Source: Methylobacter sp. (GTDB lineage Bacteria > Pseudomonadota > Gammaproteobacteria > Methylococcales > Methylomonadaceae). From it: a DNA stretch of 64,000 nucleotides. The stretch is taken from assembly GCA_030653175.1 (NCBI GenBank), contig JAURZV010000047.1, positions 8,819-72,818 of the forward strand. The letters run 5' to 3'. Shown here one piece after another: positions 1 to 64,000 of this stretch (its first letter is position 1; every line of letters starts with the position of its first letter). The notes beneath the pieces were generated by a model. It saw nothing but the letters and a program-made list of their open reading frames with translations. It was not told where the DNA came from and did not search any database. Position numbers and translations under genes: made by a program.

Positions 1-47
1 TCTATTTAAGATATTCCCTATTGCCACCAATACGCAGTCATTGTTCC

Positions 48-75
48 GCTTGCTTTAACAAAGCAAGCTTATTTC
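48..75 (+). terminator. Hairpin plus T-rich tail; possible intrinsic terminator of a + strand gene ending at the left edge
   Basis: 9-bp stem GCTTGCTTT/AAAGCAAGC (48-56/60-68) with loop AAC, followed by TTATTTCG. The upstream coding partner is not identifiable in the window. Confidence 0.35.
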
Positions 76-173
76 GTGAACTACCTTTTAGAGTCCACCT
101 AAAACCCCCATCTTAAAATCTTAAAGAGTCATGAAATTCTAAGGACAACAAACACTAACAAAAAGTCAAAGCC

Positions 174-238
174 TGACAGCCATAAAGCAGAAAGCCAGTA
201 CAGCAATGCTGTACTGGCTTTCTGCTTTATGGCTGTCA
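174..238. repeat. 65-bp perfect palindrome (31-bp arms, 3-nt loop AAT) downstream of rpmE
   Basis: TGACAGCCATAAAGCAGAAAGCCAGTACAGC (174-204) is the exact reverse complement of 208-238. Confidence 0.9.
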
Positions 239-381
239 TACAAAATAAAAACGGTTAATATGCCTTTTGCCTGCATATGCATCAAAAAACACCAATTTTT
301 TTATTTACTGTTTTTTACGGCATAACGAACATTTTTGCAGCAATGCCGAGGGCAATTACCCAAGCAAAAATCCACAAAAAC

Positions 382-582
382 CTATTTTCCGTATTTTTTA
401 CGGAATTTATCAACGCGCCCCGCCGTATCAACAACACGCTGCTTTCCTGTATAAAAAGGATGGCATGAAGAACAAACCTCAACTTGCAAATCCTTACCCA
501 ATACAGAACCGGTCTCAAATTTATTACCGCAACCGCAAGTTACAGTAATTTGCTTATATTCTGGATGAATTTCTGGTTTCAT
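382..582 (-). CDS. rpmE: 50S ribosomal protein L31 (zinc-ribbon type)
   Basis: 66-aa [33 protein letters not shown], the canonical L31 sequence with both CxxC pairs. Confidence 0.95.
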
Positions 583-694
583 ATCACTTTCACATTACCC
601 ACAAACGGGCTACATACTTTATTAAAGAACCCCATATAATACGTATTTCATTAAAAGTTCGCAACTCAATTTATATTTATACGTATTATTACTT

Positions 695-825
695 TAAACC
701 GACATTCTGCACACTTAAAAAATAATCATTCAAAATCAATGAATTGAAAGTTATATTGCTATTTAGCAAAAAATAATATCATTTAATATCAATGGGGTGC
801 CAAAGGGGTGCGGAATGTCGGCTTA
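695..825. mobile_element. MITE-like element E2: 127-bp AT-rich element with 16-bp imperfect terminal inverted repeats, flanked by TA/TA
   Basis: Left TIR AACCGACATTCTGCAC (697-712) pairs with right TIR GTGCGGAATGTCGGCT (808-823) at 14 of 16 positions. TA lies at 695-696 and 824-825. The reconstructed target CTT-TA-AAG is palindromic. There is no ORF, and the core resembles that of E1. Confidence 0.5.
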
Positions 826-888
826 AAGATAAACTAAGCGCAGCATCCATCTATAAAGATGAGCGATTTTCGATCAACTCCCCACTCA

Positions 889-2220
889 TCATGGACTATA
901 GTTATAAGCTTTAGACCGGCTTTGATAGCGCATCAATAAAAGCACCAGCACGATTGCCGGCAAACCTACTGTTGATGCATAAATAAAAAAAACAGTGTAA
1001 CCATAGCTATCTACAACTATTCCGGAAAAACCTCCTAATAGTTGAGCGGGCAAAGTCATCAGTGAACTGAACAGCGCGTATTGAGTGGCGGTGTACGTAG
1101 TACTGGTTAAACTGGAAAGGTAAGCGATAAACACCGATGTTGCTATACCCCCACTTAAATTATCCGCACTTATAACGCCTGACAACAATAACAAATTGGG
1201 CTCACTAACTGCCAAAACGGCAAACAGCAGATTAGTAGCCGCCACCATAACCGCACCTAGCAGCAGGGGACGCATAATCCCATACCTAACAACCAGCACC
1301 CCACCCATTGCAGCACCGGTAATAGTCATAAAAAAACCAAAAACCTTACTAATATCCGCGATATCTTTTTTACTAAAACCCAAATCAAGATAAAACGGGT
1401 TCGCCATAACTCCCATAGTAATGTCGCTCATTTTGTAAACTGCGATAAGCATCAAAATCAATAAACCGACTCTGCCGTTACGTGCAAAAAACTCCACAAA
1501 GGGATTCAATACAGCATCCACGAAACTTGCCGACAACCGCCGCCAGATATTCTGCTGCTTTACAGCGACATTCTCGCGCAACCTCCCATCAAAATGTTTA
1601 TGCTCCGGCTCTTTAATACAAAGGGTCGTTACCAGACCTACAGACATGGCAGCTGCCATTACAAAATAAGCAGTTTTCCAGCTGGAATAATCCGCGATAT
1701 AAAAAGCACCCGCGCCTGCCATCAACAAGGCAATCCGATACCCCAACACGTAGGTCGCCGCCATAGCACCTTGATATTCAGGGTTTACTGACTCAATGCG
1801 ATAAGCATCAATAACAACATCTTGCGTAGCCGAACAAAATGCCACCCACACTGCAAACAGGGCAATCTGCTGTAATTGGCTATGCGAATCCGAGCTTCCC
1901 ATACCAAACAGACCGACAACAATCCCCAGTTGCGCAAGCAACATCCAGCCGCGTCTTTTACCCAAAAATTTAGTCAACAATGGCAGAGACAACCTGTCGA
2001 TGACGGGAGCCCAAAAAACCTTTATTGAATAGGTAACTCCGATCCAGCTAAAAAAACCTATAACCGATCTTTCCACCCCTTCGTCCCGCAACCAGGCTGA
2101 TAATGTCGAAAAAACCAATAAAAAAGGAAGTCCGGCTGAAAAGCCGAGAAATACCATGCCGCGCACTCGCGGCTGAACATAAATTGAAAAGGCCGCCCGC
2201 CAACTTTTATTGTCACCCAT
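889..2220 (-). CDS. ampG: AmpG family muropeptide MFS permease
   Basis: Multi-TM ORF with GFSAGLPFLLVFSTLSAWLRDEGV and KVFWAPVIDR motifs typical of AmpG. The ORF-track start at 2250 is TTG, and I prefer the ATG at 2220 (MGDNKSW). Confidence 0.8.
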   Translation of the reverse strand: MGDNKSWRAAFSIYVQPRVRGMVFLGFSAGLPFLLVFSTLSAWLRDEGVERSVIGFFSWIGVTYSIKVFWAPVIDRLSLPLLTKFLGKRRGWMLLAQLGIVVGLFGMGSSDSHSQLQQIALFAVWVAFCSATQDVVIDAYRIESVNPEYQGAMAATYVLGYRIALLMAGAGAFYIADYSSWKTAYFVMAAAMSVGLVTTLCIKEPEHKHFDGRLRENVAVKQQNIWRRLSASFVDAVLNPFVEFFARNGRVGLLILMLIAVYKMSDITMGVMANPFYLDLGFSKKDIADISKVFGFFMTITGAAMGGVLVVRYGIMRPLLLGAVMVAATNLLFAVLAVSEPNLLLLSGVISADNLSGGIATSVFIAYLSSLTSTTYTATQYALFSSLMTLPAQLLGGFSGIVVDSYGYTVFFIYASTVGLPAIVLVLLLMRYQSRSKAYNYSP

Positions 2221-2378
2221 TGGCTTTACCCAACAAACGCGACCGCACAAACGGATATATCAATGCTCCGGAACTACCTGCATCCACCATATCCATATGG
2301 AGGATTATGCAGAAGGTAGAATCTCGCCTTGCGCAGTTGCCGAGCACTGCACAAGGAGTGCAGTGCTCACTTGAGCTA

Positions 2379-3740
2379 TCAACCATTAATTAGATAATGA
2401 GCAACAATACTCGCTACGTAACCGGCAGCAATTGCAGGTGTCCATTTTAAGTGACTGAAAAATGTATATTTATGATCAGACTGCCCCATTAATGCCACGC
2501 CCGCAGCCGAACCCACTGACAACATTGACCCACCAACACCGGCAGTTAATGTCACCAATAACCATTGATATAAATCCATGTCCAGATTCATATTCAGCAC
2601 CGCAAACATAACAGGAATGTTATCAACAATCGCCGAAATCACACCCACTAAAATATTCGCCGTTGTCGCGCCTAAGCCATCGTACATAGCGCCGGACAGC
2701 AACTCGAGATATCCGATATAGCCTAAGCCACCGACCGCAAATACCACGCCGAAGAAAAACAGCAAGGTATCCCATTCGGCATGACGCACTTTGTCGAAAA
2801 TATCAAATGAAGCATCGCCTTCAACGCGATAGACTGTTTTTAAACGATGGCCGTAAAGCATCAGTACAGAAAGACCAACCATCATGCCCATAAATGGTGG
2901 TAAATGCAGAGCTTGTTTAAAACTTACCGCTGTAACGATGGTCAACAAGAACAAAACGCAAATCTGTATCGCGCCCGGCTTTAACTGCACTGCCGCTTCA
3001 TCAGAGGCATTAGGCTGCTCATCCGGCACAGCAAAATACATCACCGCCGCCGGTATTGCGTAATTCACCGCCGATGGAATAAACAACTTGAAGAAGTCAA
3101 AGAACTCAGCGTACTCAGCCTGCCAAACCATTAAGGTTGTAATGTCGCCAAAAGGACAGAATGCACCGCCCGCATTAGCTGCAACCACTAAATTAACAAA
3201 ACCGATACTGACAAATTTTGGATTATCCGCCCCTACCGCCATCACTACTGCGCCGACCAATAAAGCCGCCGTCAAGTTATCAGCTACTGAGGACAAGAAG
3301 AACGTAATAATACCGGTAATCAAAAACAGTTTGCGATAGCCAAACTGCTTTCTTACCAACCATGATCTCAATGCTTCAAACACGTTACGCTCAGCCATTG
3401 AATTGATATAAGTCATAGCAACCAGCAGGAACAGCATTAGCTCTGCATATTCTTTCAAATTGTATTCGAAAGCCTTATGCATATCCTCGGCAGAAACACC
3501 CGCTTGAGCAGATAAAACAGCGGCATTCGCCCAAATAATACCCGCCGCCAAAATAACCGGCTTGGACTTACTCAGGTGAGTAAATTCTTCCGTCATAACA
3601 AAGCCATAGGCAATGATAAAGATCAGAACGGTATAAATACCCCGTTCTGTCCCCGTCAAACCGAGACTTTCAAAACCACCCGCCATCGCCATTTCAGGCA
3701 ACAGCAATAGAGATAACAACATAAACAATGACCGTAACAA
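2379..3740 (-). CDS. nhaD: NhaD family Na+/H+ antiporter
   Basis: 453-aa polytopic protein with a signal-like N-terminus and an NhaD-type C-terminal region (GSMLSVGSAAGVALMGQSDHKYTFFSHLKW). The TTG start is preceded by AGGGGG. Confidence 0.8.
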   Translation of the reverse strand: MLRSLFMLLSLLLLPEMAMAGGFESLGLTGTERGIYTVLIFIIAYGFVMTEEFTHLSKSKPVILAAGIIWANAAVLSAQAGVSAEDMHKAFEYNLKEYAELMLFLLVAMTYINSMAERNVFEALRSWLVRKQFGYRKLFLITGIITFFLSSVADNLTAALLVGAVVMAVGADNPKFVSIGFVNLVVAANAGGAFCPFGDITTLMVWQAEYAEFFDFFKLFIPSAVNYAIPAAVMYFAVPDEQPNASDEAAVQLKPGAIQICVLFLLTIVTAVSFKQALHLPPFMGMMVGLSVLMLYGHRLKTVYRVEGDASFDIFDKVRHAEWDTLLFFFGVVFAVGGLGYIGYLELLSGAMYDGLGATTANILVGVISAIVDNIPVMFAVLNMNLDMDLYQWLLVTLTAGVGGSMLSVGSAAGVALMGQSDHKYTFFSHLKWTPAIAAGYVASIVAHYLING

Positions 3741-3898
3741 AATAACCCCCTAACTTTTATCTCAAAAAAATTAACCAAAAACACCCAAAATTTAGCGGAC
3801 AATCTTAGCATCATACAATAACCTTTGTCATTTTATGACCCACAGTATATGATTATTGGTTGTAATTAATTGCCTATACAGGCGCTCAGCGCTCATTT

Positions 3899-5551
3899 AT
3901 GTACCAGTATAATAACCACGATCAAACACTCATTGAACAACGGGTAGCCCAATTTAGAAGGCAGACTGAAAGCTTTTTGAAAGGCCAAATTTCAGACGAC
4001 CAATTTCGCGCATTGCGCTTAATGAATGGCCTCTACGTGCAAACTCACGCCCCGATGTTACGGATAGCCGGCCCTTATGGCCTGTTTAACTCCAAACAAA
4101 TCAGGAAACTGGCTCACATTGCCCGTACTTACGACAAAAACTACTGTCATTTTACGACCCGGCAAAACGTCCAGTTTAATTGGCCTCAATTGGAACAAGT
4201 TCCTGACATTCTTGAAGAATTGGCCAGCGTCCAAATGCACGCCATCCAAACCAGCGGCAATTGCCTAAGAAATACCTCATCGGATCACTTGGCCGGTGTT
4301 TGTATCGATGAAATTGAAGACCCTCGCCCTTATTGCGAGATTATCCGGCAATGGACAACGCTGCATCCGGAATTTGCCTATTTGCCGCGCAAATTCAAGA
4401 TTGCTGTCAGCGGCGCACAGCATGATCGTGCAGCGACTCAACTACATGACATCGGCCTGCATCTGGTAAAAAATGACGCAGGTGAAATCGGCTTTAGAGT
4501 GCTGGTCGGCGGCGGTTTGGGACGCACGCCTATCATTGGGCAAGTCATCAAGCCCTATCTGGACAAGAAACACCTGTTGTCTTACCTGGAAGCCATACTG
4601 CGGATTTACAACCTGTTCGGACGCCGCGACAACAAATACAAAGCGCGGATTAAAATCCTGGTCAAAGAATCCGGCATGGAAAAATTCTCCGAATTGGTCG
4701 AAAAAGAATGGCTGCTAATCCGGGATGACCTGGAGCTTAGCACCGATCGCATTGACGCTATAAAAACCCAATTTACACCGCCTGCCTACGAGACAGATGC
4801 CGGGCAAGATACCGGCTTTGCGCAGCGCCAGCTCGAAAACAAGGCCTTTGCCACTTGGGTTAAATACAACACCGTCGATCACAAAATTCCCGGCTATCGC
4901 GCTGCCTTCCTATCGTTAAAAGCACCGGACTCGCCTCCGGGCGACATGACCGATGCGCAACTTGACGCCGTCGCCGATCTGGCCGACCGATACAGCTTTG
5001 GTGAGATCAGAAGCACGCACAGGCAAAATCTTATTCTTGCCGACGTAAAACAGGCTGATCTATTCCCGCTGTGGCAACAACTCGATGCATTGAAACTGGC
5101 CACACCCAATATCGGCACTGCAACTGATATGATTTGCTGTCCTGGCCTCGATTTTTGTTCACTCGCCAATGCCAGCTCGATTAGTGTTGCTAAAGAAATC
5201 AATGACGCCCTTGATGACTTGGACTATCTCCATGACATTGGCGATGTAAAAATCAACATGTCCGGCTGCATGAACGGCTGCGCGCACCAAAGCGTAGGTC
5301 ATATCGGCATACTGGGCGTCGATAAAAAAGGCGCTGAATGGTATCAATTGACCTTGGGCGGCTCCTCGGAAAACGAGGCGGCTATCGGCGAACGGCTGGG
5401 ACCCGCCGTTGCCAAAGACCAAGTCACCAAAGCAATCACCACCATTCTGGATGTTTATATCGAACAACGCCTGGATGACGAGTCCTTTCTGGACATGGTA
5501 AAACGCGTTGGAATCACCCCATTCAAAGAGCAAGTCTATGCAAATAATTAA
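3899..5551 (+). CDS. cysI: Sulfite/nitrite reductase hemoprotein (siroheme/4Fe-4S), CysI-like
   Basis: 550 aa with the TSGNCLRN motif and cluster cysteines CCPGLDFC and SGCMNGC. The size and layout match ferredoxin/NADPH sulfite reductase beta subunits. Confidence 0.85.
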   Translation: MYQYNNHDQTLIEQRVAQFRRQTESFLKGQISDDQFRALRLMNGLYVQTHAPMLRIAGPYGLFNSKQIRKLAHIARTYDKNYCHFTTRQNVQFNWPQLEQVPDILEELASVQMHAIQTSGNCLRNTSSDHLAGVCIDEIEDPRPYCEIIRQWTTLHPEFAYLPRKFKIAVSGAQHDRAATQLHDIGLHLVKNDAGEIGFRVLVGGGLGRTPIIGQVIKPYLDKKHLLSYLEAILRIYNLFGRRDNKYKARIKILVKESGMEKFSELVEKEWLLIRDDLELSTDRIDAIKTQFTPPAYETDAGQDTGFAQRQLENKAFATWVKYNTVDHKIPGYRAAFLSLKAPDSPPGDMTDAQLDAVADLADRYSFGEIRSTHRQNLILADVKQADLFPLWQQLDALKLATPNIGTATDMICCPGLDFCSLANASSISVAKEINDALDDLDYLHDIGDVKINMSGCMNGCAHQSVGHIGILGVDKKGAEWYQLTLGGSSENEAAIGERLGPAVAKDQVTKAITTILDVYIEQRLDDESFLDMVKRVGITPFKEQVYANN

Positions 5552-5990
5552 AGACAAACAGATTATTGATGACAGATGGAGTTATGTTGCCGATGATGCC
5601 GAACTAAAAAATGGCGACATCAGCGTTTCATTAGCCCGCTGGAAAAAAGACAAGCAATTGTTGCTTAAGTCTGATAGCAAGATAGGCGTTAGAATCGGTC
5701 CTGCCGATTCGGTTGAAGACATCGTCGCCGATTTAAAAGACATCCAGTTAATTGAGCTGGATTTCCCGGCCTTTGCCGATGGCCGCATTTTCTCTCATGC
5801 ATGGCTGCTTAGAGGCCGCTATAACTATCAAGGCGAGATCAGGGCAACAGGCCATTTCATGCCGGATCAGGTATTTTATTTATCGCGCGTCGGCGTTAAT
5901 GCATTTAGTCTTGAAAAAACCGAAGACCTGCCTGTAGCGCTGTCTACGTTGAATGATTTTAGCGTCAATTATCAAAAATCAATTCATTGA
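5538..5990 (+). CDS. DUF934 protein (CysI-associated)
   Basis: About 150 aa starting MQIIKDKQIIDDRW, overlapping the cysI stop by 14 nt. Its position and size match the DUF934 partner found next to CysI in Pseudomonas-type operons. Confidence 0.7.
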   Translation: MQIIKDKQIIDDRWSYVADDAELKNGDISVSLARWKKDKQLLLKSDSKIGVRIGPADSVEDIVADLKDIQLIELDFPAFADGRIFSHAWLLRGRYNYQGEIRATGHFMPDQVFYLSRVGVNAFSLEKTEDLPVALSTLNDFSVNYQKSIH

Positions 5991-6007
5991 TACGAGAACA
6001 AGATAGG

Positions 6008-6081
6008 ATGGGTAGAGGCTGCAGCCGAAACCCATCAAAACCAATACCTATGAGATGGGTTTCGCTACGTTCTACCCATTC
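6008..6081. repeat. Pair of REP-like hairpins GATGGGT-N-ACCCAT(C/T) between convergent genes
   Basis: 6008-6037 reads GATGGGTAGAGGCTGCAGCCGAAACCCATC and 6055-6081 reads GATGGGTTTCGCTACGTTCTACCCATT. The loops are roughly reverse complements of each other. Confidence 0.7.
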
Positions 6082-6091
6082 TACCGAGCTA

Positions 6092-6984
6092 TCAATCCAG
6101 TTGCTTCAATGTTTTGTAGGTTAATCCTTGATTAGTTGCCTTGATTATTTCAAATCGTGCGCCACGATACCCGACAATATTGCTCTCCGAGAGATTATAC
6201 TTTAAATCCTGAGAAAAGGCGGGGCGAGCCATATCCTCATTAAATTCTCTGTAAAAAATGGAAATCACCTTCTGAGAGACTCCGGTATATACCAGTTCTT
6301 TCTTAAAGCTGAGGTCGTCTCGCTTATGGTGGAATGATTTCGTAAACGGAATGCCGTTCTTTACATATGAGAATGGCTGCTGTAAATTGTCTAAGAGGTA
6401 AATCTCTGTTTTTGTTGGGTCTAAATTAGTAACGTATATCCCGCCCTCGATATCCTTCGGCTTGCTATCTTCTAGAATATTACCTTTTTTCCCTTCATAA
6501 AACGTCCCAACGGCATCTTTTCCCTTTTCGACGTATCTGCCAGAAAGTAGCGTGAGCTTAAATTTCTGGCCAAGATTATCTGCCTGATGCTCGATTGTTT
6601 GTTCGATGTCTATCGCCGGGATAGTTGCCTGTTTGTCTTTCCAAACAAGACTTTCCCCAACCTCGACTGTCTTAATCTCACCAATGGCCGGGTAGTCTGA
6701 AATAGATGATGAGTAGTAAGATGGCGTGTAGGTGCGTCCTAGGAGGCTGTCGGATTTAAAAAACACAGCCACATAACATATTGATTTTAAAATAAATTAA
6801 TTTTTATTGCTTTTCGTTATAAAAAATAATTTCAATATATTTCAATGGCTTAATATTTTTAGTGAGGCATAATCCGACAGCCTCCTAGGTGTTCGCTCTC
6901 GATGCGGCCCGAGGTTCTACATCCTTGTACGGACATGATCACAAGAATGGAAGTGGTAAGAAGTGCTGCATGTCTCAGTTTCAT
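6092..6984 (-). pseudogene. Lipoprotein gene of unknown function, interrupted by MITE-like element E1
   Basis: The upstream fragment 6984->6859 encodes MKLRHAALLTTSILVIMSVQGC (lipobox) RTSGRIESEHLGGCRIMPH*. The downstream ORF 6772->6092 starts at a GTG inside the insert. Deleting 146 bp (or 152 bp) joins the two fragments in frame. Confidence 0.75.
6740..6887. mobile_element. MITE-like element E1: 144 bp with perfect 15-bp TIRs, TA/TA flanks, inserted in a CCTAGG site inside a CDS
   Basis: GGAGGCTGTCGGATT at 6742-6756 is the exact reverse complement of 6871-6885. TA lies at 6740-6741 and 6886-6887. The AT-rich core (6757-6870) has no ORF. Confidence 0.7.
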
Positions 6985-7180
6985 TGAGACTCCTTTAGTA
7001 ATGGTCGGCAACGATTTGCCTAACTATAAGTAGACACCTTTTTTAGGTGCATATTAAGTTTCAATCCAGGGCGCAAAAGCCACCCCAGAAACCCGTTAGT
7101 CATGATGCTACAATAATTATTTAATAGCAATCTTTCAGGCAAACCTAAATCGGAATCTCGCCCTAACAAATTCAACGCAT

Positions 7181-7232
7181 AAAAAAACCCAAATTCCGAC
7201 AAACAAAGCGTCTGCCAAAATCCGGGTTTTTT
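7181..7232 (-). terminator. Intrinsic terminator downstream of the S41 protease gene
   Basis: On the minus-strand RNA, ACCCGGAUU pairs with AAUUUGGGU (two G-U pairs) and is followed by U7. T6 on the + strand makes it potentially bidirectional. Confidence 0.55.
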
Positions 7233-7253
7233 ATTACCACTACAAGCTAAAGC

Positions 7254-8567
7254 TTATTTTTTCATAAAACTAATGCCTTTCAGCAAGGTCAGCGCCTGAT
7301 ACAAAGGATAATCTTTTTCCAAGGTCTCCTTCTCTTTCTCCTGCACATCCTCCGGACTCTCTTTACCTTTGCCGTTTTGCAAATGATGCGACAAATCGGC
7401 TTCCTTGACCGGCTTGAACTCGGATTTTTCCAAGGTCTCCAGCTTGACGCGAGCCAAGGCGATATCCGGCTCAATACCTTCGGCCTGGATAGAGCGACCC
7501 GAAGGCGTGTAGTATCTGGCTGTGGTCAACTTGACTGCCGAACCATTGCTGGTTGGCAATATGGTCTGCACCGAACCTTTGCCGAACGATTTCTCGCCCA
7601 TAATCACAGCGCGTTTTTGATCCTGCAAGGCTCCGGCCACGATTTCCGAGGCTGAGGCGGAACCCGCATTAATCAATACGACCATCGGCGCACCGTCAAC
7701 AAGATCATCAGGAGCGGCATTAAAGCGCATTTCCGAGTTTTCAATACGCCCTTCAGTGTAAACAATGAGACCGCTCTTTATGAAGGCGTCACTCACTTCA
7801 ACTGCCGCATTCAATACGCCGCCCGGATTATTTCTTAAATCAAGCACCAAGCCTTTTAGGTTGCCAGCGTTTTCCTTTTTCAGCGAAGCTAGAGCCTCTT
7901 TAAGGCTTTCCCCGGTTCCTGATTGAAAACTGCTAATGCGTATATAACCATAACCTTTTTCCAGCATCCGGTTTTTCACACTTTTAACTTTTATAACATC
8001 CCTGGTTATGCTTATTTTTAAAGGAGTCTCCACCCCTTCACGAATAACCGTGAGCAAAATCTTGCTACCCGGCTCGCCACGCATAAGTTTGACGGCATCA
8101 GCCAAGGTCATGCCTTTTACCGGCTGATCATCAAGTCTGACAATCAGGTCTCCGGTTTTAATGCCTGCTCTTTGGGCGGGGGTATCGTCAATAGGGGAAA
8201 CCACTTTAACAAAGCCGTTCTCCATCGTAACTTCGATGCCCAAGCCGCCGAACTGGCCGGTTGTGCCTTCTTTTAATTCCTGATATTCCTCGGCAACCAA
8301 ATATGCGGAATGAGGATCAAGCCCGCTCAACATGCCGCGAATGGCATCTTCCAATAATTTTTTGTCAGAAACGGGCTCTACATAATCCCTTTTAATTCGG
8401 CCAAAAATTTCCGTGAAGGTGCGTAAGTCCTCATAGGGCAGAGCTTCCGCTGTATCCGCTACAGGTTCAGCATTATCACGATCGGCAAAGACACTGCCGC
8501 AGATGCCCATAAAAACACCCAACATAATCCCTAAGGACAAAATGAAAATATTTTTCTTTTTTAACAT
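7254..8567 (-). CDS. S41 family carboxy-terminal processing protease (Ctp/Prc-like)
   Basis: Contains a PDZ segment (GIKTGDLIVRLDD), the LVLDLRNNPGG motif and the catalytic region SASASEI..FGKGSVQ. I prefer the start at MLKKKNIF (8567), because the longer ORF would read through a REP hairpin. Confidence 0.9.
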   Translation of the reverse strand: MLKKKNIFILSLGIMLGVFMGICGSVFADRDNAEPVADTAEALPYEDLRTFTEIFGRIKRDYVEPVSDKKLLEDAIRGMLSGLDPHSAYLVAEEYQELKEGTTGQFGGLGIEVTMENGFVKVVSPIDDTPAQRAGIKTGDLIVRLDDQPVKGMTLADAVKLMRGEPGSKILLTVIREGVETPLKISITRDVIKVKSVKNRMLEKGYGYIRISSFQSGTGESLKEALASLKKENAGNLKGLVLDLRNNPGGVLNAAVEVSDAFIKSGLIVYTEGRIENSEMRFNAAPDDLVDGAPMVVLINAGSASASEIVAGALQDQKRAVIMGEKSFGKGSVQTILPTSNGSAVKLTTARYYTPSGRSIQAEGIEPDIALARVKLETLEKSEFKPVKEADLSHHLQNGKGKESPEDVQEKEKETLEKDYPLYQALTLLKGISFMKK

Positions 8568-8610
8568 GTACCTTAAAACTCCAAACACTGTTTTTCCTAA
8601 AACATGACCA

Positions 8611-8640
8611 AGTAGGGGCGGCCGGCCGGTCGCCCCTACT
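8611..8640. repeat. REP-like palindrome, GTAGGGGCG family
   Basis: AGTAGGGGCG-GCCGGCCGGT-CGCCCCTACT lies between the envC stop and the protease start. Confidence 0.75.
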
Positions 8641-8647
8641 ATCCCGA

Positions 8648-9874
8648 TTACTTTCGGCACCACTCAAGCGGATCAACCGGCTTACCTTTGTTGCGTATTC
8701 CAAAATACAACCCGGAATGACTGCGACCACCGCTTTGCCCAACGGAAGCAATGACTTCGCCAACATCTACCCACTCACCAACCTGCCGATATAAACTCTG
8801 ATTAAAAGCATAAAGGGTCATATACCCCTTACCGTGATCAATAATAATCAACAAGCCATATCCGCGAAGCCAATCAGAATACACCACTTTCCCGCCGGTA
8901 ATCGCACGTATCTCCGTTCCCTCACTAGCGTTAATTAACACACCGTCCCAAATACTCTCAGTACTCTCGGCTCGCACACTACCGAACTTATTAGTCAATC
9001 GCCCCTTGACCGGCCAAGGCAGTTGGCCCTTCAGTGAATAAAAGTCGCCCTTAAGCTTAGGAAAACCATCTCTGGAATCCGGTAAGTCTTTGGCAGGTTC
9101 GTCGGACGGAACCTCAGCAGCCTTGTGCAATTTTTTTGTTTGCTCAACCTCAAAAGTAAGATCATTGGTCGATCTTCGCAATGAAGATACCAGATTTTTC
9201 AGCTTATTTTCACTTTCTTTCAAGTGAATTATTTGTTGTTCGTTTGAAGAAAAGTCACTTTTTAGTTGTGTCAGCAATTCAGCTCTTCGTTTTCTAACAC
9301 CGTCTACAGCTATCTGTTCCGATTTCTTTTGCTCAAGATTTTTCTCTAAAAGCTCGGTTTCCTGCTGCTGCTGCTTACCAAGCCGATCCAAATGCTGCAT
9401 AGACTCCGAAATGCCGGCCAGTTTTGTCAGGCGAGCCTTATTAAGATAATCGTAATACACCAGCATTCGACTGGATAATGCAGGATCCTGTTGATTAAGC
9501 AGCAGCTTCAATTGTTCCTTTTGCCCCATTGCGTAGGCAGCCTTTATTTGACCCGCTAATTCTTTGTTCTGTTTAGCGACTTCATCCTGAAGACTCTGTT
9601 TTTCCTGTCGAATTTTACTCAAATTCTGTCGTTTTTGCTCAACCTGACCTTGCAATGTCTTTAATAAAGCGGCCGTCCTTCCGTAGAGTTTCTCAACTTC
9701 ACCCAACTGCGTGTTTAAAGTATTTTTTTGCAGCTGAATACGCTGCATATTTTGGTCGGCCGCTTTAATACCCGATTGAACTTCAGTTAGCTCTTCGTTT
9801 TTTTCCGAGATTTCCGTTCTACCCTCATGGACAAATACACTCAGTAAAAAACAAAAAACCAGCTTCTTTCTCAT
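8648..9874 (-). CDS. envC: Murein hydrolase activator EnvC (coiled coil plus M23/LytM domain)
   Basis: Signal peptide, long Q/E/K/L-rich coiled coil, and a C-terminal LytM-like domain (GYGLLIIIDHGKGYMTLYAF..GLYFGIR). It sits immediately downstream of gpmI, as in E. coli. The ATG at 9874 is preferred over the TTG at 9889. Confidence 0.85.
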   Translation of the reverse strand: MRKKLVFCFLLSVFVHEGRTEISEKNEELTEVQSGIKAADQNMQRIQLQKNTLNTQLGEVEKLYGRTAALLKTLQGQVEQKRQNLSKIRQEKQSLQDEVAKQNKELAGQIKAAYAMGQKEQLKLLLNQQDPALSSRMLVYYDYLNKARLTKLAGISESMQHLDRLGKQQQQETELLEKNLEQKKSEQIAVDGVRKRRAELLTQLKSDFSSNEQQIIHLKESENKLKNLVSSLRRSTNDLTFEVEQTKKLHKAAEVPSDEPAKDLPDSRDGFPKLKGDFYSLKGQLPWPVKGRLTNKFGSVRAESTESIWDGVLINASEGTEIRAITGGKVVYSDWLRGYGLLIIIDHGKGYMTLYAFNQSLYRQVGEWVDVGEVIASVGQSGGRSHSGLYFGIRNKGKPVDPLEWCRK

Positions 9875-9881
9875 CCACAGA

Positions 9882-11426
9882 TTAAACAAACTTGATAAGG
9901 GATCGACCAGTCATTTCAACGGGTTGCTCAACCCCTAACATTGCCAGTACTGTTGGAGCCAAGTCCGACAAACTACCGCCTGCGTCTAATGGCTTATCCC
10001 CTCCGACATAAACCAAAGGCACTGGATTTGTAGTATGCGCTGTGTGGGGCTGTCCGGTTTCTTTATCGACCATTTGCTCAATATTGCCGTGGTCGGCGGT
10101 AATCAGCATCTGCCCACCCACCGACTTTAAGGCGTCAACGACGCGCTGCAATGACGCATCGACCGCTTCCACAGCCAAAATCGCCGCATCCATTATGCCG
10201 GTATGCCCCACCATGTCGCAATTAGCATAATTACATATAATGACATCGTATTTACCGCCGGTAATGGCAGCAACCAAATGATCCGTAACCTCTGCCGCAT
10301 TCATTTCCGGCTGTAAATCATAGGTCCTGACCTTGGGTGAAGGCACCAATATCCGGTCTTCTCCAGGAAAAGCGGCGTCTATGCCGCCATTAAGAAAAAA
10401 CGTGACATGGGCAAATTTTTCAGTTTCCGCCAGCCGCAATTGGGTCATACCCAACAAGGACAAATACTCGCCCAGACAATTTTTTATGTCAGTCGGAGGA
10501 TAGGCCACATCATAATCAAAATCCTGCTGATATTCCGTTAAAGTACAGTAATAGCCTGTATGAGGCGCACGGTTTCTATCAAATGCATCGAATGTTGTTG
10601 CCGTTAATGCCAGGGAAATCTCGCGGGCACGATCCGCCCGGAAATTCATAAACACCACCGAGTCTTCGGGATCAAGAGCGACCGCCCGATGCTCTGAATC
10701 CAAAATAGCGGTCGGTAAGACAAACTCATCCGTCTCACCCCGTTCATAAGCCGCCTCCAATCCCTGCAGTGCAGAGTCCGCACTAAAAGCAGCCTCACCT
10801 TTGGCAATCAGGTCATAGGCCTGTTTTACGCGATCCCAGCGATTGTCCCTGTCCATCGCATAGAAACGACCCACAATTGAGGCAATACGACCGACGCCTA
10901 GCGCCGCAAATTTTGCATCAAGCAGCTCAAGGGAAGCCATTGCGCTCTTGGGCGGAACATCCCGTCCATCCAAAAAGGCATGCAGATAAATTTTATCGAG
11001 GCCCCGTTTGGCGGCTAACTCGACCATCGCAGCAATCTGCTGCTCATGACTATGTACGCCGCCAGGCGAGAGCAATCCCATGATATGCAGGGCTTTATTT
11101 TTTTCTTTGGCAAGATCCACGGCCCGGCAAAGAACCGGATTGGAATAAAAACTGCCGTCAATTATTGCGTCGTTGACTTTGGAGAAATCCTGAGGAACAT
11201 AACGGCCGGTGCCTATATGAACATGCCCAACCTCTGAGTTGCCCATTTGTCCACCCGGTAATCCTACGACAGCGCCGGAACAACTGAGCAGCGTCATGGG
11301 ACAGTCTTTCTGTAACTTATCCCAACAAGGTGTATTAGCCATTGCAATGGCATTGTATTCTTTGTCCAACGAGTAACCGAATCCGTCAAGGATCAGCAAT
11401 ACCACCGGCTTTGGTCGATTTACCAT
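9882..11426 (-). CDS. gpmI: 2,3-bisphosphoglycerate-independent phosphoglycerate mutase
   Basis: 514 aa with [15 protein letters not shown]..and ADHGN motifs characteristic of iPGM. Confidence 0.95.
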
Positions 11427-11701
11427 CTTTAAATTTATCTCCCGATACTAAAAAAAATCCGCATCACTACTTCCCATACAAAATAAATCACTTTGCACTC
11501 CATTTGATTCTTCATTACCCAAAATGGTCGTAGTGATGTATTATTTTGCCAGATTCACTGGTTTTTCGTATTTTGGCAACATGCCAGTCACGCAATCAAG
11601 TAGTCATTATATTAATACACGTTGACAACAGTTGTGTATAAATAATTCTTCACGGGTTCTTTTTAATCAGATTCAATAAACCAGAAACATTAAGCAGACC
11701 T

Positions 11702-12016
11702 ATGAAAATTAAAAATCCGCACAATTTGTATAACGATACGGATATAGCCAAAGCAGCTCTCTGCTTAAAGGCAATGTCACATCCATTGCGTTTAAAAATA
11801 TTATGCGTCCTGGGCAATGATTCAATCTGCGTACAACAAATTGTCGATCAGGTCGGCACCAGTCAGAGCAATATTTCCCAGCATCTGGCAATTCTCAGGG
11901 AAAAAAAAATTCTCGGCTCTAAAAAACAAGCCAACCGCGTTTATTACTTTATTGACGACGCCCGCATGCTGTTGCTCATTAAAATGATGCAGGATGTCTT
12001 CTGCTCTAATCACTAA
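11702..12016 (+). CDS. ArsR/SmtB family transcriptional regulator
   Basis: 104 aa with LKAMSHPLRLKILCVL and the HTH segment SQSNISQHLAILREKKIL. Confidence 0.85.
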   Translation: MKIKNPHNLYNDTDIAKAALCLKAMSHPLRLKILCVLGNDSICVQQIVDQVGTSQSNISQHLAILREKKILGSKKQANRVYYFIDDARMLLLIKMMQDVFCSNH

Positions 12017-12056
12017 TTCATCTTTTCTTCACCCACTTAACTTTACAAATTTATCC

Positions 12057-12500
12057 ATGGACCGTTATCTAGAATTCATTTTAAATCACTACATATTATC
12101 TCTCGCTCTGGCAGTAGTTACTTTTTTATTAATCCAGGAATTATTCGATACTGCATTCAAAAAATTCGGCGCCGTTTCTCCTTTACTGGCTGTCGCCAAA
12201 ATGAACGATAGCGATACAATTGTTATCGATGTACGCGAACCGGAAGAGTTTCTTAAAGGCCATATTGAAAACGCAATCAACACGCCATTGGGCAATTTGC
12301 CCGCTCACCTGTCAAAACTGGAAACACACAGAAACAAACCTGTCCTTATAGCCTGCCAAACAGGAACACGCTCAGCATCGGCCGGAAAAATATTAACTAA
12401 AGCAGGATTCGAGCAGGTTTTCGTTATTACCGGCGGCATGCAAGCCTGGGAAAACGACTACAAACTACCTATAAAATCGGCTGGCAAACACAAAAACTAA
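12057..12500 (+). CDS. Membrane-anchored rhodanese-domain protein (YibN-like)
   Basis: N-terminal TM helix, then a rhodanese fold with the active-site loop CQTGTRS. Its position upstream of secB-gpsA matches E. coli yibN. The start is taken at MDRYLEF. Confidence 0.8.
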   Translation: MDRYLEFILNHYILSLALAVVTFLLIQELFDTAFKKFGAVSPLLAVAKMNDSDTIVIDVREPEEFLKGHIENAINTPLGNLPAHLSKLETHRNKPVLIACQTGTRSASAGKILTKAGFEQVFVITGGMQAWENDYKLPIKSAGKHKN

Positions 12501-12552
12501 AGCTGTGCTTGGAAGCAGCCATCACATTAAACCCTACTCATAGAAATCCATC

Positions 12553-13020
12553 ATGACCGAAGAAACCAACGCAGTAGAAAAACAATTTTCCATCCAGAAA
12601 ATTTATACAAAAGACATGTCTTTTGAGACACCTAATTCGCCTAAAGTATTTACCGAAAAATGGGAGCCCACTGTCGACTTTAATCTGGGCACTCATGTTT
12701 TGCCTTTAGAAAATTCAATGTACGAAGTAGCCCTTGCGGTAACCATCACCGTAAAAAACGGCGACGCAACAGCCTATCTTGTTGAAGTCAATCAGGCAGG
12801 AATTTTCTCTTTAAGCGGTTTTACGGATGCAGAAATGGGACCGATGGTTGGCAGTTTCTGCCCCAACATTCTGTTTCCTTACGCGAGAGAGGCCATTTCC
12901 GACCTCGTCACAAAAGGCGGCTTTCCGCAAATGCTTTTAGCCCCGGTAAATTTTGATGCCTTATACTCGCAACATTTACAGCAAGCACAACAAGCGCCTG
13001 GTTCTGACACCATCAATTAA
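12553..13020 (+). CDS. secB: Protein-export chaperone SecB
   Basis: 155 aa, FSIQKIYTKDMSFETPNSP..EVNQAGIF..CPNILFPYAREAISDLV, the canonical SecB sequence. Confidence 0.95.
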   Translation: MTEETNAVEKQFSIQKIYTKDMSFETPNSPKVFTEKWEPTVDFNLGTHVLPLENSMYEVALAVTITVKNGDATAYLVEVNQAGIFSLSGFTDAEMGPMVGSFCPNILFPYAREAISDLVTKGGFPQMLLAPVNFDALYSQHLQQAQQAPGSDTIN

Positions 13021-13051
13021 CCTGTCCTGAGCTTGTCGAAGGGGTCACTCG

Positions 13052-14050
13052 ATGAATAAGAAAATAGCCGTCCTGGGTGCAGGCTCATGGGGGACGACTC
13101 TGGCAATTCTGGCCGCCAGAAATGGCTGCCGGACGTTATTATGGGGCCATAATCCGGAACACATGGCGTCGCTTACACAAGATCGTGAAAACAAACGCTA
13201 TTTACCCGGACCGGTTTTTCCTGAAAACCTCACCCTTACTTCCGACTTGGCCGAAGTCGCAGACTTTAGCAGCCTGATGCTGGTTTCCGTGCCCAGCCAC
13301 GCATTTAAAGATACTCTGCTTAAGCTCAAAACATATTTATCCAGTAACGTACAAATAGCTTGGGCAACCAAAGGCTTTAATCCTGATAACGGCTCATTAC
13401 TTCATGAAGTAGTAGCCGATATATTTTCTGCGCAAACCCCGGCGGCTTTGCTTTCAGGCCCCAGTTTTGCAGGTGAAGTCGCGGCCGGCCTGCCGACAGC
13501 CATTACTATTGCTTCATCCCAGCCGGATTTTGCAGGCCTTCTGGCCGACATCCTGCATAGTGAACGTTTTCGAACTTATACCAACTCGGACCTGATTGGC
13601 GTAGAAGTCGGCGGGGCAGTAAAAAACGTCATGGCGATAGCCGCCGGTATTGCCGATGGACTTGGCTTTGGCGCCAACACCCGGGCCGCGCTGATTACAC
13701 GGGGATTAAATGAAATCATTCGTCTCGGCGTCAAACTTGGAGGCAAACAAGAAACCTTTATGGGACTGGCAGGCTTGGGCGACCTTATTTTGACCTGCAC
13801 CGACAACCAATCCAGAAACCGGCGTTTTGGGTTAGCCTTGGGACAGGGCAAAGACACAATTGCCGCCATAAAGGAAATCGGCCAGGAAATTGAAGGTATT
13901 TCAGCGGCAAAAGAAACCTTTTTACTCGCTAAAAAATACGGCGTCGACATGCCGATTACCGAACAGACCTACAAGGTTTTATATGAAGGTTTGGCCCCGC
14001 TGGCGGCCGTACAAAACCTATTGGCTCGGGAGCAAAAGGCCGAATCGTAG
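13052..14050 (+). CDS. gpsA: NAD(P)H-dependent glycerol-3-phosphate dehydrogenase
   Basis: 332 aa with the N-terminal GAGSWGT Rossmann motif and GAVKNV..NTRAALITRGL motifs. Confidence 0.95.
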   Translation: MNKKIAVLGAGSWGTTLAILAARNGCRTLLWGHNPEHMASLTQDRENKRYLPGPVFPENLTLTSDLAEVADFSSLMLVSVPSHAFKDTLLKLKTYLSSNVQIAWATKGFNPDNGSLLHEVVADIFSAQTPAALLSGPSFAGEVAAGLPTAITIASSQPDFAGLLADILHSERFRTYTNSDLIGVEVGGAVKNVMAIAAGIADGLGFGANTRAALITRGLNEIIRLGVKLGGKQETFMGLAGLGDLILTCTDNQSRNRRFGLALGQGKDTIAAIKEIGQEIEGISAAKETFLLAKKYGVDMPITEQTYKVLYEGLAPLAAVQNLLAREQKAES

Positions 14051-14192
14051 AGATGTTGCAGGGCAATCACATTACTTACGTGCTTTTGTGTCAAATCCAG
14101 CCTGATCATATTCCGGCAACTTGAACAGTGATTCTGAAAAATTCAAGAAAGTGTTCAGCTTGAGCCAGCATACACAGTCGGATGGTTTTGGC

Positions 14193-14591
14193 CTAAGGCT
14201 CAAGTAAAACAACACCTGTGTTTAAGCCAGTTGCTTTTTTAATGAGTCTTTTATCAAAGCTGGCAAACTTGTCTGCATGCAAACTGCAAGCAAGATGTAA
14301 AGCATCGGCAAAGTCCATGCCTTGCTCATACCATCGCAGAGCTTGCGCAATAGCTGTGCCATGCTCCACAGTAAAACTATCGGTGGTTAATATTTTTTGC
14401 ACAGCTACCAAAATAACCGAACGCTCTAAAGCGTAGCTATAGCGTAGTACCCACTCTAATTCTAAAATGACTGTTTTGGAAATAAAGACCGCGTGAAGAT
14501 GCAATAATTTAGCCGCACGTTGTACTTGTTCCGGGTTATCATTGGTGACAATGCGTACAAGAATATTGGTATCAATCGCTATCATGTTCAC
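14193..14591 (-). CDS. vapC: PIN-domain toxin VapC
   Basis: 132 aa beginning MIAIDTNILVR (the first PIN acidic residue), with further conserved acidic positions. It overlaps the upstream antitoxin gene by 20 nt. Confidence 0.85.
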   Translation of the reverse strand: MNMIAIDTNILVRIVTNDNPEQVQRAAKLLHLHAVFISKTVILELEWVLRYSYALERSVILVAVQKILTTDSFTVEHGTAIAQALRWYEQGMDFADALHLACSLHADKFASFDKRLIKKATGLNTGVVLLEP

Positions 14592-14841
14592 CCCATTCAG
14601 CGATAACGCCCTGTCGAATCCCCTCTTCCATTTCTTCTACTGTTCTTGCATTACCTTGATAACCTGTGCAGCCGATTAAATCATTGATTGTTGTTTTGGG
14701 TAAGGTGTTTTTAGTTTTTAATAAAATGCCTTGCGGGGTGATTTCGACTTCCAATTCCTGCCCAACATTTAAATGACAAGCCTCACGTATGGTTTTTGGA
14801 ATAATGACTTGTCCTTTACTGGATAAACGGGTGGTTTGCAT
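14572..14841 (-). CDS. vapB: AbrB/SpoVT-family antitoxin VapB
   Basis: 89 aa, MQTTRLSSKGQVIIPKTIRE (SpoVT/AbrB swapped-hairpin motif), upstream of and overlapping vapC. Confidence 0.8.
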   Translation of the reverse strand: MQTTRLSSKGQVIIPKTIREACHLNVGQELEVEITPQGILLKTKNTLPKTTINDLIGCTGYQGNARTVEEMEEGIRQGVIAEWGEHDSD

Positions 14842-14991
14842 AACATTATCTCCTTAAATAGAAAGTAAGATTATGGTAAGACCTCCGGTTATTGTCAATT
14901 GGCGTTATTGATTTTTTCTGAGTGGGTATTGTTTTATTTTCTGTCCTTCACACCAGTCCCAATTCTCAAAATCAAGATAGCGTAGGAAAAT

Positions 14992-15016
14992 GGTGGGCAA
15001 AAAAAGCCTGCCCACC
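14992..15016. repeat. REP-like hairpin, GGTGGGCA family; likely trmL terminator
   Basis: GGTGGGCA-AAAAAAGCC-TGCCCACC lies 9 nt downstream of the trmL stop. Confidence 0.7.
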
Positions 15017-15024
15017 CTGCTTGA

Positions 15025-15495
15025 CTATTTTATCGCCGCACCTGCAAAAGCCATCTGCCGCCAAGCCTCGTAAAGGACAATAGAAACAGTATTAGACAGA
15101 TTCAGGCTCCGGCTTTCTGCCTGCATCGGCAAATACAAGCACCGCTCGGAGCCCAGTTCCGCTAACACAGGTGCAGGCAAGCCGCGCGTCTCGGGGCCGA
15201 ACAAAAAAGCATCCTCAGACTGAAAACTCACCTCGCTGTATATTTTCGCGCCTTTGGTGGTCAGCGCAAACATCCGCCCCGGCTTAATGCTAAGCACAAA
15301 ATCAGCCAATGAATCGTGCTCTTTTACTGCCACCCATTCATGGTAATCCAGCCCTGCCCTGCGCAATTTCTTGTCATCCAATTCAAAACCCAGCGGCTTG
15401 ATCAAATGCAACTGCATGCCGGAATTTGCGCATAAACGGATAATATTCCCGGTATTAGCGGGAATTTCCGGCTCATACAAAACAATATGAAACAC
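15025..15495 (-). CDS. trmL: tRNA (cytidine/uridine-2'-O)-methyltransferase TrmL (SpoU class)
   Basis: 156 aa, MFHIVLYEPEIPANTGNIIRLCAN..LFGPETRGL..SLNLSN, the TrmL/YibK signature. Confidence 0.9.
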   Translation of the reverse strand: MFHIVLYEPEIPANTGNIIRLCANSGMQLHLIKPLGFELDDKKLRRAGLDYHEWVAVKEHDSLADFVLSIKPGRMFALTTKGAKIYSEVSFQSEDAFLFGPETRGLPAPVLAELGSERCLYLPMQAESRSLNLSNTVSIVLYEAWRQMAFAGAAIK

Positions 15496-15497
15496 GC

Positions 15498-17999
15498 TCA
15501 GAACTTGATACTGACCGGCGTCAGTTTCCAGATCTTGTTATTGTAATCAGTAATGGTTCTGTCGGTAGAAAACTTACCGCTAGCGGCGCAGTTTAAAATA
15601 CTCATTTTGATCCAATGTTCCTGATCCTTGTAAGCCACTTCCACCCGTTTTTGTGCATCGATAAAACTACGGAAATCGGCTGCCGTCATCCAGGGATCGT
15701 GAGGACTTTTTATTGACGCCAAAATATCGTCAAAAAGTCCCGGCTCAAATTGATTAAAATGCCCGCACTCAAGCAGCTTAATGACCCTGCTTAAATCTTC
15801 ATCCTGATTGATGATCGCATTAGGATTATAGTGACGACTCATGTCTTCAACCTGCTCTTCGGTCAAACCGAACAGGAAAAAATTCTCATCCCCGACTTCT
15901 TCGCGAATTTCAATATTGGCCCCGTCCAGCGTACCGATAGTCAACGCGCCGTTCATCATAAACTTCATATTGCCGGTGCCCGACGCCTCCTTACCGGCGG
16001 TTGAAATTTGTTCGGAAAGATCCGCGCCCGGACAGATTTTTTCCATCGCGGAAACCCGGTAATTAGGCAGGAAAACCAACTTCAACTTTCTGCCCACATC
16101 AGGATCGGAATTAATGACGCTTGAAACATTATTGATCAGCTTGATAATTTTTTTCGCCATGTAATAACCCGGCGCCGCCTTCCCGCCGATCAGTACACAA
16201 CGATCCGTCCAGTTCGCGGTATCGCCGCGCTTAATGCGGTCATATAGATGAATCACATGCAGCACATTCAACAGTTGACGTTTATATTCATGAACGCGCT
16301 TGACCTGCACATCAAACAGGGCGTCAACATTAAAATCAACATCATGTTCGAGCCTTTTGTAATCGATCAGTTTTTGCTTTGCGTCTTGCTTAATTTCACG
16401 CCAGCGCTTGCGGAACTTCTTGTCTTCGGCAAAAGGTTCAAGCTTCTTTAACAACGACAAGTCCGTCAGCCATCCATTGTCTATAGTTGCAGTGATCAGT
16501 TCGGCCAGTTCAGGATTACATGCCGCCAGCCAACGACGAGGGGTAACCCCATTGGTTTTATTGTTGAATTTACCCGGCCAGAACTCATAAAAATCACGAA
16601 ACAAGCCTTGCTGCAATAATTTCGAATGCAACGCGGCAACGCCGTTAACCGAAAAGCTGCCGACGATAGCCAGATAAGCCATTCTGACGTATTGCTCGCC
16701 GCCTTCTTCGATAATAGACATACGGTTTAACCGGCCTGTATCGCCCGGCCAATGCGCAGAGACTTCCGCCATAAAATGGGCATTAATGTCGAAGATGATC
16801 TCCATCAGCCTTGGCAATAATTGCTTGAACAGATTAACCGACCACCGTTCCAGCGCTTCCGGCAACAAGGTATGGTTGGTGTAGGCCATCGTCTTACGGG
16901 TAATGGCCCAAGCATCATCCCAGACCAAACCGTGGACATCCAACAGCAGGCGCATTAATTCCGCAACCGCTATGCTCGGATGCGTATCATTTAACTGGAA
17001 CGCATTTTTCGCCGCAAACCCGGAAAAATCATTACCGTGGCGACCGACCCAGGTGCCGATCACATCCTGCAAGCTGGCGGAAGCCAGCAGATATTGCTGG
17101 CGCAGACGCAGTGCCTTGCCGTTTTCATTGGCGTCATTCGGATAAAGCACCATGGTAATATTTTCAGCGGTATTTTTTGCCGCTACCGATTCTGCGTAAT
17201 CGCCGGCATTAAACTCCTGTAGATTGAATTCTTCAGTCGCCGTGGCTTTCCATAAACGCAAAGTGTTCACCGTACCGTTCCGGTATCCCGGAATCGGCGT
17301 ATCGTAAGGAACCGCGAGTATATCTTGCGTCTCTACCCAGCTGGTCCTTTTATTGCCGAACTCGTCAATATGCGACTCGGTATGTCCGCCAAATTTAATC
17401 CTAACAGTGTATTCGGGACGTTCAATTTCCCACACATTGCCGTTACGCAGCCAATGATCCGGTTTCTCCACCTGCTCGCCATTGATAATATCCTGCGAAA
17501 ACATCCCATATTCATAACGCAAACCGTACCCGGTCACCGGCAGCTGCAAAGTTGCACAGCTATCGATAAAACAGGCCGCTAAACGCCCTAAGCCTCCATT
17601 ACCCAAACCGGCATCCGGCTCGCTTTCAATCAGCTCTTCAATCTCAAGGCCCAAATCATACATAGCCTGCTCAACCGCCTCGGTAATACCCAAATTCAGC
17701 ATGGCATTACTCAATGTGCGGCCCATTAAAAATTCCATCGACAGATAGTAGGCTCTTTTGCAATCCGTTTCTTTGTAAGTGTTGTAAGTTCTTTTCCATC
17801 GCTCTATGAGCCGGTCGCTGATAGCCATCGACAGCGCCTCATAGGCATAATGCGGCGACGTACAGTTTTCATCCCTGCCCAGACGGTGGCTGTAATAATG
17901 CTTGAAATCGGCAACAAAGTCCTGCTCATCCATGCCCAAATCCGGAAGCACGGTAATTGTGGATTTTGGTTTACTTGTTTTAAAACTTCTATTGGGCAT
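15498..17999 (-). CDS. glgP: Glycogen/maltodextrin phosphorylase
   Basis: 833 aa with YLSMEFLMGR, GLGNGGLGRLAACF and the PLP-lysine region EASGTGNMKFMMNGALT. Confidence 0.95.
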   Translation of the reverse strand: MPNRSFKTSKPKSTITVLPDLGMDEQDFVADFKHYYSHRLGRDENCTSPHYAYEALSMAISDRLIERWKRTYNTYKETDCKRAYYLSMEFLMGRTLSNAMLNLGITEAVEQAMYDLGLEIEELIESEPDAGLGNGGLGRLAACFIDSCATLQLPVTGYGLRYEYGMFSQDIINGEQVEKPDHWLRNGNVWEIERPEYTVRIKFGGHTESHIDEFGNKRTSWVETQDILAVPYDTPIPGYRNGTVNTLRLWKATATEEFNLQEFNAGDYAESVAAKNTAENITMVLYPNDANENGKALRLRQQYLLASASLQDVIGTWVGRHGNDFSGFAAKNAFQLNDTHPSIAVAELMRLLLDVHGLVWDDAWAITRKTMAYTNHTLLPEALERWSVNLFKQLLPRLMEIIFDINAHFMAEVSAHWPGDTGRLNRMSIIEEGGEQYVRMAYLAIVGSFSVNGVAALHSKLLQQGLFRDFYEFWPGKFNNKTNGVTPRRWLAACNPELAELITATIDNGWLTDLSLLKKLEPFAEDKKFRKRWREIKQDAKQKLIDYKRLEHDVDFNVDALFDVQVKRVHEYKRQLLNVLHVIHLYDRIKRGDTANWTDRCVLIGGKAAPGYYMAKKIIKLINNVSSVINSDPDVGRKLKLVFLPNYRVSAMEKICPGADLSEQISTAGKEASGTGNMKFMMNGALTIGTLDGANIEIREEVGDENFFLFGLTEEQVEDMSRHYNPNAIINQDEDLSRVIKLLECGHFNQFEPGLFDDILASIKSPHDPWMTAADFRSFIDAQKRVEVAYKDQEHWIKMSILNCAASGKFSTDRTITDYNNKIWKLTPVSIKF

Positions 18000-18111
18000 A
18001 TTTTTAACACTACAGAGTTGATATTAGGTTGATGTTAACTATTTTTTGTTATTTAGCCAAAGATATTCTTTGGTCAGATGCCTCCCTTGCTTTTGCCGAA
18101 CACCGAAAACG

Positions 18112-19353
18112 TTATCGCAAAGCTTTTTCCCAGCGACTTACCAGTGCAGCCGCGATGCTGTTGCCGAATACGTTAGTCGCGCTACGCCCCATATCCAGCA
18201 CCTGATCGACGGCCAGCAGCAACAGCAAACCGGCCTCGGGGATATGAAACATCGATAGCGTGGCCGCAATAACGATTAACGAGGCTCTGGGCACACCGGC
18301 CACGCCCTTGCTGGTGAACAGCAGCACCAGCAGCATGATCAGCTGATCGCCCAGCGCCATGTCAATGCCGTAGGCCTGGGCGATAAACAGCACGGCAAAG
18401 GTCATGTACATCATGCTGCCGTCGAGATTGAACGAATAACCCAGAGGCAGCACCAGCCCGCAGACTTTTTCATCACAACCGAAGCGTTCCAATTGTTGCA
18501 ACAGTTTCGGGTAAGCGCTCTCGCTGCTGGCGGTGCCGAAAGCCAGCAGCATCGGCTCGCGGATGTGGCGAATCAAGGACAGAATTTTGCGTCCCAGAAT
18601 AAAAAAGCCGACGCAACCCAGCGCACCGCACAACAACAGCAATCCTAAATAAAACTCCCCGATAAAGCGGCCGTAAGACGCCAATACGCCGATACCGTTT
18701 TGCGCGATGACCGAGGCCACCGCCGAAAACACCGCAACCGGCGCGATATGCATGACATATCCGGTGACTTTCAACATGATGTGCGTCAGCGAATCGAGCA
18801 ACTTGACGGTCGGATGCGCGAGTTCGCCCAGCGAGGCGCAGGCCACGCCAAAGAACATGGAGAACACCACGATCTGCAAAATCTCGTTGGCCGCCATGGC
18901 TTCGATGATGCTTTTCGGGAACATGTGCGAGACAAAATTACCCAGTGTCGGCGTAGCCTGCGGCAACCCCGTTTCCGCCCCAATATCAGGCAGCGCCATG
19001 TGCAGCGAACTTCCCGGTTCGAACCAGTTCACCAGCAACATCCCCAACAACAGACTGAAAACAGAAGCAGAGAAAAACCACAGCATCGCCTTGATGCCGA
19101 CCCGTCCGACGGTGTGAATGTCACCCATTTTGGCCATACCCACCACCAGCGTGGAAAAAACCAGCGGTGCGATAATCATCTTGACCAGCCGCAGGAAAAT
19201 ATCCGTCAGCGCGGCAAAAATCCCGACGATCTGCTTCACGGCTTCAGTTCCGCCCAGCATCAGGCTTAGCAGTTCGCCAACAATGATACCGAGCACCAGT
19301 GCTATAGCGACATAGAGTGTCTGGCGATTGGGTTGCTGGGTGTGAGTCGTCAT
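18112..19353 (-). CDS. Dicarboxylate/amino acid:cation symporter (DctA/GltP family)
   Basis: Polytopic protein with the family motifs PLVFSTLVVGMA and SSESAYP..GYSFNLDGS. The start is uncertain (ATG at 19386, 19359 or 19353), and I prefer 19353, which follows AAGG. Confidence 0.8.
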   Translation of the reverse strand: MTTHTQQPNRQTLYVAIALVLGIIVGELLSLMLGGTEAVKQIVGIFAALTDIFLRLVKMIIAPLVFSTLVVGMAKMGDIHTVGRVGIKAMLWFFSASVFSLLLGMLLVNWFEPGSSLHMALPDIGAETGLPQATPTLGNFVSHMFPKSIIEAMAANEILQIVVFSMFFGVACASLGELAHPTVKLLDSLTHIMLKVTGYVMHIAPVAVFSAVASVIAQNGIGVLASYGRFIGEFYLGLLLLCGALGCVGFFILGRKILSLIRHIREPMLLAFGTASSESAYPKLLQQLERFGCDEKVCGLVLPLGYSFNLDGSMMYMTFAVLFIAQAYGIDMALGDQLIMLLVLLFTSKGVAGVPRASLIVIAATLSMFHIPEAGLLLLLAVDQVLDMGRSATNVFGNSIAAALVSRWEKALR

Positions 19354-19384
19354 AAACATGCCTTGTAAAATTATAAAGATTTTC

Positions 19385-19840
19385 ACTACGAAGACACGAA
19401 GAAATATGACTTCTTGTCGATGTGGCGAATAAAAGAAAGCTACTCGCCAATACTTGTTCTCCTGTTTGGCGTCGCAAAATACGACGCTTGAAATCGTAAA
19501 GCAAATCTTGAACTCCAGTGTCTGTAAAACTTGGAGTTCAAGGCTTGCTTTGGACGCTCAATGCTGCAACGCCATAAATTCGTAATGTTTAATCAAGGCT
19601 ATGTCATCGTTAAGTATTGAAGACAACTCATACTGCATTAAGCTTAGGCAAATCAGCCATTGCAACAGGAGTGCAAGCTTTGCTTGTACTTGCAGGCGAA
19701 GCCCGCACTCCAGTAATCCAGTAGCTTCCACATTTAACGATGACATAGCCTTAATCAAAAATCCAAAGCAAGCTTTGGACTCCAAAAACCACACAATGCC
19801 TACTCTGCGTTTTTCTTCGTGTCTTCGTGGTGAATAAAAG
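19385..19840. mobile_element. About 450-bp nested foldback element with CGAAGACACGAAGAAA termini (CACGAAG family, copy A)
   Basis: The terminal IR is 19389-19404 versus 19812-19827. Inner IRs are TTAATCAAGGCTATGTCATCGTTAA (about 19590) with TTAACGATGACATAGCCTTAATCAA (about 19733), CTTGCTTTGGA with TCCAAAGCAAG, and a local hairpin CTTGAACTCCA..TGGAGTTCAAG. Confidence 0.65.
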
Positions 19841-19851
19841 CCTCTACCCAG

Positions 19852-20031
19852 CTAACAACACCGCTTAATCCCATTCCACTTTTCATCCTGCCACTGCTTG
19901 AAAAATACCTCTTTGCCCAACGGCGTATCGGCTTGATGATGCGCCGCATGGTGCTGTAAATAGCGCTCATAGGCATCATCTCCGGAAAGTCGACGCACCA
20001 TCCGCCAAAACATTTTGAGCTTGCCCAGCAT
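19852..20031 (-). CDS. YbdD/YjiX family small protein (DUF466), CstA partner
   Basis: 59 aa, MLGKLKMFWRMVRRLSGDDAYERYLQHH...KRCC. Its ATG overlaps the cstA stop (TGATG). Confidence 0.85.
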   Translation of the reverse strand: MLGKLKMFWRMVRRLSGDDAYERYLQHHAAHHQADTPLGKEVFFKQWQDEKWNGIKRCC

Positions 20032-22100
20032 CAATCCCTCACCCAATCTTCAACCAAGCGGCTCGGACTATGCGGCGATTCGGCAAGCGGCAGCACCGGC
20101 TTTCCGGCCAGATAACGGCTGCAAACGCGCAGCATATCGAACACAATCAGCCACAACAAGGTTACAAAAAACAAGGTCAGCCAGCCGTCCAGATGCAGGT
20201 TGAAAATCAACTTCGGCGCAATAGCCGCTTTCTCCGGCGGCAATGCGCCAACCGCCAACTTGTCGGCTAAGTCATTGGCCGCAGAAAAGAAACCGATCCG
20301 TATATTGTCGCTGGCGATTTTCTCCCAGGCCGCCGTGCTGGTGATCGTTACCAGCCACATTAGCGGCAAACCGGTCACCCAGGCATATTTAAGTTTGCCG
20401 GATTTAACCAAAATACCGGTCGCCACGCACAGCGCAATCGCGGCCAGCATTTGGTTGGCGATGCCGAACAGAGGCCACAAAATATTGACCCCGCCGTTCG
20501 GGTCTATCACGCCGATATAGAGAAAATAACCCCAACTAGCCACCACCAGCGCGCTGGTGAAAATAACCGAAGGCGTCCACGAAGTTTCCGCCATTTTCGG
20601 CCAAATATTGCCGAGCATGTCCTGCAACATGAAGCGCCCGACGCGGGTACCGGCATCCAGCGTAGTCAGGATGAAAATAGCCTCAAACATGATCGCAAAG
20701 TGATACCACAAGGCCAGCATGCTCTCGCCGAACGCGCTGCCGAAAATGCTTGCCATGCCGACGGCGAGTGACGGTGCGCCGCCGGTGCGGGCAAACAGCG
20801 TCGCCTCGCCCATTTGATTGGCCAGCAGCTGCATCTGTTCCACCGTGACCGGAAAGCCCCACGAGGAAATCTTGGCGACGGCATCGACAGCCTCCTTGCC
20901 GACTACCCCAGCCGGGCTGTTGATCGCAAAAAATACGCCGGGATCGAGCACCGTCGCCGCCATCATCGCCATGATCGCCACAAAGGATTCCAGCAACATG
21001 CCGCCGTAGCCGATCATGCGTATATCGCGTTCGTTGCTCAGCAATTTCGGCGTGGTGCCGGAAGCGATCAGCGCATGGAAACCGGAAATCGCCCCGCAAG
21101 CGATGGTGATAAACACGAACGGGAACAGCTTCCCGCCGAAAATAGGCCCGGTGCCGTCGATGAACTGCGTCAATGCAGGCATTTTCACGGTCGGTTGCAG
21201 CATGACAATCGCCACCGCCAGCAAGGTGATGGTGCCCAGCTTTACGTAAGTTGACAGATAATCGCGCGGCGCAAGCAACAACCAGACCGGCAAAATCGCG
21301 GCCGCAAAACCGTAAGCCATCACCGCCCACGCCAGCGTCAAGCCTTCGTGATCGAACCAAACGCGCAAGGTTTCATTGCGGTCGATCCAGCCGCCGCCAA
21401 CCACGGACAGCAACAACAAAGCCACGCCCAACGCAGAAGCTTCCAGCACCTGACCGGGACGGAAACTGCGCATATAAAGGCCGACTATCATCGCAATCGG
21501 GATAGTCGCCGACACCGTAGCCGTCGCCCACGGACTGTGCTTCATCGCGTTAACGACGACCAGCCCCAGCACCGCAATCAGGATGATCATGATCGCAAAC
21601 GTGCCGATCAGCGCCGCCGTACCGCCCAATGCTCCCAATTCGTCGCGCGCCATCTGCCCCAGGCTTTTGGCATCGCGCCGGGTAGACAAAAACAGCGTCA
21701 CCATGTCCTGCACACAACCGCCCAGCACCGCGCCGAACAATATCCACAGCGTCCCCGGCAAATAGCCGAACTGCGCGGCCAGCGTCGGCCCCACCAGCGG
21801 CCCGGGCCCTGCTATCGCGGCAAAATGATGGCCGAACACGATCCATTTATTGGTCGGCACAAAATCGCGACCGTTATCCAGCCGCTCAGCCGGAGTCGCC
21901 CGCGTTTCGTCAACCGCCAGCACCGTGGCGGCAATCCACACAGCATAAAAACGATAGGCAATGGCATAGACGCACAAGGCGGCGGTTATAAACCACAGCG
22001 TGTTGATGCTCTCGCCGCGGTTTAAAGCGATACCGCCGACGGCTGCCGCACCGAGTGCGGCAATCAATATCCAAATAGCATTTTTCAGTAGTTTATTCAT
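20031..22100 (-). CDS. cstA: Carbon starvation protein CstA (peptide/pyruvate transporter family)
   Basis: 689-aa polytopic protein with HHFAAIAGPGPLVGP and ISGFHALIASGTTPK motifs. Confidence 0.95.
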   Translation of the reverse strand: MNKLLKNAIWILIAALGAAAVGGIALNRGESINTLWFITAALCVYAIAYRFYAVWIAATVLAVDETRATPAERLDNGRDFVPTNKWIVFGHHFAAIAGPGPLVGPTLAAQFGYLPGTLWILFGAVLGGCVQDMVTLFLSTRRDAKSLGQMARDELGALGGTAALIGTFAIMIILIAVLGLVVVNAMKHSPWATATVSATIPIAMIVGLYMRSFRPGQVLEASALGVALLLLSVVGGGWIDRNETLRVWFDHEGLTLAWAVMAYGFAAAILPVWLLLAPRDYLSTYVKLGTITLLAVAIVMLQPTVKMPALTQFIDGTGPIFGGKLFPFVFITIACGAISGFHALIASGTTPKLLSNERDIRMIGYGGMLLESFVAIMAMMAATVLDPGVFFAINSPAGVVGKEAVDAVAKISSWGFPVTVEQMQLLANQMGEATLFARTGGAPSLAVGMASIFGSAFGESMLALWYHFAIMFEAIFILTTLDAGTRVGRFMLQDMLGNIWPKMAETSWTPSVIFTSALVVASWGYFLYIGVIDPNGGVNILWPLFGIANQMLAAIALCVATGILVKSGKLKYAWVTGLPLMWLVTITSTAAWEKIASDNIRIGFFSAANDLADKLAVGALPPEKAAIAPKLIFNLHLDGWLTLFFVTLLWLIVFDMLRVCSRYLAGKPVLPLAESPHSPSRLVEDWVRD

Positions 22101-22140
22101 CTGTCGTCTTCTTTTTATTATTGATGTTTTTGTATCAGCG

Positions 22141-22530
22141 TTAACCGATTAGCCGTTTTTTTGAGAAATAAATGACTTCCGGCAAGCCCTTAAAATGATC
22201 GTCAGCCGTTATCAGCGGCACATCCACCAGTCTTGCGGAGGCATAAATAATCGCATCGGCAAACGATAATCGATGTTGCAAAGCCAAGTCTGCCGCATAC
22301 AGTGACAGCCGGGTAGTCAATGGCAAGACCCGTCCTTGTTCGGTTAAAGCGATAACTTCCAAGGCTTCAACCTCGCTTTTTTCGCGCTTTGCCCATTTAT
22401 AGAGTTCAAATTGCAGGGTAGTGGGAATGATCAAATCAGCCGGATCGGCCAGATAGGGCGCAAAGGCATCTGCTAACTGCCCGTCGGTTAACCATTCTAT
22501 CCAGCCGCAGGTGTCAACCAGACCAGCCAT
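22141..22530 (-). CDS. vapC: PIN-domain toxin VapC (second module)
   Basis: 129 aa, MAGLVDTCGWIEWL..with the C-terminal PLITADDHF motif typical of VapC. Its start abuts the antitoxin stop. Confidence 0.8.
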   Translation of the reverse strand: MAGLVDTCGWIEWLTDGQLADAFAPYLADPADLIIPTTLQFELYKWAKREKSEVEALEVIALTEQGRVLPLTTRLSLYAADLALQHRLSFADAIIYASARLVDVPLITADDHFKGLPEVIYFSKKRLIG

Positions 22531-22739
22531 TAAACTCTATCCTTATGATCCCTGTAATCATTTGGGTTGCTGCCTTTAAAACTCCCCCTGGCCGCTGCTA
22601 ATGAGCGAACCGGAACCAGCTCAATAATGTCACCCTTAGCGATCAGGGTAAACTGTTGCCCCGCTTTCAGATCAAGTTGATCCCGAATAGCCTTAGGTAT
22701 TGCCAATTGGAATTTGCTGGATAATTTAGCCGAAATCAT
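22530..22739 (-). CDS. vapB: AbrB/SpoVT-family antitoxin VapB (second module)
   Basis: 69 aa, MISAKLSSKFQLAIPKAIRDQL, with a 1-nt overlap with vapC. Confidence 0.75.
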   Translation of the reverse strand: MISAKLSSKFQLAIPKAIRDQLDLKAGQQFTLIAKGDIIELVPVRSLAAARGSFKGSNPNDYRDHKDRV

Positions 22740-23024
22740 ACTAACTCCTTGGTGATGCTATCGATCGAATAAAAGTAAAATCATAGGGAATACTTTGGGT
22801 TGAAGCAAGCATTGGTTTGTTCGTTTCTTTGGCGGGCATGCTTTGCTATCGCAGGTGGACAAATGAAACGTGCGCCATGTTTTAATTTAGCAACGTTGGG
22901 TCGCCTAAAGCGCCATGCTGTCCAAACCAACATCCACGACCGACTGCTGAATCCATTATTTATAGTCGCCATTGACCTACGAAACCCTATCAACGAGGTA
23001 ACAGCGCCATCCTGCGGCAATATT

Positions 23025-23681
23025 TTATGGATGCCCACCCTCTTTTTTCGCAGCAAATTTGCCTACCAGTCCGGCCATGGCCGCTGCCTCTCTCTGGTCA
23101 CGTTCATTAAGCCCTTTTATCACGCCAACCTGATTTTGCGACGGCTGATTCTGGCTCACCTTCCACTTCCCGGATAATCGGGTGACTACAATTTCAATAC
23201 CCACAACGGCTTCGATTAACTTTTCGGTAAAATCGAGAGGCGCATCCGATACCGCCCAAGGCTTGGCAAAAGCCGCCTCGTTATGAGCAGTGAGCGCTTC
23301 AAGCTGGGTGCGCACCCAAACAGCATCGTTGATTACCCGTAGAGTGCCGTATGCATGAACGACTGCGTAATTCCATGTAGGAACAACTTTTCCTGTTTCC
23401 TGTTTGGTCGCGTACCAGGATGGAGTGATGTAAGCGTCAGGGCCTTGAAAAACGGCCAGCACTTCCACATCTTTTGCGTAATCGCTCCACATGGGATTTG
23501 CACGGGCGACATGTCCTCTCAAGATACCGAATGGTGCCGCATCATCCGACAGATGCAACGGAATGTGATTTGCATTGAGTCCATTTGAAGACAACGTAAC
23601 CAATGTGGCAAGAGAATGCGTACGGATAAGCTCGTGCATGACGCTGACCCTCGGTTCTTCAAAATGTGCTGGTATGTACAC
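23025..23681 (-). CDS. FMN-binding negative transcriptional regulator PaiB family
   Basis: 218 aa, MYIPAHFEE..LATLVT..HIPLHL..RGHVARANP..VPTWNY, the PaiB/pyridoxamine-oxidase-like fold signature. Confidence 0.8.
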   Translation of the reverse strand: MYIPAHFEEPRVSVMHELIRTHSLATLVTLSSNGLNANHIPLHLSDDAAPFGILRGHVARANPMWSDYAKDVEVLAVFQGPDAYITPSWYATKQETGKVVPTWNYAVVHAYGTLRVINDAVWVRTQLEALTAHNEAAFAKPWAVSDAPLDFTEKLIEAVVGIEIVVTRLSGKWKVSQNQPSQNQVGVIKGLNERDQREAAAMAGLVGKFAAKKEGGHP

Positions 23682-23738
23682 GGTTATGCCTCTTCAAGTA
23701 AAACGCGTTCGACATATAAAATGCATTTATGTCATAAC

Positions 23739-23771
23739 AAAAAAAAGCCCATCATAAAGACGGGCTTTTTT
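23739..23771 (-). terminator. Intrinsic terminator after ilvC
   Basis: A8-GCCCATC...GACGGGC-T6 lies 24 nt downstream of the ilvC stop, with A/T tracts on both sides. Confidence 0.6.
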
Positions 23772-23794
23772 AAACGCTTAAACCGACTATAAGA

Positions 23795-24844
<1,050 letters not shown>

Positions 24845-24857
24845 TTAGGCGAAAGGC

Positions 24858-25349
24858 TTACAAATGTAGCCCTTTTTCGCCTCTTGAAATACCTGTCGGT
24901 CCGGAACGAACGACTTCAATTATGGTACCGCCATCAATGCCTGCAATAAAGGCGTCCAGTTTACTGGAAGGGCCGGTCATTTCCACGACATAAGTGGTTG
25001 GCGTTACATCGATAATCTTGCCGCGAAATATAGCCGCCATGCCTCTGATTTCTTCGCGCGTATGCTCGGTGGTTTTGATCTTGACCATCATCAGTTCCCG
25101 TTCGATATGAACGGAGTCCGCCAAGTCTATCAGTTTAACCACATCAATCAGTTTATTCAGCTGCTTGGTAATTTGCTCGATAATGTCGTCGCTGCCGCGA
25201 GTGACCAGAGTCATTCTCGACAGACTGGGATCTTCCGTAGGCGCTACGGTCAAGGACTCGATATTGTAGCCTCGCGCGGAAAACAAGCCTGCTACCCGCG
25301 ATAATGCACCGGATTCATTTTCAATCAGGATAGAAATAATATGTCTCAT
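24858..25349 (-). CDS. ilvH: Acetolactate synthase small (regulatory) subunit
   Basis: 163 aa, [35 protein letters not shown] (ACT domain). Confidence 0.95.
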   Translation of the reverse strand: MRHIISILIENESGALSRVAGLFSARGYNIESLTVAPTEDPSLSRMTLVTRGSDDIIEQITKQLNKLIDVVKLIDLADSVHIERELMMVKIKTTEHTREEIRGMAAIFRGKIIDVTPTTYVVEMTGPSSKLDAFIAGIDGGTIIEVVRSGPTGISRGEKGLHL

Positions 25350-27085
25350 TATGCCAATTCCCTGTCGGTCGATGTCCCTGATGCAACTCTTAAGGTCATA
25401 TCATGATGGCCTTTGCCGGCTTCAATCATCGGGTAAACATTTTCGGTTCGGTCAGTCAGTATGTCCAAAAACACCGTGCGGTCTTTCATCGCAAAGGCTT
25501 CTTCCAGAGCCGGTCTGACTTCCTCAGGTTTATCGATACGCATGCCGACATGACCGTAGGCCTCTGCCAGTTTGACAAACTCAGGAATGGTATCCATGTA
25601 CGAATGCGAGTAGCGGCTTTCGTAGGAAAATTCCTGCCATTGCCGAACCATACCCATATAGCTGTTATTCAGGTTGATAATTTTTATCGGCGTTTTGTAT
25701 TGCAGAGCGGTCGATAATTCCTGAATACACATTTGGATGCTGGCATCGCCGGTTACACAGGCAACTTCGGAATCGGGAAATGCCAATTTAACGCCGATAG
25801 CCGCAGGCAAACCAAAGCCCATCGTGCCCAAGCCGCCCGAGTTAATCCACCGACGGGGTTTGTCGAACGGGTAATACTGGGCAGCCCACATTTGATGCTG
25901 GCCTACATCCGAAGTGATATACGCATCGCCTTTGGTGACTTCGTACAATTGCTCAATCACATATTGCGGCTTAATCAGACGGCTTTCGCGATCATATTCC
26001 AAGCACTTGACAGACCGCCATTGTTCAATTTGATTCCACCAGTTTTCTAAAGCTTTTTTAGACGGCTTCTTTTTGTTTTCCCTGATTATTTCAAGCATCT
26101 GCTCCAATACCGGCTTAACTTCGCCCACGATGGGAATAGCAACTTTAACGGTCTTGGAAATAGACGCAGGATCAACATCGATATGGATAATTTGGGCGTG
26201 CGGGCAAAACTCATCCAACTTGCCGGTGACGCGGTCGTCAAAACGCGCGCCGATAGCAATAATCACATCGCTCTCATGCATCGCCATGTTGGCTTCATAA
26301 GTGCCGTGCATACCCAGCATGCCGACGAACTGTTTGTCGGTTGCGGGATAAGCGCCCAAGCCCATCAAGGTATTGGTAACCGGAAAGCCCAGTGTGTGAG
26401 CGAATTCGGTCAATTCCTTGCTGGCTTCACCCAAAACCACACCGCCGCCGGAATAAATGATCGGCTTTTGTGCGGTCAATAATAAATCCACCGCTTTTTT
26501 AATCTGCCCCTTATGGCCGGTGACCGCCGGATTATAAGAACGGATAGAAACTTTCTTAGGGTATTTATAAGGTACTTTTATTCCGGGGTCGGTTATGTCT
26601 TTGGGCACATCAACAACAACAGGGCCGGGACGGCCGGTTGTCGCCACATAAAATGCCTTCTTGATGGTTTCAGCCAGCTTGGTGACATCTTTGACCAAAA
26701 AGTTATGCTTCACGCAGGGACGGGTAATGCCCACCATATCGACTTCCTGAAAAGCATCGCTGCCGATAACCGGCGACGGCACTTGGCCGGAAATAATCAC
26801 CATCGGGATTGAATCCATATAAGCGGTGGCAATGCCGGTTACGGCATTGGTAGCGCCAGGCCCGGAAGTGACCAGAACTACGCCCGGTTTGCCGGTTGCA
26901 CGGGCATAGCCATCCGCCGCGTGCGTAGCGCCTTGTTCGTGTCGAACCAGAATGTGTTTGACATCATCCTGCTGGAAAATTGCATCGTATAAATGCAATA
27001 CCGCCCCGCCGGGATAGCCGAAAATATATTCTACGCCTTCGTCCTTAAGACTCTGAATTACAATTTGTGCGCCGTTTAACTCCAC
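25349..27085 (-). CDS. ilvI: Acetolactate synthase large (catalytic) subunit
   Basis: 578 aa, a ThDP enzyme ([29 protein letters not shown]). It shares 1 nt with the ilvH start. Confidence 0.95.
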
Positions 27086-27411
27086 GCTAATACCCTCAAA
27101 ATAGACTTTCGAATTAAGCCGATTATATGTGCGTTTAAAAATTCAAGGCCAAATACCCGGTGTATTTTAAAGAACGTCATATAGACTGCTGCTGGTAGTC
27201 GCCTTTTTCAGGCGACATAATATAAGCATTTTACTAGGTTTTTGGGCAAATTGTACATGCATCTCTTATCCTTTTTAATTCCTGCTTGGCCGGTAAACAA
27301 TCAAATATTGATTGTCGCTAAAAAGGTATTATCGGTGAATTTAAAGAAAAGCTGATTGATGCCGGTCGTGATTCGAGGCCTTAAAGTAAGGGCGATTTGC
27401 TTTGGCAGGCG

Positions 27412-28242
27412 CTACTGCTCCAAAAATTCAACCTCATAACCGGCAAACTTGCGGATATTAATAACGCCGGTATCCAACAATAAATATTGTCCTTTAACGC
27501 CGTGTAGTACTCCGGATACTTCGGCGTTCTTATCAAGATTAAAGGACTTGACCTTAACCGGATAACTGTTTACAGGAAAATGAATGTCCACAACCGGCTC
27601 ATCGGCTAAAAATTCAATTGCCTGCCGCCCAAAACGCTGGGTAATTTCGGCCAACTCCGTGTCACAAACAGCAATTAATTCATCCCGTTTTGCAATCAGA
27701 TCGATAGGCTCTGCCTTACTTTTAAGCATTTGCTGCCAGCTGGTTTTGTCGCTGACATGTTTGGCAATGGCGATTTCAACCAAGCCGGAAATATAGCGCG
27801 ATTGCACTTTAAAAACCGGCAGCGCCAGTACTGCGCCCTGATCTATCCAGCGTGTCGGGATTTGCGTCTGCCGGGTAATGCCAACCTTAATTCCGCTGGA
27901 ATTGGCCAGATAAACCACATGCGGCTGAAAACAAAATTCCTCGCCCCATGAAGGTTCCCGGCAGGTGCCGGCCATATAATGGCAAGTTTCCGGTTTCATG
28001 ATGCACATGTCGCATTGCGCAAGCGAAATAAAGCAGGGGTAGCAATAACCCTGATTAAAACTCTTTTTAATTGACCTGTTGCAATGTACACACAAGATCT
28101 TACCTGTATATACCAGCTTAATTGACTTACCGATCAGCGAATTTAAAGCGACCAGCTGATCGCCTAACGGCAACTCGTACTGAACCGGCTTTGAGCTATC
28201 CGGCTCCAGCCGGGCGTGCATTTTTCTTAATTGTCCCTGCAT
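27412..28242 (-). CDS. DUF2797-like Cys-rich protein
   Basis: 276 aa with clustered CxxC motifs (CVHCNR..GYCYPCF..CDMCIMKPETCHY). I recognise the pattern as DUF2797; the function is unknown. Confidence 0.55.
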   Translation of the reverse strand: MQGQLRKMHARLEPDSSKPVQYELPLGDQLVALNSLIGKSIKLVYTGKILCVHCNRSIKKSFNQGYCYPCFISLAQCDMCIMKPETCHYMAGTCREPSWGEEFCFQPHVVYLANSSGIKVGITRQTQIPTRWIDQGAVLALPVFKVQSRYISGLVEIAIAKHVSDKTSWQQMLKSKAEPIDLIAKRDELIAVCDTELAEITQRFGRQAIEFLADEPVVDIHFPVNSYPVKVKSFNLDKNAEVSGVLHGVKGQYLLLDTGVINIRKFAGYEVEFLEQ

Positions 28243-28279
28243 TCAGGCATTTCCTATAAAACTAACAACAACGGGCCGG

Positions 28280-28726
28280 TTAAAGATAACCGTCAGTATT
28301 TTTTACCAGCCAACGCTCGGCTTGGGATTTTAACAACTCCTTTTTCCAGAAAGGCGCTCTCGATTTTAACGCTTCCATGATGTATCGACTTGCATCAAAA
28401 GCGTCACCACGGTGCGATGTCCATACCGCCACCAGCACAATCGGGTCATTAGGTAAAATATCACCCACCCGATGCACCACCAAAGCATCAATAATCGGCC
28501 ATTGCCGCACGGCTTCGGCAACGATTTTTTCCAGCTGCTTTTCGGTCATGCCCGGGTAATGTTCCAGGGTCATACCCTTAACATCATCACCTTCATTGAA
28601 ATCGCGCATCGTGCCTATAAAAATACTGGTTGCACCAAACTTACCGGCCATATTATTTGCCGAATGTTGATGGATCTGAATTTCCTGCCAGGGATCGAAA
28701 GGTTCCGCGCAAACTTTTATAGCCAT
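28280..28726 (-). CDS. moaE: Molybdopterin synthase catalytic subunit MoaE
   Basis: 148 aa with GATSIFIGTMRD..LEHYPGM..HRVG..FWKKE motifs, immediately downstream of moaD. Confidence 0.9.
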   Translation of the reverse strand: MAIKVCAEPFDPWQEIQIHQHSANNMAGKFGATSIFIGTMRDFNEGDDVKGMTLEHYPGMTEKQLEKIVAEAVRQWPIIDALVVHRVGDILPNDPIVLVAVWTSHRGDAFDASRYIMEALKSRAPFWKKELLKSQAERWLVKNTDGYL

Positions 28727-28728
28727 CG

Positions 28729-28962
28729 TCAGCCTCCGGTCACCGGTGGAAAAAAAGCCACCTCATCGCCGTCATTAACAACATTATTTAATTCAACATA
28801 GTCCATATTCACCGCCGCCAAACTATTATCCGGCAGTGCTTTATTCGGATTCGCGCTGTGCCATACATCGCCGACTGTAGCCAATCCTGAAAACTCCAGA
28901 TTATCTTCCGAACGGCCGATACTTTCTTTCAAGCTGGCAAAATAACGTACCTTAATTGACAT
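28729..28962 (-). CDS. moaD: Molybdopterin synthase sulfur-carrier subunit MoaD
   Basis: 77 aa, a ubiquitin-like protein ending FFPPVTGG. Confidence 0.9.
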   Translation of the reverse strand: MSIKVRYFASLKESIGRSEDNLEFSGLATVGDVWHSANPNKALPDNSLAAVNMDYVELNNVVNDGDEVAFFPPVTGG

Positions 28963-29103
28963 AATCAGTCACCCAGTCACAAAAAATAGAATTGGCACGA
29001 AGTGCATTGTATGGGAGATCTGTCGATCGCCTTTTTAGTTTTCTTAACCGGCAGTTGTTATAATAAAAACGTGCCTGCCCTTTCACTGATAATTTTACAG
29101 AAA

Positions 29104-29586
29104 ATGACTGCATTAACCCACTTTAATCAATCCGGCGAAGCTCACATGGTTGACGTCGGCGACAAGGCGATCACCCAGCGTACAGCCGTCACCGAAGGCT
29201 ATATTGAAATGCAGCCGGAAACACTCAAGCTGATCATAGATGGCGGAAACCAAAAAGGCGACGTGCTGGCTATAGCAAGAATAGCCGGTATCATGGCCAG
29301 CAAAAAAACTGCGGACCTGATCCCGCTCTGCCATCCACTGCCTCTAACTCATGTAGAAATCAAGCTGAGCGCTGAAATCGACAGCAACCGGATACGTTGC
29401 CAAACCACTGTAAAAACCAACGGACAAACCGGCGTAGAAATGGAAGCGCTTAATGCCACGCAGATTGCATTACTCACTATTTACGATATGTGCAAAGCCG
29501 TAGACAGGGGAATGATTATCCAGTCAGTCCGATTACTGGAGAAAGATGGCGGCAAGTCAGGGCACTGGCAGAAAGCTACCGGATAA
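29104..29586 (+). CDS. moaC: Cyclic pyranopterin monophosphate synthase MoaC
   Basis: [49 protein letters not shown]. The start is taken at the ATG at 29104 rather than the long ORF start at 29002. Confidence 0.93.
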
Positions 29587-29759
29587 TTCAGTTGTGATAT
29601 TGGGGCGCTAAAAATCGAAAGAAAATTCAAACGGCTGTTCTATTATCCTGGCGAACAACCGGGTAATGCGGTTGTTTATTAGATTTATTACACTAGACTT
29701 ATATTTTCAACAACGTGCCGACTGCTTTGGCGCCATTCAGAATAACAGCAGAGACAACT

Positions 29760-30800
29760 ATGCCGATTATATTAAAAGAACTTGCCGATTTTTGCGGTGC
29801 TCGGATTGAAGGTGGTGATCTATCAGCAACCATCCATTCAGCGGCAGAGATTACATCTGCACACCAGGGCCAAGTCACGCAGTTGACTAACAGTCGCTAT
29901 ACTCGGCACATTAAGGATTCAACGGCTTCGGCCTGCTTTATTGCGGAAGGTTTCGGTGTTGAGAATGTACCTGAAAACATGGCGCTGTTGATATGTGCCG
30001 ACCCTGAGCTCAGTTTTATTAAAGCAGTCGAATTATTGCATCCTGCCAGGACTTATACGCGGCAAATTGCGCCGCAGGCAGTGCTTGAAGCTAATGTGGC
30101 GCTAGGCAATGAACTGTATATCGGACCTTACGCCGTCATTGGCGAAAACTCAAGCATAGGCGATGGCAGCGAAATACATGCAGGCGTTTATCTTGGTAAA
30201 AATATCAAAGTAGGCAAAAACTGTCGCATTTATCCTTATGCTGTTATTTATGATGATGTCGTCATAGGGAATAATGTGATTATTCATTCAGGGGCCATCA
30301 TTGGCGCCGATGGCTTTGGTTATAAATTCAGGAATAATGAGCATGTCAAAGTTCCTCAGGTCGGCAATGTGGTTATTGAAGACAATGTCGAGATTGGCGC
30401 TAATACCTGCATAGACAGGGGCGCATTGGGAAGCACCTCAATAGGAGCAGGCAGTAAAATCGATAATCTGGTGCAGATCGGACACAATAATAAGGTCGGA
30501 AAAAATGTAATCATGTGCGGTTTAACGGGCGTGTCCGGTTCCTGCAATATTGAAGATTATGCGATTCTGGCCGGAAGCACGGGTATAGCCGATCATGTTA
30601 CGATTGGTCGCGGCGCTGTAGTTATGGCGCGCTCCGGTGTGGCCGGCGATGTCAAGGCGGGCACACAGGTTTTCGGTAGTCCGGCAAAAGATAAGAAGAC
30701 CGCTTATAAAGAACAGATAGCAATCAGCAAACTGCCTGAGCTATTGAAAAGAGTAAAAATGTTGGAAGAAAAAATCCAGATGCTGGAAAAAGATATATAG
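29760..30800 (+). CDS. lpxD: UDP-3-O-acylglucosamine N-acyltransferase LpxD (orphan copy)
   Basis: About 346 aa with an N-terminal LpxD domain ([15 protein letters not shown]), a long left-handed beta-helix of hexapeptide repeats and a C-terminal helix. It is not next to bamA/skp/fabZ/lpxA. Confidence 0.8.
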
Positions 30801-30992
30801 CCAATGCTTCAAAACTTCCGTAGATTTTACGGTAATCGAACATTATAAGTCTCAATTCATGCGCGCATTGAAAGATTAGGGATGTTTTTGGAGGGATTAC
30901 TGTATCGATATAGGCTCGACACTTTATGTTGCTGGTGTAAGAGGGGCTTGTAGTTGTAGATTCAGGATATAAAGGTGCTGAGAGCAATAACA

Positions 30993-31020
30993 CCCCCCCG
31001 TTATTTTCATAACGGGGGGG
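30993..31020. terminator. Bidirectional terminator hairpin between lpxD and the small membrane-protein gene
   Basis: CCCCCCCGTTA-TTTTCA-TAACGGGGGGG is followed on the + strand by ATTATTTTAATT, and lies 7 nt from the stop of the minus-strand 66-aa ORF. Confidence 0.65.
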
Positions 31021-31026
31021 ATTATT

Positions 31027-31227
31027 TTAATTACCTACGGTACCAGTGACGTTGCTGGTTTTTCTTTTCTCGATATTCGAGAAAGTTTCAGCTTGAAGTT
31101 GCTCTACCGCACCACTTTTCAAATGCTTAGTTTCGTCCTGTTTCAACATCACAACCAAAACAATAACAGCAGCAATAGCAACACCAGCAATCAACCATGT
31201 GTTATCTTTTTCTTTTTCTTCAGCCAT
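31027..31227 (-). CDS. Small single-pass membrane protein, unknown function
   Basis: 66 aa with one hydrophobic helix (WLIAGVAIAAVIVLVVML). A GAGGA Shine-Dalgarno sequence lies about 9 nt upstream and a strong hairpin follows directly downstream. Confidence 0.6.
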   Translation of the reverse strand: MAEEKEKDNTWLIAGVAIAAVIVLVVMLKQDETKHLKSGAVEQLQAETFSNIEKRKTSNVTGTVGN

Positions 31228-31383
31228 TTTAAAATCCTCGAATAGTTTATATTATATTATTTTATTCCCTTTCCTCAAAGGGAGCCTCTCAACGAATTGC
31301 TTTATTGAGTTGCTTGTCGAATTAAGTAATAAACGACAGGGTACTTTTTATCATGAGATACGGCATTGTGTCAAAACTATAAA

Positions 31384-31420
31384 TAAAAAAACACCAGTCG
31401 CATCAGGATTAATGATGCGA
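31384..31420 (-). terminator. Terminator-like hairpin with a U tract on the minus strand (orphan)
   Basis: Stem TCGCATCA/TGATGCGA (31398-31405/31413-31420). On the minus strand it is followed by CUGGUG then U7; the 6-nt spacer weakens the call. Confidence 0.35.
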
Positions 31421-31860
31421 TGAGAATTGCAGGCAATTGCAAAACAGCAAGATGCTATGCAGTAACCAAGTGAAAGTTAATGTAAATATTTTTATATGTC
31501 TAATGAGGCGCAGGCCGAGCAAAGGATATTGCTACTTATGAGGTGAATTGAAATCAAGTTGCCGAAATTAGAGGGAATTGCGCTTAAAATTGCCGAGCCG
31601 GGATATGACTGAATACGATTCGTGAAGCCTGAATCGAGAACACAATTACTGCTGTTTCAGCAAAAAACTTGGGACTGTGTTCTTCTTATAGCCGGTGTGA
31701 ATGGCGACAGTAAAGGTGGTGTTATCAATCTGCCAAATAGATGTAAGCATAGCGTTTTGGAGTCGGTTTTAACTAAACAGGCATGCTTTTTTAGCCTCAC
31801 ACCACCTGACAGCTCCACGTCCTCTTTATTAAGGAGAGTAAAATTTTCTTTACACCTGCT

Positions 31861-32409
31861 CTACTCTCTCACCGGTTTTTTATCCAGTTTCCTTTGCAAC
31901 GTGCGTCTGTGCATATTTAACGCCCTGGCGGCAGCCGAAATATTGCCGTCGTGCTGCATTAGAACTTTTTGCAGATGCTCCCACTCCAGACGTTTTACGG
32001 ATAAGGGATTCTCGCTAATCAAAACCGACGAGTCGCCTTCATTTTTATGCAGGGCATTTACAATTTCATCCGCATTGGCCGGCTTGGTTAAATAATGCGT
32101 GGCACCCAATTTTATTGCTTCGACCGCTGTAGCAATACTGGCAAAGCCGGTTAACATGACACAAGTGGTATTATCATCCAAAGAGATCAGCTTTTTCACC
32201 AGCTCCAGCCCTGATTCATGCCCGATACGCAAATCAATCACCGCATATTCGGGTAAATAGCGTTCGGCAAATGCTATTCCGGTTTTGACATCGTTAGCGA
32301 CCAATACCTCATAATTTCTTTTTTCTAATGCGCTCTTTAGCACCTTGCAAAAAGTCTCATCGTCATCAACCAGCAACAGCCGTGGTTTATCCATTTCCTG
32401 GGTTGTCAT
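31861..32409 (-). CDS. regA: Redox response regulator RegA/PrrA/ActR family
   Basis: A receiver domain plus the near-invariant HTH NISAAARALNMHRRTLQRKL that is diagnostic of RegA. Confidence 0.9.
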   Translation of the reverse strand: MTTQEMDKPRLLLVDDDETFCKVLKSALEKRNYEVLVANDVKTGIAFAERYLPEYAVIDLRIGHESGLELVKKLISLDDNTTCVMLTGFASIATAVEAIKLGATHYLTKPANADEIVNALHKNEGDSSVLISENPLSVKRLEWEHLQKVLMQHDGNISAAARALNMHRRTLQRKLDKKPVRE

Positions 32410-33769
32410 GATTGTTCTCTGTATTTAAAAGAGGGAGGGTGATTTCCACGCAGGCTCCGCCCGATTCGCTGTTGTAAAGATTAATTTTACCGCCCAGACG
32501 ATTAATGGTGGAATAAGCTAAGAATAAGCCCACGCCTAAGCCGCGTTTTTTGCTGATAACGGGTTGCTTACCGGCAAAATCGATTAATTCCGGCGGCAGG
32601 CCGGGGCCAAAATCCCTAATTTTAATAACGGCGTAGTCTAAATCCCATGACGCATGAAATTCGATACCTTTTTCCGGTGGAGACGCTTCAACGGCATTAT
32701 TTAAAATGTTAATAATCGAGTGAGTCAGCGTGAGTTCGGCAATGATTTTTGCCTGCATTGCGACTTCAGGATTGATAAAGAAGCATAGCTTTGCCGATGG
32801 TTTGTGAGTGCGCCATTGAGTGATTACTTCGTCAATATAATCAGTCAGCAGCATGGCACTACCGGACTCGGCACGCATTTCACCCGCAGAGGCAGACATC
32901 ACCGATAGCGCTATTTTGCACCGGTCAATCTGTTGCTGCATAATCAGCAATTTCTCATGCAGATCAGGGAAACGATGAATCGGATACTCTTGTTCAAGCT
33001 CATGAGCCACAATAGCAATGGTACCTAAGGGTGTTCCCATATCGTGAGCGGCACTGGCCGCTAAGGTACCCAATGCGACGACACGCTCATCCCTTAGCGC
33101 ATTTTCCCGCGCCTCAGCCAGATTTCGTTCCTGGGCCTTGAGTGTTTTAGCCAGTTCAACCACAAAGAATGCGACTAAGCCGGCGCTGAATACAAAACCG
33201 AACCACATGCCAAAAATATGCAGATTAAAATAATGACTGTCACTCATGGCGTGAACCTGCTGTAACAGTTCATAATTTTTTACATCGGAATACAGCATTT
33301 CCGAGCTAGGCATATGCGGTTCTATCGACGGCAGAGGAATGTTGTAGGCCATTAATGCCGTATACATCGACGTAGTTAAAATCACCATATACCAGGCATA
33401 GGATTGGTGAAGCATGATGGCTGTAATAATAAGAGGCAACAGGAATACCCAAGTAATAGGATTTGATGCACCTCCAGTTAAGTACAGCAATGCTGTAATA
33501 CTAAAAACATCAATGACTAACTGAGAAAAAATTTCCAATTCCGTAACGGGATCGTCTGTCTCTAGGCGCATTGAGGTATATACATTAACTACGCCTATAG
33601 ACATTATCACCAGCCAGAGCTGCTGCTCCGGCAGACGAATATTAAGACCGTATATGGATAAAACAATGAGTATAACCTCGCTGAGTATCATCAAGTTTCT
33701 AAGGATAAACAGCCACTTCAGGTTTTGTCGGGCAGAAAATTCTGACTTAGGCGCGGCGTATGAGAGCAT
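32387..33769 (-). CDS. regB: Sensor histidine kinase RegB/PrrB family
   Basis: 460 aa with about 6 TM helices, the H-box AASAAHDMGTPLGT and an HATPase domain (NAVEAS..DFGPG..GLGVGL). It overlaps regA by 23 nt. Confidence 0.85.
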   Translation of the reverse strand: MLSYAAPKSEFSARQNLKWLFILRNLMILSEVILIVLSIYGLNIRLPEQQLWLVIMSIGVVNVYTSMRLETDDPVTELEIFSQLVIDVFSITALLYLTGGASNPITWVFLLPLIITAIMLHQSYAWYMVILTTSMYTALMAYNIPLPSIEPHMPSSEMLYSDVKNYELLQQVHAMSDSHYFNLHIFGMWFGFVFSAGLVAFFVVELAKTLKAQERNLAEARENALRDERVVALGTLAASAAHDMGTPLGTIAIVAHELEQEYPIHRFPDLHEKLLIMQQQIDRCKIALSVMSASAGEMRAESGSAMLLTDYIDEVITQWRTHKPSAKLCFFINPEVAMQAKIIAELTLTHSIINILNNAVEASPPEKGIEFHASWDLDYAVIKIRDFGPGLPPELIDFAGKQPVISKKRGLGVGLFLAYSTINRLGGKINLYNSESGGACVEITLPLLNTENNHDNPGNG

Positions 33770-33811
33770 TTTATAAAAACAGTGTGTTGTTAGAAATATA
33801 ACCTAAATAAA

Positions 33812-33833
33812 AAATCAGGATTAAATCAGGATT
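33812..33833. promoter_or_regulatory. Perfect tandem 11-bp direct repeat AAATCAGGATT x2 upstream of regB
   Basis: Read directly at 33812-33822 and 33823-33833. It lies about 45-65 bp upstream of the regB start, and the one-helical-turn period suggests a protein-binding site. Confidence 0.3.
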
Positions 33834-34000
33834 ATTTAAGTATATTATCGGGATTTTAATTAAAAATTAAACAAGAATTAAACTGCGACAATATGTCACA
33901 TTTTGTATTGCACTATTTATTGATATTATTAACCTAACTTTTAAGGCTCTTATAGAGCACCATAGCTGAAAGTTGCGTCATATTCTTCCTAAATATTCCA

Positions 34001-34028
34001 AGGCGGTTTTTTAAACCGCCTTTTTTTT
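34001..34028. terminator. Strong hairpin plus T8; + strand oriented intrinsic terminator, also 19 nt downstream of msrA
   Basis: AGGCGGTTT-TTT-AAACCGCCT is followed by T8 on the + strand. On the minus strand (msrA direction) the trailing tract is only UUGGAAUAUUU. Confidence 0.6.
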
Positions 34029-34046
34029 GTCTTTTATAATCAAAGA

Positions 34047-34679
34047 CTAATCAAAAACCACGCCTACTCCCCCTAAGCCGCAGTAACCCATAGGATTCTT
34101 GGCCAGATATTGCTGATGAATATCCTCGGCATAATAAAATTCGTTTGCCTGCATAATCTCGGTAGTTATTTGTTTGAAACCTGCCTGGGTGAGTTGATGC
34201 TGGTAGTGTTGTTTTGATTCAAGCGCTTCATCCAACTGTTGTTGGGTATAAGTATAAATTCCGGACCTGTATTGCGTACCGATGTCATTGCCTTGTCTCA
34301 TGCCCTGCGTGGGATTATGGGATTCCCAAAAAATCTGAAGTAACTCACGGTATGAAACGATAGCCGGATCATAAATAACTTTAACAGCCTCAGTATGCCC
34401 TGTTAAACCTGTGCATAATTCTTCATAAGTCGGATTAAGCGTATAGCCGCCGGTATAACCGACTGCCGTGCTAAACACGCCCGGACATTGCCAGAATTTT
34501 CGCTCCGCCCCCCAGAAGCAGCCCATTCCGAACATGGCCTGTTCCATGGTTTCCGGAAACGGTGGAACTATCGGATTACCTGTTACAAAATGCCTGTTTG
34601 TAACAGGCATTGGCGTGTTTCTGCCCGGTAAAGCTTCTTTAGGGCCAGGTAGGGTAAGTTTTTTTGATGAAAAAATCAT
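34047..34679 (-). CDS. msrA: Peptide-methionine (S)-S-oxide reductase MsrA
   Basis: 210 aa with the catalytic motif GMGCFWGAE. Confidence 0.95.
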
Positions 34680-34766
34680 AGCCTGTGGTATTTTTATAAA
34701 GCGGTTAGATCAAGGATTATTATGATCCTGATGTCAAAAAATGCACGATTTTTTAACTGGAGAAAC

Positions 34767-35636
34767 ATGATAGAGCAAGATTTATTACGCCGTTTTTTAT
34801 TTGAAGAGCTGGGCGTTCGTGGAGAATGGGTCAAATTAACCAACAGCTGGCAAGCGGCAAAACTTCATCAGCGCGGCTCTGAAAACGTGCAACAGCAGCT
34901 GGGACAAGCGCTGGCTGCCGTAGTCATGTTGTCCGCTACCGTCAAATTTAAAGGTTCGATGATTCTTCAAGCCCAAGGCGATGGCGACATTAAAACGCTG
35001 GTTGCTCAGGCAACGGATCAGAGAAAAATACGAGGCTTGGTAAAGGGCAAGGAAAATGTAGCCGCCGCTTCATTGGAAGGCATGTTCGGCCAAGGACGAC
35101 TGGTGTTAACCATCGAAACGGAAAACGGCGCGCCTTATCAGGGTATTGTGCCGCTCCAGGGCAGTAACTTGGCCGACGCCCTGCAAACTTATTTTGAGCA
35201 ATCCGAGCAACTTAAGACCCGCTTGTGGCTATTTGCCAATGCCACCCAAGCCGTAGGATTATTATTGCAGGAGCTACCGACGCAGGAAAATTATCAGGCG
35301 GACTGGGAGCATATCGAGATACTGGCAAACACTGTGACCGAGCAGGAATTGTTTGAGCTGGATTGTGAACAGCTGTTATATCGATTGTTCAATCAGGAAA
35401 AAGTCAGACTGTTTGATGCAGAGCCGGTTGAATTTAGCTGCGCCTGTTCACGGTCAAATATCGAAAAAACATTATTCGCTATGGGGCGAACTGAACTGGA
35501 AGATATTCTAAAGGAGCAAGGCATTATTGAAGTAAGCTGCGAATTCTGTAGCGAACGATACCGCTTTGATAAAGTTGATGTGGACCACATCCTGTCTCAA
35601 AAAAGTGCCGCTAATAACTCCGAAACACGACATTGA
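34767..35636 (+). CDS. hslO: Redox-regulated chaperone Hsp33
   Basis: MIEQDLLRRFLFEELGVRGEWVKL.. with a C-terminal zinc centre CACS...CEFC. Confidence 0.92.
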   Translation: MIEQDLLRRFLFEELGVRGEWVKLTNSWQAAKLHQRGSENVQQQLGQALAAVVMLSATVKFKGSMILQAQGDGDIKTLVAQATDQRKIRGLVKGKENVAAASLEGMFGQGRLVLTIETENGAPYQGIVPLQGSNLADALQTYFEQSEQLKTRLWLFANATQAVGLLLQELPTQENYQADWEHIEILANTVTEQELFELDCEQLLYRLFNQEKVRLFDAEPVEFSCACSRSNIEKTLFAMGRTELEDILKEQGIIEVSCEFCSERYRFDKVDVDHILSQKSAANNSETRH

Positions 35637-35645
35637 AATAATCCT

Positions 35646-36431
35646 ATGAAAACCGGAATAATTAAACGCAGTCTTCGCATTGTTTTTTTGCTGGCGCTGA
35701 CCGGCTCATTATCCGGTTGCATGTACTGGGTTCGGGCTTATCAAGTTTACCTGCAAATGGATGAATTCGATCGGCACTTTGCCGTCGTGGCCAATGATGA
35801 ATTCACCCTGCGCTTTAAGGATCCCATTCTTTACAGCAATGACTTTGTTTCCTTGTCCAAGCTTTATGCCAGCCAGGATGATCCAACGACGGAAGGCAGA
35901 CGTTGGCGATACTGGTTTCGCAAGGTTGACGGCAACAATAAACTGATCAAGCCGGAAGTAAAATTTTATTCGGATTTGAATTTTAATAAAGAAAATCGCT
36001 TGATTGCCTGGTCGTTTTCTTCACTTTTCTTAGCGATTGCTCCGCCCAAGTTTTTAGAGATTTCTTTACGCTCTATAGGCGGTGCCGAAATCGATAAAGA
36101 AAAACAACAACTCAAAGCCAACTCGGCATTGCTGGAAAAAATTTCCGAGGATTTGCCCAGAAAACCGGCCGTTCTGGCGCAATTGGGCGAACCGTTTGAA
36201 ATCAAAGATGAAGCAGAACAGGAAGTGTATATTTACCGTTTCCTGCTGGAAACCCATCATATAGAAGAAGGTTATGAGGATCGCGCCTTAAACGAGGTTA
36301 AAATCACCTTTGATAAAAAGACCCAGGAGCTGGTTAGAATGGCCGGGCGTTTTGCAGGGCTTAAGGTTTCAATTAATTACCGGAAGTTTCTGGATGAACC
36401 GCAAGATGTCGCACAAAACAAACCGGAATAG
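35646..36431 (+). CDS. Hypothetical lipoprotein
   Basis: 261 aa with a signal peptide and lipobox LSGC. I recognise no family. Confidence 0.6.
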   Translation: MKTGIIKRSLRIVFLLALTGSLSGCMYWVRAYQVYLQMDEFDRHFAVVANDEFTLRFKDPILYSNDFVSLSKLYASQDDPTTEGRRWRYWFRKVDGNNKLIKPEVKFYSDLNFNKENRLIAWSFSSLFLAIAPPKFLEISLRSIGGAEIDKEKQQLKANSALLEKISEDLPRKPAVLAQLGEPFEIKDEAEQEVYIYRFLLETHHIEEGYEDRALNEVKITFDKKTQELVRMAGRFAGLKVSINYRKFLDEPQDVAQNKPE

Positions 36432-36468
36432 CAGCATTGCAACCGTATTAACCTGGGAAAAGCAGTTA

Positions 36469-36602
36469 TCCACGAAAATCAAAAGTAGGCGATACTAAAA
36501 GCACGAAAATATTCAAAGGAATACCAAGTAGCAAACCGCTACCTAATGGCTGAATGGACGAATCGTTACAGTCTATTGAGTTATTTCGTATCTTTCGTGG
36601 TC
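36469..36602. repeat. CACGAAG-family palindromic element, degenerate copy E
   Basis: The left end TCCACGAAAATCAAAAG pairs imperfectly with the right end TTTCGTATCTTTCGTGGTC. The internal AAAAGCACGAAAAT is shared with copy C. Confidence 0.55.
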
Positions 36603-36642
36603 TAAACGCCGTTTTTAGGCATGAACGTTTCCTTCACGGTAA

Positions 36643-36682
36643 CAAAAAAGGCTTAGACAATCAATGTCTAAGCCTTTGTTTA
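36643..36682. terminator. Bidirectional intrinsic terminator between convergent lipoprotein and peroxiredoxin genes
   Basis: A6-AGGCTTAGACA-ATCAA-TGTCTAAGCCT-TTGTTT, with an 11-bp perfect stem. Confidence 0.75.
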
Positions 36683-36724
36683 TGTTGCGCAGGCCGGTTG
36701 AACCGGCACCATACACGTTATGAC

Positions 36725-37330
36725 TTACAGCTTATCGGCATTTTTATCCAGATACTCCGCAACACCGGCAGGATTTGCGTTCATGCCTGAATCGCCTTTA
36801 TGCCAGCCGGCCGGACATACTTCGCCATGTTCTTCGTGGAATTGTAAGGCATCAATCATGCGCAGCAATTCATCCATGTCGCGACCTAAAGGCAGATCAT
36901 TAACAACCTGATGACGGACCTTGCCGTCGCGGTCAATCAGGAAAGTGCCGCGGTAAGCCACTGCCGGCGCATCTGCTTCAACATCATAATCTTTACAAAT
37001 AGAGTGCGATATATCCGCAGCCATTGTGTAACGAACAGGACCTATTCCGCCTTTATTGACAGGGGTATTGCGCCATGCGTTATGGGTGAAATGAGAGTCG
37101 ATAGACACGGCAATCACTTCAACATTACGGCTTTTGAATGCATCCATACGGTGATCTAAAGCGATCAACTCACTTGGACAAACAAATGTGAAATCTAACG
37201 GGTAGAAAAATACTACTGCATATTTGCCGCTAGTGGCCTCAGAAAAACTAAATGAATCAACTATTTGACCATCGCCTAGAACGGCAGGAACTGTAAAATC
37301 AGGTGCTTGTTTACCGACTAATACGCTCAT
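36725..37330 (-). CDS. Typical 2-Cys peroxiredoxin (AhpC/Prx1 family)
   Basis: 201 aa with the FFYPLDFTFVCPSE peroxidatic Cys motif and the resolving-Cys region EVCPAGW. Confidence 0.92.
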   Translation of the reverse strand: MSVLVGKQAPDFTVPAVLGDGQIVDSFSFSEATSGKYAVVFFYPLDFTFVCPSELIALDHRMDAFKSRNVEVIAVSIDSHFTHNAWRNTPVNKGGIGPVRYTMAADISHSICKDYDVEADAPAVAYRGTFLIDRDGKVRHQVVNDLPLGRDMDELLRMIDALQFHEEHGEVCPAGWHKGDSGMNANPAGVAEYLDKNADKL

Positions 37331-37458
37331 TGATTATCTCCAAATAAATAGTGAAAAAACAAAAGACTGTTAACTTTAGTGTTAGCCACTGAAGCAGTGG
37401 ATTGATGAAATTGTACACTAGATTAGTAGGGATTTGCGAAATTGTTGTTATTTTTAGC

Positions 37459-37486
37459 TTGCTTTAATTTTAATTTTATCCATAAT
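37459..37486 (+). promoter_or_regulatory. Candidate sigma70 promoter for the AP2-like gene
   Basis: TTGCTT, a 16-nt spacer, then CATAAT, about 120 nt upstream of the ATG at 37605. Confidence 0.3.
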
Positions 37487-37604
37487 TTGTCATCAATAGC
37501 TTACAATAGAGTCAGGGATTTGCTCTCTTCAGGCTTTTTTAAAGCTTGTCGCCCTAACTTGGCTGTTAAATTCATTTAGTTCATTCGTTTGATGGAATTC
37601 TATC

Positions 37605-38120
37605 ATGGCAAAAAATAAACATATTACCGAACCCGATGTGTTTGGTTTTCAGGTACGCATCGTAAGGCGCGGCAAAGAAAGCAGCCGTTATTTTTCACAT
37701 AAATTGTGGGGTAACAAAGGCAAATCCTTGAAAGCCGCAATTACCTGGCGTGACCAGATGCTGACCGTTTTAAAAGGCAGCAAGACACGATTTCTTAAGC
37801 CGCCCAAAAATAAAACCACCACCGGCGTCACCGGTGTGTCCAGAACTATCAAGTACGATCATCGTAAAGATAAAAGCTATCTTTGCTATACCGTTTTTTG
37901 GGTCAGTAATTGCAAATCCAGGAATAAAACCTTTCAGGTTGGTAATGTAGACAAAGTAACGGCAGATGATGAATTGCATGCGTTCCGTACCGCCAAGCTG
38001 TTCAGAAGTTGTTATGAATTTTCAATTGATAATGATCTTGAATTTTATGACAGCAAATTTGCCGGCTGGAAGAAAACACGCTTATATGAAGACGAGAATT
38101 TGAACGCAGTAGCGATGTAA
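37605..38120 (+). CDS. AP2-like DNA-binding protein (two AP2/integrase-type DNA-binding repeats)
   Basis: 171 aa and basic. GFQVRIVRRGKESSRYFS..KAAITWRD and GVTGVSRTIKY..YLCYTVFW..HAFRTAKLFR both fit the three-strand-plus-helix AP2 pattern by eye. The gene is AT-rich and flanked by long noncoding DNA. Confidence 0.5.
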   Translation: MAKNKHITEPDVFGFQVRIVRRGKESSRYFSHKLWGNKGKSLKAAITWRDQMLTVLKGSKTRFLKPPKNKTTTGVTGVSRTIKYDHRKDKSYLCYTVFWVSNCKSRNKTFQVGNVDKVTADDELHAFRTAKLFRSCYEFSIDNDLEFYDSKFAGWKKTRLYEDENLNAVAM

Positions 38121-38228
38121 ACGAAGATTTCGTGTTAGAGGTCTGCAACAGACTTTTGTGAAAACAAAATCCCGGACAGACCCCAATAAGCGATTGAATT
38201 AATTAATATAAAATTATCAATCATCCCG

Positions 38229-40115
38229 CTAAAGCTCGATACGGATACCCAACTCAATGACGCGCTCAACGGGAATTTTGAAAAATTCTATCGCGCTTGA
38301 GGCATTGTGGAATAAAAACCTGAATAAGGGTCTGCGCCATTTAGGCATAGGGCTTTTTTTCCGAAAAGAGACCCTTTCACTACCGATAAAAAACGATGTC
38401 TGCTTGAAATCGATGTTTAAGCCTTCCTGAGCGCACTGCTCCAAGGCTTGTCTCACATCAGGATTTTGCATAAAACCATAATAAAGTTTAACCCGATAAA
38501 AATTGTTATCCTTGCCGAATGCCCGGATTTTGATCCGGTGCGCGACATCAACGTATGGCTCATCTTTAGTGACAATAGTTAACACCATGATTTGTTCATG
38601 CAATACATGGTTATGTTCGAAGTTGTGTAAAAACACCTGCGGCACACCATGTAGGCTTTTAGCCAGATAAATGGCCGAACCTTTAACGGTTACTGCCTGA
38701 TGATTCATTATTTTATCTTCCAAGTCCTCAAACAGCACACGCCTCTGATCGATATATTCCGCCAACAAGGCACGACCTTTAATCCAGGTGGTCATCATCA
38801 AGAACAGCACAGCTCCGATGATCAAAGGTAACCAGCCTCCGGTCGGTATTTTTAAGCTGTTGGAAGAAAGAAACAAAAAATCTACCGTTAGAAAAGCTGT
38901 CAAAAAAGTAACGCTAGCCGATTTTTTCCATTGCCAAATTCCTTGGATGACGATAAACGCCAAAAGAGTATCGACAATCATAGTCCCGGTAACGGCAATT
39001 CCATAAGCGGAAGCAAGTGCCGAAGAAGACTCGAAACTCAATACCACTACAAATACCGAGACCATCAATAACCAATTGACCGCAGGAATATACACTTGCC
39101 CTACTTCTTGACCCGAAGTATGTGAAATATTCATGCGTGGACAGTAGCCAAGCTGTATGGCTTGTCTTGTGACCGAAAATGCACCGGATATTACCGCTTG
39201 GGAGGCAATAACCGAGGCCAGTGTCGACAAAATTAACAGCGGATACATCGCCCATGTCGGCGCCATTAAATAAAATGGATTTTTCACCGCCTCAGGATGC
39301 TCAAGCAGCAATGCTCCCTGTCCGAAATAGTTGAGCAATAAGGCAGGAAAAACAAAGCTGAACCAGGCATAACGGATGGGTTTCAAACCGAAATGCCCCA
39401 TATCGGCATATAGCGCCTCAGCACCGGTTATGACCAAAACCACTGCACCCATAATCAAAAAACCCTGCCAGCCTAATTCAACCAATAAATGAATCGCGTA
39501 ATAAGGGTTAACTGCGGCCAATACGGCGGGAGCGTTGATAATATTATTTACGCCAAGAATGCCCAAAATAACAAACCAAAGGCACATGATAGGCGAAAAC
39601 ATTTTTCCGACCGCTCCCGTACCTTTAGCCTGCACAATAAAAAGAGCGGCAAGTACCGTAATAGCAACCGGTAATACATAATGGCTTAAAGAAGGCGCAA
39701 TTATTTGCAAGCCTTCGACCGCGCTTAATACTGATATTGCGGGGGTAATAATACTGTCACCGTAAAACAAAGCGGCGCCGAGCAAACCAATGGTAATAAT
39801 AAAGTGTATTTTTTGTGGATTACCTTTAGCACTTTGCAATGCTAAAGCCATTAGCGCCATGATACCGCCTTCGCCTTTATTATTAGCACGCATAATAAAG
39901 ATTGCGTATTTGGTTGTTACAACCAGAGTCAATGCCCAAAAAATCAGCGATAGTACGCCTAGCACATGGACCTTATCAATCGGCAAATGACTACCGAAGA
40001 CTTCCTTAACCGCATATAAGGGGCTGGTGCCAATATCACCGAATACCACACCGATTGCGCTTAGCGCCAAAACGGTTACTTGTTGTTTGGAATGGCTCTG
40101 CGAATTTGACGACAT
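38229..40115 (-). CDS. kup: Potassium transporter Kup
   Basis: 628 aa with GVVFGDIGTSPLY and GGEGGIMAL motifs and a cytoplasmic C-terminal domain. Confidence 0.95.
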   Translation of the reverse strand: MSSNSQSHSKQQVTVLALSAIGVVFGDIGTSPLYAVKEVFGSHLPIDKVHVLGVLSLIFWALTLVVTTKYAIFIMRANNKGEGGIMALMALALQSAKGNPQKIHFIITIGLLGAALFYGDSIITPAISVLSAVEGLQIIAPSLSHYVLPVAITVLAALFIVQAKGTGAVGKMFSPIMCLWFVILGILGVNNIINAPAVLAAVNPYYAIHLLVELGWQGFLIMGAVVLVITGAEALYADMGHFGLKPIRYAWFSFVFPALLLNYFGQGALLLEHPEAVKNPFYLMAPTWAMYPLLILSTLASVIASQAVISGAFSVTRQAIQLGYCPRMNISHTSGQEVGQVYIPAVNWLLMVSVFVVVLSFESSSALASAYGIAVTGTMIVDTLLAFIVIQGIWQWKKSASVTFLTAFLTVDFLFLSSNSLKIPTGGWLPLIIGAVLFLMMTTWIKGRALLAEYIDQRRVLFEDLEDKIMNHQAVTVKGSAIYLAKSLHGVPQVFLHNFEHNHVLHEQIMVLTIVTKDEPYVDVAHRIKIRAFGKDNNFYRVKLYYGFMQNPDVRQALEQCAQEGLNIDFKQTSFFIGSERVSFRKKSPMPKWRRPLFRFLFHNASSAIEFFKIPVERVIELGIRIEL

Positions 40116-40184
40116 AGTAAATATTGAATTGGATTAAGAAATCAGCAAGGAGCCAACGGGGTGCCATTCTGTTTTAAAGTAGCG

Positions 40185-41492
40185 TCATACCCAGTGCAAT
40201 ACTTCGAATTGCAGATACCAGAAACCAAAAGAACCGAGGAAATTGGCCAGTACTGCGGGTAGAAAACGTAAGTGAGTGGCGAAAGTATAGCTTTTATCGA
40301 TGGACATAACCATGACCCCCGCCGATGAACCAACCACGGTCAAGCTGCCGCCGATGCCTACCATCATGGCGTTCAGCATCCATTGATCAACGCCTAAGTT
40401 GGGATTCGCCATAATCGCCGCCGCTTCGAGCAAGTTATTGTCAATACAGCTGGATACCATGCCTAAAATAAAGTTTACCCACGTCGGCTCCAGCGTTTCG
40501 TACAGCTGGCGCACATAAGACAGCCAGCCGACATGATTGAGGGCCGCCATGCCGGTGATGATGCCGATGTAGTACATTAATGTTGCCCATTCAACCTTTT
40601 GTAGCTGAACGTCCAGGTTAATCTCAATACCACACCATTTTGTCTTTAACACCCAAATATACATCACCACCAAACCCAAACCGCTACCCAGTGCGAACTC
40701 AATATCGACATGCAACACCATGTTCAATACCACGGCTCCGATAATAGCGAAGGCGCAAACGAATGCAAGACTAAGCCCGCCGGGTTTGATACCTTCTGCC
40801 GCCGTGTTGGGTTTAAGCAATGTGTCGGTGTCGAGTTTTTTCAGGTAAAACAGATCCAGCACCAGGGCGCTTAGAAACCAGCCGAAAATCGCTGCCGGAA
40901 ATAACATCAGCAAGTCGGTCATGGCGACCTTGTCAGCCAAAATCACCATCAGACTGGTCGAAGTGCCGATAAACCAAACGCCGCTGTTAGACGAGATAAT
41001 GGTATTGCACAAGACCAAGTGGGTATAGCGCGGATTTGCTGAAACATTGCTGATGGATTTACCGAAAATCATGGTGGTAGTCAAGCTGCTGATAAAGGGA
41101 CTCAACAACGCGCACAATAAGCCCATCACCCAGAACAAACCTCTCGCTCCCAAGCCCCGATTCATTAACGCTTGATTCATAGCAGCGAAGACGTTGCGCT
41201 CGTTGAGAATCTCAACAATCATCCACATAAACGCCATAAAAGCGATCAACCCAAATAACGATTCTTTAGTCGCCGCCTGCATCGCAATCAAGGGCTTGAA
41301 TCGCTCAGGATCGTCGCCGCTGAACCAATAATAAATACCGATAATAGCTACCGAGGACATCATCATCAAAGCGGGCTTGAACTTGTCCATCGCCAACTGG
41401 ACCTCGAAGATAATCATCGCCAAGCCGATAACAAATACGCTCAGCACGATAAGTCCAACTGGCGAAAAAGGAACAATAGAGATAGGAGGCAT
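40185..41492 (-). CDS. NhaD/ArsB-superfamily antiporter, paralogue of the 2379..3740 gene
   Basis: 435-aa polytopic protein. Its C-terminal region GSLTVVGSSAGVMVMSIDKSYTFATHLRF aligns with GSMLSVGSAAGVALMGQSDHKYTFFSHLKW of the first NhaD. Confidence 0.7.
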   Translation of the reverse strand: MPPISIVPFSPVGLIVLSVFVIGLAMIIFEVQLAMDKFKPALMMMSSVAIIGIYYWFSGDDPERFKPLIAMQAATKESLFGLIAFMAFMWMIVEILNERNVFAAMNQALMNRGLGARGLFWVMGLLCALLSPFISSLTTTMIFGKSISNVSANPRYTHLVLCNTIISSNSGVWFIGTSTSLMVILADKVAMTDLLMLFPAAIFGWFLSALVLDLFYLKKLDTDTLLKPNTAAEGIKPGGLSLAFVCAFAIIGAVVLNMVLHVDIEFALGSGLGLVVMYIWVLKTKWCGIEINLDVQLQKVEWATLMYYIGIITGMAALNHVGWLSYVRQLYETLEPTWVNFILGMVSSCIDNNLLEAAAIMANPNLGVDQWMLNAMMVGIGGSLTVVGSSAGVMVMSIDKSYTFATHLRFLPAVLANFLGSFGFWYLQFEVLHWV

Positions 41493-41648
41493 AGGGGTTT
41501 TCGAATAAAAGGTTTAAAAGCGAGTATCTTAATATACACTTAGTCTATGGGATTGATATTGCCGTCCCCATGCACATCAATTAAAACTAAACTGAAAGCC
41601 TTCTTTAATCAATGAGTGAACTGTATACAGAGTGTATATAAACTGTTA

Positions 41649-41700
41649 ATAAACCACGAAGAAACATACGAATGCTTCCGTATGTTTCTTCGTGGTTTAT
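41649..41700. repeat. CACGAAG-family hairpin, copy B; likely exbD terminator
   Basis: ATAAACCACGAAGAAACATACG (41649-41670) is the perfect reverse complement of 41679-41700, 13 nt downstream of the exbD stop. Confidence 0.8.
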
Positions 41701-41712
41701 GTTGGAAGTGTA

Positions 41713-42123
41713 TTACTGTTTTTCAGTTACGAACGCTATTTTAGCGATCCCGGAGTGTTGCACGGTTGCCATGACTTCGGCGACTTTTGCATAAACGACA
41801 TCTTGATCGGCGTATAAATGCAAGCCGATTTCAGGGTTTTTTAGAAGCTCAGCCTTCAGCGCTGTTTCCAATGCTGCAAGATCCGCGAGTGGCAGCTTAT
41901 TCAGTGTTATGCCTCCCTGCGCATCGATACCGAGCTGTAACGGTTGTTCTTTAATATCCGCTGTAGTCTCGGCGGTTTTAGGTAAAGTAACATGCACGGA
42001 TTGCGTGAGTAACGGCGCGGTCACCAATAAAATAATCACCAGCACTAACATTACATCGACTAGCGGAGTGACATTAATGTCGCTCATTGCTCCTTCGTCT
42101 TCCGATTGCGGTTTAAAAGCCAT
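41713..42123 (-). CDS. exbD: Biopolymer transport protein ExbD/TolR
   Basis: 136 aa, INVTPLVDVMLVLVIILLV.. plus a periplasmic domain, downstream of exbB. Confidence 0.9.
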   Translation of the reverse strand: MAFKPQSEDEGAMSDINVTPLVDVMLVLVIILLVTAPLLTQSVHVTLPKTAETTADIKEQPLQLGIDAQGGITLNKLPLADLAALETALKAELLKNPEIGLHLYADQDVVYAKVAEVMATVQHSGIAKIAFVTEKQ

Positions 42124-42125
42124 GC

Positions 42126-42791
42126 CTATTCCTTACCGTTGACGTTCGCACTTGAGGCGATATGCATAAAACTGACGACAAAATTTTCCAAACCGGCACG
42201 TTGCTGTTTGACTCGGCGCAAGAAAAAGTTATAGGCCAGTACCGCCGGTACGGCGACCGCGATACCGATTGCAGTGGCGACCAATGCGTCGCCGATGGGA
42301 CCGGCCACCACATTAAGACTGGTCGAGCCGCTTGCAGTGATCTCATGCATCGCGTGCATGATGCCCAACACTGTTCCGAACAAGCCGACGAACGGCGCAG
42401 TGCTGCCGATACTGGCAAGCATTGTCAGGCCGCTTTCCATTGCATGTTGCTCTTGCTGCATTTGAACAAGCAGGGAGTGTTCGAGTAATTCAGACGGAAC
42501 GCCGCGATATTTAAGACTCTTGCCCTCAGACTGCTGACTTTCGTTCATCCATGCAAAACCTTGCTGCGCAATCCGCGCTTGCGGCCCTCTGGCTATCTCT
42601 GCCGGTAAAGTTTTTGCCTGCTCCAGATTGGCCGCATCCCAAAACGCCTTGTTAAAGGCCCGATTATAAAAACTATTCTTGGTGAACTGCCAGATCTTGA
42701 AAAGAATCAATGTCCAGGTGACCACTGAGAAAGCCAGCAACGTGTATAAGGTACCGTCGATAATAACTTCTGGCGCAATATGATAGGGCAT
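42126..42791 (-). CDS. exbB: MotA/TolQ/ExbB proton-channel protein
   Basis: 221 aa with three TM helices and the GSTAPFVGLFGTVLGIM motif. Confidence 0.9.
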   Translation of the reverse strand: MPYHIAPEVIIDGTLYTLLAFSVVTWTLILFKIWQFTKNSFYNRAFNKAFWDAANLEQAKTLPAEIARGPQARIAQQGFAWMNESQQSEGKSLKYRGVPSELLEHSLLVQMQQEQHAMESGLTMLASIGSTAPFVGLFGTVLGIMHAMHEITASGSTSLNVVAGPIGDALVATAIGIAVAVPAVLAYNFFLRRVKQQRAGLENFVVSFMHIASSANVNGKE

Positions 42792-42926
42792 TAAGATCTC
42801 CTTTTTTAGTTATTCAAATAAAATTAATGGGTGCAATTATCGAACTGATCGCTTTTTTTAAAGTTCGTGACCACCTGCTTACTTTGTCCTAACAAGGTCA
42901 ATGTAATCCGGTAAAACGCAAACCGA

Positions 42927-43745
42927 TTATCGTGTTAATTTAAATTGCAGCGTCTGAACAGCGCGCTGCTCAACCGCTACACCGTTAACTATTTTTTCTT
43001 TGAAGGTCCATTGATTAATCGCTTTCAACGCAGCCTCGTCAAAGATTTCGGCGGGTTCCGCCTCAACAACTACGGCATTTTCAACTGTACCGCTCGTGGT
43101 AATAGTAAATTCGATTTTAACCCAGCCCTCAATATGACGATTAGCAGCCCGCGCAGGGTACTTGGGAGGAATACGTTCCAATGGAATGACACCGGTACTG
43201 ATTCTCGGTTCACTGCTGACTACAGCAGGAGCAGGCCGACTAACGGATTGTGGCGCTGAAACTGAAGGTGTCGGCGCGGAATTGGAAGGCGCGGGCTTTT
43301 CTTCAGCAATAGTCTGCGGTTTTGGTAGCTCCGCCTGCTTAGGAATAACCGGCATTTTTTTCTTGACCGGCTGTTTGACAGGTTGTTTTTTCGGCGGTTC
43401 AGGTTTTGGCAGCACTGGTTTTGGTGGCGCCGGCGGTGTAATTTCGGCTTTTTGACTCGGCGTAGAAACCAGCGAGACCTCCATGACCATCAGCGATGGC
43501 GTTTTGGGTTTCTCCGTTGGTTTTAAAAGCCAAAGCCCCGCCCATATATGCAACAGCAACACTAAAGTCAACAGTAATCCACCCATAAAACGTGGGTGTT
43601 CTTCGCCGGTTAAGGTTGCAAATAATGATGGTTTTTTTTGCACTAACGGACTCGTCTCGTCACCCGAAGGCTCTAAATTCCGGTCGGCCAGGCCGCCTTC
43701 ATGGCTGTTAAATAAAAACATAGGGGATATTACCTTTTTCAACAT
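42927..43745 (-). CDS. tonB: Energy transducer TonB
   Basis: TM anchor, a Pro-rich spacer (PPAPPKPVLPKPEPPKKQPVKQPVKK) and a C-terminal TonB domain (YPARAANRHIEGWV). Confidence 0.9.
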   Translation of the reverse strand: MLKKVISPMFLFNSHEGGLADRNLEPSGDETSPLVQKKPSLFATLTGEEHPRFMGGLLLTLVLLLHIWAGLWLLKPTEKPKTPSLMVMEVSLVSTPSQKAEITPPAPPKPVLPKPEPPKKQPVKQPVKKKMPVIPKQAELPKPQTIAEEKPAPSNSAPTPSVSAPQSVSRPAPAVVSSEPRISTGVIPLERIPPKYPARAANRHIEGWVKIEFTITTSGTVENAVVVEAEPAEIFDEAALKAINQWTFKEKIVNGVAVEQRAVQTLQFKLTR

Positions 43746-43842
43746 CGATTGTGCATTTGTTATGTTCAGATTCCGGACAAGGAAGCCTTAGCTGTATTTT
43801 ACTCCGCACGGTCACGGCAGTAATTGCGGAAAATGAAAAACT

Positions 43843-44499
43843 TTAAATAGATTGAGGTTGTTTCAGCAATTTAACCCTTGCAAACTGCCAAACCATTGGC
43901 ATGAACGACACAAAAATAATACCCAAAACGATTTTCTCGAAATTGTGTTTGACCCATTCATTCGAGCCGAGAAAATATCCGGTTAAGGTTATGCTCGTAA
44001 CCCATAAGGTTGCGCCGATGATGCAAAAAATAATGTATTTTGAGTATTTCATGCTGCCCGCACCCGCTACGAAGGGGGCAATGGTGCGAATGATCGGGAC
44101 AAAACGGGCCATAATAACGGCTTTGCCTCCATGTTCTTCGTAGAATGCTTCGGTTTGGGTAATGTATTCCCGCTTAAAAAATAAAATCTGTTCCCGTGAT
44201 TTAACGAACTTACTAAAATGCTTGCCGACGAAATGATTGACATTGTCGCCCAGCAAAGCCGCGCTAATCAGCAACGGAATGATGATTTGAATATCCAGTT
44301 TCCCTGTCGATGACGCCAATAGACCCACCGCAAACAGCAACGAATCGCCTGGCAGCAGCGGCATGACGATTAAGCCGGTTTCAACAAAAATTATCGCCGC
44401 CAAAATCACATAAGTAAGCATCTCGTAATGCGCCAGAAAATCTTGCAGCGTCGTCAGAGGATCTTTGAGTAAGTGCAATAAAAAGTAAATAATTTCCAT
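43843..44499 (-). CDS. DedA/VTT-domain membrane protein
   Basis: LPGDSLLFAVGLL..FVPIIRTIAPFVAG are DedA signatures. The start at MEIIYF is preceded by AAGGA. Confidence 0.85.
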   Translation of the reverse strand: MEIIYFLLHLLKDPLTTLQDFLAHYEMLTYVILAAIIFVETGLIVMPLLPGDSLLFAVGLLASSTGKLDIQIIIPLLISAALLGDNVNHFVGKHFSKFVKSREQILFFKREYITQTEAFYEEHGGKAVIMARFVPIIRTIAPFVAGAGSMKYSKYIIFCIIGATLWVTSITLTGYFLGSNEWVKHNFEKIVLGIIFVSFMPMVWQFARVKLLKQPQSI

Positions 44500-44591
44500 A
44501 AACCGGGTCCTTATATCGTTAAAATGAGCAAGCATAAAGTACGCTTCATGCCTAGTCGACTATTTATTATCAATCAGTTTTAAACCGTGTT

Positions 44592-45968
44592 TTACGGCCT
44601 TCCGAATTGGTTACACAAAGTTATCAATACCAGTAGCAACAAAATGCCGATCAGCGACTGTCTTAATATGACCGTCCATACCGTGTCAGTCGTCGGCAAA
44701 GGTTTCATTACGGGCAGCTGCCCATAATCCGACGGCGACATGCCTTGCTTGCCCATGATTCCAGGGACAAAAAACGCCCGCCACCGGTCTTCAAATTGAT
44801 TGGCCGTTTGAATGTATTCGGCATAGCGGGGGGCATCGATACCCGCCAAACGGTCAGCCGTCAATACGGCGGCAAGTCCGGGCGAAAGAGCGGACCAACG
44901 TTCCATAAACTCAAAATGAGTCTTCCTGACTTCATCGAAGCGATACATCAGCGGCCGTACCTTGCTATCAAGCTCCAGGTTCGCGGGCAGACCGGCAACC
45001 TCGCGGGGCGGCTCTTTCAAGGACTTGATGTCAGGATGCGCCTGATACCAGGCTGACAGCAATTCGGCCTGCTGCTTAGAAGTTTGCGCCTGAACACGGC
45101 GAATATCGACAATTGCCTCAAGCCGGGAAGGCATGGATTGTATGCCGTTCGCCGCCCAGCTCAAACCCGCCGGTACCGCAAACGTCGTGACCAACCACAC
45201 GCCTAACAAGCCCACCGCCGCTGCACCCGACGAAACAGGCAACAACAAAAACAACCCTGAAATCGCAATCCACACCCCGGCAAACACGCCGGCAAAAACC
45301 AGCCAATGCGTTGCCGCGTAAAGGGTGGAACCGGAGTCCAGCATAAACGCAAGCAGCGATGCCGCGACGGCAGGCATCAGCACCATAACCAGACGCACGG
45401 CGAGCGCGGCAAATACCAACAGCCAGGGGCGGGGCATTTGCGCGCAAACCAAACGCCACACGCCCCGCTCCCGATCTTCCTGCACCAAGCCGTAAGTGAC
45501 GGCTATCACGGTCAACGGCAACAATAACGCGAGTATGCTTGCAAAATCGAGCAAGCCCAGTTCGCGCAGCAACGGATTGAACAACTGATCGCTGTTGCGG
45601 CCATCGGTATAGCGGCTGCGGGTTGATATGCGCAGTTCGGAACCGAGCAGATCCATTTGCCGCACGCTCAATGCCAAACCGCCGAGCGCCGGAAGACACG
45701 CGGTTGTACTATCAGCCGGCTTGGATGCGTAGTGGCCTTTGCCGATACCGGGTGCATCGTGCATTTCTGTGGGCGCGAATTTATTCGCGTCTATAGCAGC
45801 AGCGCGAATAAATTCGCGCCCACCAAATGCTTTGGCACGAAACTCACTGGCGGCAAGTCCCGACCATATCGCGCTAGCCGCCAACAGAGTAAAGAACGCG
45901 GCAATGACCCACAGATTGACCTGGTTGCGGATGAACCGCAGCCACTCGGCTTGCAACAAACTCATCAT
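44592..45968 (-). CDS. ABC-2-type permease with DUF3526-like domain (second of two)
   Basis: 458 aa with one N-terminal TM helix, a large extracytoplasmic loop, a cluster of TM helices and a C-terminal soluble part. Its start overlaps the upstream permease stop (ATGA). Confidence 0.6.
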   Translation of the reverse strand: MMSLLQAEWLRFIRNQVNLWVIAAFFTLLAASAIWSGLAASEFRAKAFGGREFIRAAAIDANKFAPTEMHDAPGIGKGHYASKPADSTTACLPALGGLALSVRQMDLLGSELRISTRSRYTDGRNSDQLFNPLLRELGLLDFASILALLLPLTVIAVTYGLVQEDRERGVWRLVCAQMPRPWLLVFAALAVRLVMVLMPAVAASLLAFMLDSGSTLYAATHWLVFAGVFAGVWIAISGLFLLLPVSSGAAAVGLLGVWLVTTFAVPAGLSWAANGIQSMPSRLEAIVDIRRVQAQTSKQQAELLSAWYQAHPDIKSLKEPPREVAGLPANLELDSKVRPLMYRFDEVRKTHFEFMERWSALSPGLAAVLTADRLAGIDAPRYAEYIQTANQFEDRWRAFFVPGIMGKQGMSPSDYGQLPVMKPLPTTDTVWTVILRQSLIGILLLLVLITLCNQFGRP

Positions 45969-47377
45969 GGCTTAAGCCTCTTCGCAGAAAACAGCAGCCA
46001 TATCAGCGCGGCGACCAGCCAAGCCAGCAAGACCAGCAGGTCGGCCGGCGCATGATGCAGCGCAAAGCTCACCGAGGGCGGCGTATAACTGAATGCCTTG
46101 ACGCCACCCCAGTCGGAATCATGGCCCAGAGCGCCGCGCTCCGTGCCGTGGCTGCGTTCACGATCCCAATCATCGGTCAGGCCGATAAAGTAATGACGAT
46201 ACTTCTCGGCCGCATCCTCAAAATGTCGCTGATGCGCCAAATCCATGCCTGATAATGTCATGGACACCGAACGCATAGCGATGCTTGGGCCGAGCAGCGA
46301 AGCGATATGAATAAACCGGCTCTGGCGTTCGAACGCATCGCTCAGTCTATCGAAATGCAGGGCGTGGACCCGTTCGGAATAACTGTCATTAAAACTGCGC
46401 TTGAGTGCGGCATACCCCACCGGCAAGTCTTCAACCTGTGCCACGCCGTACTGCTTTAACATTTGATTCTTGAATAAGGCCTCTCGGGCCTGATGATCGC
46501 CATCGTTATCCAAGCCTTGCTGAATGTCTTTTTTAATACCCGCCCAAAACGCCGTAGCTGAGGGTATCGGCACCATCATCTCTGCGGCTGCCGCGCCCAA
46601 TCGCGGCGCAATCAATACGCTACTTGTCCAGAATGCCACTAGGGTAAACAAAGCCAGACGGCTGCTTTTAAAATGGATCGAGGTAGACATTGCCAAGGCC
46701 GCGAATACCGCATAATACATAAAAAAAGTACCGCTCAATGCAGACAGCCTGAGTATATCGTCACCGGCGAGGTCGAAATTTTGATACAGAATAATGATCG
46801 CAACCGCCATTGCCGGCAACAACACCACCATAAAAGCCAGCAACAGACCGATAAACTTGCCCAATAGCAGTCTGGTCGCAGATACCCCCAAACTGTGCAG
46901 CATGCGCAAGGTGCCTAGCTCCCGTTCCTGGGTTACCGCGTTGAAGGCCAGCGCAATGACCAGCAGCGGAAGCAGTGCGTATAACACAAAACCGGCGCTG
47001 GCCTGCCCGAAGCGACCGGCTAAGCCCTGATCGGCCGCCGGACTGAAACGCGCGCCGTTGCGTTTGTGCGGTTCAAGCCAGAGCGTCTGCCCCGTATATT
47101 GTCTCAATCCGGGCTCTACCGATGCCAGTGGCGAATCCGGCTTGAATACATAAATGCCGAAATGCGCCGCCGCATGCGGGTTCTTGACGCCTTGCGTATC
47201 CCATTGTTCTTTGGCGGTTGCGCCAACGGTCTGTTTTTCCAGCTGCATTTGCTGATGTTCGGCGACGGAAGCCAGAAAAAATCCGATCAACACGGCGAAG
47301 ACCGAAAAGGCCAACACCAGCAGCCTTCCGTCCCGCAGCACTGCCAGCAATTCCTTGTGGATAATCGCAATAATCAA
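45965..47377 (-). CDS. ABC-2-type permease with DUF3526-like domain (first of two)
   Basis: 470 aa with the same architecture (MIIAIIHKELLAVLRDGR..QERELGTLRMLHSLGV). It overlaps the ATPase stop by ATGA. Confidence 0.6.
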   Translation of the reverse strand: MIIAIIHKELLAVLRDGRLLVLAFSVFAVLIGFFLASVAEHQQMQLEKQTVGATAKEQWDTQGVKNPHAAAHFGIYVFKPDSPLASVEPGLRQYTGQTLWLEPHKRNGARFSPAADQGLAGRFGQASAGFVLYALLPLLVIALAFNAVTQERELGTLRMLHSLGVSATRLLLGKFIGLLLAFMVVLLPAMAVAIIILYQNFDLAGDDILRLSALSGTFFMYYAVFAALAMSTSIHFKSSRLALFTLVAFWTSSVLIAPRLGAAAAEMMVPIPSATAFWAGIKKDIQQGLDNDGDHQAREALFKNQMLKQYGVAQVEDLPVGYAALKRSFNDSYSERVHALHFDRLSDAFERQSRFIHIASLLGPSIAMRSVSMTLSGMDLAHQRHFEDAAEKYRHYFIGLTDDWDRERSHGTERGALGHDSDWGGVKAFSYTPPSVSFALHHAPADLLVLLAWLVAALIWLLFSAKRLKP

Positions 47378-48099
47378 AGCAGGCCCCGTGCATGCGCCAG
47401 ATATTTGTGCTCCAGCTCATCATGCGCCACGGTGTGCGCATCGAACTCTTCAACCAGACGGCCCGCTTTCATGATGCCGATACGATCTGCGACCTGTTTG
47501 GCATTAAACAGATCATGAGTCGCCATCAGCACCGCCATGCCCAAATCGGCTGCCGCCCGTATCCGCCGGGCAAAATCATTGGCCGCACTGGGATCAAGCC
47601 CGGAGGTTGGTTCATCGAGCAGCATGACTTTCGCCTGTTTTGCCGAAGCGATAGCCAAACCGACTTTCTGGCGCATGCCCTTCGAATAAGTCGAAACACG
47701 CCGATCATGGGCATCGGTTTGCAAGCCTGTATTCATCAGCAAATCGTGCGCATGCTGGCGGGATATGCGGATATTGGCCAACGTACAGAAAAAGCTCAGG
47801 TTTTCCAGGCCGCTCATGTATTCATAGAGCGCAACATTTTCCGGTAAGTACGCCAGCTTGGCGCGAACCACGGTGGGGTTTTGGTCGGGCGATTCGCCAT
47901 CAATAAAGACATTGCCGCCAGTCGGCCGATTGAAACCCAAAAAGGTGTTGATGGTCGAGGTTTTCCCCGCGCCATTGCCTCCCAACAAAGCATAAACGCA
48001 ACCTGCCGGAACCGATAAATCGAGCCCATCAATCGCACGATGGTTTTTATAATTGACCACCAGTTGTCTGGCTTCAAGCAGGGTTTTATTTGGGAACAT
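47374..48099 (-). CDS. ABC transporter ATP-binding protein
   Basis: Walker A GGNGAGKTS, signature YSKGMRQKV and Walker B VMLLDEPTSGLD. Confidence 0.92.
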   Translation of the reverse strand: MFPNKTLLEARQLVVNYKNHRAIDGLDLSVPAGCVYALLGGNGAGKTSTINTFLGFNRPTGGNVFIDGESPDQNPTVVRAKLAYLPENVALYEYMSGLENLSFFCTLANIRISRQHAHDLLMNTGLQTDAHDRRVSTYSKGMRQKVGLAIASAKQAKVMLLDEPTSGLDPSAANDFARRIRAAADLGMAVLMATHDLFNAKQVADRIGIMKAGRLVEEFDAHTVAHDELEHKYLAHARGLL

Positions 48100-48172
48100 A
48101 ATTAATTTTTAAATGATTCGGCTTAAGGTGATTCCCGAGAAAGAACAGCCCATCAAGAATCTGATCCGTAGA

Positions 48173-48246
48173 AAAAAACACGGTCCACGAAAGACACGAA
48201 AAGCACGAAAAATCCCATAACACGATACTTTCCATTTTTTTCGTGT
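48173..48246. repeat. CACGAAG-family palindromic element, copy C
   Basis: GTCCACGAAAGACACGAAAA (48173-48192) is the perfect reverse complement of 48227-48246. It lies between the BNR gene stop and the ABC ATPase start. Confidence 0.85.
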
Positions 48247-48306
48247 CTTTCGTGGACAATTCTTTTGGTGGATTGGGCTGCATGTTGTTTAGCCCGTCCC
48301 ACGACC

Positions 48307-49563
48307 CTACTCATCAATAGGCTTTAATTGATAATCCTGCTGCTGGGTTTTCCAGGAAAGATATATCTTCTGCCCGTCACTGACCAAAAATGGCTGATCG
48401 CCGGACTGGACGGTTTGGGCAATCACTTCCGGCTTCGACCGGCTTTTGCCGTCGTCGGCGGATTTGATCAGCTTGATAACATTGTTGGTGCCGTCGAACT
48501 CCTGCCAAACCACATTGACCCGTGCTCCTAAAGCCAGCACATGCGGATGGCCTGCGCCTTCCTTGCCGAAATTAACCGGCGTGGAAAAATGCCGCCCGGA
48601 ATCGGTCGAGTAGGCATAAAACAGTCCCTGACTGGTGGGCGAATTGCTGAACCATACCGCATGATAAATGCCGGAATCGGAAATTGACAGGCCGGGGCCG
48701 TGATGCGGACAGGCATCGATTTTCCAGTTATCCTGACCTAAACGGTGGGTATCGCCGGGGGTATTCCAATCGTTGAATTTAACCAGTGCGTGATCGCGGA
48801 TGCCGCCTTCAAAAACATGCCGCCAGGTGATGACCGGCGTATTGTCAGGCGCTATTGCAGTATCCAATCGGCAGCACTGACAGGTATGGGTGGCGATTCT
48901 TTTATTGGGATAAAAATGCTGTCCGCCATCGTCCGACCAGCTGTAATACAGCGAAGAGCCCTCAAATTTTTTGCCTGCTTTTTTTGCTTCTTCAACATCG
49001 CGGGCATCCAGCCAGGCAATAAAGATTTCGCCGTTCTTGCCGATCGCCATGCTGTCGAAGCGATGACTGATAATGTCCGGATTATCATTAACAGTAACCG
49101 GAGTGGAAAAATGCTGTCCGCCGTCAGTCGAACGGCTAAAGCGGATGTGACCGCTATGACGGCCTTCCAGCTTCAATGTCCAAGTCAAATAAATATTGCC
49201 CTTTGCATCCGGCTTTATTTTCGGGCGATATTCGCCTTTGGCTTCTATTTTTTCGGCGACGGCATTGACCATCACCGGCGCGGTAAAGCTGAGCCCCTTA
49301 TCGTCCGATGATTGCACATAAACGTGATCATTATTCATCCAGGCAATCCATAGCACGCCCTTGCTGTCGAACGCGGCGCTTATCGTTTCGGCGCATATGT
49401 TGGCTGGCGGCGCCTTGGAATCAGCGCAAGCGCTTTTTGCTGCTGCCGAGTGATGATGTGCGTGCTGTTGTTGGGCATCGTCTGCGAGTTTTACAGTCGT
49501 GTCATTTGCACAGCCGGAGACTGCCAGCGTTGCAAGAAATAGAAAAGAAGTAAGGGATTTCAT
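48307..49563 (-). CDS. BNR/Asp-box repeat beta-propeller lipoprotein with a His/Cys-rich N-terminal linker
   Basis: Lipobox LAVSGC followed by the linker DDAQQQHAHHHSAAAKSACADSKAPPANICAE. There are five Asp-box-like repeats: SDDKGLSF, STDGGQHF, SDDGGQHF, STDSGRHF and SADDGKS. Confidence 0.75.
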   Translation of the reverse strand: MKSLTSFLFLATLAVSGCANDTTVKLADDAQQQHAHHHSAAAKSACADSKAPPANICAETISAAFDSKGVLWIAWMNNDHVYVQSSDDKGLSFTAPVMVNAVAEKIEAKGEYRPKIKPDAKGNIYLTWTLKLEGRHSGHIRFSRSTDGGQHFSTPVTVNDNPDIISHRFDSMAIGKNGEIFIAWLDARDVEEAKKAGKKFEGSSLYYSWSDDGGQHFYPNKRIATHTCQCCRLDTAIAPDNTPVITWRHVFEGGIRDHALVKFNDWNTPGDTHRLGQDNWKIDACPHHGPGLSISDSGIYHAVWFSNSPTSQGLFYAYSTDSGRHFSTPVNFGKEGAGHPHVLALGARVNVVWQEFDGTNNVIKLIKSADDGKSRSKPEVIAQTVQSGDQPFLVSDGQKIYLSWKTQQQDYQLKPIDE

Positions 49564-49587
49564 AATAATGCCTAAGAAATATGGGTA

Positions 49588-49648
49588 GGGTGGGCAAACG
49601 TCTTTTTGTTTGCCCACCGCTTCTGGTGGGCAGATAAAGCCTGCCCAC
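49588..49648. repeat. Tandem pair of GGTGGGCA-family REP hairpins
   Basis: GGGTGGGCAAACG..TTTGCCCACC (49588-49618) and GGTGGGCAGATAAAGCCTGCCCAC (49625-49648) lie between the TBDR stop and the BNR start. Confidence 0.8.
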
Positions 49649-49656
49649 TACAATGC

Positions 49657-52101
49657 TTAATAATTATACTTCAACTCGGCAAAATAAGTGCGTGAAGGGA
49701 AAGGGTGAAATAACCAGACTTCCTGATTGCTGACGTTATCAATACCCGCAGAAGCGCTGACTTGCTTGGTGATTTGATATTTGGTGCGCAAATCGACAAT
49801 GAAGTAAGCGGTACCGCCCGATCCAGAAGTTCCGGGATTGATATCGCTGTTGTTCAATTGGCTAAACTGCGGGCTACTGTAACGGCCGCTTACCGAGGTG
49901 GTCAACTTGTCGGTCGGACGATAGGCAATGGTTGCGCTGGCGCGCCACTCGGGAACCCTGGGCTGGCGTTTGCCGGTTGAAGGCTGGTTGGCGTAAGGGT
50001 TGGCGGCAGTAACCGCCGTAGCAGCGGCAGCCGCATCTCCAGCAGCGTTCTCGGTAATTCTGGAATCAGCCCAAGTGGCGCTACCGGAAAGGTCAATGCC
50101 CTGTATGCCTACATCGCTGGCTTCGCCTGCAAATTCGACACCGTAAGTTTGAGTTTCGCCGACATTTTGAATTGTACTGGCAGTACCTCCAGTGGGTAAA
50201 AAGCCTTGCTGCGTAAAAATGGCATCCTTTACCCGCTCCTGAAATAAGCTAAGCCGCAATTTGCCCTGATCCAGAAAGTATTCGCCGGACAGCTCGGAAG
50301 ACAGCGCTTCTTCGGGTTTAAGGTTGGGATTTCCATTGATAAGGCTAATAGGGGCAGTAGTCGTAGTTGCAGTTTGAAACAACTCTGTCACGGTAGGAAA
50401 GCGATAGGCCTGGCCGACGGACAAGCCTGTTTGTACTCGATCCAAAGGCTTCCAGGTCAACTTGGCCTTGGGCGAAAATTGCAGGTCATTGCGGTCTGCC
50501 TGATTGATCGACTTGAGTGTGGCGGGAGTGCCTGCTAAAGCAGCATTATAGCCATCGAAAGCATGCCAGTTTTCCAGGCGGCCGCCCAGCGTCAGGTTCC
50601 AGTCTTTAGTAAAGTCCCAGGCATCCTGTAGCCAATAGCCTTCGGTTTGGGTCTTGCCTTGCGAATCGGATCTAATACTGCCAACGGTGCTGGTTTGCCA
50701 GTTGCTAACGGTATATTGCGGATTATCCAGATTATATAAGTCGTGGTGAAAACCGAAGCTGACCTCATGCTTGCCCAGCAGATCGACGCCGGGGCGCCAT
50801 ATACCCTTGGCATCGGCGGTTTGCCAGCCGGTTCCGGTCAAGCTGGTAACTGTGCCTGTACCGTTGTTAGCGGCTTGCGCAGGCGTTTGTGTCGATGTGC
50901 GGCTAAGATCCTCGCCGTATTCGACCACGCTGCCTGCCAAATCCCAGTCGAATACGCCGCCGGTGTCGGATTTTAGATTCATGCCATGCGACCAGTGCAT
51001 TTGTTCTGCCCTGGTTTCTGCAAAACTGGCAGCATAGACATTTCCACCCATTTTAACGTTGCCGCTATTTACTACAGCGCCGGTATTGGCATTGCGCAGA
51101 AAACTGTTAAAACCGGCCTTATTGTCGTTCTGCCATAGTCCCAGCGTATAGGCCGCATGGATGGTCGGGGTGAGGTCATAGCCGAATTTCCATTTGAAGT
51201 TATCCTGCACGGTGTGATTGAGCGCAGACTCGCCCAGCACTTGCGCGGGAACACCCGCCCCATTCAAGTTGGCAACCGCTCCTGTTACATCCGTCGCCGC
51301 AGTTAAAGCAGCAGTTTTGGCAGCAGCAGTAGCGTAAGTCGTTGCAATAGGATTCACATAGGAGATAGGCTGGCTATGACTATCCAGATGGCTCACATCA
51401 AAACGAAATGACAGGTCTTTGTAACGATCACCGACATTAAAAGAATATTCCTGTGAGTCATAAGTCTTTTTCTTGCCATAAAAACCAAAATCCTGCCAAG
51501 CCGATTTTATTTCGCCGCCGGCCTCAAACTTTTCCGGCATACGCGTAGTGATGTCAATCACGCCGCCGATCGAATTGCCTGAATACGCCGCTGAAAAAGG
51601 CCCATACATCACATCAACCCGTTCAATTTCCGAGGGCGACACCATATTCCAGCGCGGCGCACCGGTGGGGCCGTTATTATTACCAAGCAGGGAAGACAGT
51701 ATGATGCCATCGGCATAAATCAGGCCGCGGGCGCTGGCGGCTGTACCCGAAGTGCGCCAGCCCACCGGTGCACCGGTGTCGCCGATATAGCGTTTACGCA
51801 CTTGAATGCTGGGCAAATATTTAATCGTATCCTCGGCATTCATGGAATTGATGGTGTTATCGATTTTTTCGCGGGTGACGCTTTCTGTCGTCGTCGGCAG
51901 CTTGTATCTTTCCTTGGCAGTCGGCTTTATTTTCTCGGTTACCGTCATGTCTGCCATCACCGCTTTGGATTTATCCGCGGGGGCTTTTTTTCCGTTAACA
52001 TTTTGCCTGGTTTCGGCCGTAGCGAGCGGGGTTGCTAATATCAGCAAGCAGATCAAAGCCCGTCTGGAGTTGAGCGGATAAGGCGGTTTGGAATGTGTCA
52101 T
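49657..52101 (-). CDS. TonB-dependent receptor (downstream paralogue)
   Basis: 814 aa with a signal peptide, a TonB-box-like DMTVTE, a plug domain (RVDVMYGPFSAAYSGNSIGGVIDITT) and a 22-strand-type barrel ending YFAELKYNY. An AGGAGG Shine-Dalgarno sequence is present. Confidence 0.9.
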   Translation of the reverse strand: MTHSKPPYPLNSRRALICLLILATPLATAETRQNVNGKKAPADKSKAVMADMTVTEKIKPTAKERYKLPTTTESVTREKIDNTINSMNAEDTIKYLPSIQVRKRYIGDTGAPVGWRTSGTAASARGLIYADGIILSSLLGNNNGPTGAPRWNMVSPSEIERVDVMYGPFSAAYSGNSIGGVIDITTRMPEKFEAGGEIKSAWQDFGFYGKKKTYDSQEYSFNVGDRYKDLSFRFDVSHLDSHSQPISYVNPIATTYATAAAKTAALTAATDVTGAVANLNGAGVPAQVLGESALNHTVQDNFKWKFGYDLTPTIHAAYTLGLWQNDNKAGFNSFLRNANTGAVVNSGNVKMGGNVYAASFAETRAEQMHWSHGMNLKSDTGGVFDWDLAGSVVEYGEDLSRTSTQTPAQAANNGTGTVTSLTGTGWQTADAKGIWRPGVDLLGKHEVSFGFHHDLYNLDNPQYTVSNWQTSTVGSIRSDSQGKTQTEGYWLQDAWDFTKDWNLTLGGRLENWHAFDGYNAALAGTPATLKSINQADRNDLQFSPKAKLTWKPLDRVQTGLSVGQAYRFPTVTELFQTATTTTAPISLINGNPNLKPEEALSSELSGEYFLDQGKLRLSLFQERVKDAIFTQQGFLPTGGTASTIQNVGETQTYGVEFAGEASDVGIQGIDLSGSATWADSRITENAAGDAAAAATAVTAANPYANQPSTGKRQPRVPEWRASATIAYRPTDKLTTSVSGRYSSPQFSQLNNSDINPGTSGSGGTAYFIVDLRTKYQITKQVSASAGIDNVSNQEVWLFHPFPSRTYFAELKYNY

Positions 52102-52135
52102 AGAGTCCTCCTAAAAAATTATTATTATAAGTAGC

Positions 52136-52164
52136 GCTTAAAAGCAGCACATCCCTGTGCCGCT
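52136..52164 (-). terminator. Intrinsic terminator between the two TonB-dependent receptor genes
   Basis: On the minus-strand RNA, GCGGCACA-GGGA-UGUGCUGC (one G-U pair) is followed by UUUUAAG, 26 nt after the upstream receptor stop. Confidence 0.55.
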
Positions 52165-52189
52165 CAAAAAACTATGTGATACGTTTCGG

Positions 52190-54553
52190 TTAATATTTCA
52201 GCGACGCACTAACAAAATAAGTGCGTTGCGGGTAAGGATGATTTTCAAAGGCATTGGCATCAAAAACGTTATCGATCCCCGCTGAGATGGTGCTTTTCAG
52301 TTTTGGGTTAATCGGCAATTGATAAGAGGTTTTTAAATCGACAAAGGTAGATTCATCGGTACCCCCCATAACATTTGCCGCGGTGTCGGTGTTAGCCAAA
52401 GTTTGAAACGAGTCGCTGCGATAACGGACGCCTACTGACGCTGCCCATGGCTGTGTAATATGGTAAGTTGCCGAGCCGTTGATTTGCAGTTGGGGCAGGC
52501 GATCCCACTCTTTGCCGGTGTAGTTGATGCTGTTAGTTCCGATAGGGTTATGCTTGGTGATCTGTTTATTCATGATCGTGGTATTCGCCATTAAATCCAC
52601 TGGCAGGTTAAACACCTCGTTCTGTTGAAAAGTCAGATCCACGCCAATGGCTTCTGTTTGATCAATCGGCTGAAAGGTTGTTGTAGTCTGGCCGTTAATG
52701 GTTACCTGAGTGCTGTTAATCTCATTGTTGATTCGATCAAAAAAGAAATTGGCGCGCAGATAACCTCTGGGAATATCGTATTGGGTCATGAAGTTATGGA
52801 AATAACCCGCCTCAGGCCCCAAGCCGGGAGCCGAAAAAGTTGCGCTGTTAAGCCTGGATAAGCTGGCGAACATTTCTTCGGCAATCGGGAAACGATATGC
52901 TTTGGAAAACGAATAGCGGAAAGTCCAGTTGTCGGGCGAATATTCCAGCGACGCTTTAGGCGAAATGCGGGAGGCATCGCGATCGGCATAGTTTTGAATA
53001 TTGTTTGTCGCGCCAAAAGTATGCACATGACCGTCAATCGCTTGCCAATGGTCAAATCGTCCTCCGGCCATTACGCTCCAGTCGGGCAGAAACCGCCATT
53101 CCAACTGCGAAAAAGCGCTGTTGGTTTGAGTTGCGCCGCCGCTGTCGCTTCTTTTAATATCGGCAGTTCCGGCCTTATAGTTATTGCTGTCGTAAACATC
53201 CAGGTTCAGGCTGGCGTGATTAAACTGATAGCCGCCCATAAAGGACAAATCATCCCTGCCCATAAATTTGTCGGTCGCCAACTTCAGGTCGTAAGTGGCC
53301 CACCAGGGTTTTTCATCGGAAACCTGGCCTTTGTTTTGGCTTAGCGGATGGTTGGGATTGAGATTTGAACTGATGGTTCTGTCCTTGAACGCGTCGTAAT
53401 AACTGGCGGTCGTATCGATGCTCCAGTTATCCGAGATTTTGCCTTTTAAACCCAAGCCATAGTTTAGCGCCTGGCGCTCCGAGTCGCTGACCGAGAAAAC
53501 CGAACCTGGAACGGCAAACCGTTTCCCGCCGGCTGTTCTGTAGTTTTGACTGGCTGACAGTCCTGCAGCGGTGGCTCCTCCCCATACTTTATTGCCTGCC
53601 GCATCCCTTAATAAACTGTTCGGGTCGTCAACTTTTCCTACGCGATCTTCGTAGGCAATGGTAAAACGCCCTTGCAGCTCTTCGGTAAAGTCATAAGCGA
53701 ATTTGGCCTTGAACAGATCCGTCGTTTGCTGGGCAACGCCGTTGTCGCCGTAGGCAATCGCCGGGGCTTCGGTCGTTGTCTGGTAACCCTCGCCTCCGGT
53801 CACTGCGGTTCCGCCTGCTGCCGTAGTTAAAGCGGCGGCATTGATGGTCTGCGGCTGCCCCTCGTTTTCAAAACGGTTATAAGAGGCCCAAACGCTGAAC
53901 TTATCGATCCGGTCGCCTGCCGAAATAAAGGTTTTATAACCCATTAACGTTTCATTCCGCCCCGACCGATGGACATCCTGAAACATGCCGGTGGCATCCA
54001 TTTGGGCTTCGAATTTTTCCGGCATTTTAGTGTTCAGGTTAATCACACCGCCCATCGAATTGCCGCTGTATTGCGACGAAAACGGGCCGTAAAGCACTTC
54101 CGCCGAGTCGATTTCGCTGGGCGACACCATCGACCATCTGGGCGCTCCGCTGAAGGTAGTACGCAACGGATTGTGCAATGGCATCCCATCGGCATAAACC
54201 ATGCTGTGCGCAGTTTGGAACGAATTTGAGCTGCGTATGCCCAAAGTGCCGTTCGGATCACCCATAAACCGTTTGCGGATCAATACGCCTGGAGCATATC
54301 TGATAGTATCCTCAACCGTTGTCGCATTAATTTTTGTTTTAACATCCGCTGCATCGATAGTATAGGTAGGTGTTGCCTTGGCGGTATCCGGAAACTTTCT
54401 ATCGGTCGTAGTGCCGTAGGTCACCATCTCCTCGCCCTGATATTTATCGCTTCTTGTCTGAGCTTGTTTATCTGTCTTTTTAGTCTTGGCGGGTTCGGCT
54501 GCAACTCCGCAGCCTAAATAAGTTATTCCCAGCAATAGTAGATACTTTTTCAT
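52190..54553 (-). CDS. TonB-dependent receptor (upstream paralogue)
   Basis: Signal peptide MKKYLLLLGITYLGCGVAA, plug domain (AEVLYGPFSSQYSGNSMGGVINLNT) and a barrel ending YFVSASLKY. The start is taken at the ATG at 54553. Confidence 0.9.
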   Translation of the reverse strand: MKKYLLLLGITYLGCGVAAEPAKTKKTDKQAQTRSDKYQGEEMVTYGTTTDRKFPDTAKATPTYTIDAADVKTKINATTVEDTIRYAPGVLIRKRFMGDPNGTLGIRSSNSFQTAHSMVYADGMPLHNPLRTTFSGAPRWSMVSPSEIDSAEVLYGPFSSQYSGNSMGGVINLNTKMPEKFEAQMDATGMFQDVHRSGRNETLMGYKTFISAGDRIDKFSVWASYNRFENEGQPQTINAAALTTAAGGTAVTGGEGYQTTTEAPAIAYGDNGVAQQTTDLFKAKFAYDFTEELQGRFTIAYEDRVGKVDDPNSLLRDAAGNKVWGGATAAGLSASQNYRTAGGKRFAVPGSVFSVSDSERQALNYGLGLKGKISDNWSIDTTASYYDAFKDRTISSNLNPNHPLSQNKGQVSDEKPWWATYDLKLATDKFMGRDDLSFMGGYQFNHASLNLDVYDSNNYKAGTADIKRSDSGGATQTNSAFSQLEWRFLPDWSVMAGGRFDHWQAIDGHVHTFGATNNIQNYADRDASRISPKASLEYSPDNWTFRYSFSKAYRFPIAEEMFASLSRLNSATFSAPGLGPEAGYFHNFMTQYDIPRGYLRANFFFDRINNEINSTQVTINGQTTTTFQPIDQTEAIGVDLTFQQNEVFNLPVDLMANTTIMNKQITKHNPIGTNSINYTGKEWDRLPQLQINGSATYHITQPWAASVGVRYRSDSFQTLANTDTAANVMGGTDESTFVDLKTSYQLPINPKLKSTISAGIDNVFDANAFENHPYPQRTYFVSASLKY

Positions 54554-55094
54554 TGTTTTAATTTTTATAGTCATGGGTAATCTGTTCATAACAGCACATT
54601 GCATGCCAAGCCACCAAGCTCATAGCAATACCGACTATCAGGACTACCGCACTTAACTTTTTAATTTATCGTAATCAATTGCTTACTCTTTAGTTGTGAA
54701 TTAATTTCCATTCTTCTTAATTTTAATGAGCTTGTCCTGTACGGACTATGCGTTTTTATCGGGGCTGTGTTTTAATGAAAGTGAGTCATATGACCTATTT
54801 TTAGTGTGTTAAATAACACAGTTTAATTAAATAACGACCTTAATCAGCTGGCTACTATGACTCTGTTTCCAAAAATATGGCTTTCTCTATATAAAAAGTA
54901 GCGCTATCTCCCATAAAATATTGATTGTATTCTTATCGGTTTTATTAAGCGGTCAATTTGATTTTGCCCGGAACCAATTGGCATGACTTGAGGGGTAGCC
55001 GTGTTTAAGGCGGCAAGAACTCTAACAAAACAATTTTAAAATCGGTTAAAATAATAAATTCTGACAATAATCCTGTAACGGGTTGATAGCTTTC

Positions 55095-56183
55095 ATGCAT
55101 ACAAAATATAACACTGATGACTTGAGAATTTGCGGGACTAAAGAAGTCATAGCCCCTGTTCAGGTTCATACTGAAATGCCGATTAGCGAGGCTGCGGCGC
55201 AAACGACTGCACTGGCCCGGCAGGACATCCACAAAATACTGACCGGTCTGGATGACCGGCTGGTCGTGGTGGTGGGCCCTTGCTCCATTCATGACCCGAT
55301 AGCCGCGCATGAATATGCCCGACTTTTGAAAGCGGTTAAAGATGAGTTAGCAGATGATCTGGTGATCGTGATGCGGGTCTATTTTGAGAAACCGCGCACC
55401 ACGGTGGGCTGGAAAGGCCTGATTAACGACCCTGACCTGGATTCCAGTTTTAATATCAACAAAGGCTTGCGCATAGCCAGACGCTTGTTGCTGGATGTGA
55501 ATGAAGCGGGCGTTCCGGCCGCAACCGAATACCTGGATTTAATCACGCCGCAATATGTTTCGGACCTGATCGCCTGGGGCGCAATCGGCGCCAGAACCAC
55601 CGAAAGTCAGGGACACCGTGAATTGGCTTCGGGCGTATCTTGCCCTGTCGGCTTTAAAAACTCCACCGATGGCACGATCAAAATCGCCATTGATGCGATA
55701 GGCGCGGCGATGAGCCCGCATCACTTTATCTCGCTGAACAAAGCCGGTCATTCGGCTATTTTCTCAACCACCGGAAATGAAGATGTGCATATCATTTTAA
55801 GAGGCGGCAATGATCGCCCTAATTATGATGCAGTCAGTGTGGAGCAGGTCGCTGAAGGCTTGGCGAATGCTGAGCTAAAGCCGAATATCATGATTGATTT
55901 CAGTCATGCCAATAGTTTGAAACAATGCCAGCGGCAATTGATAGTCGGCGATGATGTCGCCGGACAAATCGCCAACGGCGACCATCGAATTATGGGCGTG
56001 ATGATCGAGAGCCATCTTAAGGCAGGCAGTCAAAAGGTTGTTGATGGACAGCCGTTAGTCTACGGCCAAAGCATTACCGATGCCTGTTTGTCCTGGGATG
56101 ATACCGTTCCGTTGTTAAGAGAGCTGGCGCAAGCGGTACAAAAACGCAGAACCGTCGACACCAGCCGGAGTTTAAGCAAATGA
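55095..56183 (+). CDS. aroG: 3-deoxy-7-phosphoheptulonate (DAHP) synthase, class I
   Basis: [52 protein letters not shown]. Which isozyme this is (F/G/H) cannot be determined. Confidence 0.9.
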
Positions 56184-57157
56184 TAGTTTATGTTAACGGC
56201 GAAACCCGTGACTGCGCTGAAAACAGCCGGGTTGCCGATGTGGTTACCACCTTGGGGTTAACCGGCAAAAAAATTGCGATTGAATTGAATAAGGAAATTT
56301 TGCCGTTCCAGCAATACGATACCCAGGCGCTACAGGCCGGAGATCGCCTGGAAATTGTGCATGCGATTGGCGGCGGGCAGGATGATTCTTTCATGCTTGC
56401 CGGGGTAAAGTATCATTCAAGATTGCTGGTCGGCACCGGCAAATATAAGGATATGGAAGAAACCCGCCTGGCCATTGAGGCCAGCGGTGCGCAAATTGTA
56501 ACGGTGGCGATTCGCCGCACCAATATCGGCCAAAATCCGGGCGAGCCTAATTTGCTGGATGTCATTTCACCGGACAAATACACCATTCTGCCCAATACTG
56601 CCGGTTGCTATACCGCAGAAGATGCGGTAAGAACCTGTCGTTTGGGCAGAGAATTGCTCGGCGGCCACAAGCTAGTCAAGCTGGAAGTATTGGCCGACCA
56701 AAAAACCTTGTTTCCCGATGTGGCGGAAACGTATATAGCCGCCGAACTGCTGGTTAAAGACGGCTTTGATGTGATGGTGTACACCAATGACGACCCGATT
56801 GCCGCCAAAAGACTGGAAGATATCGGTTGCGTGGCGGTAATGCCGTTGGCCGCGCCGATCGGTTCGGGTTTGGGTGTGCGCAATCCCTATAACATTTTGA
56901 CTATCGTTGAAAATGCCAATGTACCCATTTTGGTCGATGCCGGTGTCGGTACGGCTTCCGATGCCGCCATTGCGATGGAGCTGGGTTGTGACGGGGTATT
57001 GATGAATACCGCGATTGCCGCCGCTAAAAATCCGATATTGATGGCTTCGGCCATGCGCAAAGGCATCGAAGCCGGCAGGGAAGCGTTTTTAGCGGGACGC
57101 ATGCCGCGCAGGCGTTTTGCTTCCGCATCATCGCCAATAGACGGTTTGTTTTTTTAA
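56180..57157 (+). CDS. thiG: In-frame ThiS-ThiG fusion (sulfur carrier plus thiazole synthase)
   Basis: Residues 1-66 are ThiS-like, ending HAIGGG (56375-56377). There is no stop codon. The linker QDDSF is followed by [25 protein letters not shown].., which is ThiG. The ATG overlaps the aroG stop (ATGA). Confidence 0.85.
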
Positions 57158-57163
57158 TTTTGC

Positions 57164-57190
57164 AGGGGCGCCCGGCCGGGCGCCCTTTAT
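57164..57190 (+). terminator. GC-rich palindrome plus TTT after thiSG (related to the GTAGGGGCG REP family)
   Basis: AGGGGCGCCCGGCCGGGCGCCCTTTAT begins 7 nt after the thiG stop. Confidence 0.6.
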
Positions 57191-57204
57191 GACCCTTAGT
57201 TCTT

Positions 57205-57897
57205 ATGCTCTCTCCTGAAAAAAATCCCTCGCACAGAATCCGTAGCTTTATCCGTCGGCAAGGACGAATTACCCAAGGCCAGCAATTGGCTTTGGACAAT
57301 CATTGGGACAGATATTGTCTCGATCCTGATGCCGACTATGATTTTAACCAGGTTTTCGGCCGTGCAGCACCATTGATTGTTGAAATAGGTTTCGGCACCG
57401 GCGACAGTCTGGCGAAGATGGCGGCAGCCAATCCCGAAAATGATTATATCGGCATTGAAGTGCATAAACCGGGTGTCGGGCATTTAATGCTGCTGCTGGA
57501 TCAACAAGGTCTGACCAACGTCAGAATCTATTGTCACGATGCCATTGATATTATCGAGCACAAGATTGCCGACAATAGTCTGGCCGGCGTGCATCTGTTC
57601 TTTCCCGACCCGTGGCCGAAAAATAAACATCATAAACGGCGTATCGTCCGCCCTGCCTTTGTTGAATTATTAGCCGGGAAATTAAAGCCTGGCGGTTACT
57701 TTCATGCGGCGACGGATTGGCAAAATTACGCGGAAAGCATGCTGCAAGTATTATCGGCGGGCGTTGGTATAAGCAATACCAGCCATACCGGCGACTATTG
57801 TGAACGCCCCGAATACCGCCCGTTAACAAGATTCGAGCAGCGCGGTATACGCTTGGGACACGGTGTGTGGGATTTGGTTTTTAGAAAGGGAAAATGA
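57205..57897 (+). CDS. trmB: tRNA (guanine-N7)-methyltransferase
   Basis: 230 aa with IRSFIRRQGR..EIGFGTG..IGIEVH..FFPDPWPKNKHHKRR motifs. Confidence 0.93.
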   Translation: MLSPEKNPSHRIRSFIRRQGRITQGQQLALDNHWDRYCLDPDADYDFNQVFGRAAPLIVEIGFGTGDSLAKMAAANPENDYIGIEVHKPGVGHLMLLLDQQGLTNVRIYCHDAIDIIEHKIADNSLAGVHLFFPDPWPKNKHHKRRIVRPAFVELLAGKLKPGGYFHAATDWQNYAESMLQVLSAGVGISNTSHTGDYCERPEYRPLTRFEQRGIRLGHGVWDLVFRKGK

Positions 57898-57909
57898 TCA
57901 GGATTCTTT

Positions 57910-57935
57910 GTAGGGGCGACTTTAGTCGCCCCTAC
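57910..57935. repeat. REP-like palindrome, GTAGGGGCG family
   Basis: GTAGGGGCGAC-TTTA-GTCGCCCCTAC lies between convergent trmB and the dynamin-like gene. Confidence 0.8.
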
Positions 57936-57941
57936 AGCCGA

Positions 57942-59864
57942 TTAGGCATCCAGCTGCATCGCGTTAATGATGATAGCCAATTCTCCGCGTTGCCGTTTTA
58001 ACGGTTCCAATTCCGCTTCAAGATTGGCAATGTTTTCAATAATGCTGTCTTTCGATTCGTTGATTTTTCTCAGCATTTGCAGACGGCCTTCAATCTGTTT
58101 TTTATGATCTTTAATTTGATGCATCAAAGGCGTTAAAACGCCGTTACTCCACGTTGTGGCATCGGCATGCGCCTGCCTAAGTATATTTCTGGCCTTGGCG
58201 ATCAGGGTGCTGTAAAGCTTGTTGATAACAATGCTTTGTTCCGACATCGTGGTTTTGGCGCTGGAGCGAAAGGCTTCACCTTCATCAAAAATCTGTTCCA
58301 GTTCAATCTGGTATTGTTTGATCGAAAACAGCTGCGGTTCGATTTCCTTAAAGCCGTATTCATCCTTAAATTTTTTGTGTATCGCCTTTACCAGACGCCG
58401 GGTTTCATTGGTAATATCGACAGAGTCCTGCAACAGATCACGCAATTCATCAAATAATTTACGGATATTTTGCTTCATGCCATAGGTTGTCAGGCTCTTT
58501 GCCATGTCATGTTTAGTGGTTTTGATGATGCCATCAATTTTTTCTTTTGCGAATGAATCAATCAGCATCTGGGCTTGAACGGCAAAAACCCGGCGACTGG
58601 CCTGAAAGTTTTCGACATTGGCCATGTAAAGATTTTGTCGATCCCGCGTCTCGGCCATCAATTTGCTAGTCATATCCTCGTTTTGAAAATCAATCTTTTT
58701 GAACTCATCAAGCTGTGCAACAGCATTTGCCAATGAAGCCGCTGTTAAGTTGGAAGACTCGTTAACCAGAAAACCAATATCACGAGTAATGGTTCCCAGT
58801 AGAATATTTTTGCGCTGTTTTAAAATATCATTGGCAAGGTAGTTTTCCAATGCGGCCAGACGGCTTTTCTCAAGCAAAGGTCCATCGTCTTTAACCTTGG
58901 CAAGCAGGGCTTGCTTGGCTGAAACGGGAAAAATGACGTTCTCGTTTACTTTTAAAGTAGTCGCCGAAGTTTTGATTTGTGAACGAATGGAATCCTCATA
59001 GCCGTTTTCATCGGCAAGATCATCCCACATCGCATCGATTTTATTCATCACTACGGCTAAACCCTGTTTACTGCCGCCACGATTATTACAAACATGATTG
59101 TGCCACATTTCCAGGTCGCTTTTGGTAACGCCGGTATCGGCAGCAAGCACAAAAATAATGGCTTGAGCGCTGGGCAACATGCTTAGGGTCAGCTCCGGCT
59201 CGGTTCCCAAAGCATTTAAGCCGGGCGTATCGAGTATCGATAAGCCTTCTTTTAATAACGGATGGGGAAAGCTGATCAAGGCATGGCGCCAGCAGGGGAT
59301 CTCAACTTTCTCCGGATTGATGATGCCCTGCTCTGCCGCTTCGCGTTCGTTCCACAAGCCCAACTTGTCGGCAATGTCCCGAGCAACCTGCTTGGTAGCG
59401 ATCAGTTCCTTAAACGCTTCCTGCATTTGCGTGGGCGAGTCACAGTTCAGGTCAATCTGGGTCCAACGATCCGGATTTTTTTTAAACTCAGCCAGTGAAA
59501 TATCTTCAAGACGGCTTTCGATATTGAGTAAACGGATATAATTGCCGCCTTTTTCATCGTGAAAAAGTTCGGTGGGCGACATGGTAGTGCGCCCCGGCGA
59601 AGATGGTAGCAGTCTGACGCCTGTTTCAGCAAAAAACAGGGCATTAATCAGTTCGGTTTTACCGCGGGAAAATTCAGCAACAAAAGCCAGCGTGATCTTG
59701 TCCGATTGCAGGCCATTAAGAATATTTAGAATGGTATCGGCACTGTGAGGATCATTCATACCATAGCGGCTACGCCATTGGTGATACATTTCTATAGCTT
59801 GAACCAGTTTTGCACGCCATACCGAATATTCGTGCATTTGTTGTTTAAATTCCATATTCCTCAT
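57942..59864 (-). CDS. Bacterial dynamin-like GTPase (solitary)
   Basis: G1 AEFSRGKT, G3 DTPG and G4 NKID, followed by a long helical stalk of about 350 aa. I see no TM paddle. The start is at the ATG at 59864, preceded by AAGG. Confidence 0.8.
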   Translation of the reverse strand: MRNMEFKQQMHEYSVWRAKLVQAIEMYHQWRSRYGMNDPHSADTILNILNGLQSDKITLAFVAEFSRGKTELINALFFAETGVRLLPSSPGRTTMSPTELFHDEKGGNYIRLLNIESRLEDISLAEFKKNPDRWTQIDLNCDSPTQMQEAFKELIATKQVARDIADKLGLWNEREAAEQGIINPEKVEIPCWRHALISFPHPLLKEGLSILDTPGLNALGTEPELTLSMLPSAQAIIFVLAADTGVTKSDLEMWHNHVCNNRGGSKQGLAVVMNKIDAMWDDLADENGYEDSIRSQIKTSATTLKVNENVIFPVSAKQALLAKVKDDGPLLEKSRLAALENYLANDILKQRKNILLGTITRDIGFLVNESSNLTAASLANAVAQLDEFKKIDFQNEDMTSKLMAETRDRQNLYMANVENFQASRRVFAVQAQMLIDSFAKEKIDGIIKTTKHDMAKSLTTYGMKQNIRKLFDELRDLLQDSVDITNETRRLVKAIHKKFKDEYGFKEIEPQLFSIKQYQIELEQIFDEGEAFRSSAKTTMSEQSIVINKLYSTLIAKARNILRQAHADATTWSNGVLTPLMHQIKDHKKQIEGRLQMLRKINESKDSIIENIANLEAELEPLKRQRGELAIIINAMQLDA

Positions 59865-59968
59865 GGTACGCCTTTTATTGCTAACATGATTTTTTAAGTT
59901 AGTCGAAATTATCGGTTTGTGCTCCTGCATCCATGCTCACGCTCCTTACCTACATCCGTGTAGACAAT

Positions 59969-59998
59969 GCAGATATTGCATGGGCAAATATCTGCCCA
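59969..59998. repeat. Overlapping hairpins GCAGATATT/AATATCTGC and TGGGCA/TGCCCA (GGTGGGCA-family remnant)
   Basis: Read directly at 59969-59977/59987-59995 and 59981-59986/59993-59998, between the pyrE 3' end and the dynamin-like gene 5' end. Confidence 0.5.
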
Positions 59999-60089
59999 CG
60001 CAATCGCCAGATGACGGTGTTTTTTGAGTAATTGTAGTCTATATATTAAGATCTGTTAGCTTAAGATAGTTTTATTTTTGACCAAGCTT

Positions 60090-60746
60090 TTAAATGCCGT
60101 AAAGACGCTGATAGGCTTTTATCTCATCGAGTAGAGATGCGGCGTGCAGTGCTTCCAAGGCAGTATCATCCATTAGATATTCGATAATATTTGCCAGAGT
60201 AATGATTGCAATCACCGGCATTGCAAATTGATCTTTAACTTCCTGAATGGCGGAAACGTCATTTTGGCCTTTTTCCTGCCTGTCCAGAGCAATTAATACG
60301 CCTGCCGGTGTTGCATGGGCATTTTTTATGATATCTACGGATTCCCTGACCGAAGTACCGGCAGTAATCACGTCATCAAGGATAAGCACCTTGCCCTGTA
60401 GCGGAGCACCCACCAGACTACCGCCCTCGCCATGATCTTTTACTTCTTTGCGGTTGAAGGCGAAAGGAATATCTTCACCGGTTAACCGGGCATAAGCAAT
60501 CGATGTAGCGCTGACCAGCGGGATACCTTTATAGGCAGGGCCGTAAAGGATATCCGGTTTAATATCGGATTGAATCAATGCCTGAGCGTAAAACTGCCCC
60601 AGTTTGCCCAGCTGGGCGCCGGTATTGAATAAACCTGTATTAAAGAAATAAGGACTGGTTCGACCCGATTTCAACTGGAATTCGCCGAATTTTAGTACGC
60701 CGCATTCCAGGGCATAGGAAATAAAGTCTTTTTGATAATCAAGCAT
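60090..60746 (-). CDS. pyrE: Orotate phosphoribosyltransferase
   Basis: 218 aa, [17 protein letters not shown].. with the PRPP loop [13 protein letters not shown]. Confidence 0.95.
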
Positions 60747-60841
60747 GATAAATTATGGGTAGTGAATTTGCAGGGATTAAGGTAACTTCAATAGCGGATA
60801 AATCCGCAAAAAAAAAACAGGCTAAAAAACTTAAAAGATTA

Positions 60842-60896
60842 TCACCACGAAGACACGAAGGACACGAAAAAATAAAACTTCGTGTCTTCGTGGTGA
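60842..60896. repeat. CACGAAG-family palindromic element, copy D; likely hemW terminator
   Basis: TCACCACGAAGACACGAAG (60842-60860) is the perfect reverse complement of 60878-60896. A U-rich tract follows on the minus strand. Confidence 0.85.
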
Positions 60897-60982
60897 ATGA
60901 AAGACTTTTAATCGTCTGATTACTAATCGCGCTTAACCGATTTGATTTTGAATGCTGTCTATTGGTAATAAGAAGTCACGAA

Positions 60983-62116
60983 TTAAGAAATGAAGTTTTC
61001 TAAAATATTGTCCAGAAAGTTCCAGCCTTGTTCTGAGCAATAGTAGTGATTGTTTTGTCGGATAAGCAAGTTTTGTTTCACACAAGCGGATAAAGCGGGC
61101 TCCAGCGTAGCGGGTGCAAGACCTGTTGTTGCTTGATAGGCTTCCAGACTAAAGCCCTGCTTCAGGCGCAAATGATTCATGATAAACTCCAAAGGCAGCT
61201 CCGCTACAGCAATAACGTCGGCCCCGCCGTTTTGATGCGAGTTGCTTAAATATTGTTCCGGGCTTTTGGGCTTAAAGCTGCGAATAATGGATTGCGGTAG
61301 AGTTTGGGTGATTTTCCCGTGAGCGCCCGCGCCTATGCCCAAATAATCGCCAAACTGCCAATAATTTACATTATGTCGACATTGCAAGCCTTGTTTACTA
61401 TAGGCCGAGACCTCATATTGTTGATAGCCATGATCCGCCAATATTTGCTGACACTCTTTTTGCGTGCGGAAGATTGTTTCATCATCAGGCAGTTTGGGCG
61501 GAAACTTATGAAACCAGGTATTAGGTTCCAACGTTAGCTGGTAAAAGGAAATATGGGTAGGCTTGAGACTTATCGCCGTTTCTATGTCTATTTTACTGCT
61601 TTCAGGACTTGCACCCGGCAAGCCGAACATCAAATCCAGGTTAAAATTGTCAAAACCTGACTGGTGGGCAATCTCGGCGGCATGAATGGCCTCCTGCGCC
61701 GAATGAACGCGACCCAGCTTTTTTAATAAGGGGTCGTTAAAACTTTGTATGCCGATCGATAAGCGGTTGACACCCAGCGCCCTGAACTCAGCGAATTTAT
61801 GGCTTTCAAAAGTGCCTGGATTGGCTTCGAGGGTAATCTCCAACCCCTTTTCAAGCCTCAGCTGTTGCTCTATGCCGCGTAATAACCGGTTAATCGCTTC
61901 AGGCGAAAACAAACTGGGCGTGCCGCCGCCGATAAAAATGCTGCTTATCGGCCTGGTGATATTATAGCGCTGTATGTCGAGGGCTAAATCATCCAGCAAT
62001 GCAGCTATATAGGCCGATTCAGGTAGTTCGGATTTAACCGTGTGCGAATTAAAATCGCAATAAGGACATTTTTTAATACACCAGGGAATATGAATATAGA
62101 GACTAAGCGGCGGCAA
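60983..62116 (-). CDS. hemW: Radical SAM heme chaperone HemW (HemN-like, YggW)
   Basis: PLSLYIHIPWCIKKCPYCDF (the CxxxCxxC motif), 377 aa, with an apparent TTG start. Confidence 0.88.
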   Translation of the reverse strand: MPPLSLYIHIPWCIKKCPYCDFNSHTVKSELPESAYIAALLDDLALDIQRYNITRPISSIFIGGGTPSLFSPEAINRLLRGIEQQLRLEKGLEITLEANPGTFESHKFAEFRALGVNRLSIGIQSFNDPLLKKLGRVHSAQEAIHAAEIAHQSGFDNFNLDLMFGLPGASPESSKIDIETAISLKPTHISFYQLTLEPNTWFHKFPPKLPDDETIFRTQKECQQILADHGYQQYEVSAYSKQGLQCRHNVNYWQFGDYLGIGAGAHGKITQTLPQSIIRSFKPKSPEQYLSNSHQNGGADVIAVAELPLEFIMNHLRLKQGFSLEAYQATTGLAPATLEPALSACVKQNLLIRQNNHYYCSEQGWNFLDNILENFIS

Positions 62117-62287
62117 GAGATTTTTTTACTAAATAGTTTAAAATGGCTGTCAGTTTAACACGAGAACCTCTGACGAATAAGACACCTTGTCGACTTTAAA
62201 GCCTATATGAAGCTTAAGTAGAACTTAACTTTGCTTGATTACGCTTACACCTTTTGTTGATGACTAACTACTTTAAAGCGAGAGCAT

Positions 62288-62947
62288 ATGCGACTGTTAC
62301 TGGTTGAAGACGACGAAATACTGGGCGAAGGACTGGTCGAAGGTTTAAAAATGGAAGGTTATGCGGTTGACTGGCTAACCAACGGCAAGCTCGCCGACGA
62401 GGCCCTGAAAATCAATAGTTATGAGCTGATCGTACTGGATCTGAACTTGCCGGACATGGAAGGCCTGGACATTTTGAAAGCGTTAAGAGGACGTAAAGAT
62501 GAAACGCCGGTAATGGTCTTGACCGCCAAGGATACCGTTCCCGATCGCGTAATGGGCTTGGATAGCGGCGCCGATGATTTTGTGATTAAACCGTTTGAAC
62601 TGGATGAAGTTTGCGCCCGGTTAAGGGCATTGGCGAGAAGAAACGAGGGACGTAGCGTTCCCAATATTGAATATAAGGGTATTGTTTTGGACCCGGCCTC
62701 GCATCAGGTTACCTGGAATGATGAAAAGGTCGATCTGTCGCAAAAAGAATTTGAGATACTGAGTTTTTTAATGAGTAATATCGGCCGGGTTATTTCCCGC
62801 GCCCGACTTGAAGAAAGCATGTACTCATGGGATTCGGATGTAGAAAGCAATACCGTCGAGGTTCATATACACCATCTTAGAAAAAAACTTGAGCCGTCCA
62901 TTATCCGCACCGTCAGGGGTGTGGGTTATATTATCGATGAAGATTAA
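62288..62947 (+). CDS. OmpR-family response regulator (QseB/BasR-like)
   Basis: Receiver domain (MRLLLVEDD..LDLNLPDMEG..TAKD) plus a winged-helix domain (VEVHIHHLRKKL..TVRGVGY). Confidence 0.9.
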   Translation: MRLLLVEDDEILGEGLVEGLKMEGYAVDWLTNGKLADEALKINSYELIVLDLNLPDMEGLDILKALRGRKDETPVMVLTAKDTVPDRVMGLDSGADDFVIKPFELDEVCARLRALARRNEGRSVPNIEYKGIVLDPASHQVTWNDEKVDLSQKEFEILSFLMSNIGRVISRARLEESMYSWDSDVESNTVEVHIHHLRKKLEPSIIRTVRGVGYIIDED

Positions 62948-62973
62948 TAACTACTCAGCCATAAAATATAAAC

Positions 62974-63069
62974 ATGATGGAACGCAGATGACGCTGATTA
63001 TTTATGATGTATAAGATTTTTTTGAATTATCTGCGTTCATCATATTCATCCGCGTCATCCGCGTTCCAT
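62974..63069. repeat. Composite palindromic element inside the RR-HK intergenic spacer
   Basis: ATGGAACGCAGATGACGC (62977-62994) pairs with GCGTCATCCGCGTTCCAT (63052-63069) with 1 mismatch. ATGATGGAACGCAG (62974-62987) also pairs with CTGCGTTCATCAT (63031-63043). Confidence 0.7.
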
Positions 63070-63104
63070 TTTTCTAACTGCCAAGTAGTCACCACCGAGA
63101 ATCA

Positions 63105-64000
63105 ATGAATTATTCGCTACGCCAGCTGTTGTTGTTTAGCCTGCTTTCCGCATCCATGTTGATCTGGGGAGTGACGGCCTATATGAGTTACAAAGTCACC
63201 CGTGACGAGGTTGCCAGTCTGTTTGATGCCGAATTGGCGCAATCGGCAAAAGTGCTGCATGTGTTTGTGGAAAGCCTGGTGCGGGAAGGTTCGCTATCCA
63301 AGCATTGGGCGCAAACGCAGACTGATGAACGCTTACACCCCTATACGGGGCGTAAAAATAAAAGACAGAGCGCCTTTCAGCTCTGGGCTAAAGAGGACGA
63401 TTTGTTACTGCGTTCGGGCAATTCACCTGCGTCTACAATACACGGCTTAAGCAAAAAAAATATTGACGATCAGTTATGGGAAGTGTTTGACGGGCTTTTG
63501 GAAGCAAGCGCTTTAGGCCATAAATACGAAAGAAAAGTCGCTTTCCAGCTATGGTCCAAAAATGACGGCTTGCTGTTGCGCTCGGAAAGCGCGCCAACAT
63601 TTGCCTTTTCCTCCGCAGCTAACGGTTTCAGTGAAACCAATATCGATAAACATGTGTGGCATGTCTTCAGCATTTCCAGCTCAAATGGCGAATATGTTAT
63701 TCATGTCGGACAAAAGGAAGAGATCCGCGCCGAATTAACCGATGAAATATCAGCTCAACTGGTGATGCAATTTCTGGTTGGTTTACCGATTCTAGGCATC
63801 GTGATCTGGATTATTGTCGGGCATGCCTTAAAACCGCTTAATCGACTGGAAATAGCTTTATCCAGGCGGGAAGCCAGTTTTCTTAAACCGCTATCCAGTA
63901 AAAAGCTCCCCAAAGAAATCATTCCCGTGGTGAATGAGATCAACAACCTGTTTGCCCAGCTTGAACAGGCCTTTGAGCATGAGCGCCGGTTTACCGCCGA
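63105..64000 (+). CDS. Sensor histidine kinase (QseC/BasS-like), 5' partial, runs off the window; absent from the ORF track
   Basis: My translation from the ATG at 63105 gives MNYSLRQLLLFSLLSASMLIWGV (TM1), a periplasmic domain, LVMQFLVGLPILGIVIWIIVG (TM2), a HAMP-like segment and ..FEHERRFTAD (start of the H-box). The frame is open to position 64000. Confidence 0.85.
   Translation, partial: MNYSLRQLLLFSLLSASMLIWGVTAYMSYKVTRDEVASLFDAELAQSAKVLHVFVESLVREGSLSKHWAQTQTDERLHPYTGRKNKRQSAFQLWAKEDDLLLRSGNSPASTIHGLSKKNIDDQLWEVFDGLLEASALGHKYERKVAFQLWSKNDGLLLRSESAPTFAFSSAANGFSETNIDKHVWHVFSISSSNGEYVIHVGQKEEIRAELTDEISAQLVMQFLVGLPILGIVIWIIVGHALKPLNRLEIALSRREASFLKPLSSKKLPKEIIPVVNEINNLFAQLEQAFEHERRFTA

Follow-up and report, generated by a model that had tools for sequence, protein, structure and literature searches.

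We analyzed a 64,000-nucleotide stretch of DNA from Methylobacter sp. (hereafter the window), in which two minus-strand open reading frames (ORFs) each run into a 144-bp AT-rich segment. The first, of 41 codons, carries the start of a lipoprotein gene. It encodes the signal peptide MKLRHAALLTTSILVIMSVQGC with the lipobox SVQGC, followed by 12 further native residues, seven codons contributed by the segment, and a TAA stop. The second ORF (6772-6092, 226 codons) starts at a GTG inside the segment. A preliminary description of this DNA had reported the 41-codon signal-peptide fragment, the GTG ORF, and an AT-rich 144-bp segment with 15-bp terminal inverted repeats (TIRs) and TA on both sides, and all of these were present as described. 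The features of the locus are listed in Table 1.

Table 1. Features of the disrupted lipoprotein locus in the window
Feature	Position	Strand	Remarks
Accessory islet: lipoprotein gene and upstream region	6091..7153	.	missing from the cysI-DUF934-ctpA locus of the closest relative
Lipoprotein gene, 3' part, residues 34-248 of the restored protein	6092..6741	-	no signal peptide; homologue alignment
Probable TA target-site duplication, left copy, inside CTAG	6740..6741	.	empty site in L004; off-consensus flanks elsewhere
MITE, non-coding, 144 bp	6742..6885	.	28% G+C overall; full-length imperfect hairpin
TIR, left arm, GGAGGCTGTCGGATT	6742..6756	+	perfect, 15 nt
IHF-consensus motif AATCAATATGTTA (WATCAANNNNTTR), exact	6774..6786	-	consensus match, 32 nt from terminus
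Weak sigma-70-like candidate TTGAAA-18-TATAAC, toward the truncated ORF	6816..6845	-	relaxed scan, 10/12 matches
Mirror-image motif TTTCAATGGCTTA, one mismatch to the IHF consensus	6840..6852	+	33 nt from the other terminus
Lipoprotein gene, 5' fragment, 41 codons, ATG 6984 to TAA in the element	6859..6984	-	ORF list, homologue alignment
TIR, right arm, reverse complement of GGAGGCTGTCGGATT	6871..6885	-	perfect, 15 nt
Probable TA target-site duplication, right copy, inside CTAG	6886..6887	.	empty site in L004; off-consensus flanks elsewhere
Shine-Dalgarno AAGGAG of the native ATG (6984)	6990..6995	-	sequence inspection

Deletion of positions 6742-6887 (146 bp) joined the two parts into one 248-codon ORF reading ...ESEHLGRTYTP..., with the insertion point at codons Leu33-Gly34. 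This in-frame restoration had been proposed from the nucleotide sequence, and protein homology searching bore it out: the restored protein matched 97 homologues, about 60 of which are 241-250 aa long and correspond to it end to end, covering 95-100%. The native stretch of the 5' fragment (6984-6888) aligned with the N-termini of the homologues. Across 20 aligned sequences, no gap interrupted the junction SEHLGRTYTPSYYSSSISDYP (SEHLGRTYTP), and it was identical in the five nearest sequences (P0002-P0006). The lipobox cysteine, Cys22, was invariant throughout the alignment, and the signal peptide is continuous with the mature domain in the restored ORF. Mechanical ORF calling yields two ORFs here, and the 226-aa product is a database protein (P0001), as would be expected if the segment were a conserved hairpin native to the space between two separate genes, one a small signal-peptide ORF and the other encoding the 226-aa protein. 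We give that arrangement practically no chance, since the roughly 60 single-protein homologues of 241-250 aa span both parts and the segment is missing from homologous loci while being present at unrelated ones. The two ORF calls at 6092-6984 can be annotated instead as one accessory lipoprotein gene, probably inactivated by a recent MITE insertion.

The DNA of the homologues was compared at the junction. The homologue L004 has an uninterrupted GAACACCTAGGACGCACC with a single CTAG at the insertion point, which is the predicted empty site verbatim, and the corresponding DNA in L001 and L002 reads GAACACTTAGGACGC. L004 is a non-syntenic homologue; it nevertheless supplies the uninterrupted ORF that the preliminary description had suggested looking for among orthologues. 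With this empty site, the seamless protein junction, and the copies at other loci described below, the original proposal that a MITE recently entered one lipoprotein gene is upheld. Of the 62 columns that are invariant among the 19 other sequences, the restored ORF matches 61 and departs from the rest in one residue alone (D215N); the insertion is therefore recent, with no decay of the gene since. Perfect TIRs and an intact duplication accompany these retained residues, and the insertion is evolutionarily recent on all three counts.

Many Methylobacter assemblies break at the ends of this IS/MITE family, and the contig behind the window was probably assembled from a metagenome; we therefore considered whether the structure is an assembly artefact, created by chimeric joining across a repeat or by collapse of a repeat in the metagenome. 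The two flanks come from one gene, and joining them restores the frame exactly at a single CTAG, with TA duplicated; a chimeric join would not reproduce this combination. The element is also complete and, at only 144 bp, fits inside single reads. An artefact is thus extremely unlikely.

Relatives of the lipoprotein were sought by sequence profile in Pfam, NCBIfam, and PDB, and none were found. Its AF2 model is all-beta and of mediocre quality (mean pLDDT 67), and a Foldseek search with this model gave no informative structural match. The closest syntenic relative, L127 (CysI 95% identical), aligned with the window up to 6090 and again from 7154 onward. It holds about 630 bp of unrelated sequence in place of 6091-7153, so that the whole lipoprotein gene is missing. 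An IS110 element occupies the corresponding locus in other relatives, and the neighborhoods of the lipoprotein homologues differ from each other. These observations indicate that the MITE struck an accessory gene in a variable spot of the genome. The CysI protein of the window is 93-96% identical to named Methylobacter proteins. The lipoprotein gene and DUF934 converge, and polar effects on downstream genes are therefore not expected.

The 114-nt interior of the inserted segment has a G+C content of 19%, compared with 47% in the window. With the flanks included, a perfect 19-nt inverted repeat, CCTAGGAGGCTGTCGGATT, occupies 6738-6756 and 6871-6889, its arms being 114 nt apart. Among 30 shuffled versions of the window, perfect inverted repeats (loops of up to 200 nt) reached 15 nt at most, and so the 19-nt repeat is not due to chance. 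No ORF lies wholly inside the element, and the ORFs that touch it are read-through from the host gene only. The 144 bp folded as a single full-length hairpin with a perfect basal stem of 19 bp (RNA, -61.4 kcal/mol, z = -9.2; DNA, z = -7.3). This hairpin is not followed by a U-tract and is therefore not an intrinsic terminator, and Rfam scans of the element and of one 162-nt relative returned sub-threshold noise only. A second copy or a diverged TIR (up to three mismatches) was not found in the 64-kb window, where the element is the sole copy; a full-length insertion sequence (IS) bounded by its termini was likewise absent from the window.

Related elements were found elsewhere. When one genome per species was scanned for the terminus TAGGAGGCTGTCGGATT, at least 110 stretches were obtained, concentrated in Methylobacter, Methylomarinum, and uncultured Gammaproteobacteria among the matches listed. 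Pairing of the termini gave at least 71 candidate elements among the matches listed: at least 38 of 162-163 bp, at least 8 of 141-150 bp, at least 7 of 1,559-1,560 bp, all of them in Methylobacter tundripaludum SV96, and at least 18 of various other lengths (one to three per length). Copies of 145-146 bp in two Methylobacter MAGs (L115; L105/L041) showed 74-75% identity to the window element over the full length, with conserved internal blocks. A metagenome scan with a subfamily-specific pattern revealed, in one metagenome, at least five distinct sites with near-identical 144-bp copies, each 88% identical to that of the window. It also picked up a truncated copy in L121, with 97% identity across 88-90 nt. 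The same subfamily is thus present at at least seven other sites (L115, L105/L041, L117, L119/L123, L120, L118, and L122) besides the partial L121 copy, and the search for further copies envisaged at the outset ended with relatives showing 74-88% full-length identity. The window element is a member of an AT-rich subfamily of about 145 bp that is specific to Methylobacter. It is a genuine MITE: small and non-coding, bounded by TIRs, duplicated at its target relative to an empty site, dispersed in copies, and matched by a partner IS. Literature searches by terminal sequence and for Methylobacter MITEs returned nothing relevant on the subfamily, its termini, or its host.

CCTAGG is palindromic, and the duplication at the lipoprotein site alone can therefore be read as TA, CTAG, or CCTAGG, all of which excise the identical 146 bp. 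The flanks of the other copies were more informative. Over 181 ends among the matches listed, position -5, which is occupied by the C of CTAG and lies outside the search pattern, was 86% conserved, and flank positions from -6 outward were random. Canonical cTA-GG...CC-TAg flanks were present in 39 of 69 paired copies among the matches listed. Off-consensus copies had aTA, tTA, or gTA on one side, or TAa on the other, with the GG/CC termini intact. Such flanks fit a TA duplication at a non-canonical xTAy target without mutation and need mutation under a 4-bp CTAG duplication, which favors TA. This choice rests on about eight off-consensus copies (roughly p = 0.04, our own estimate). Duplication of TA in a preferred CTAG target, as initially suggested, is thus the best reading of the flanks, and the 4-bp CTAG model is less likely.

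The long elements pointed to the probable mobilizing system. The 1,559-bp element of SV96 encodes one protein, a transposase of 452 aa (L058:4985-6343), which matched the NCBIfam equivalog NF033551 (IS1182 family transposase) with 354.5 bits against a cutoff of 270 and contains the Pfam domains DUF772, DDE_Tnp_1_6, and DDE_Tnp_1. The ends of this IS are GGAGACTGTCGGATT and GGAGGCTGTCGGATT, flanked by CTA...TAG. The TIR of the MITE is identical to its right inverted repeat (IRR) and matches the left one (IRL) at 14 of 15 positions. Long elements in L121 and in L048 (Rhodobacterales) also encode IS1182-type transposases. Two further long candidates, L024 (1,527 bp) and L099 (1,504 bp), were rejected, as they consist of housekeeping genes between unrelated ends. 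In Ca. M. oryzae and Methylobacter GFS_3396, single terminus matches located 80-130 nt from contig ends proved to be the IRR of the same IS, which indicates that the IS is multicopy there and breaks the assemblies. The hosts overlap, with the MITE in the Methylobacter window and the IS multicopy in M. tundripaludum, Ca. M. oryzae, and Methylobacter GFS_3396. In L121, a MITE resembling that of the window and the left end of this IS are separated by TA only.

Past the terminal 15-16 nt or so, no similarity between MITE and IS was detected, and the subterminal sequence of the IS is absent from the MITE. With only about 16 terminal nt in common, the MITE is a terminus-sharing passenger of the IS and not an internal-deletion derivative. 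Sharing of termini alone with an IS is common among MITEs and is no bar to mobilization. The proposed parentage draws on the termini, the common target, the host genus, and the physical adjacency; these point to the IS1182-family IS as the probable partner and, judging by the matches listed, a different autonomous element bounded by such termini is unlikely.

The preliminary description had assigned the element to IS630/Tc1-mariner. Under that assignment the MITE would derive from, and be mobilized by, an IS630-family transposase; TA duplication in CTAG is a classic IS630 signature, the flank statistics above favor TA in CTAG, and the IS630 member ISPsy32 targets CTAG (PMC8027508). The same paper describes an IS1182 member, ISPsy36, that targets the palindromic tetranucleotide GGCC (PMC8027508), and a palindromic tetranucleotide target therefore does not discriminate IS630 from IS1182. 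No IS630-type transposase was found between these termini among the matches listed, where every genuine long element (the seven in SV96, L121, and L048) is of the IS1182 type, and the IS1182 copies share both the CTA...TAG flanks and the host genus with the window. An IS630 origin is hence very unlikely and the original assignment does not hold: a cognate transposase, whose search had been advised, does exist, and it belongs to IS1182 instead of IS630. TA duplication within CTAG is thus not diagnostic of IS630.

The partner resembles other IS1182 systems in encoding a single DDE transposase of about 450 aa that matches the IS1182 equivalog, and the TIRs of about 15-16 nt and the MITE length of about 145-165 bp are also in the range of IS1182 elements and their MITEs. 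The short palindromic target, CTAG, parallels the GGCC of ISPsy36. In contrast to ISPse1 (PMC3281130) and the ISMac2 MITE (PMC3852290), which are tabulated with 4-bp direct repeats, the flanks here favor a 2-bp TA duplication. ISMac2-associated MITEs of 160 and 169 bp, derived from IS1182, have been reported in Methanosarcina acetivorans (PMC3852290), and this kind of element is therefore already known. The knockout of a gene by an IS1182-associated MITE is an ordinary event. The relation of this MITE to its IS1182 partner lies in the termini only, and it is not a simple internal-deletion derivative.

Likenesses to other families of small elements were also examined. Among IS630/Tc1-mariner-type MITEs, of which the cyanobacterial Nezha is an example, TA duplication in CTAG, a small TIR-bounded non-autonomous form, and the capacity to inactivate genes are shared with the window element, whereas its partner autonomous element is of the IS1182 family. 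Correia elements (CREE/NEMIS) of Neisseria are about 100-155 bp long, bounded by TIRs of 26 nt, and flanked by TA; they contain an internal IHF site, give long hairpin transcripts, occur in hundreds of copies per genome, and can affect neighboring genes on insertion. To our knowledge, they have no established autonomous partner. The present element is likewise a TIR-bounded, TA-flanked hairpin and carries IHF motifs, which here are consensus matches only; unlike Correia elements, it has TIRs of 15 nt and a weak outward promoter candidate, and there is no sequence similarity between the two. The ERIC/IRU sequences of enterobacteria are full-length imperfect palindromes of about 127-160 nt with compensatory changes in their arms and are often located just downstream of genes; we know of no transposase partner for ERIC. 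The 162-nt relatives of the window element are also full-length palindromes with compensatory arm changes, and they too are often situated directly behind genes. Their sequence is unrelated to ERIC/IRU, and in contrast to the latter the present elements have IS-type termini and TA flanks and occur in several phyla.

The consequences for the lipoprotein gene were assessed from its remaining signals. Translation from the native ATG would end after 41 codons at the TAA inside the element. The GTG at 6772 is not preceded by a Shine-Dalgarno sequence, the first in-frame Met after it lies a long way into the ORF, and a product restarted at this GTG would have no lipoprotein signal peptide. A strict promoter scan of the element found no site; the sigma-70-like candidate from the relaxed scan (Table 1) is missing the conserved T at position 6 of its -10 hexamer. 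The 215 native codons beyond the element would thus lack a signal peptide, a ribosome-binding site, and any convincing promoter, and on these grounds the disrupted gene is most likely a null allele. It had been proposed that the insertion either inactivates the gene or rewires it through the GTG restart within the element; inactivation is most likely, and rewiring is unlikely given a GTG with no Shine-Dalgarno, a product with no signal peptide, and a weak promoter candidate.

The insertion might instead be tolerated or regulatory, with expression through a promoter and GTG restart in the element, through ribosomal bypass between the doubled CUA-GGA codons at the foot of the hairpin, or after frequent, precise, and reversible excision between the 6-bp CCTAGG direct repeats. 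The disrupted ORF is undecayed (61 of 62 invariant residues), which a recent insertion explains equally well. The codons CTA GGA are in frame on both sides of the element; this is the automatic outcome when an element with GG...CC ends duplicates TA in CTAG, and it gives no evidence for bypass. The very stable hairpin, with its 19-bp perfect basal stem, would juxtapose both sites, yet the codon from which ribosomes would take off is not followed by a stop, and the documented bypass gaps known to us are of about 50 nt, against 146 nt here. The weak TTGAAA-18-TATAAC site could be viewed as an outward promoter, but it was not among the results of the strict scan, and restart at the GTG meets the difficulties given above. 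Taken together, a tolerated or regulatory insertion is quite unlikely.

We consider it very probable that a MITE with the termini of an IS1182-family IS, likely mobilized in trans, recently inserted at a CTAG in the lipoprotein gene, which is most likely null as a result. In the proposed sequence of events, the DDE transposase of the 1,559-bp IS1182-family IS most likely mobilized the MITE in trans, and the element entered at the TA of the CTAG within the Leu33-Gly34 codons, as the comparison with empty sites shows, probably with duplication of TA. The MITE family, absent from our literature search, is widespread in Methylobacter and other Methylococcales and can now be linked to an active IS1182-family IS. 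This MITE/IS family fragments Methylobacter assemblies and may produce strain-level gene knockouts in methanotroph populations.

The IHF motifs of the element were compared among subfamily copies. The exact consensus motif was present at the same distance from the terminus (32-33 nt) in 5/5 copies, with NNNN variable, and the mirror-image motif with one mismatch was also kept in 5/5 copies. An exact match occurred in 3.5% of shuffled element interiors. IHF may bind at these motifs.

The 162-163-bp relatives formed one homology cluster across very distant taxa. They fold as a hairpin of about 160 nt, and compensatory double changes are seen at 31 of its 53 pairs. In this hairpin, 92% of cells were paired, compared with 35-49% when the partners were slid, and 0/500 shuffles attained the values observed. 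The stem of the 162-nt branch is kept by compensatory changes in Gammaproteobacteria, Desulfuromonadales, Binatia, and Gemmatimonadales. The placement of the elements relative to genes was also recorded. In 21 of 66 elements, the TA and the terminal G of the element together make up the TAG with which an ORF of at least 100 codons ends; among CTAG sites that carry no element, this applies to 68 of 391 (Fisher p = 0.007).

A broader reading, which we regard as doubtful, is that the window element and the 162-nt relatives form a superfamily of IS1182-mobilized hairpin modules in which the whole stem, beyond the TIRs, is under selection. The compensatory changes of the 162-nt branch and the mirrored IHF-type motifs 32-33 nt from each end in the Methylobacter branch are compatible with it. 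If so, the folded DNA, single-stranded or cruciform during transposition, or a read-through RNA would be functional, and the hairpin may be a substrate for transposition or, in elements located on TAG stops, may stabilize 3' ends. The CTAGG sites joined by the hairpin could then also permit precise excision, which would make the lipoprotein knockout reversible. The cross-phylum 162-nt hairpin, with its strong covariation, could offer a system for understanding why some MITEs conserve their whole fold.

Only about 6 of 50 short copies appear to disrupt a gene.

The 15-nt termini and TA flanks of the window MITE were also present, among the matches listed, in an element of 162-163 bp, whose interior was conserved but differed from that of the window MITE. 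Besides the five loci named in the table (L-numbers denote genomic or metagenomic loci compared with the window), at least about 35 more were found among the matches listed, in very distant hosts comprising Gammaproteobacteria, Desulfuromonadales/Pelobacter, Binatia, and Gemmatimonadales. The 162-163-bp element folded into a hairpin of approximately 160 nt, in which 92% of cells were paired and compensatory double changes occurred in 31 of 53 pairs; the observed values were reached in none of 500 shuffles. Comparison with Rfam revealed no match for this element.

Among the matches listed, 66 termini-sharing elements in loci L007-L123 were examined. In 21 of them (32%; e.g., L009:7525, L034:5712, and L082:1619), the duplicated TA and the terminal G of the element supplied the TAG stop for an ORF that was 100 codons or longer; at unoccupied CTAG sites in these loci, the proportion was 17% (Fisher p = 0.007). 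When an element inserts on a C-TAG stop codon, the stop is regenerated, and such an insertion is therefore probably near-neutral. Six termini-sharing copies carried TGG instead of TAG at one flank and CTA at the opposite flank, and a minimal "element" at L055:2658-2696 consisted of two termini only ~6-9 nt apart.

Comparison with the IHF consensus indicated two motifs in the window MITE, arranged as mirror images and each located 32-33 nt from a terminus. Both were kept in all five copies of its subfamily (~145-bp Methylobacter MITEs), with variation in the NNNN positions. These predicted motifs recall the IHF site of the Neisseria Correia elements.

The lipoprotein gene split by the window MITE formed an accessory islet, with DUF934 on one side and a ctpA-like protease gene on the other. 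At this position, the closest syntenic relative (L127) had ~630 bp of unrelated, ORF-poor sequence instead, and in other relatives an IS110-family transposase followed DUF934. The linker after the lipobox differed in length between members of the lipoprotein family; compared with its five nearest homologues, the window lipoprotein had the extra residues GRIE, encoded by an in-frame insertion of 12 nt a short distance upstream of the MITE site. The stop codon of the lipoprotein gene was closely followed by REP-like nested palindromes, which lay inside sequence common to the window and L127. Among the other strong hairpins of the window, the three on CACGAAG/CTTCGTG motifs may represent a REP-type repeat family.

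Nested inverted repeats made up a second MITE-like structure elsewhere in the window. A 28-nt stretch of one arm (window 19726-19753) matched, at 100% identity, the sequence by which a window-like MITE copy in the metagenome contig L121 is truncated, and the structure probably represents another mobile repeat family common to these Methylobacter genomes.

Coordinates of the repeats, motifs, and islet
Feature	Location	Strand	Details
162-163-bp element, example copies	L019:6364-6526; L011:4795-4957; L036:3144-3305; L061:2667-2829; L031:5404-5564		
Copies with TGG flank	L009, L025, L031, L043, L078, L099		
IHF-consensus motif AATCAAnnnnTTA	window 6774-6786	-	exact match; consensus comparison
IHF-consensus motif TTTCAAnnnnTTA	window 6840-6852	+	one mismatch; consensus comparison
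Lipoprotein islet and compared loci	window 6091-7153; L127:6811-7444; L124:5999-6970		
GRIE insertion	window about 6898-6912	-	
REP-like nested palindromes	window 6004-6083		GATGGGTAGAGGCTG/CAGCCGAAACCCATC; CGAAACCCATC...GATGGGTTTCG
Perfect palindrome	window 174-238		32 nt, 1-nt loop
Perfect hairpin	window 45769-45823		21 nt
CACGAAG/CTTCGTG hairpins	window 41649-41700; 48174-48266; 60842-60896		
Second MITE-like structure	window 19531-19785		24-nt arms, 92% complementarity; 38-nt arms, 84%
Stretch matching second MITE-like structure	L121:60-87

Follow-up and report, generated by a model that had tools for sequence, protein, structure and literature searches.

Ten genes that lie together on one strand of a Methylobacter genome raise two questions: whether they make up a single system, and what such a system would carry. 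The stretch of DNA that we analysed, referred to here as the window, is 64 kb long, and the ten open reading frames occupy about 13 kb of its minus strand (41713-54604). A sequence-only reading had listed these genes with their positions, and the families that we assigned with Pfam and NCBIfam agree with that list (Table 1). It had also described the locus as an uncharacterised TonB-dependent uptake or trafficking system. This description holds, and the literature that we searched makes no mention of 'DUF3526', the domain found in both permeases. On balance, we lean towards reading the block as a composite locus for copper acquisition and periplasmic copper handling in this methanotroph.

Table 1. 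Features of the ten-gene block and its flanks, in window coordinates
Feature	Position	Strand	Description
Upstream activator site	54805..54824	-	palindrome AAACTGTGTTATTTAACACA, ~230 nt upstream of predicted transcription start
Second palindrome	54785..54794	-	GTCATATGAC; adjoins activator site
IHF-like site	54671..54685	+	AATCAATTGCTTA (+ strand); between activator site and promoter
Sigma-54 type -24/-12 promoter	54593..54608	-	TGGCATGCAATGTGCT; GG-N10-GC
TBDR1	52190..54553	-	787 aa from MKKYLLLLG start; plug and barrel domains
TBDR2	49657..52101	-	814 aa; plug and barrel domains
Propeller lipoprotein	48307..49563	-	BNR-like family; His-rich tether, Cys motifs
REP-like inverted repeat	48174..48266	none	between propeller and ABC ATPase genes
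ABC ATPase	47374..48099	-	ABC_tran; ABC-2/ABCA/NosF type
Permease 1	45965..47377	-	PF12679 + PF12040; NosY-like ABC-2 domain, periplasmic DUF3526 insertion
Permease 2	44592..45968	-	divergent DUF3526 paralogue of permease 1
DedA/VTT-domain inner-membrane protein	43843..44535	-	PF09335
TonB	42927..43745	-	TonB_C
ExbB	42126..42791	-	MotA_ExbB
ExbD	41713..42123	-	ExbD
Perfect 22-nt inverted repeat	41649..41700	none	3' of exbD

Since the ten genes had been proposed to act as one system, we compared the locus with about 80 related loci, divided into Methylococcales-like loci and those of other taxa, and counted only the assessable ones. In the core that these loci conserve, the propeller gene comes after a TonB-dependent receptor gene: a receptor of the same family adjoins the propeller gene in 34 of 41 Methylococcales-like loci and in 24 of 29 assessable loci from other taxa. 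The core usually stands under a conserved sigma-54 promoter, and TonB-ExbB-ExbD genes, of two types that vary by strain, are often nearby. The DedA gene, whose product scores just under the cut-off of model NF008102 (200.7 bits against 236), is the gene immediately 3' of the propeller gene at 11 Methylococcales-like loci, and at 7 more it comes after the ABC module; in two distant Methylococcales (L001, L028) it keeps its place behind the propeller gene while every other accessory gene is absent.

By contrast, of the 40 Methylococcales-like loci that could be assessed only 8, all of them Methylobacter-like, have the ABC/DUF3526 module beside the core. Five close Methylobacter relatives (L008, L009, L014, L015, L018) keep the receptor, propeller, DedA and TonB-ExbBD genes and have no module. 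Where the module is present its position is identical, directly 3' of the propeller gene (8/8), even in two loci with a different receptor complement and TonB system (L012, L027). Outside the methanotrophs the module is nearly always found in one operon with a TonB-dependent receptor: operons of a receptor, an ABC ATPase and two DUF3526 permeases, with no propeller gene, occur in Comamonas, Eleftheria, Cupriavidus, Paracidovorax, Roseateles, Hymenobacter, Blastomonas and Xanthomonas, and in Methylomonas LL1 and Methylospira the module occurs by itself. A REP-like repeat with 38-nt arms (79% complementary) separates it from the propeller gene in our locus; the core of this repeat, CCACGAAAGACACGAAA, recurs at 36584 and 60853, and 6 matches are counted where chance would give 0.12. 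With the module missing from close relatives and a REP element in between, it is only weakly tied to the core in function. The ABC/DUF3526 module is an optional add-on rather than a required part of the core, and the ten genes do not make up a single conserved unit. The hairpin 3' of exbD probably marks the end of the block.

The two receptors are 30% identical and fall into different clades of the receptor tree, TBDR1 in clade B and TBDR2 in clade A, together with Nitrotoga, Gallionellaceae and Sulfuricella loci. A longer open reading frame exists for TBDR1 (52190-54604), but we place its start at 54553, as had been suggested before, because the ATG of the longer frame falls within the conserved promoter. 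TBDR1 reaches no curated NCBIfam cut-off, and the best PDB match of TBDR2 is PhuR, in the plug region only. Neither mature receptor contains a cysteine, and neither matches the TonB-copper model.

The propeller protein, whose open reading frame spans 48307-49617, likely starts at 49563 with a MKSLTSFLFLATLAVSGC lipobox, and its alanine at +2 suggests, under the E. coli sorting rule, that it is probably anchored in the outer membrane. Signal peptides in this family are of the Sec and not the Tat type. Homologues of the propeller that are 87-92% identical fit the assignment of the organism to Methylobacter. It belongs to no family in a Pfam search at 1e-3 or at the NCBIfam thresholds, while its relatives carry BNR_2. 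An AlphaFold model (pLDDT 83.6) predicts a sialidase-like propeller with a disordered tether of 44 residues, for which Foldseek returns only generic sialidase or lectin propellers. The protein is marked by a His-rich tether (HAHHH), a cysteine pair (C46/C57), and the motifs C228-x-C230-C231 and C285-P-H-H-G-P. Across 57 diverse family members, down to 28% identity, the CxCC and CPHHGP motifs are invariant or nearly so, and C228, C230, C231 and C285 are strictly invariant. Compared with the propeller core, the tethers of the family are enriched in His (2.2-fold), Met (2.5-fold) and Cys (3.7-fold), and they include Met-rich runs of the copper(I) type, for example GMPGMPGMSGMGDMHG and HSMHMHM. 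Periplasmic cysteines are usually disulfide-bonded, and the conserved ones here could likewise form structural disulfides. In 25 of 29 non-methanotroph loci a gene for a thioredoxin-like CxxC protein lies 3' of the propeller gene, and 22 of the 23 long representatives of the family have such a domain fused to the propeller itself; this pairing implies that the cysteines must stay reduced or perform a reduction. The thioredoxin TlpA reduces copper-binding cysteines ahead of metallation, and CopG binds a Cu4 cluster via CxCC (PMC7558416).

Each DUF3526 permease gene overlaps its upstream neighbour by 4 bases. An analogy between the ABC module and NosDFY had already been drawn, and it gains support here: a PDB sequence search with permease 1 matches NosY alone, the 11 top Foldseek hits to its AlphaFold model (pLDDT 82.3) are all NosY chains, and the PDB matches of the ATPase are ABCA proteins and NosF (9e-34). 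The propeller had been called the only periplasmic component, which is incorrect since each of the two permeases is predicted to present about 280 residues on the periplasmic side; in permease 1, the first periplasmic loop has three conserved histidines (H68, H72, H104). Permease 2 is 24% identical to permease 1, and its gene carries an in-frame palindromic insertion at 45769-45823.

The locus had been said to show no regulator. This is right as far as Fur is concerned: the intergenic regions of the cluster, among them the one 5' of TBDR1, contain neither Fur nor Zur boxes, nor do the regions 5' of seven DUF3526 operons, and no riboswitch was found. It overlooks a conserved sigma-54 promoter, an activator site and an IHF-like site. 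When both strands of the 64 kb are scanned, just 4 sites agree with the consensus at 10 or more of 12 positions, and the promoter is among them. About 20 Methylococcales loci keep it 5' of their first receptor gene; in five others (L048, L050, L052, L053, L058) it precedes exbB, with which the cluster begins there. The activator site is the best-conserved block in an upstream alignment of 8 Methylobacter loci, and the only occurrence of TGTTA-N2-TAACA in the window. The alignment also conserves the second palindrome, in the form GYNATATGNC, and the block TAAG..ATTGATTAC, which we read by eye, against the IHF consensus WATCAANNNNTTR, as an IHF-like site. Ten related loci encode, next to the cluster, an OprC-like receptor whose PDB matches are OprC entries only and which retains CxxxM and HxM in 6 of the 10. 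In three of these loci (L007, L010, L012) the OprC-like gene has the same sigma-54 promoter and activator motif as TBDR1, and the second palindrome also occurs 5' of OprC-like genes.

A further clue comes from five betaproteobacterial operons of a receptor, an ABC ATPase and two DUF3526 permeases, which are led by CruR-like frames consisting of a signal peptide, CxWC, some 45-50 residues, and then RGPP and a stop. CruR/DUF2946 is an experimentally demonstrated copper-sensing leader (PMC9426467), and cofitness links DUF2946 to a copper receptor (bioRxiv 10.1101/072470). The earlier view that the substrate cannot be inferred is too pessimistic. Several independent lines, each of them indirect, favour copper, which we infer to be the best-supported substrate because of the CxCC and CPHHGP motifs, the His/Met/Cys tethers, the co-regulated OprC-like receptor, the NosY match and the CruR-like leaders. 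The window itself has no CruR-like frame, no OprC-like gene and no other recognisable copper gene. It also holds no biosynthetic gene anywhere, as had been noted for the visible genes, and no outer-membrane export gene; of the two functions proposed before, periplasmic metal hand-off fits better than a secreted and recaptured chelator.

Under the copper reading, TBDR1, TBDR2 and the lipoprotein would form a core operon transcribed from the sigma-54 promoter, with an enhancer-binding protein encoded elsewhere acting at the palindromic upstream site. The cysteine-free receptors, powered by the dedicated TonB-ExbB-ExbD energiser, may import copper, free or on a borrowed ligand; the flexible His-rich tether would catch the metal, and a Cys3/His site on the propeller (CxCC and CPHH) would bind it. 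An accessory complex of the NosF-like ATPase and two NosY-like permeases, their DUF3526 domains facing the periplasm, might then power the large periplasmic domains with ATP used on the cytoplasmic face, as in NosDFY, and so strip the metal, pass it on or carry it across the inner membrane, with DedA as an inner-membrane route or helper. We infer the import, ABC and DedA steps; what is observed is the gene families in the capture step and a structural resemblance in the ABC step.

It is important to ask whether another metal would serve as well. The same architecture, with the propeller as a Cys/His metallochaperone, could handle zinc, cobalt, nickel or some other thiophilic metal, which we think unlikely. 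CxCC is the signature of COG0523 chaperones, which bind zinc or cobalt through it; the top-scoring NCBIfam models of both receptors, far under cut-off, are of the haem/transferrin type, a group that includes ZnuD-like zinc receptors; and one DUF3526 operon directly follows ZnuCBA-like genes (Hydrogenophaga) while another precedes ABC/FtsX/DUF3299 genes (Cupriavidus) that resemble the zinc-regulated PA4064-4066 type. Yet Zur boxes are lacking at TBDR1 and the seven DUF3526 operons, Met-rich tethers are typical of Cu(I) and not Zn, and the leaders, the OprC-like co-regulation and NosY, the permease's only structural relative, all speak against this alternative. A more doubtful proposal is iron uptake or siderophore piracy, in which the receptors import ferric complexes, the propeller and thioredoxin release the iron by reduction, and the ABC-2 transporter recycles the empty ligand. 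A thioredoxin partner and a dedicated TonB-ExbBD set, typical of iron systems, would suit it, and some DUF3526-paired receptors score above the cut-off of TIGR01783, a model for siderophore receptors (Hymenobacter 272 bits, Eleftheria 339 bits); but the Eleftheria operon is itself led by a DUF2946/CruR frame, regulation is by sigma-54 with no Fur box, iron handling seldom involves such Cys/Met-rich motifs, and a periplasmic binding protein, FeoB and a siderophore esterase are all lacking.

Lanthanide uptake of the PedA1A2BC or Lut kind (receptor, beta-propeller and ABC-2 transporter), feeding XoxF methanol dehydrogenase, suggests itself in a methanotroph, since the systems of Pseudomonas putida and Methylorubrum likewise join an ABC-2 transporter with a periplasmic beta-propeller. 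We consider it very improbable. The ATPase does match the lanthanide/PQQ model TIGR03864, but its 107 bits fall short of the 302 required; the Cys/His/Met ligands of the BNR-like propeller are, by established coordination chemistry, unsuited to hard Ln3+; xoxF, ped and lanmodulin genes are absent from the window; and the propeller family is common in Nitrotoga, Gallionellaceae, Thioalkalispiraceae and Woeseiaceae. Finally, core, ABC module, DedA and TonB-ExbBD might be independent neighbours brought together by chance in some Methylobacter strains. The patchy and sometimes solitary module, the REP element and the two TonB types would then be expected, whereas the module's fixed place in dissimilar loci, its operons with receptors elsewhere and the persistence of DedA beside an otherwise bare core would not, and we judge this explanation improbable.

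Among known systems, OprC uses a CxxxM-HxM site (PMC7558416), which is absent from TBDR1 and TBDR2. The likeness of the ABC module to NosDFY lies in permease 1 and NosY, by both sequence and model, and in the ATPase and NosF.

The window's ORF list contains ten minus-strand ORFs in a row (41713-54604), and the Pfam and NCBIfam families found in them agree with the block described in the sequence-only reading: two receptors, each with plug and barrel domains, the propeller lipoprotein, an ABC ATPase, two ABC-2 permeases with DUF3526 in each, a DedA/VTT protein, TonB, ExbB and ExbD. The last three are encoded by adjacent genes, whose Pfam matches (TonB_C, 2.6e-20; MotA_ExbB, 2.2e-34; ExbD, 4.5e-28) identify a TonB-ExbB-ExbD energiser. 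The DedA-gene product scores 62.5 bits against PF09335 (threshold 33.9) and 200.7 bits against NF008102, just under the cut-off of 236. The flanks and the other window ORFs scanned are housekeeping genes (kup, a CitMHS transporter, DAHP synthase, thiSG, ilv genes, glycogen phosphorylase, cstA); none of them is recognisable as a biosynthetic, copper, lanthanide or regulator gene, in keeping with the earlier remark that no biosynthetic genes are visible. We rejected a plasmid origin of the block, which has no near match in the plasmid collection.

Several features of the surrounding sequence may be recorded here. ThiS and ThiG domains are fused in a single 325-aa ORF (56180-57157, plus strand), a 662-aa ORF with a dynamin-family GTPase domain occupies 57942-59930 on the minus strand, and GC content reaches 0.58 locally at 20001-22000, against about 0.45 for the window, coinciding with cstA (20031-22100). 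REP-like repeats with the core CCACGAAAGACACGAAA lie in several intergenic regions (36584-36600, 48185-48255 and 60853-60869); this core has 6 matches, against 0.12 expected by chance.

Relatives of the propeller protein were gathered by a word-indexed search, by an exhaustive search of representatives, which returned 360 cluster representatives below 1e-30, and by a scan of one genome per species. The genome scan used a close 15-sequence propeller alignment, a diverse 57-sequence alignment being too divergent for the purpose; it found at least 583 propeller loci, the best 80 of which were retained for analysis. The carriers are Methylococcales, Thioalkalispiraceae, Woeseiaceae, Thiohalomonas, Halorhodospira, Nitrotoga, Gallionellaceae, Sulfuricella and other Nitrosomonadales. 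The ORFs of all loci were compared with the window's ten proteins and also clustered de novo.

Among the best 80 of the at least 583 loci, a receptor of the family of TBDR1 and TBDR2, the two receptors of the block, lies no more than two genes from the propeller gene in 34 of 41 assessable Methylococcales-like loci and in 24 of 29 other loci, and ExbB/ExbD genes are found nearby in 23 of 47 Methylococcales-like loci and 11 of 33 others. In the same set of 80, the gene directly 3' of the propeller gene in non-methanotroph loci usually (25/29) encodes an exported protein of about 165 aa, with a W-x-x-C-P-x-C motif and weak thioredoxin-fold matches. Within Methylococcales a DedA gene stands directly 3' of the propeller gene in 11 of 40 assessable loci, and 3' of the ABC module in 7 more. 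The ABC ATPase and two DUF3526 permeases occur together in only 8 of these best 80 loci, all of them Methylobacter-like and all with the module directly 3' of the propeller gene. Close relatives such as L008, L009, L014, L015 and L018 (such numbers denote related loci from other genomes) pass from the propeller gene to DedA-TonB-ExbB-ExbD without an ABC module, and a distant metagenome-assembled genome (L001) carries receptor-receptor-propeller-propeller-DedA and nothing more. On the basis of these gene orders, the conserved core consists of the receptor or receptors, the propeller and a thioredoxin or DedA protein, usually with a TonB system, and the ABC/DUF3526 module is accessory. The sequence-only reading had treated the whole block as one candidate system whose genes should co-occur in other genomes; this expectation is borne out for receptor and propeller but not for the ABC/DUF3526 module.

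The translated propeller protein begins with the lipoprotein signal MKSLTSFLFLATLAVSGC, followed by the His-rich stretch QHAHHHS. It matches no Pfam or NCBIfam family at 1e-3; its closest homologues are Methylobacter proteins of 87-92% identity, which makes the host a gammaproteobacterial methanotroph, and its relatives show faint BNR_2 matches and bear the source-database name "sialidase family protein". The AlphaFold model (mean pLDDT 83.6) is an all-beta propeller with residues 1-44 disordered. Its nearest PDB neighbours by Foldseek are generic sialidases and lectins (TM 0.45-0.6, 9-16% identity), and a profile search of the PDB gave a best E of 0.005, covering a single Asp-box only. Asp-box-like SxDxGxxF repeats are visible in the translation, as in six-bladed sialidase folds. 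We nevertheless rejected membership in the Sialidase/GH33 family, because the fold is shared but there is no family-level sequence match, and the RIP (FRIP) motif of the sialidase catalytic site is absent from the translation. No paper on this family was found in the literature searched.

Across a 57-member alignment reaching down to 28% identity, C228, C230 and C231 (CxCC) and C285 are invariant, and P286, H287, P290, H258 and H301 are kept in at least 90% of members, residues 285-290 forming a CPHHGP motif. CopG binds a tetranuclear copper cluster through CxCC, and in ScoI and CoxB the cysteines that bind copper are first reduced by TlpA, a periplasmic thioredoxin, and metallated afterwards (PMC7558416). 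Among the longer propeller representatives (about 510-650 aa), 22 of 23 have a thioredoxin-like domain with CxxC fused to the propeller C-terminus, a gene fusion that gives independent confirmation of the functional pairing already indicated by gene order. Of 57 signal peptides only one looks Tat-like and the others are Sec or lipoprotein signals, which speaks against a cofactor inserted in the cytoplasm, for instance an iron-sulfur cluster. In 108 representatives, the linker between signal peptide and propeller is enriched relative to the propeller core 2.2-fold in His, 2.5-fold in Met and 3.7-fold in Cys; a Cx6-12C pair is usual just before the propeller, and HEGH, HxH or Met-rich runs (for example GMPGMPGMSGMGDMHG, SMVGMDMTAMDMSAMHH and HSMHMHM) are frequent. 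Periplasmic Cu(I) proteins characteristically contain such Met-rich runs. The CxCC motif serves metal binding in the zinc/cobalt COG0523 chaperones as well, and taken alone it would leave the metal unfixed.

For eight Methylobacter loci we aligned the sequence that precedes the first receptor gene; the conserved blocks of this alignment are listed in the table. Only four sites in the window, on both strands, match the sigma-54 consensus at 10 or more of 12 positions. About 20 Methylococcales loci likewise have the sigma-54-type element ahead of their first receptor gene; in Thioalkalispiraceae and Woeseiaceae loci, where the cluster begins with exbB, it stands ahead of that gene. Three of the latter (L050, L053 and L058) carry tandem 16-bp palindromes TGTCTGATATCAGACA, 20 bp apart, at a distance of about 70-90 nt on the 5' side of this sigma-54 element; these would be a different activator site in the same architecture, in an orthologous cluster. 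At the sequence level, then, the GG-N10-GC element, its distance, its conservation and the upstream activator site are those of a sigma-54 operon. The ATG of a longer TBDR1 ORF falls within the sigma-54-type promoter, so that translation starts at 54553. We found no intrinsic terminator between TBDR1, TBDR2 and the propeller gene, and the three are therefore probably carried on one transcript.

The activator site cannot be assigned to the NifA type (TGT-N10-ACA), because several orthologous sites have TAT and not TGT; the conserved core is thus TGTTA-N2-TAACA. No GAFTGA-type ORF for an enhancer-binding protein is present in the window, and the 84 loci yielded only two unrelated candidates. A metagenome search with the activator-site pattern gave 5 matches, none ahead of cluster genes, the fixed 16-nt spacer being too strict. 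An Rfam gathering search of the whole window detected no riboswitch or other RNA control. Canonical Fur/Zur boxes are absent from every intergenic region of the block and from upstream of seven DUF3526 operons. The earlier statement that no regulator is visible therefore stands as regards the Fur box, but not as regards regulatory signals, given the conserved sigma-54-type promoter and activator site. A second sigma-54-like -24/-12 element, TGGCACCCCGTTGGCT, occurs at 40151-40166 on the minus strand, 36-51 nt upstream of the start of kup (38229-40115).

In 10 of the best 80 of at least 583 loci, the receptor-propeller pair adjoins a further receptor gene, cluster c12 (see table). The only PDB sequence matches of c12 are OprC entries (E 1.7e-19), with ACPNRMD of OprC aligned to ACANHMN of c12. 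The CxxxM and HxM motifs of the OprC copper site, described in PMC7558416, are both retained at the right spacing in 6 of the 10 members. In the Methylobacter loci L007, L010 and L012 the c12 gene is preceded by an activator site of the TBDR1 type (AACTGTGTTATTTGACA...GGCATATG; in L012 a perfect palindrome, AAACTGTGTTATATAACACAGTTT), with a sigma-54 promoter downstream of it. Because they have this activator site and promoter in common, the receptor-propeller operon and the OprC-like copper receptor appear to belong to one regulon. The window itself contains no OprC-like gene.

Regulatory elements upstream of TBDR1, OprC-like (c12) receptor genes adjoining receptor-propeller pairs, and CruR-like ORFs upstream of receptor-ABC-DUF3526 operons
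Feature	Locus	Coordinates	Remark
Palindrome AAACTGTGTTATTTAACACA, activator site	window	54805-54824	conserved block of eight-locus alignment
GTCATATGAC	window	54785-54794	conserved block of eight-locus alignment
IHF-like site	window	54671-54685	conserved block of eight-locus alignment
TTGGCATGCAATGTGCT, GG-N10-GC spacing of sigma-54 promoters	window	54593-54608	conserved block of eight-locus alignment
c12 receptor gene	L007 (Methylobacter)	1871-4153	CxxxM + HxM
c12 receptor gene	L010 (Methylobacter)	1371-3599	CxxxM + HxM
c12 receptor gene	L012 (Methylobacter)	4633-6996	CxxxM + HxM
c12 receptor gene	L050 (Woeseiaceae)		CxxxM + HxM
c12 receptor gene	L073, L074 (Nitrotoga/Gallionellaceae)		CxxxM + HxM
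c12 receptor gene	L059, L069, L071, L083 (Nitrotoga/Gallionellaceae)		
CruR-like ORF	L085 (Comamonas)	5525-5875	
CruR-like ORF	L098	4637-5017	
CruR-like ORF	L100	2553-2954	
CruR-like ORF	L102	2457-2885	

The sequence-only reading had likened the ABC part of the block to NosDFY, and for the ATPase and the first permease the analogy now has supporting evidence. A phmmer search of the PDB places the ATPase with NosF (7o0y_B, E 9.3e-34), among ABCA-type nucleotide-binding domains. Permease 1 matches PF12679 at 1.2e-22, and its only PDB sequence match is NosY (E 0.005). Its AlphaFold model, built on 30 homologues, is all-helical (pLDDT 82.3), and the top 11 Foldseek matches of this model are NosY chains of NosDFY, NosDFYL and NosDFY-NosZ complexes (TM to target 0.46-0.71), ABCG and ABCA proteins ranking next. 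From hydropathy and the positive-inside rule we predict a NosY-type topology of six membrane helices, in which the 98-aa loop 1 and the DUF3526 segment of about 175 aa (between helices 5 and 6) would face the periplasm. Loop 1 of permease 1 contains invariant histidines, H68 and H72 in HPHxAAH and H104 in WLEPHKRN. The literature searched contained no paper on DUF3526.

Where the permease 2 gene encodes periplasmic loop 1, it contains a perfect 21-nt inverted repeat, GTGGGCGCGAATTTATTCGCG and its complement, in frame at 45769-45823. The site reads GREFIRAAAIDANKFAPT in the window, L006 and L007, against LQPQHQTGNSQVRA in L003, L005, L016, L012 and L027, as though a palindromic element had entered the coding sequence and been tolerated there.

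Operons of the order receptor-ATPase-DUF3526-DUF3526, often with overlapping genes, are found outside methanotrophs in Comamonas, Hymenobacter, Blastomonas, Eleftheria, Xanthomonas oryzae, Cupriavidus, Hydrogenophaga, Paracidovorax and Roseateles. The receptor is the module's fixed partner there, and the propeller gene is absent from all such operons examined. Their receptors belong to different subfamilies, and a receptor phylogeny places TBDR1 and TBDR2 apart from the receptors found in DUF3526 operons of other phyla, so that neither can be assigned as the ABC module's own partner. Methylomonas LL1 and Methylospira carry the ABC/DUF3526 genes without a receptor.

A small ORF stands directly 5' of the receptor gene in 5 of the 6 annotated betaproteobacterial DUF3526 operons examined. 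It codes for a signal peptide and C-x-W-C, continues for 45-50 residues to RGPP, and ends 1-8 residues further on. In Eleftheria the ORF passes Pfam DUF2946, which is CruR, a copper-sensing leader ORF shown in Bordetella pertussis to act via CxxC and RAPP motifs and to head copper-homeostasis operons (PMC9426467). One of these, bp2923-bfrG-bp2921, includes a TonB-dependent transporter, and thioredoxin-fold (AhpC_TSA) genes are among the members of CruR operons listed there; ABC genes go unmentioned in the text of that paper. The Comamonas ORF falls outside DUF2946 in a Pfam scan and those of L098, L100 and L102 have no recorded Pfam family, and the CruR family may be wider than its Pfam model. 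Elsewhere the leader ORF is missing: the Xanthomonas oryzae operon has none, and that of Hydrogenophaga has ZnuCBA-like genes upstream in its place. The Cupriavidus operon has an ABC/FtsX/DUF3299 set downstream. Neither strand of the window contains an ORF with signal peptide, CxxC, about 45 residues and RAPP/RGPP near the stop.

Most economically, the block would be read as a locus for copper-type acquisition in which an optional NosFY-like module is added to the conserved core, and we give this reading slightly better than even chances. The two receptors would import the metal on TonB energy, and the tethered propeller lipoprotein would capture it, and possibly reduce it, at a putative thiol/histidine site. 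Where present, the ABC complex, perhaps in contact with the propeller, would carry out ATP-driven periplasmic transfer or pass the metal across the inner membrane; DedA is a candidate inner-membrane component. The sequence-only reading held that the substrate could not be inferred from sequence; we now propose one, with copper itself as an inference.

The alternatives differ in metal or in architecture. The same machinery could handle another soft metal in place of copper, which we think improbable, or the block could consist of modules that are neighbours yet independent, to which we likewise assign a low probability. Iron or siderophore processing seems to us less probable still. The idea of lanthanide uptake draws on the methanotroph host and on the PedA1A2BC/Lut clusters, which likewise combine an ABC-2 type transporter with a periplasmic beta-propeller and an associated TonB-dependent receptor in C1-utilising bacteria. 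There are also differences: the Ped/Lut propeller is of the YVTN type and ours is BNR-like, and Ped/Lut has a solute-binding protein, whereas neither a binding protein nor PQQ dehydrogenase genes are found among the block and the other window ORFs scanned. The ATPase scores only 106.9 bits against TIGR03864 (cut-off 302.25), and we therefore rejected PedA1A2BC-type membership on all these counts. Since, moreover, the Cys/His/Met ligand set is unsuited to lanthanides and the taxonomic spread of the family also speaks against them, we regard lanthanide uptake as very improbable.

The copper-type reading bears on how copper reaches particulate methane monooxygenase in gammaproteobacterial methanotrophs without methanobactin, and on the same question for the ammonia and nitrite oxidisers that carry the propeller family. 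The locus offers candidates: two receptors, a Cys/His propeller lipoprotein with its redox partner, a NosFY-like ABC complex, and a sigma-54 region with an activator site. Tentatively, and we would not call it likely, the propeller family and the DUF3526 permeases together might constitute a widespread, unrecognised route of periplasmic copper supply. If so, the Sec-exported BNR-like CxCC/CPHH propeller would be a new kind of cuproprotein, chaperone or Cu(II) reductase, kept reduced by a dedicated thioredoxin domain and handed its metal directly by its own TonB-dependent receptor in methane, ammonia, nitrite, iron and sulfur oxidisers. The DUF3526 permeases with their NosF-like ATPase would be a second ATP-driven, NosDFY-style machine for copper transfer in the periplasm, beyond nitrous-oxide reductase assembly, feeding particulate methane monooxygenase in methanotrophs. 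This is a first functional hypothesis for DUF3526, and one that ties it to the experimentally characterised CruR leader ORFs. Confirmation would make NosDFY-type mechanotransmission a general principle of periplasmic copper trafficking, not a speciality of N2O reductase maturation, and the proposed roles of both families would be of real interest for the copper supply of methane and ammonia monooxygenases.

Compared with known systems, the locus is of a familiar kind, TonB-dependent metal acquisition with periplasmic chaperoning, and includes two families for which the literature searched gave no experimental study. Its likeness to OprC/NosA (PDB 6fok) lies in the OprC-like neighbour gene of relatives and not in TBDR1 or TBDR2, which we rejected as OprC/NosA copper receptors because they have no TIGR01778 match and, in mature form, no cysteine for a CxxxM...HxM site. 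With TlpA-ScoI and CopG it shares the CxCC of CopG's Cu4 cluster and, in propeller relatives, a periplasmic thioredoxin-like CxxC partner such as TlpA is for ScoI and CoxB. The fold, however, is a propeller here and a thioredoxin there, and in Methylobacter DedA replaces the thioredoxin partner as the next gene; the resemblance would thus be one of motif and logic. As in the CruR operons, TonB-dependent import appears tied to copper, and five betaproteobacterial operons with ABC/DUF3526 homologues start with CruR-like ORFs; the window, in contrast, uses a sigma-54 promoter in place of such an ORF, and the Methylobacter block has no PepSY_TM partners. The closest parallel for the ABC part is NosDFY-NosL (PDB 7o0y, 7znq, 7qba), which it resembles in its NosF-like ATPase and NosY-like permease 1, in a lipoprotein with a probable metal site beside an ABC-2 complex, and in having no solute-binding protein. 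The locus is not a NosDFY-NosL member, because the NosD beta-helix protein, the NosL chaperone and nosZ are all absent from the Pfam hits of the block and the other window ORFs scanned. Its lipoprotein is a BNR-like propeller and not of the NosL fold, and two unlike permeases take the place of the NosY homodimer, each with a DUF3526 insertion of about 175 aa, predicted to be periplasmic and helical in the permease 1 model. In its working the ABC part would be NosDFY-NosL-like, and here the module is coupled to TonB-dependent import.
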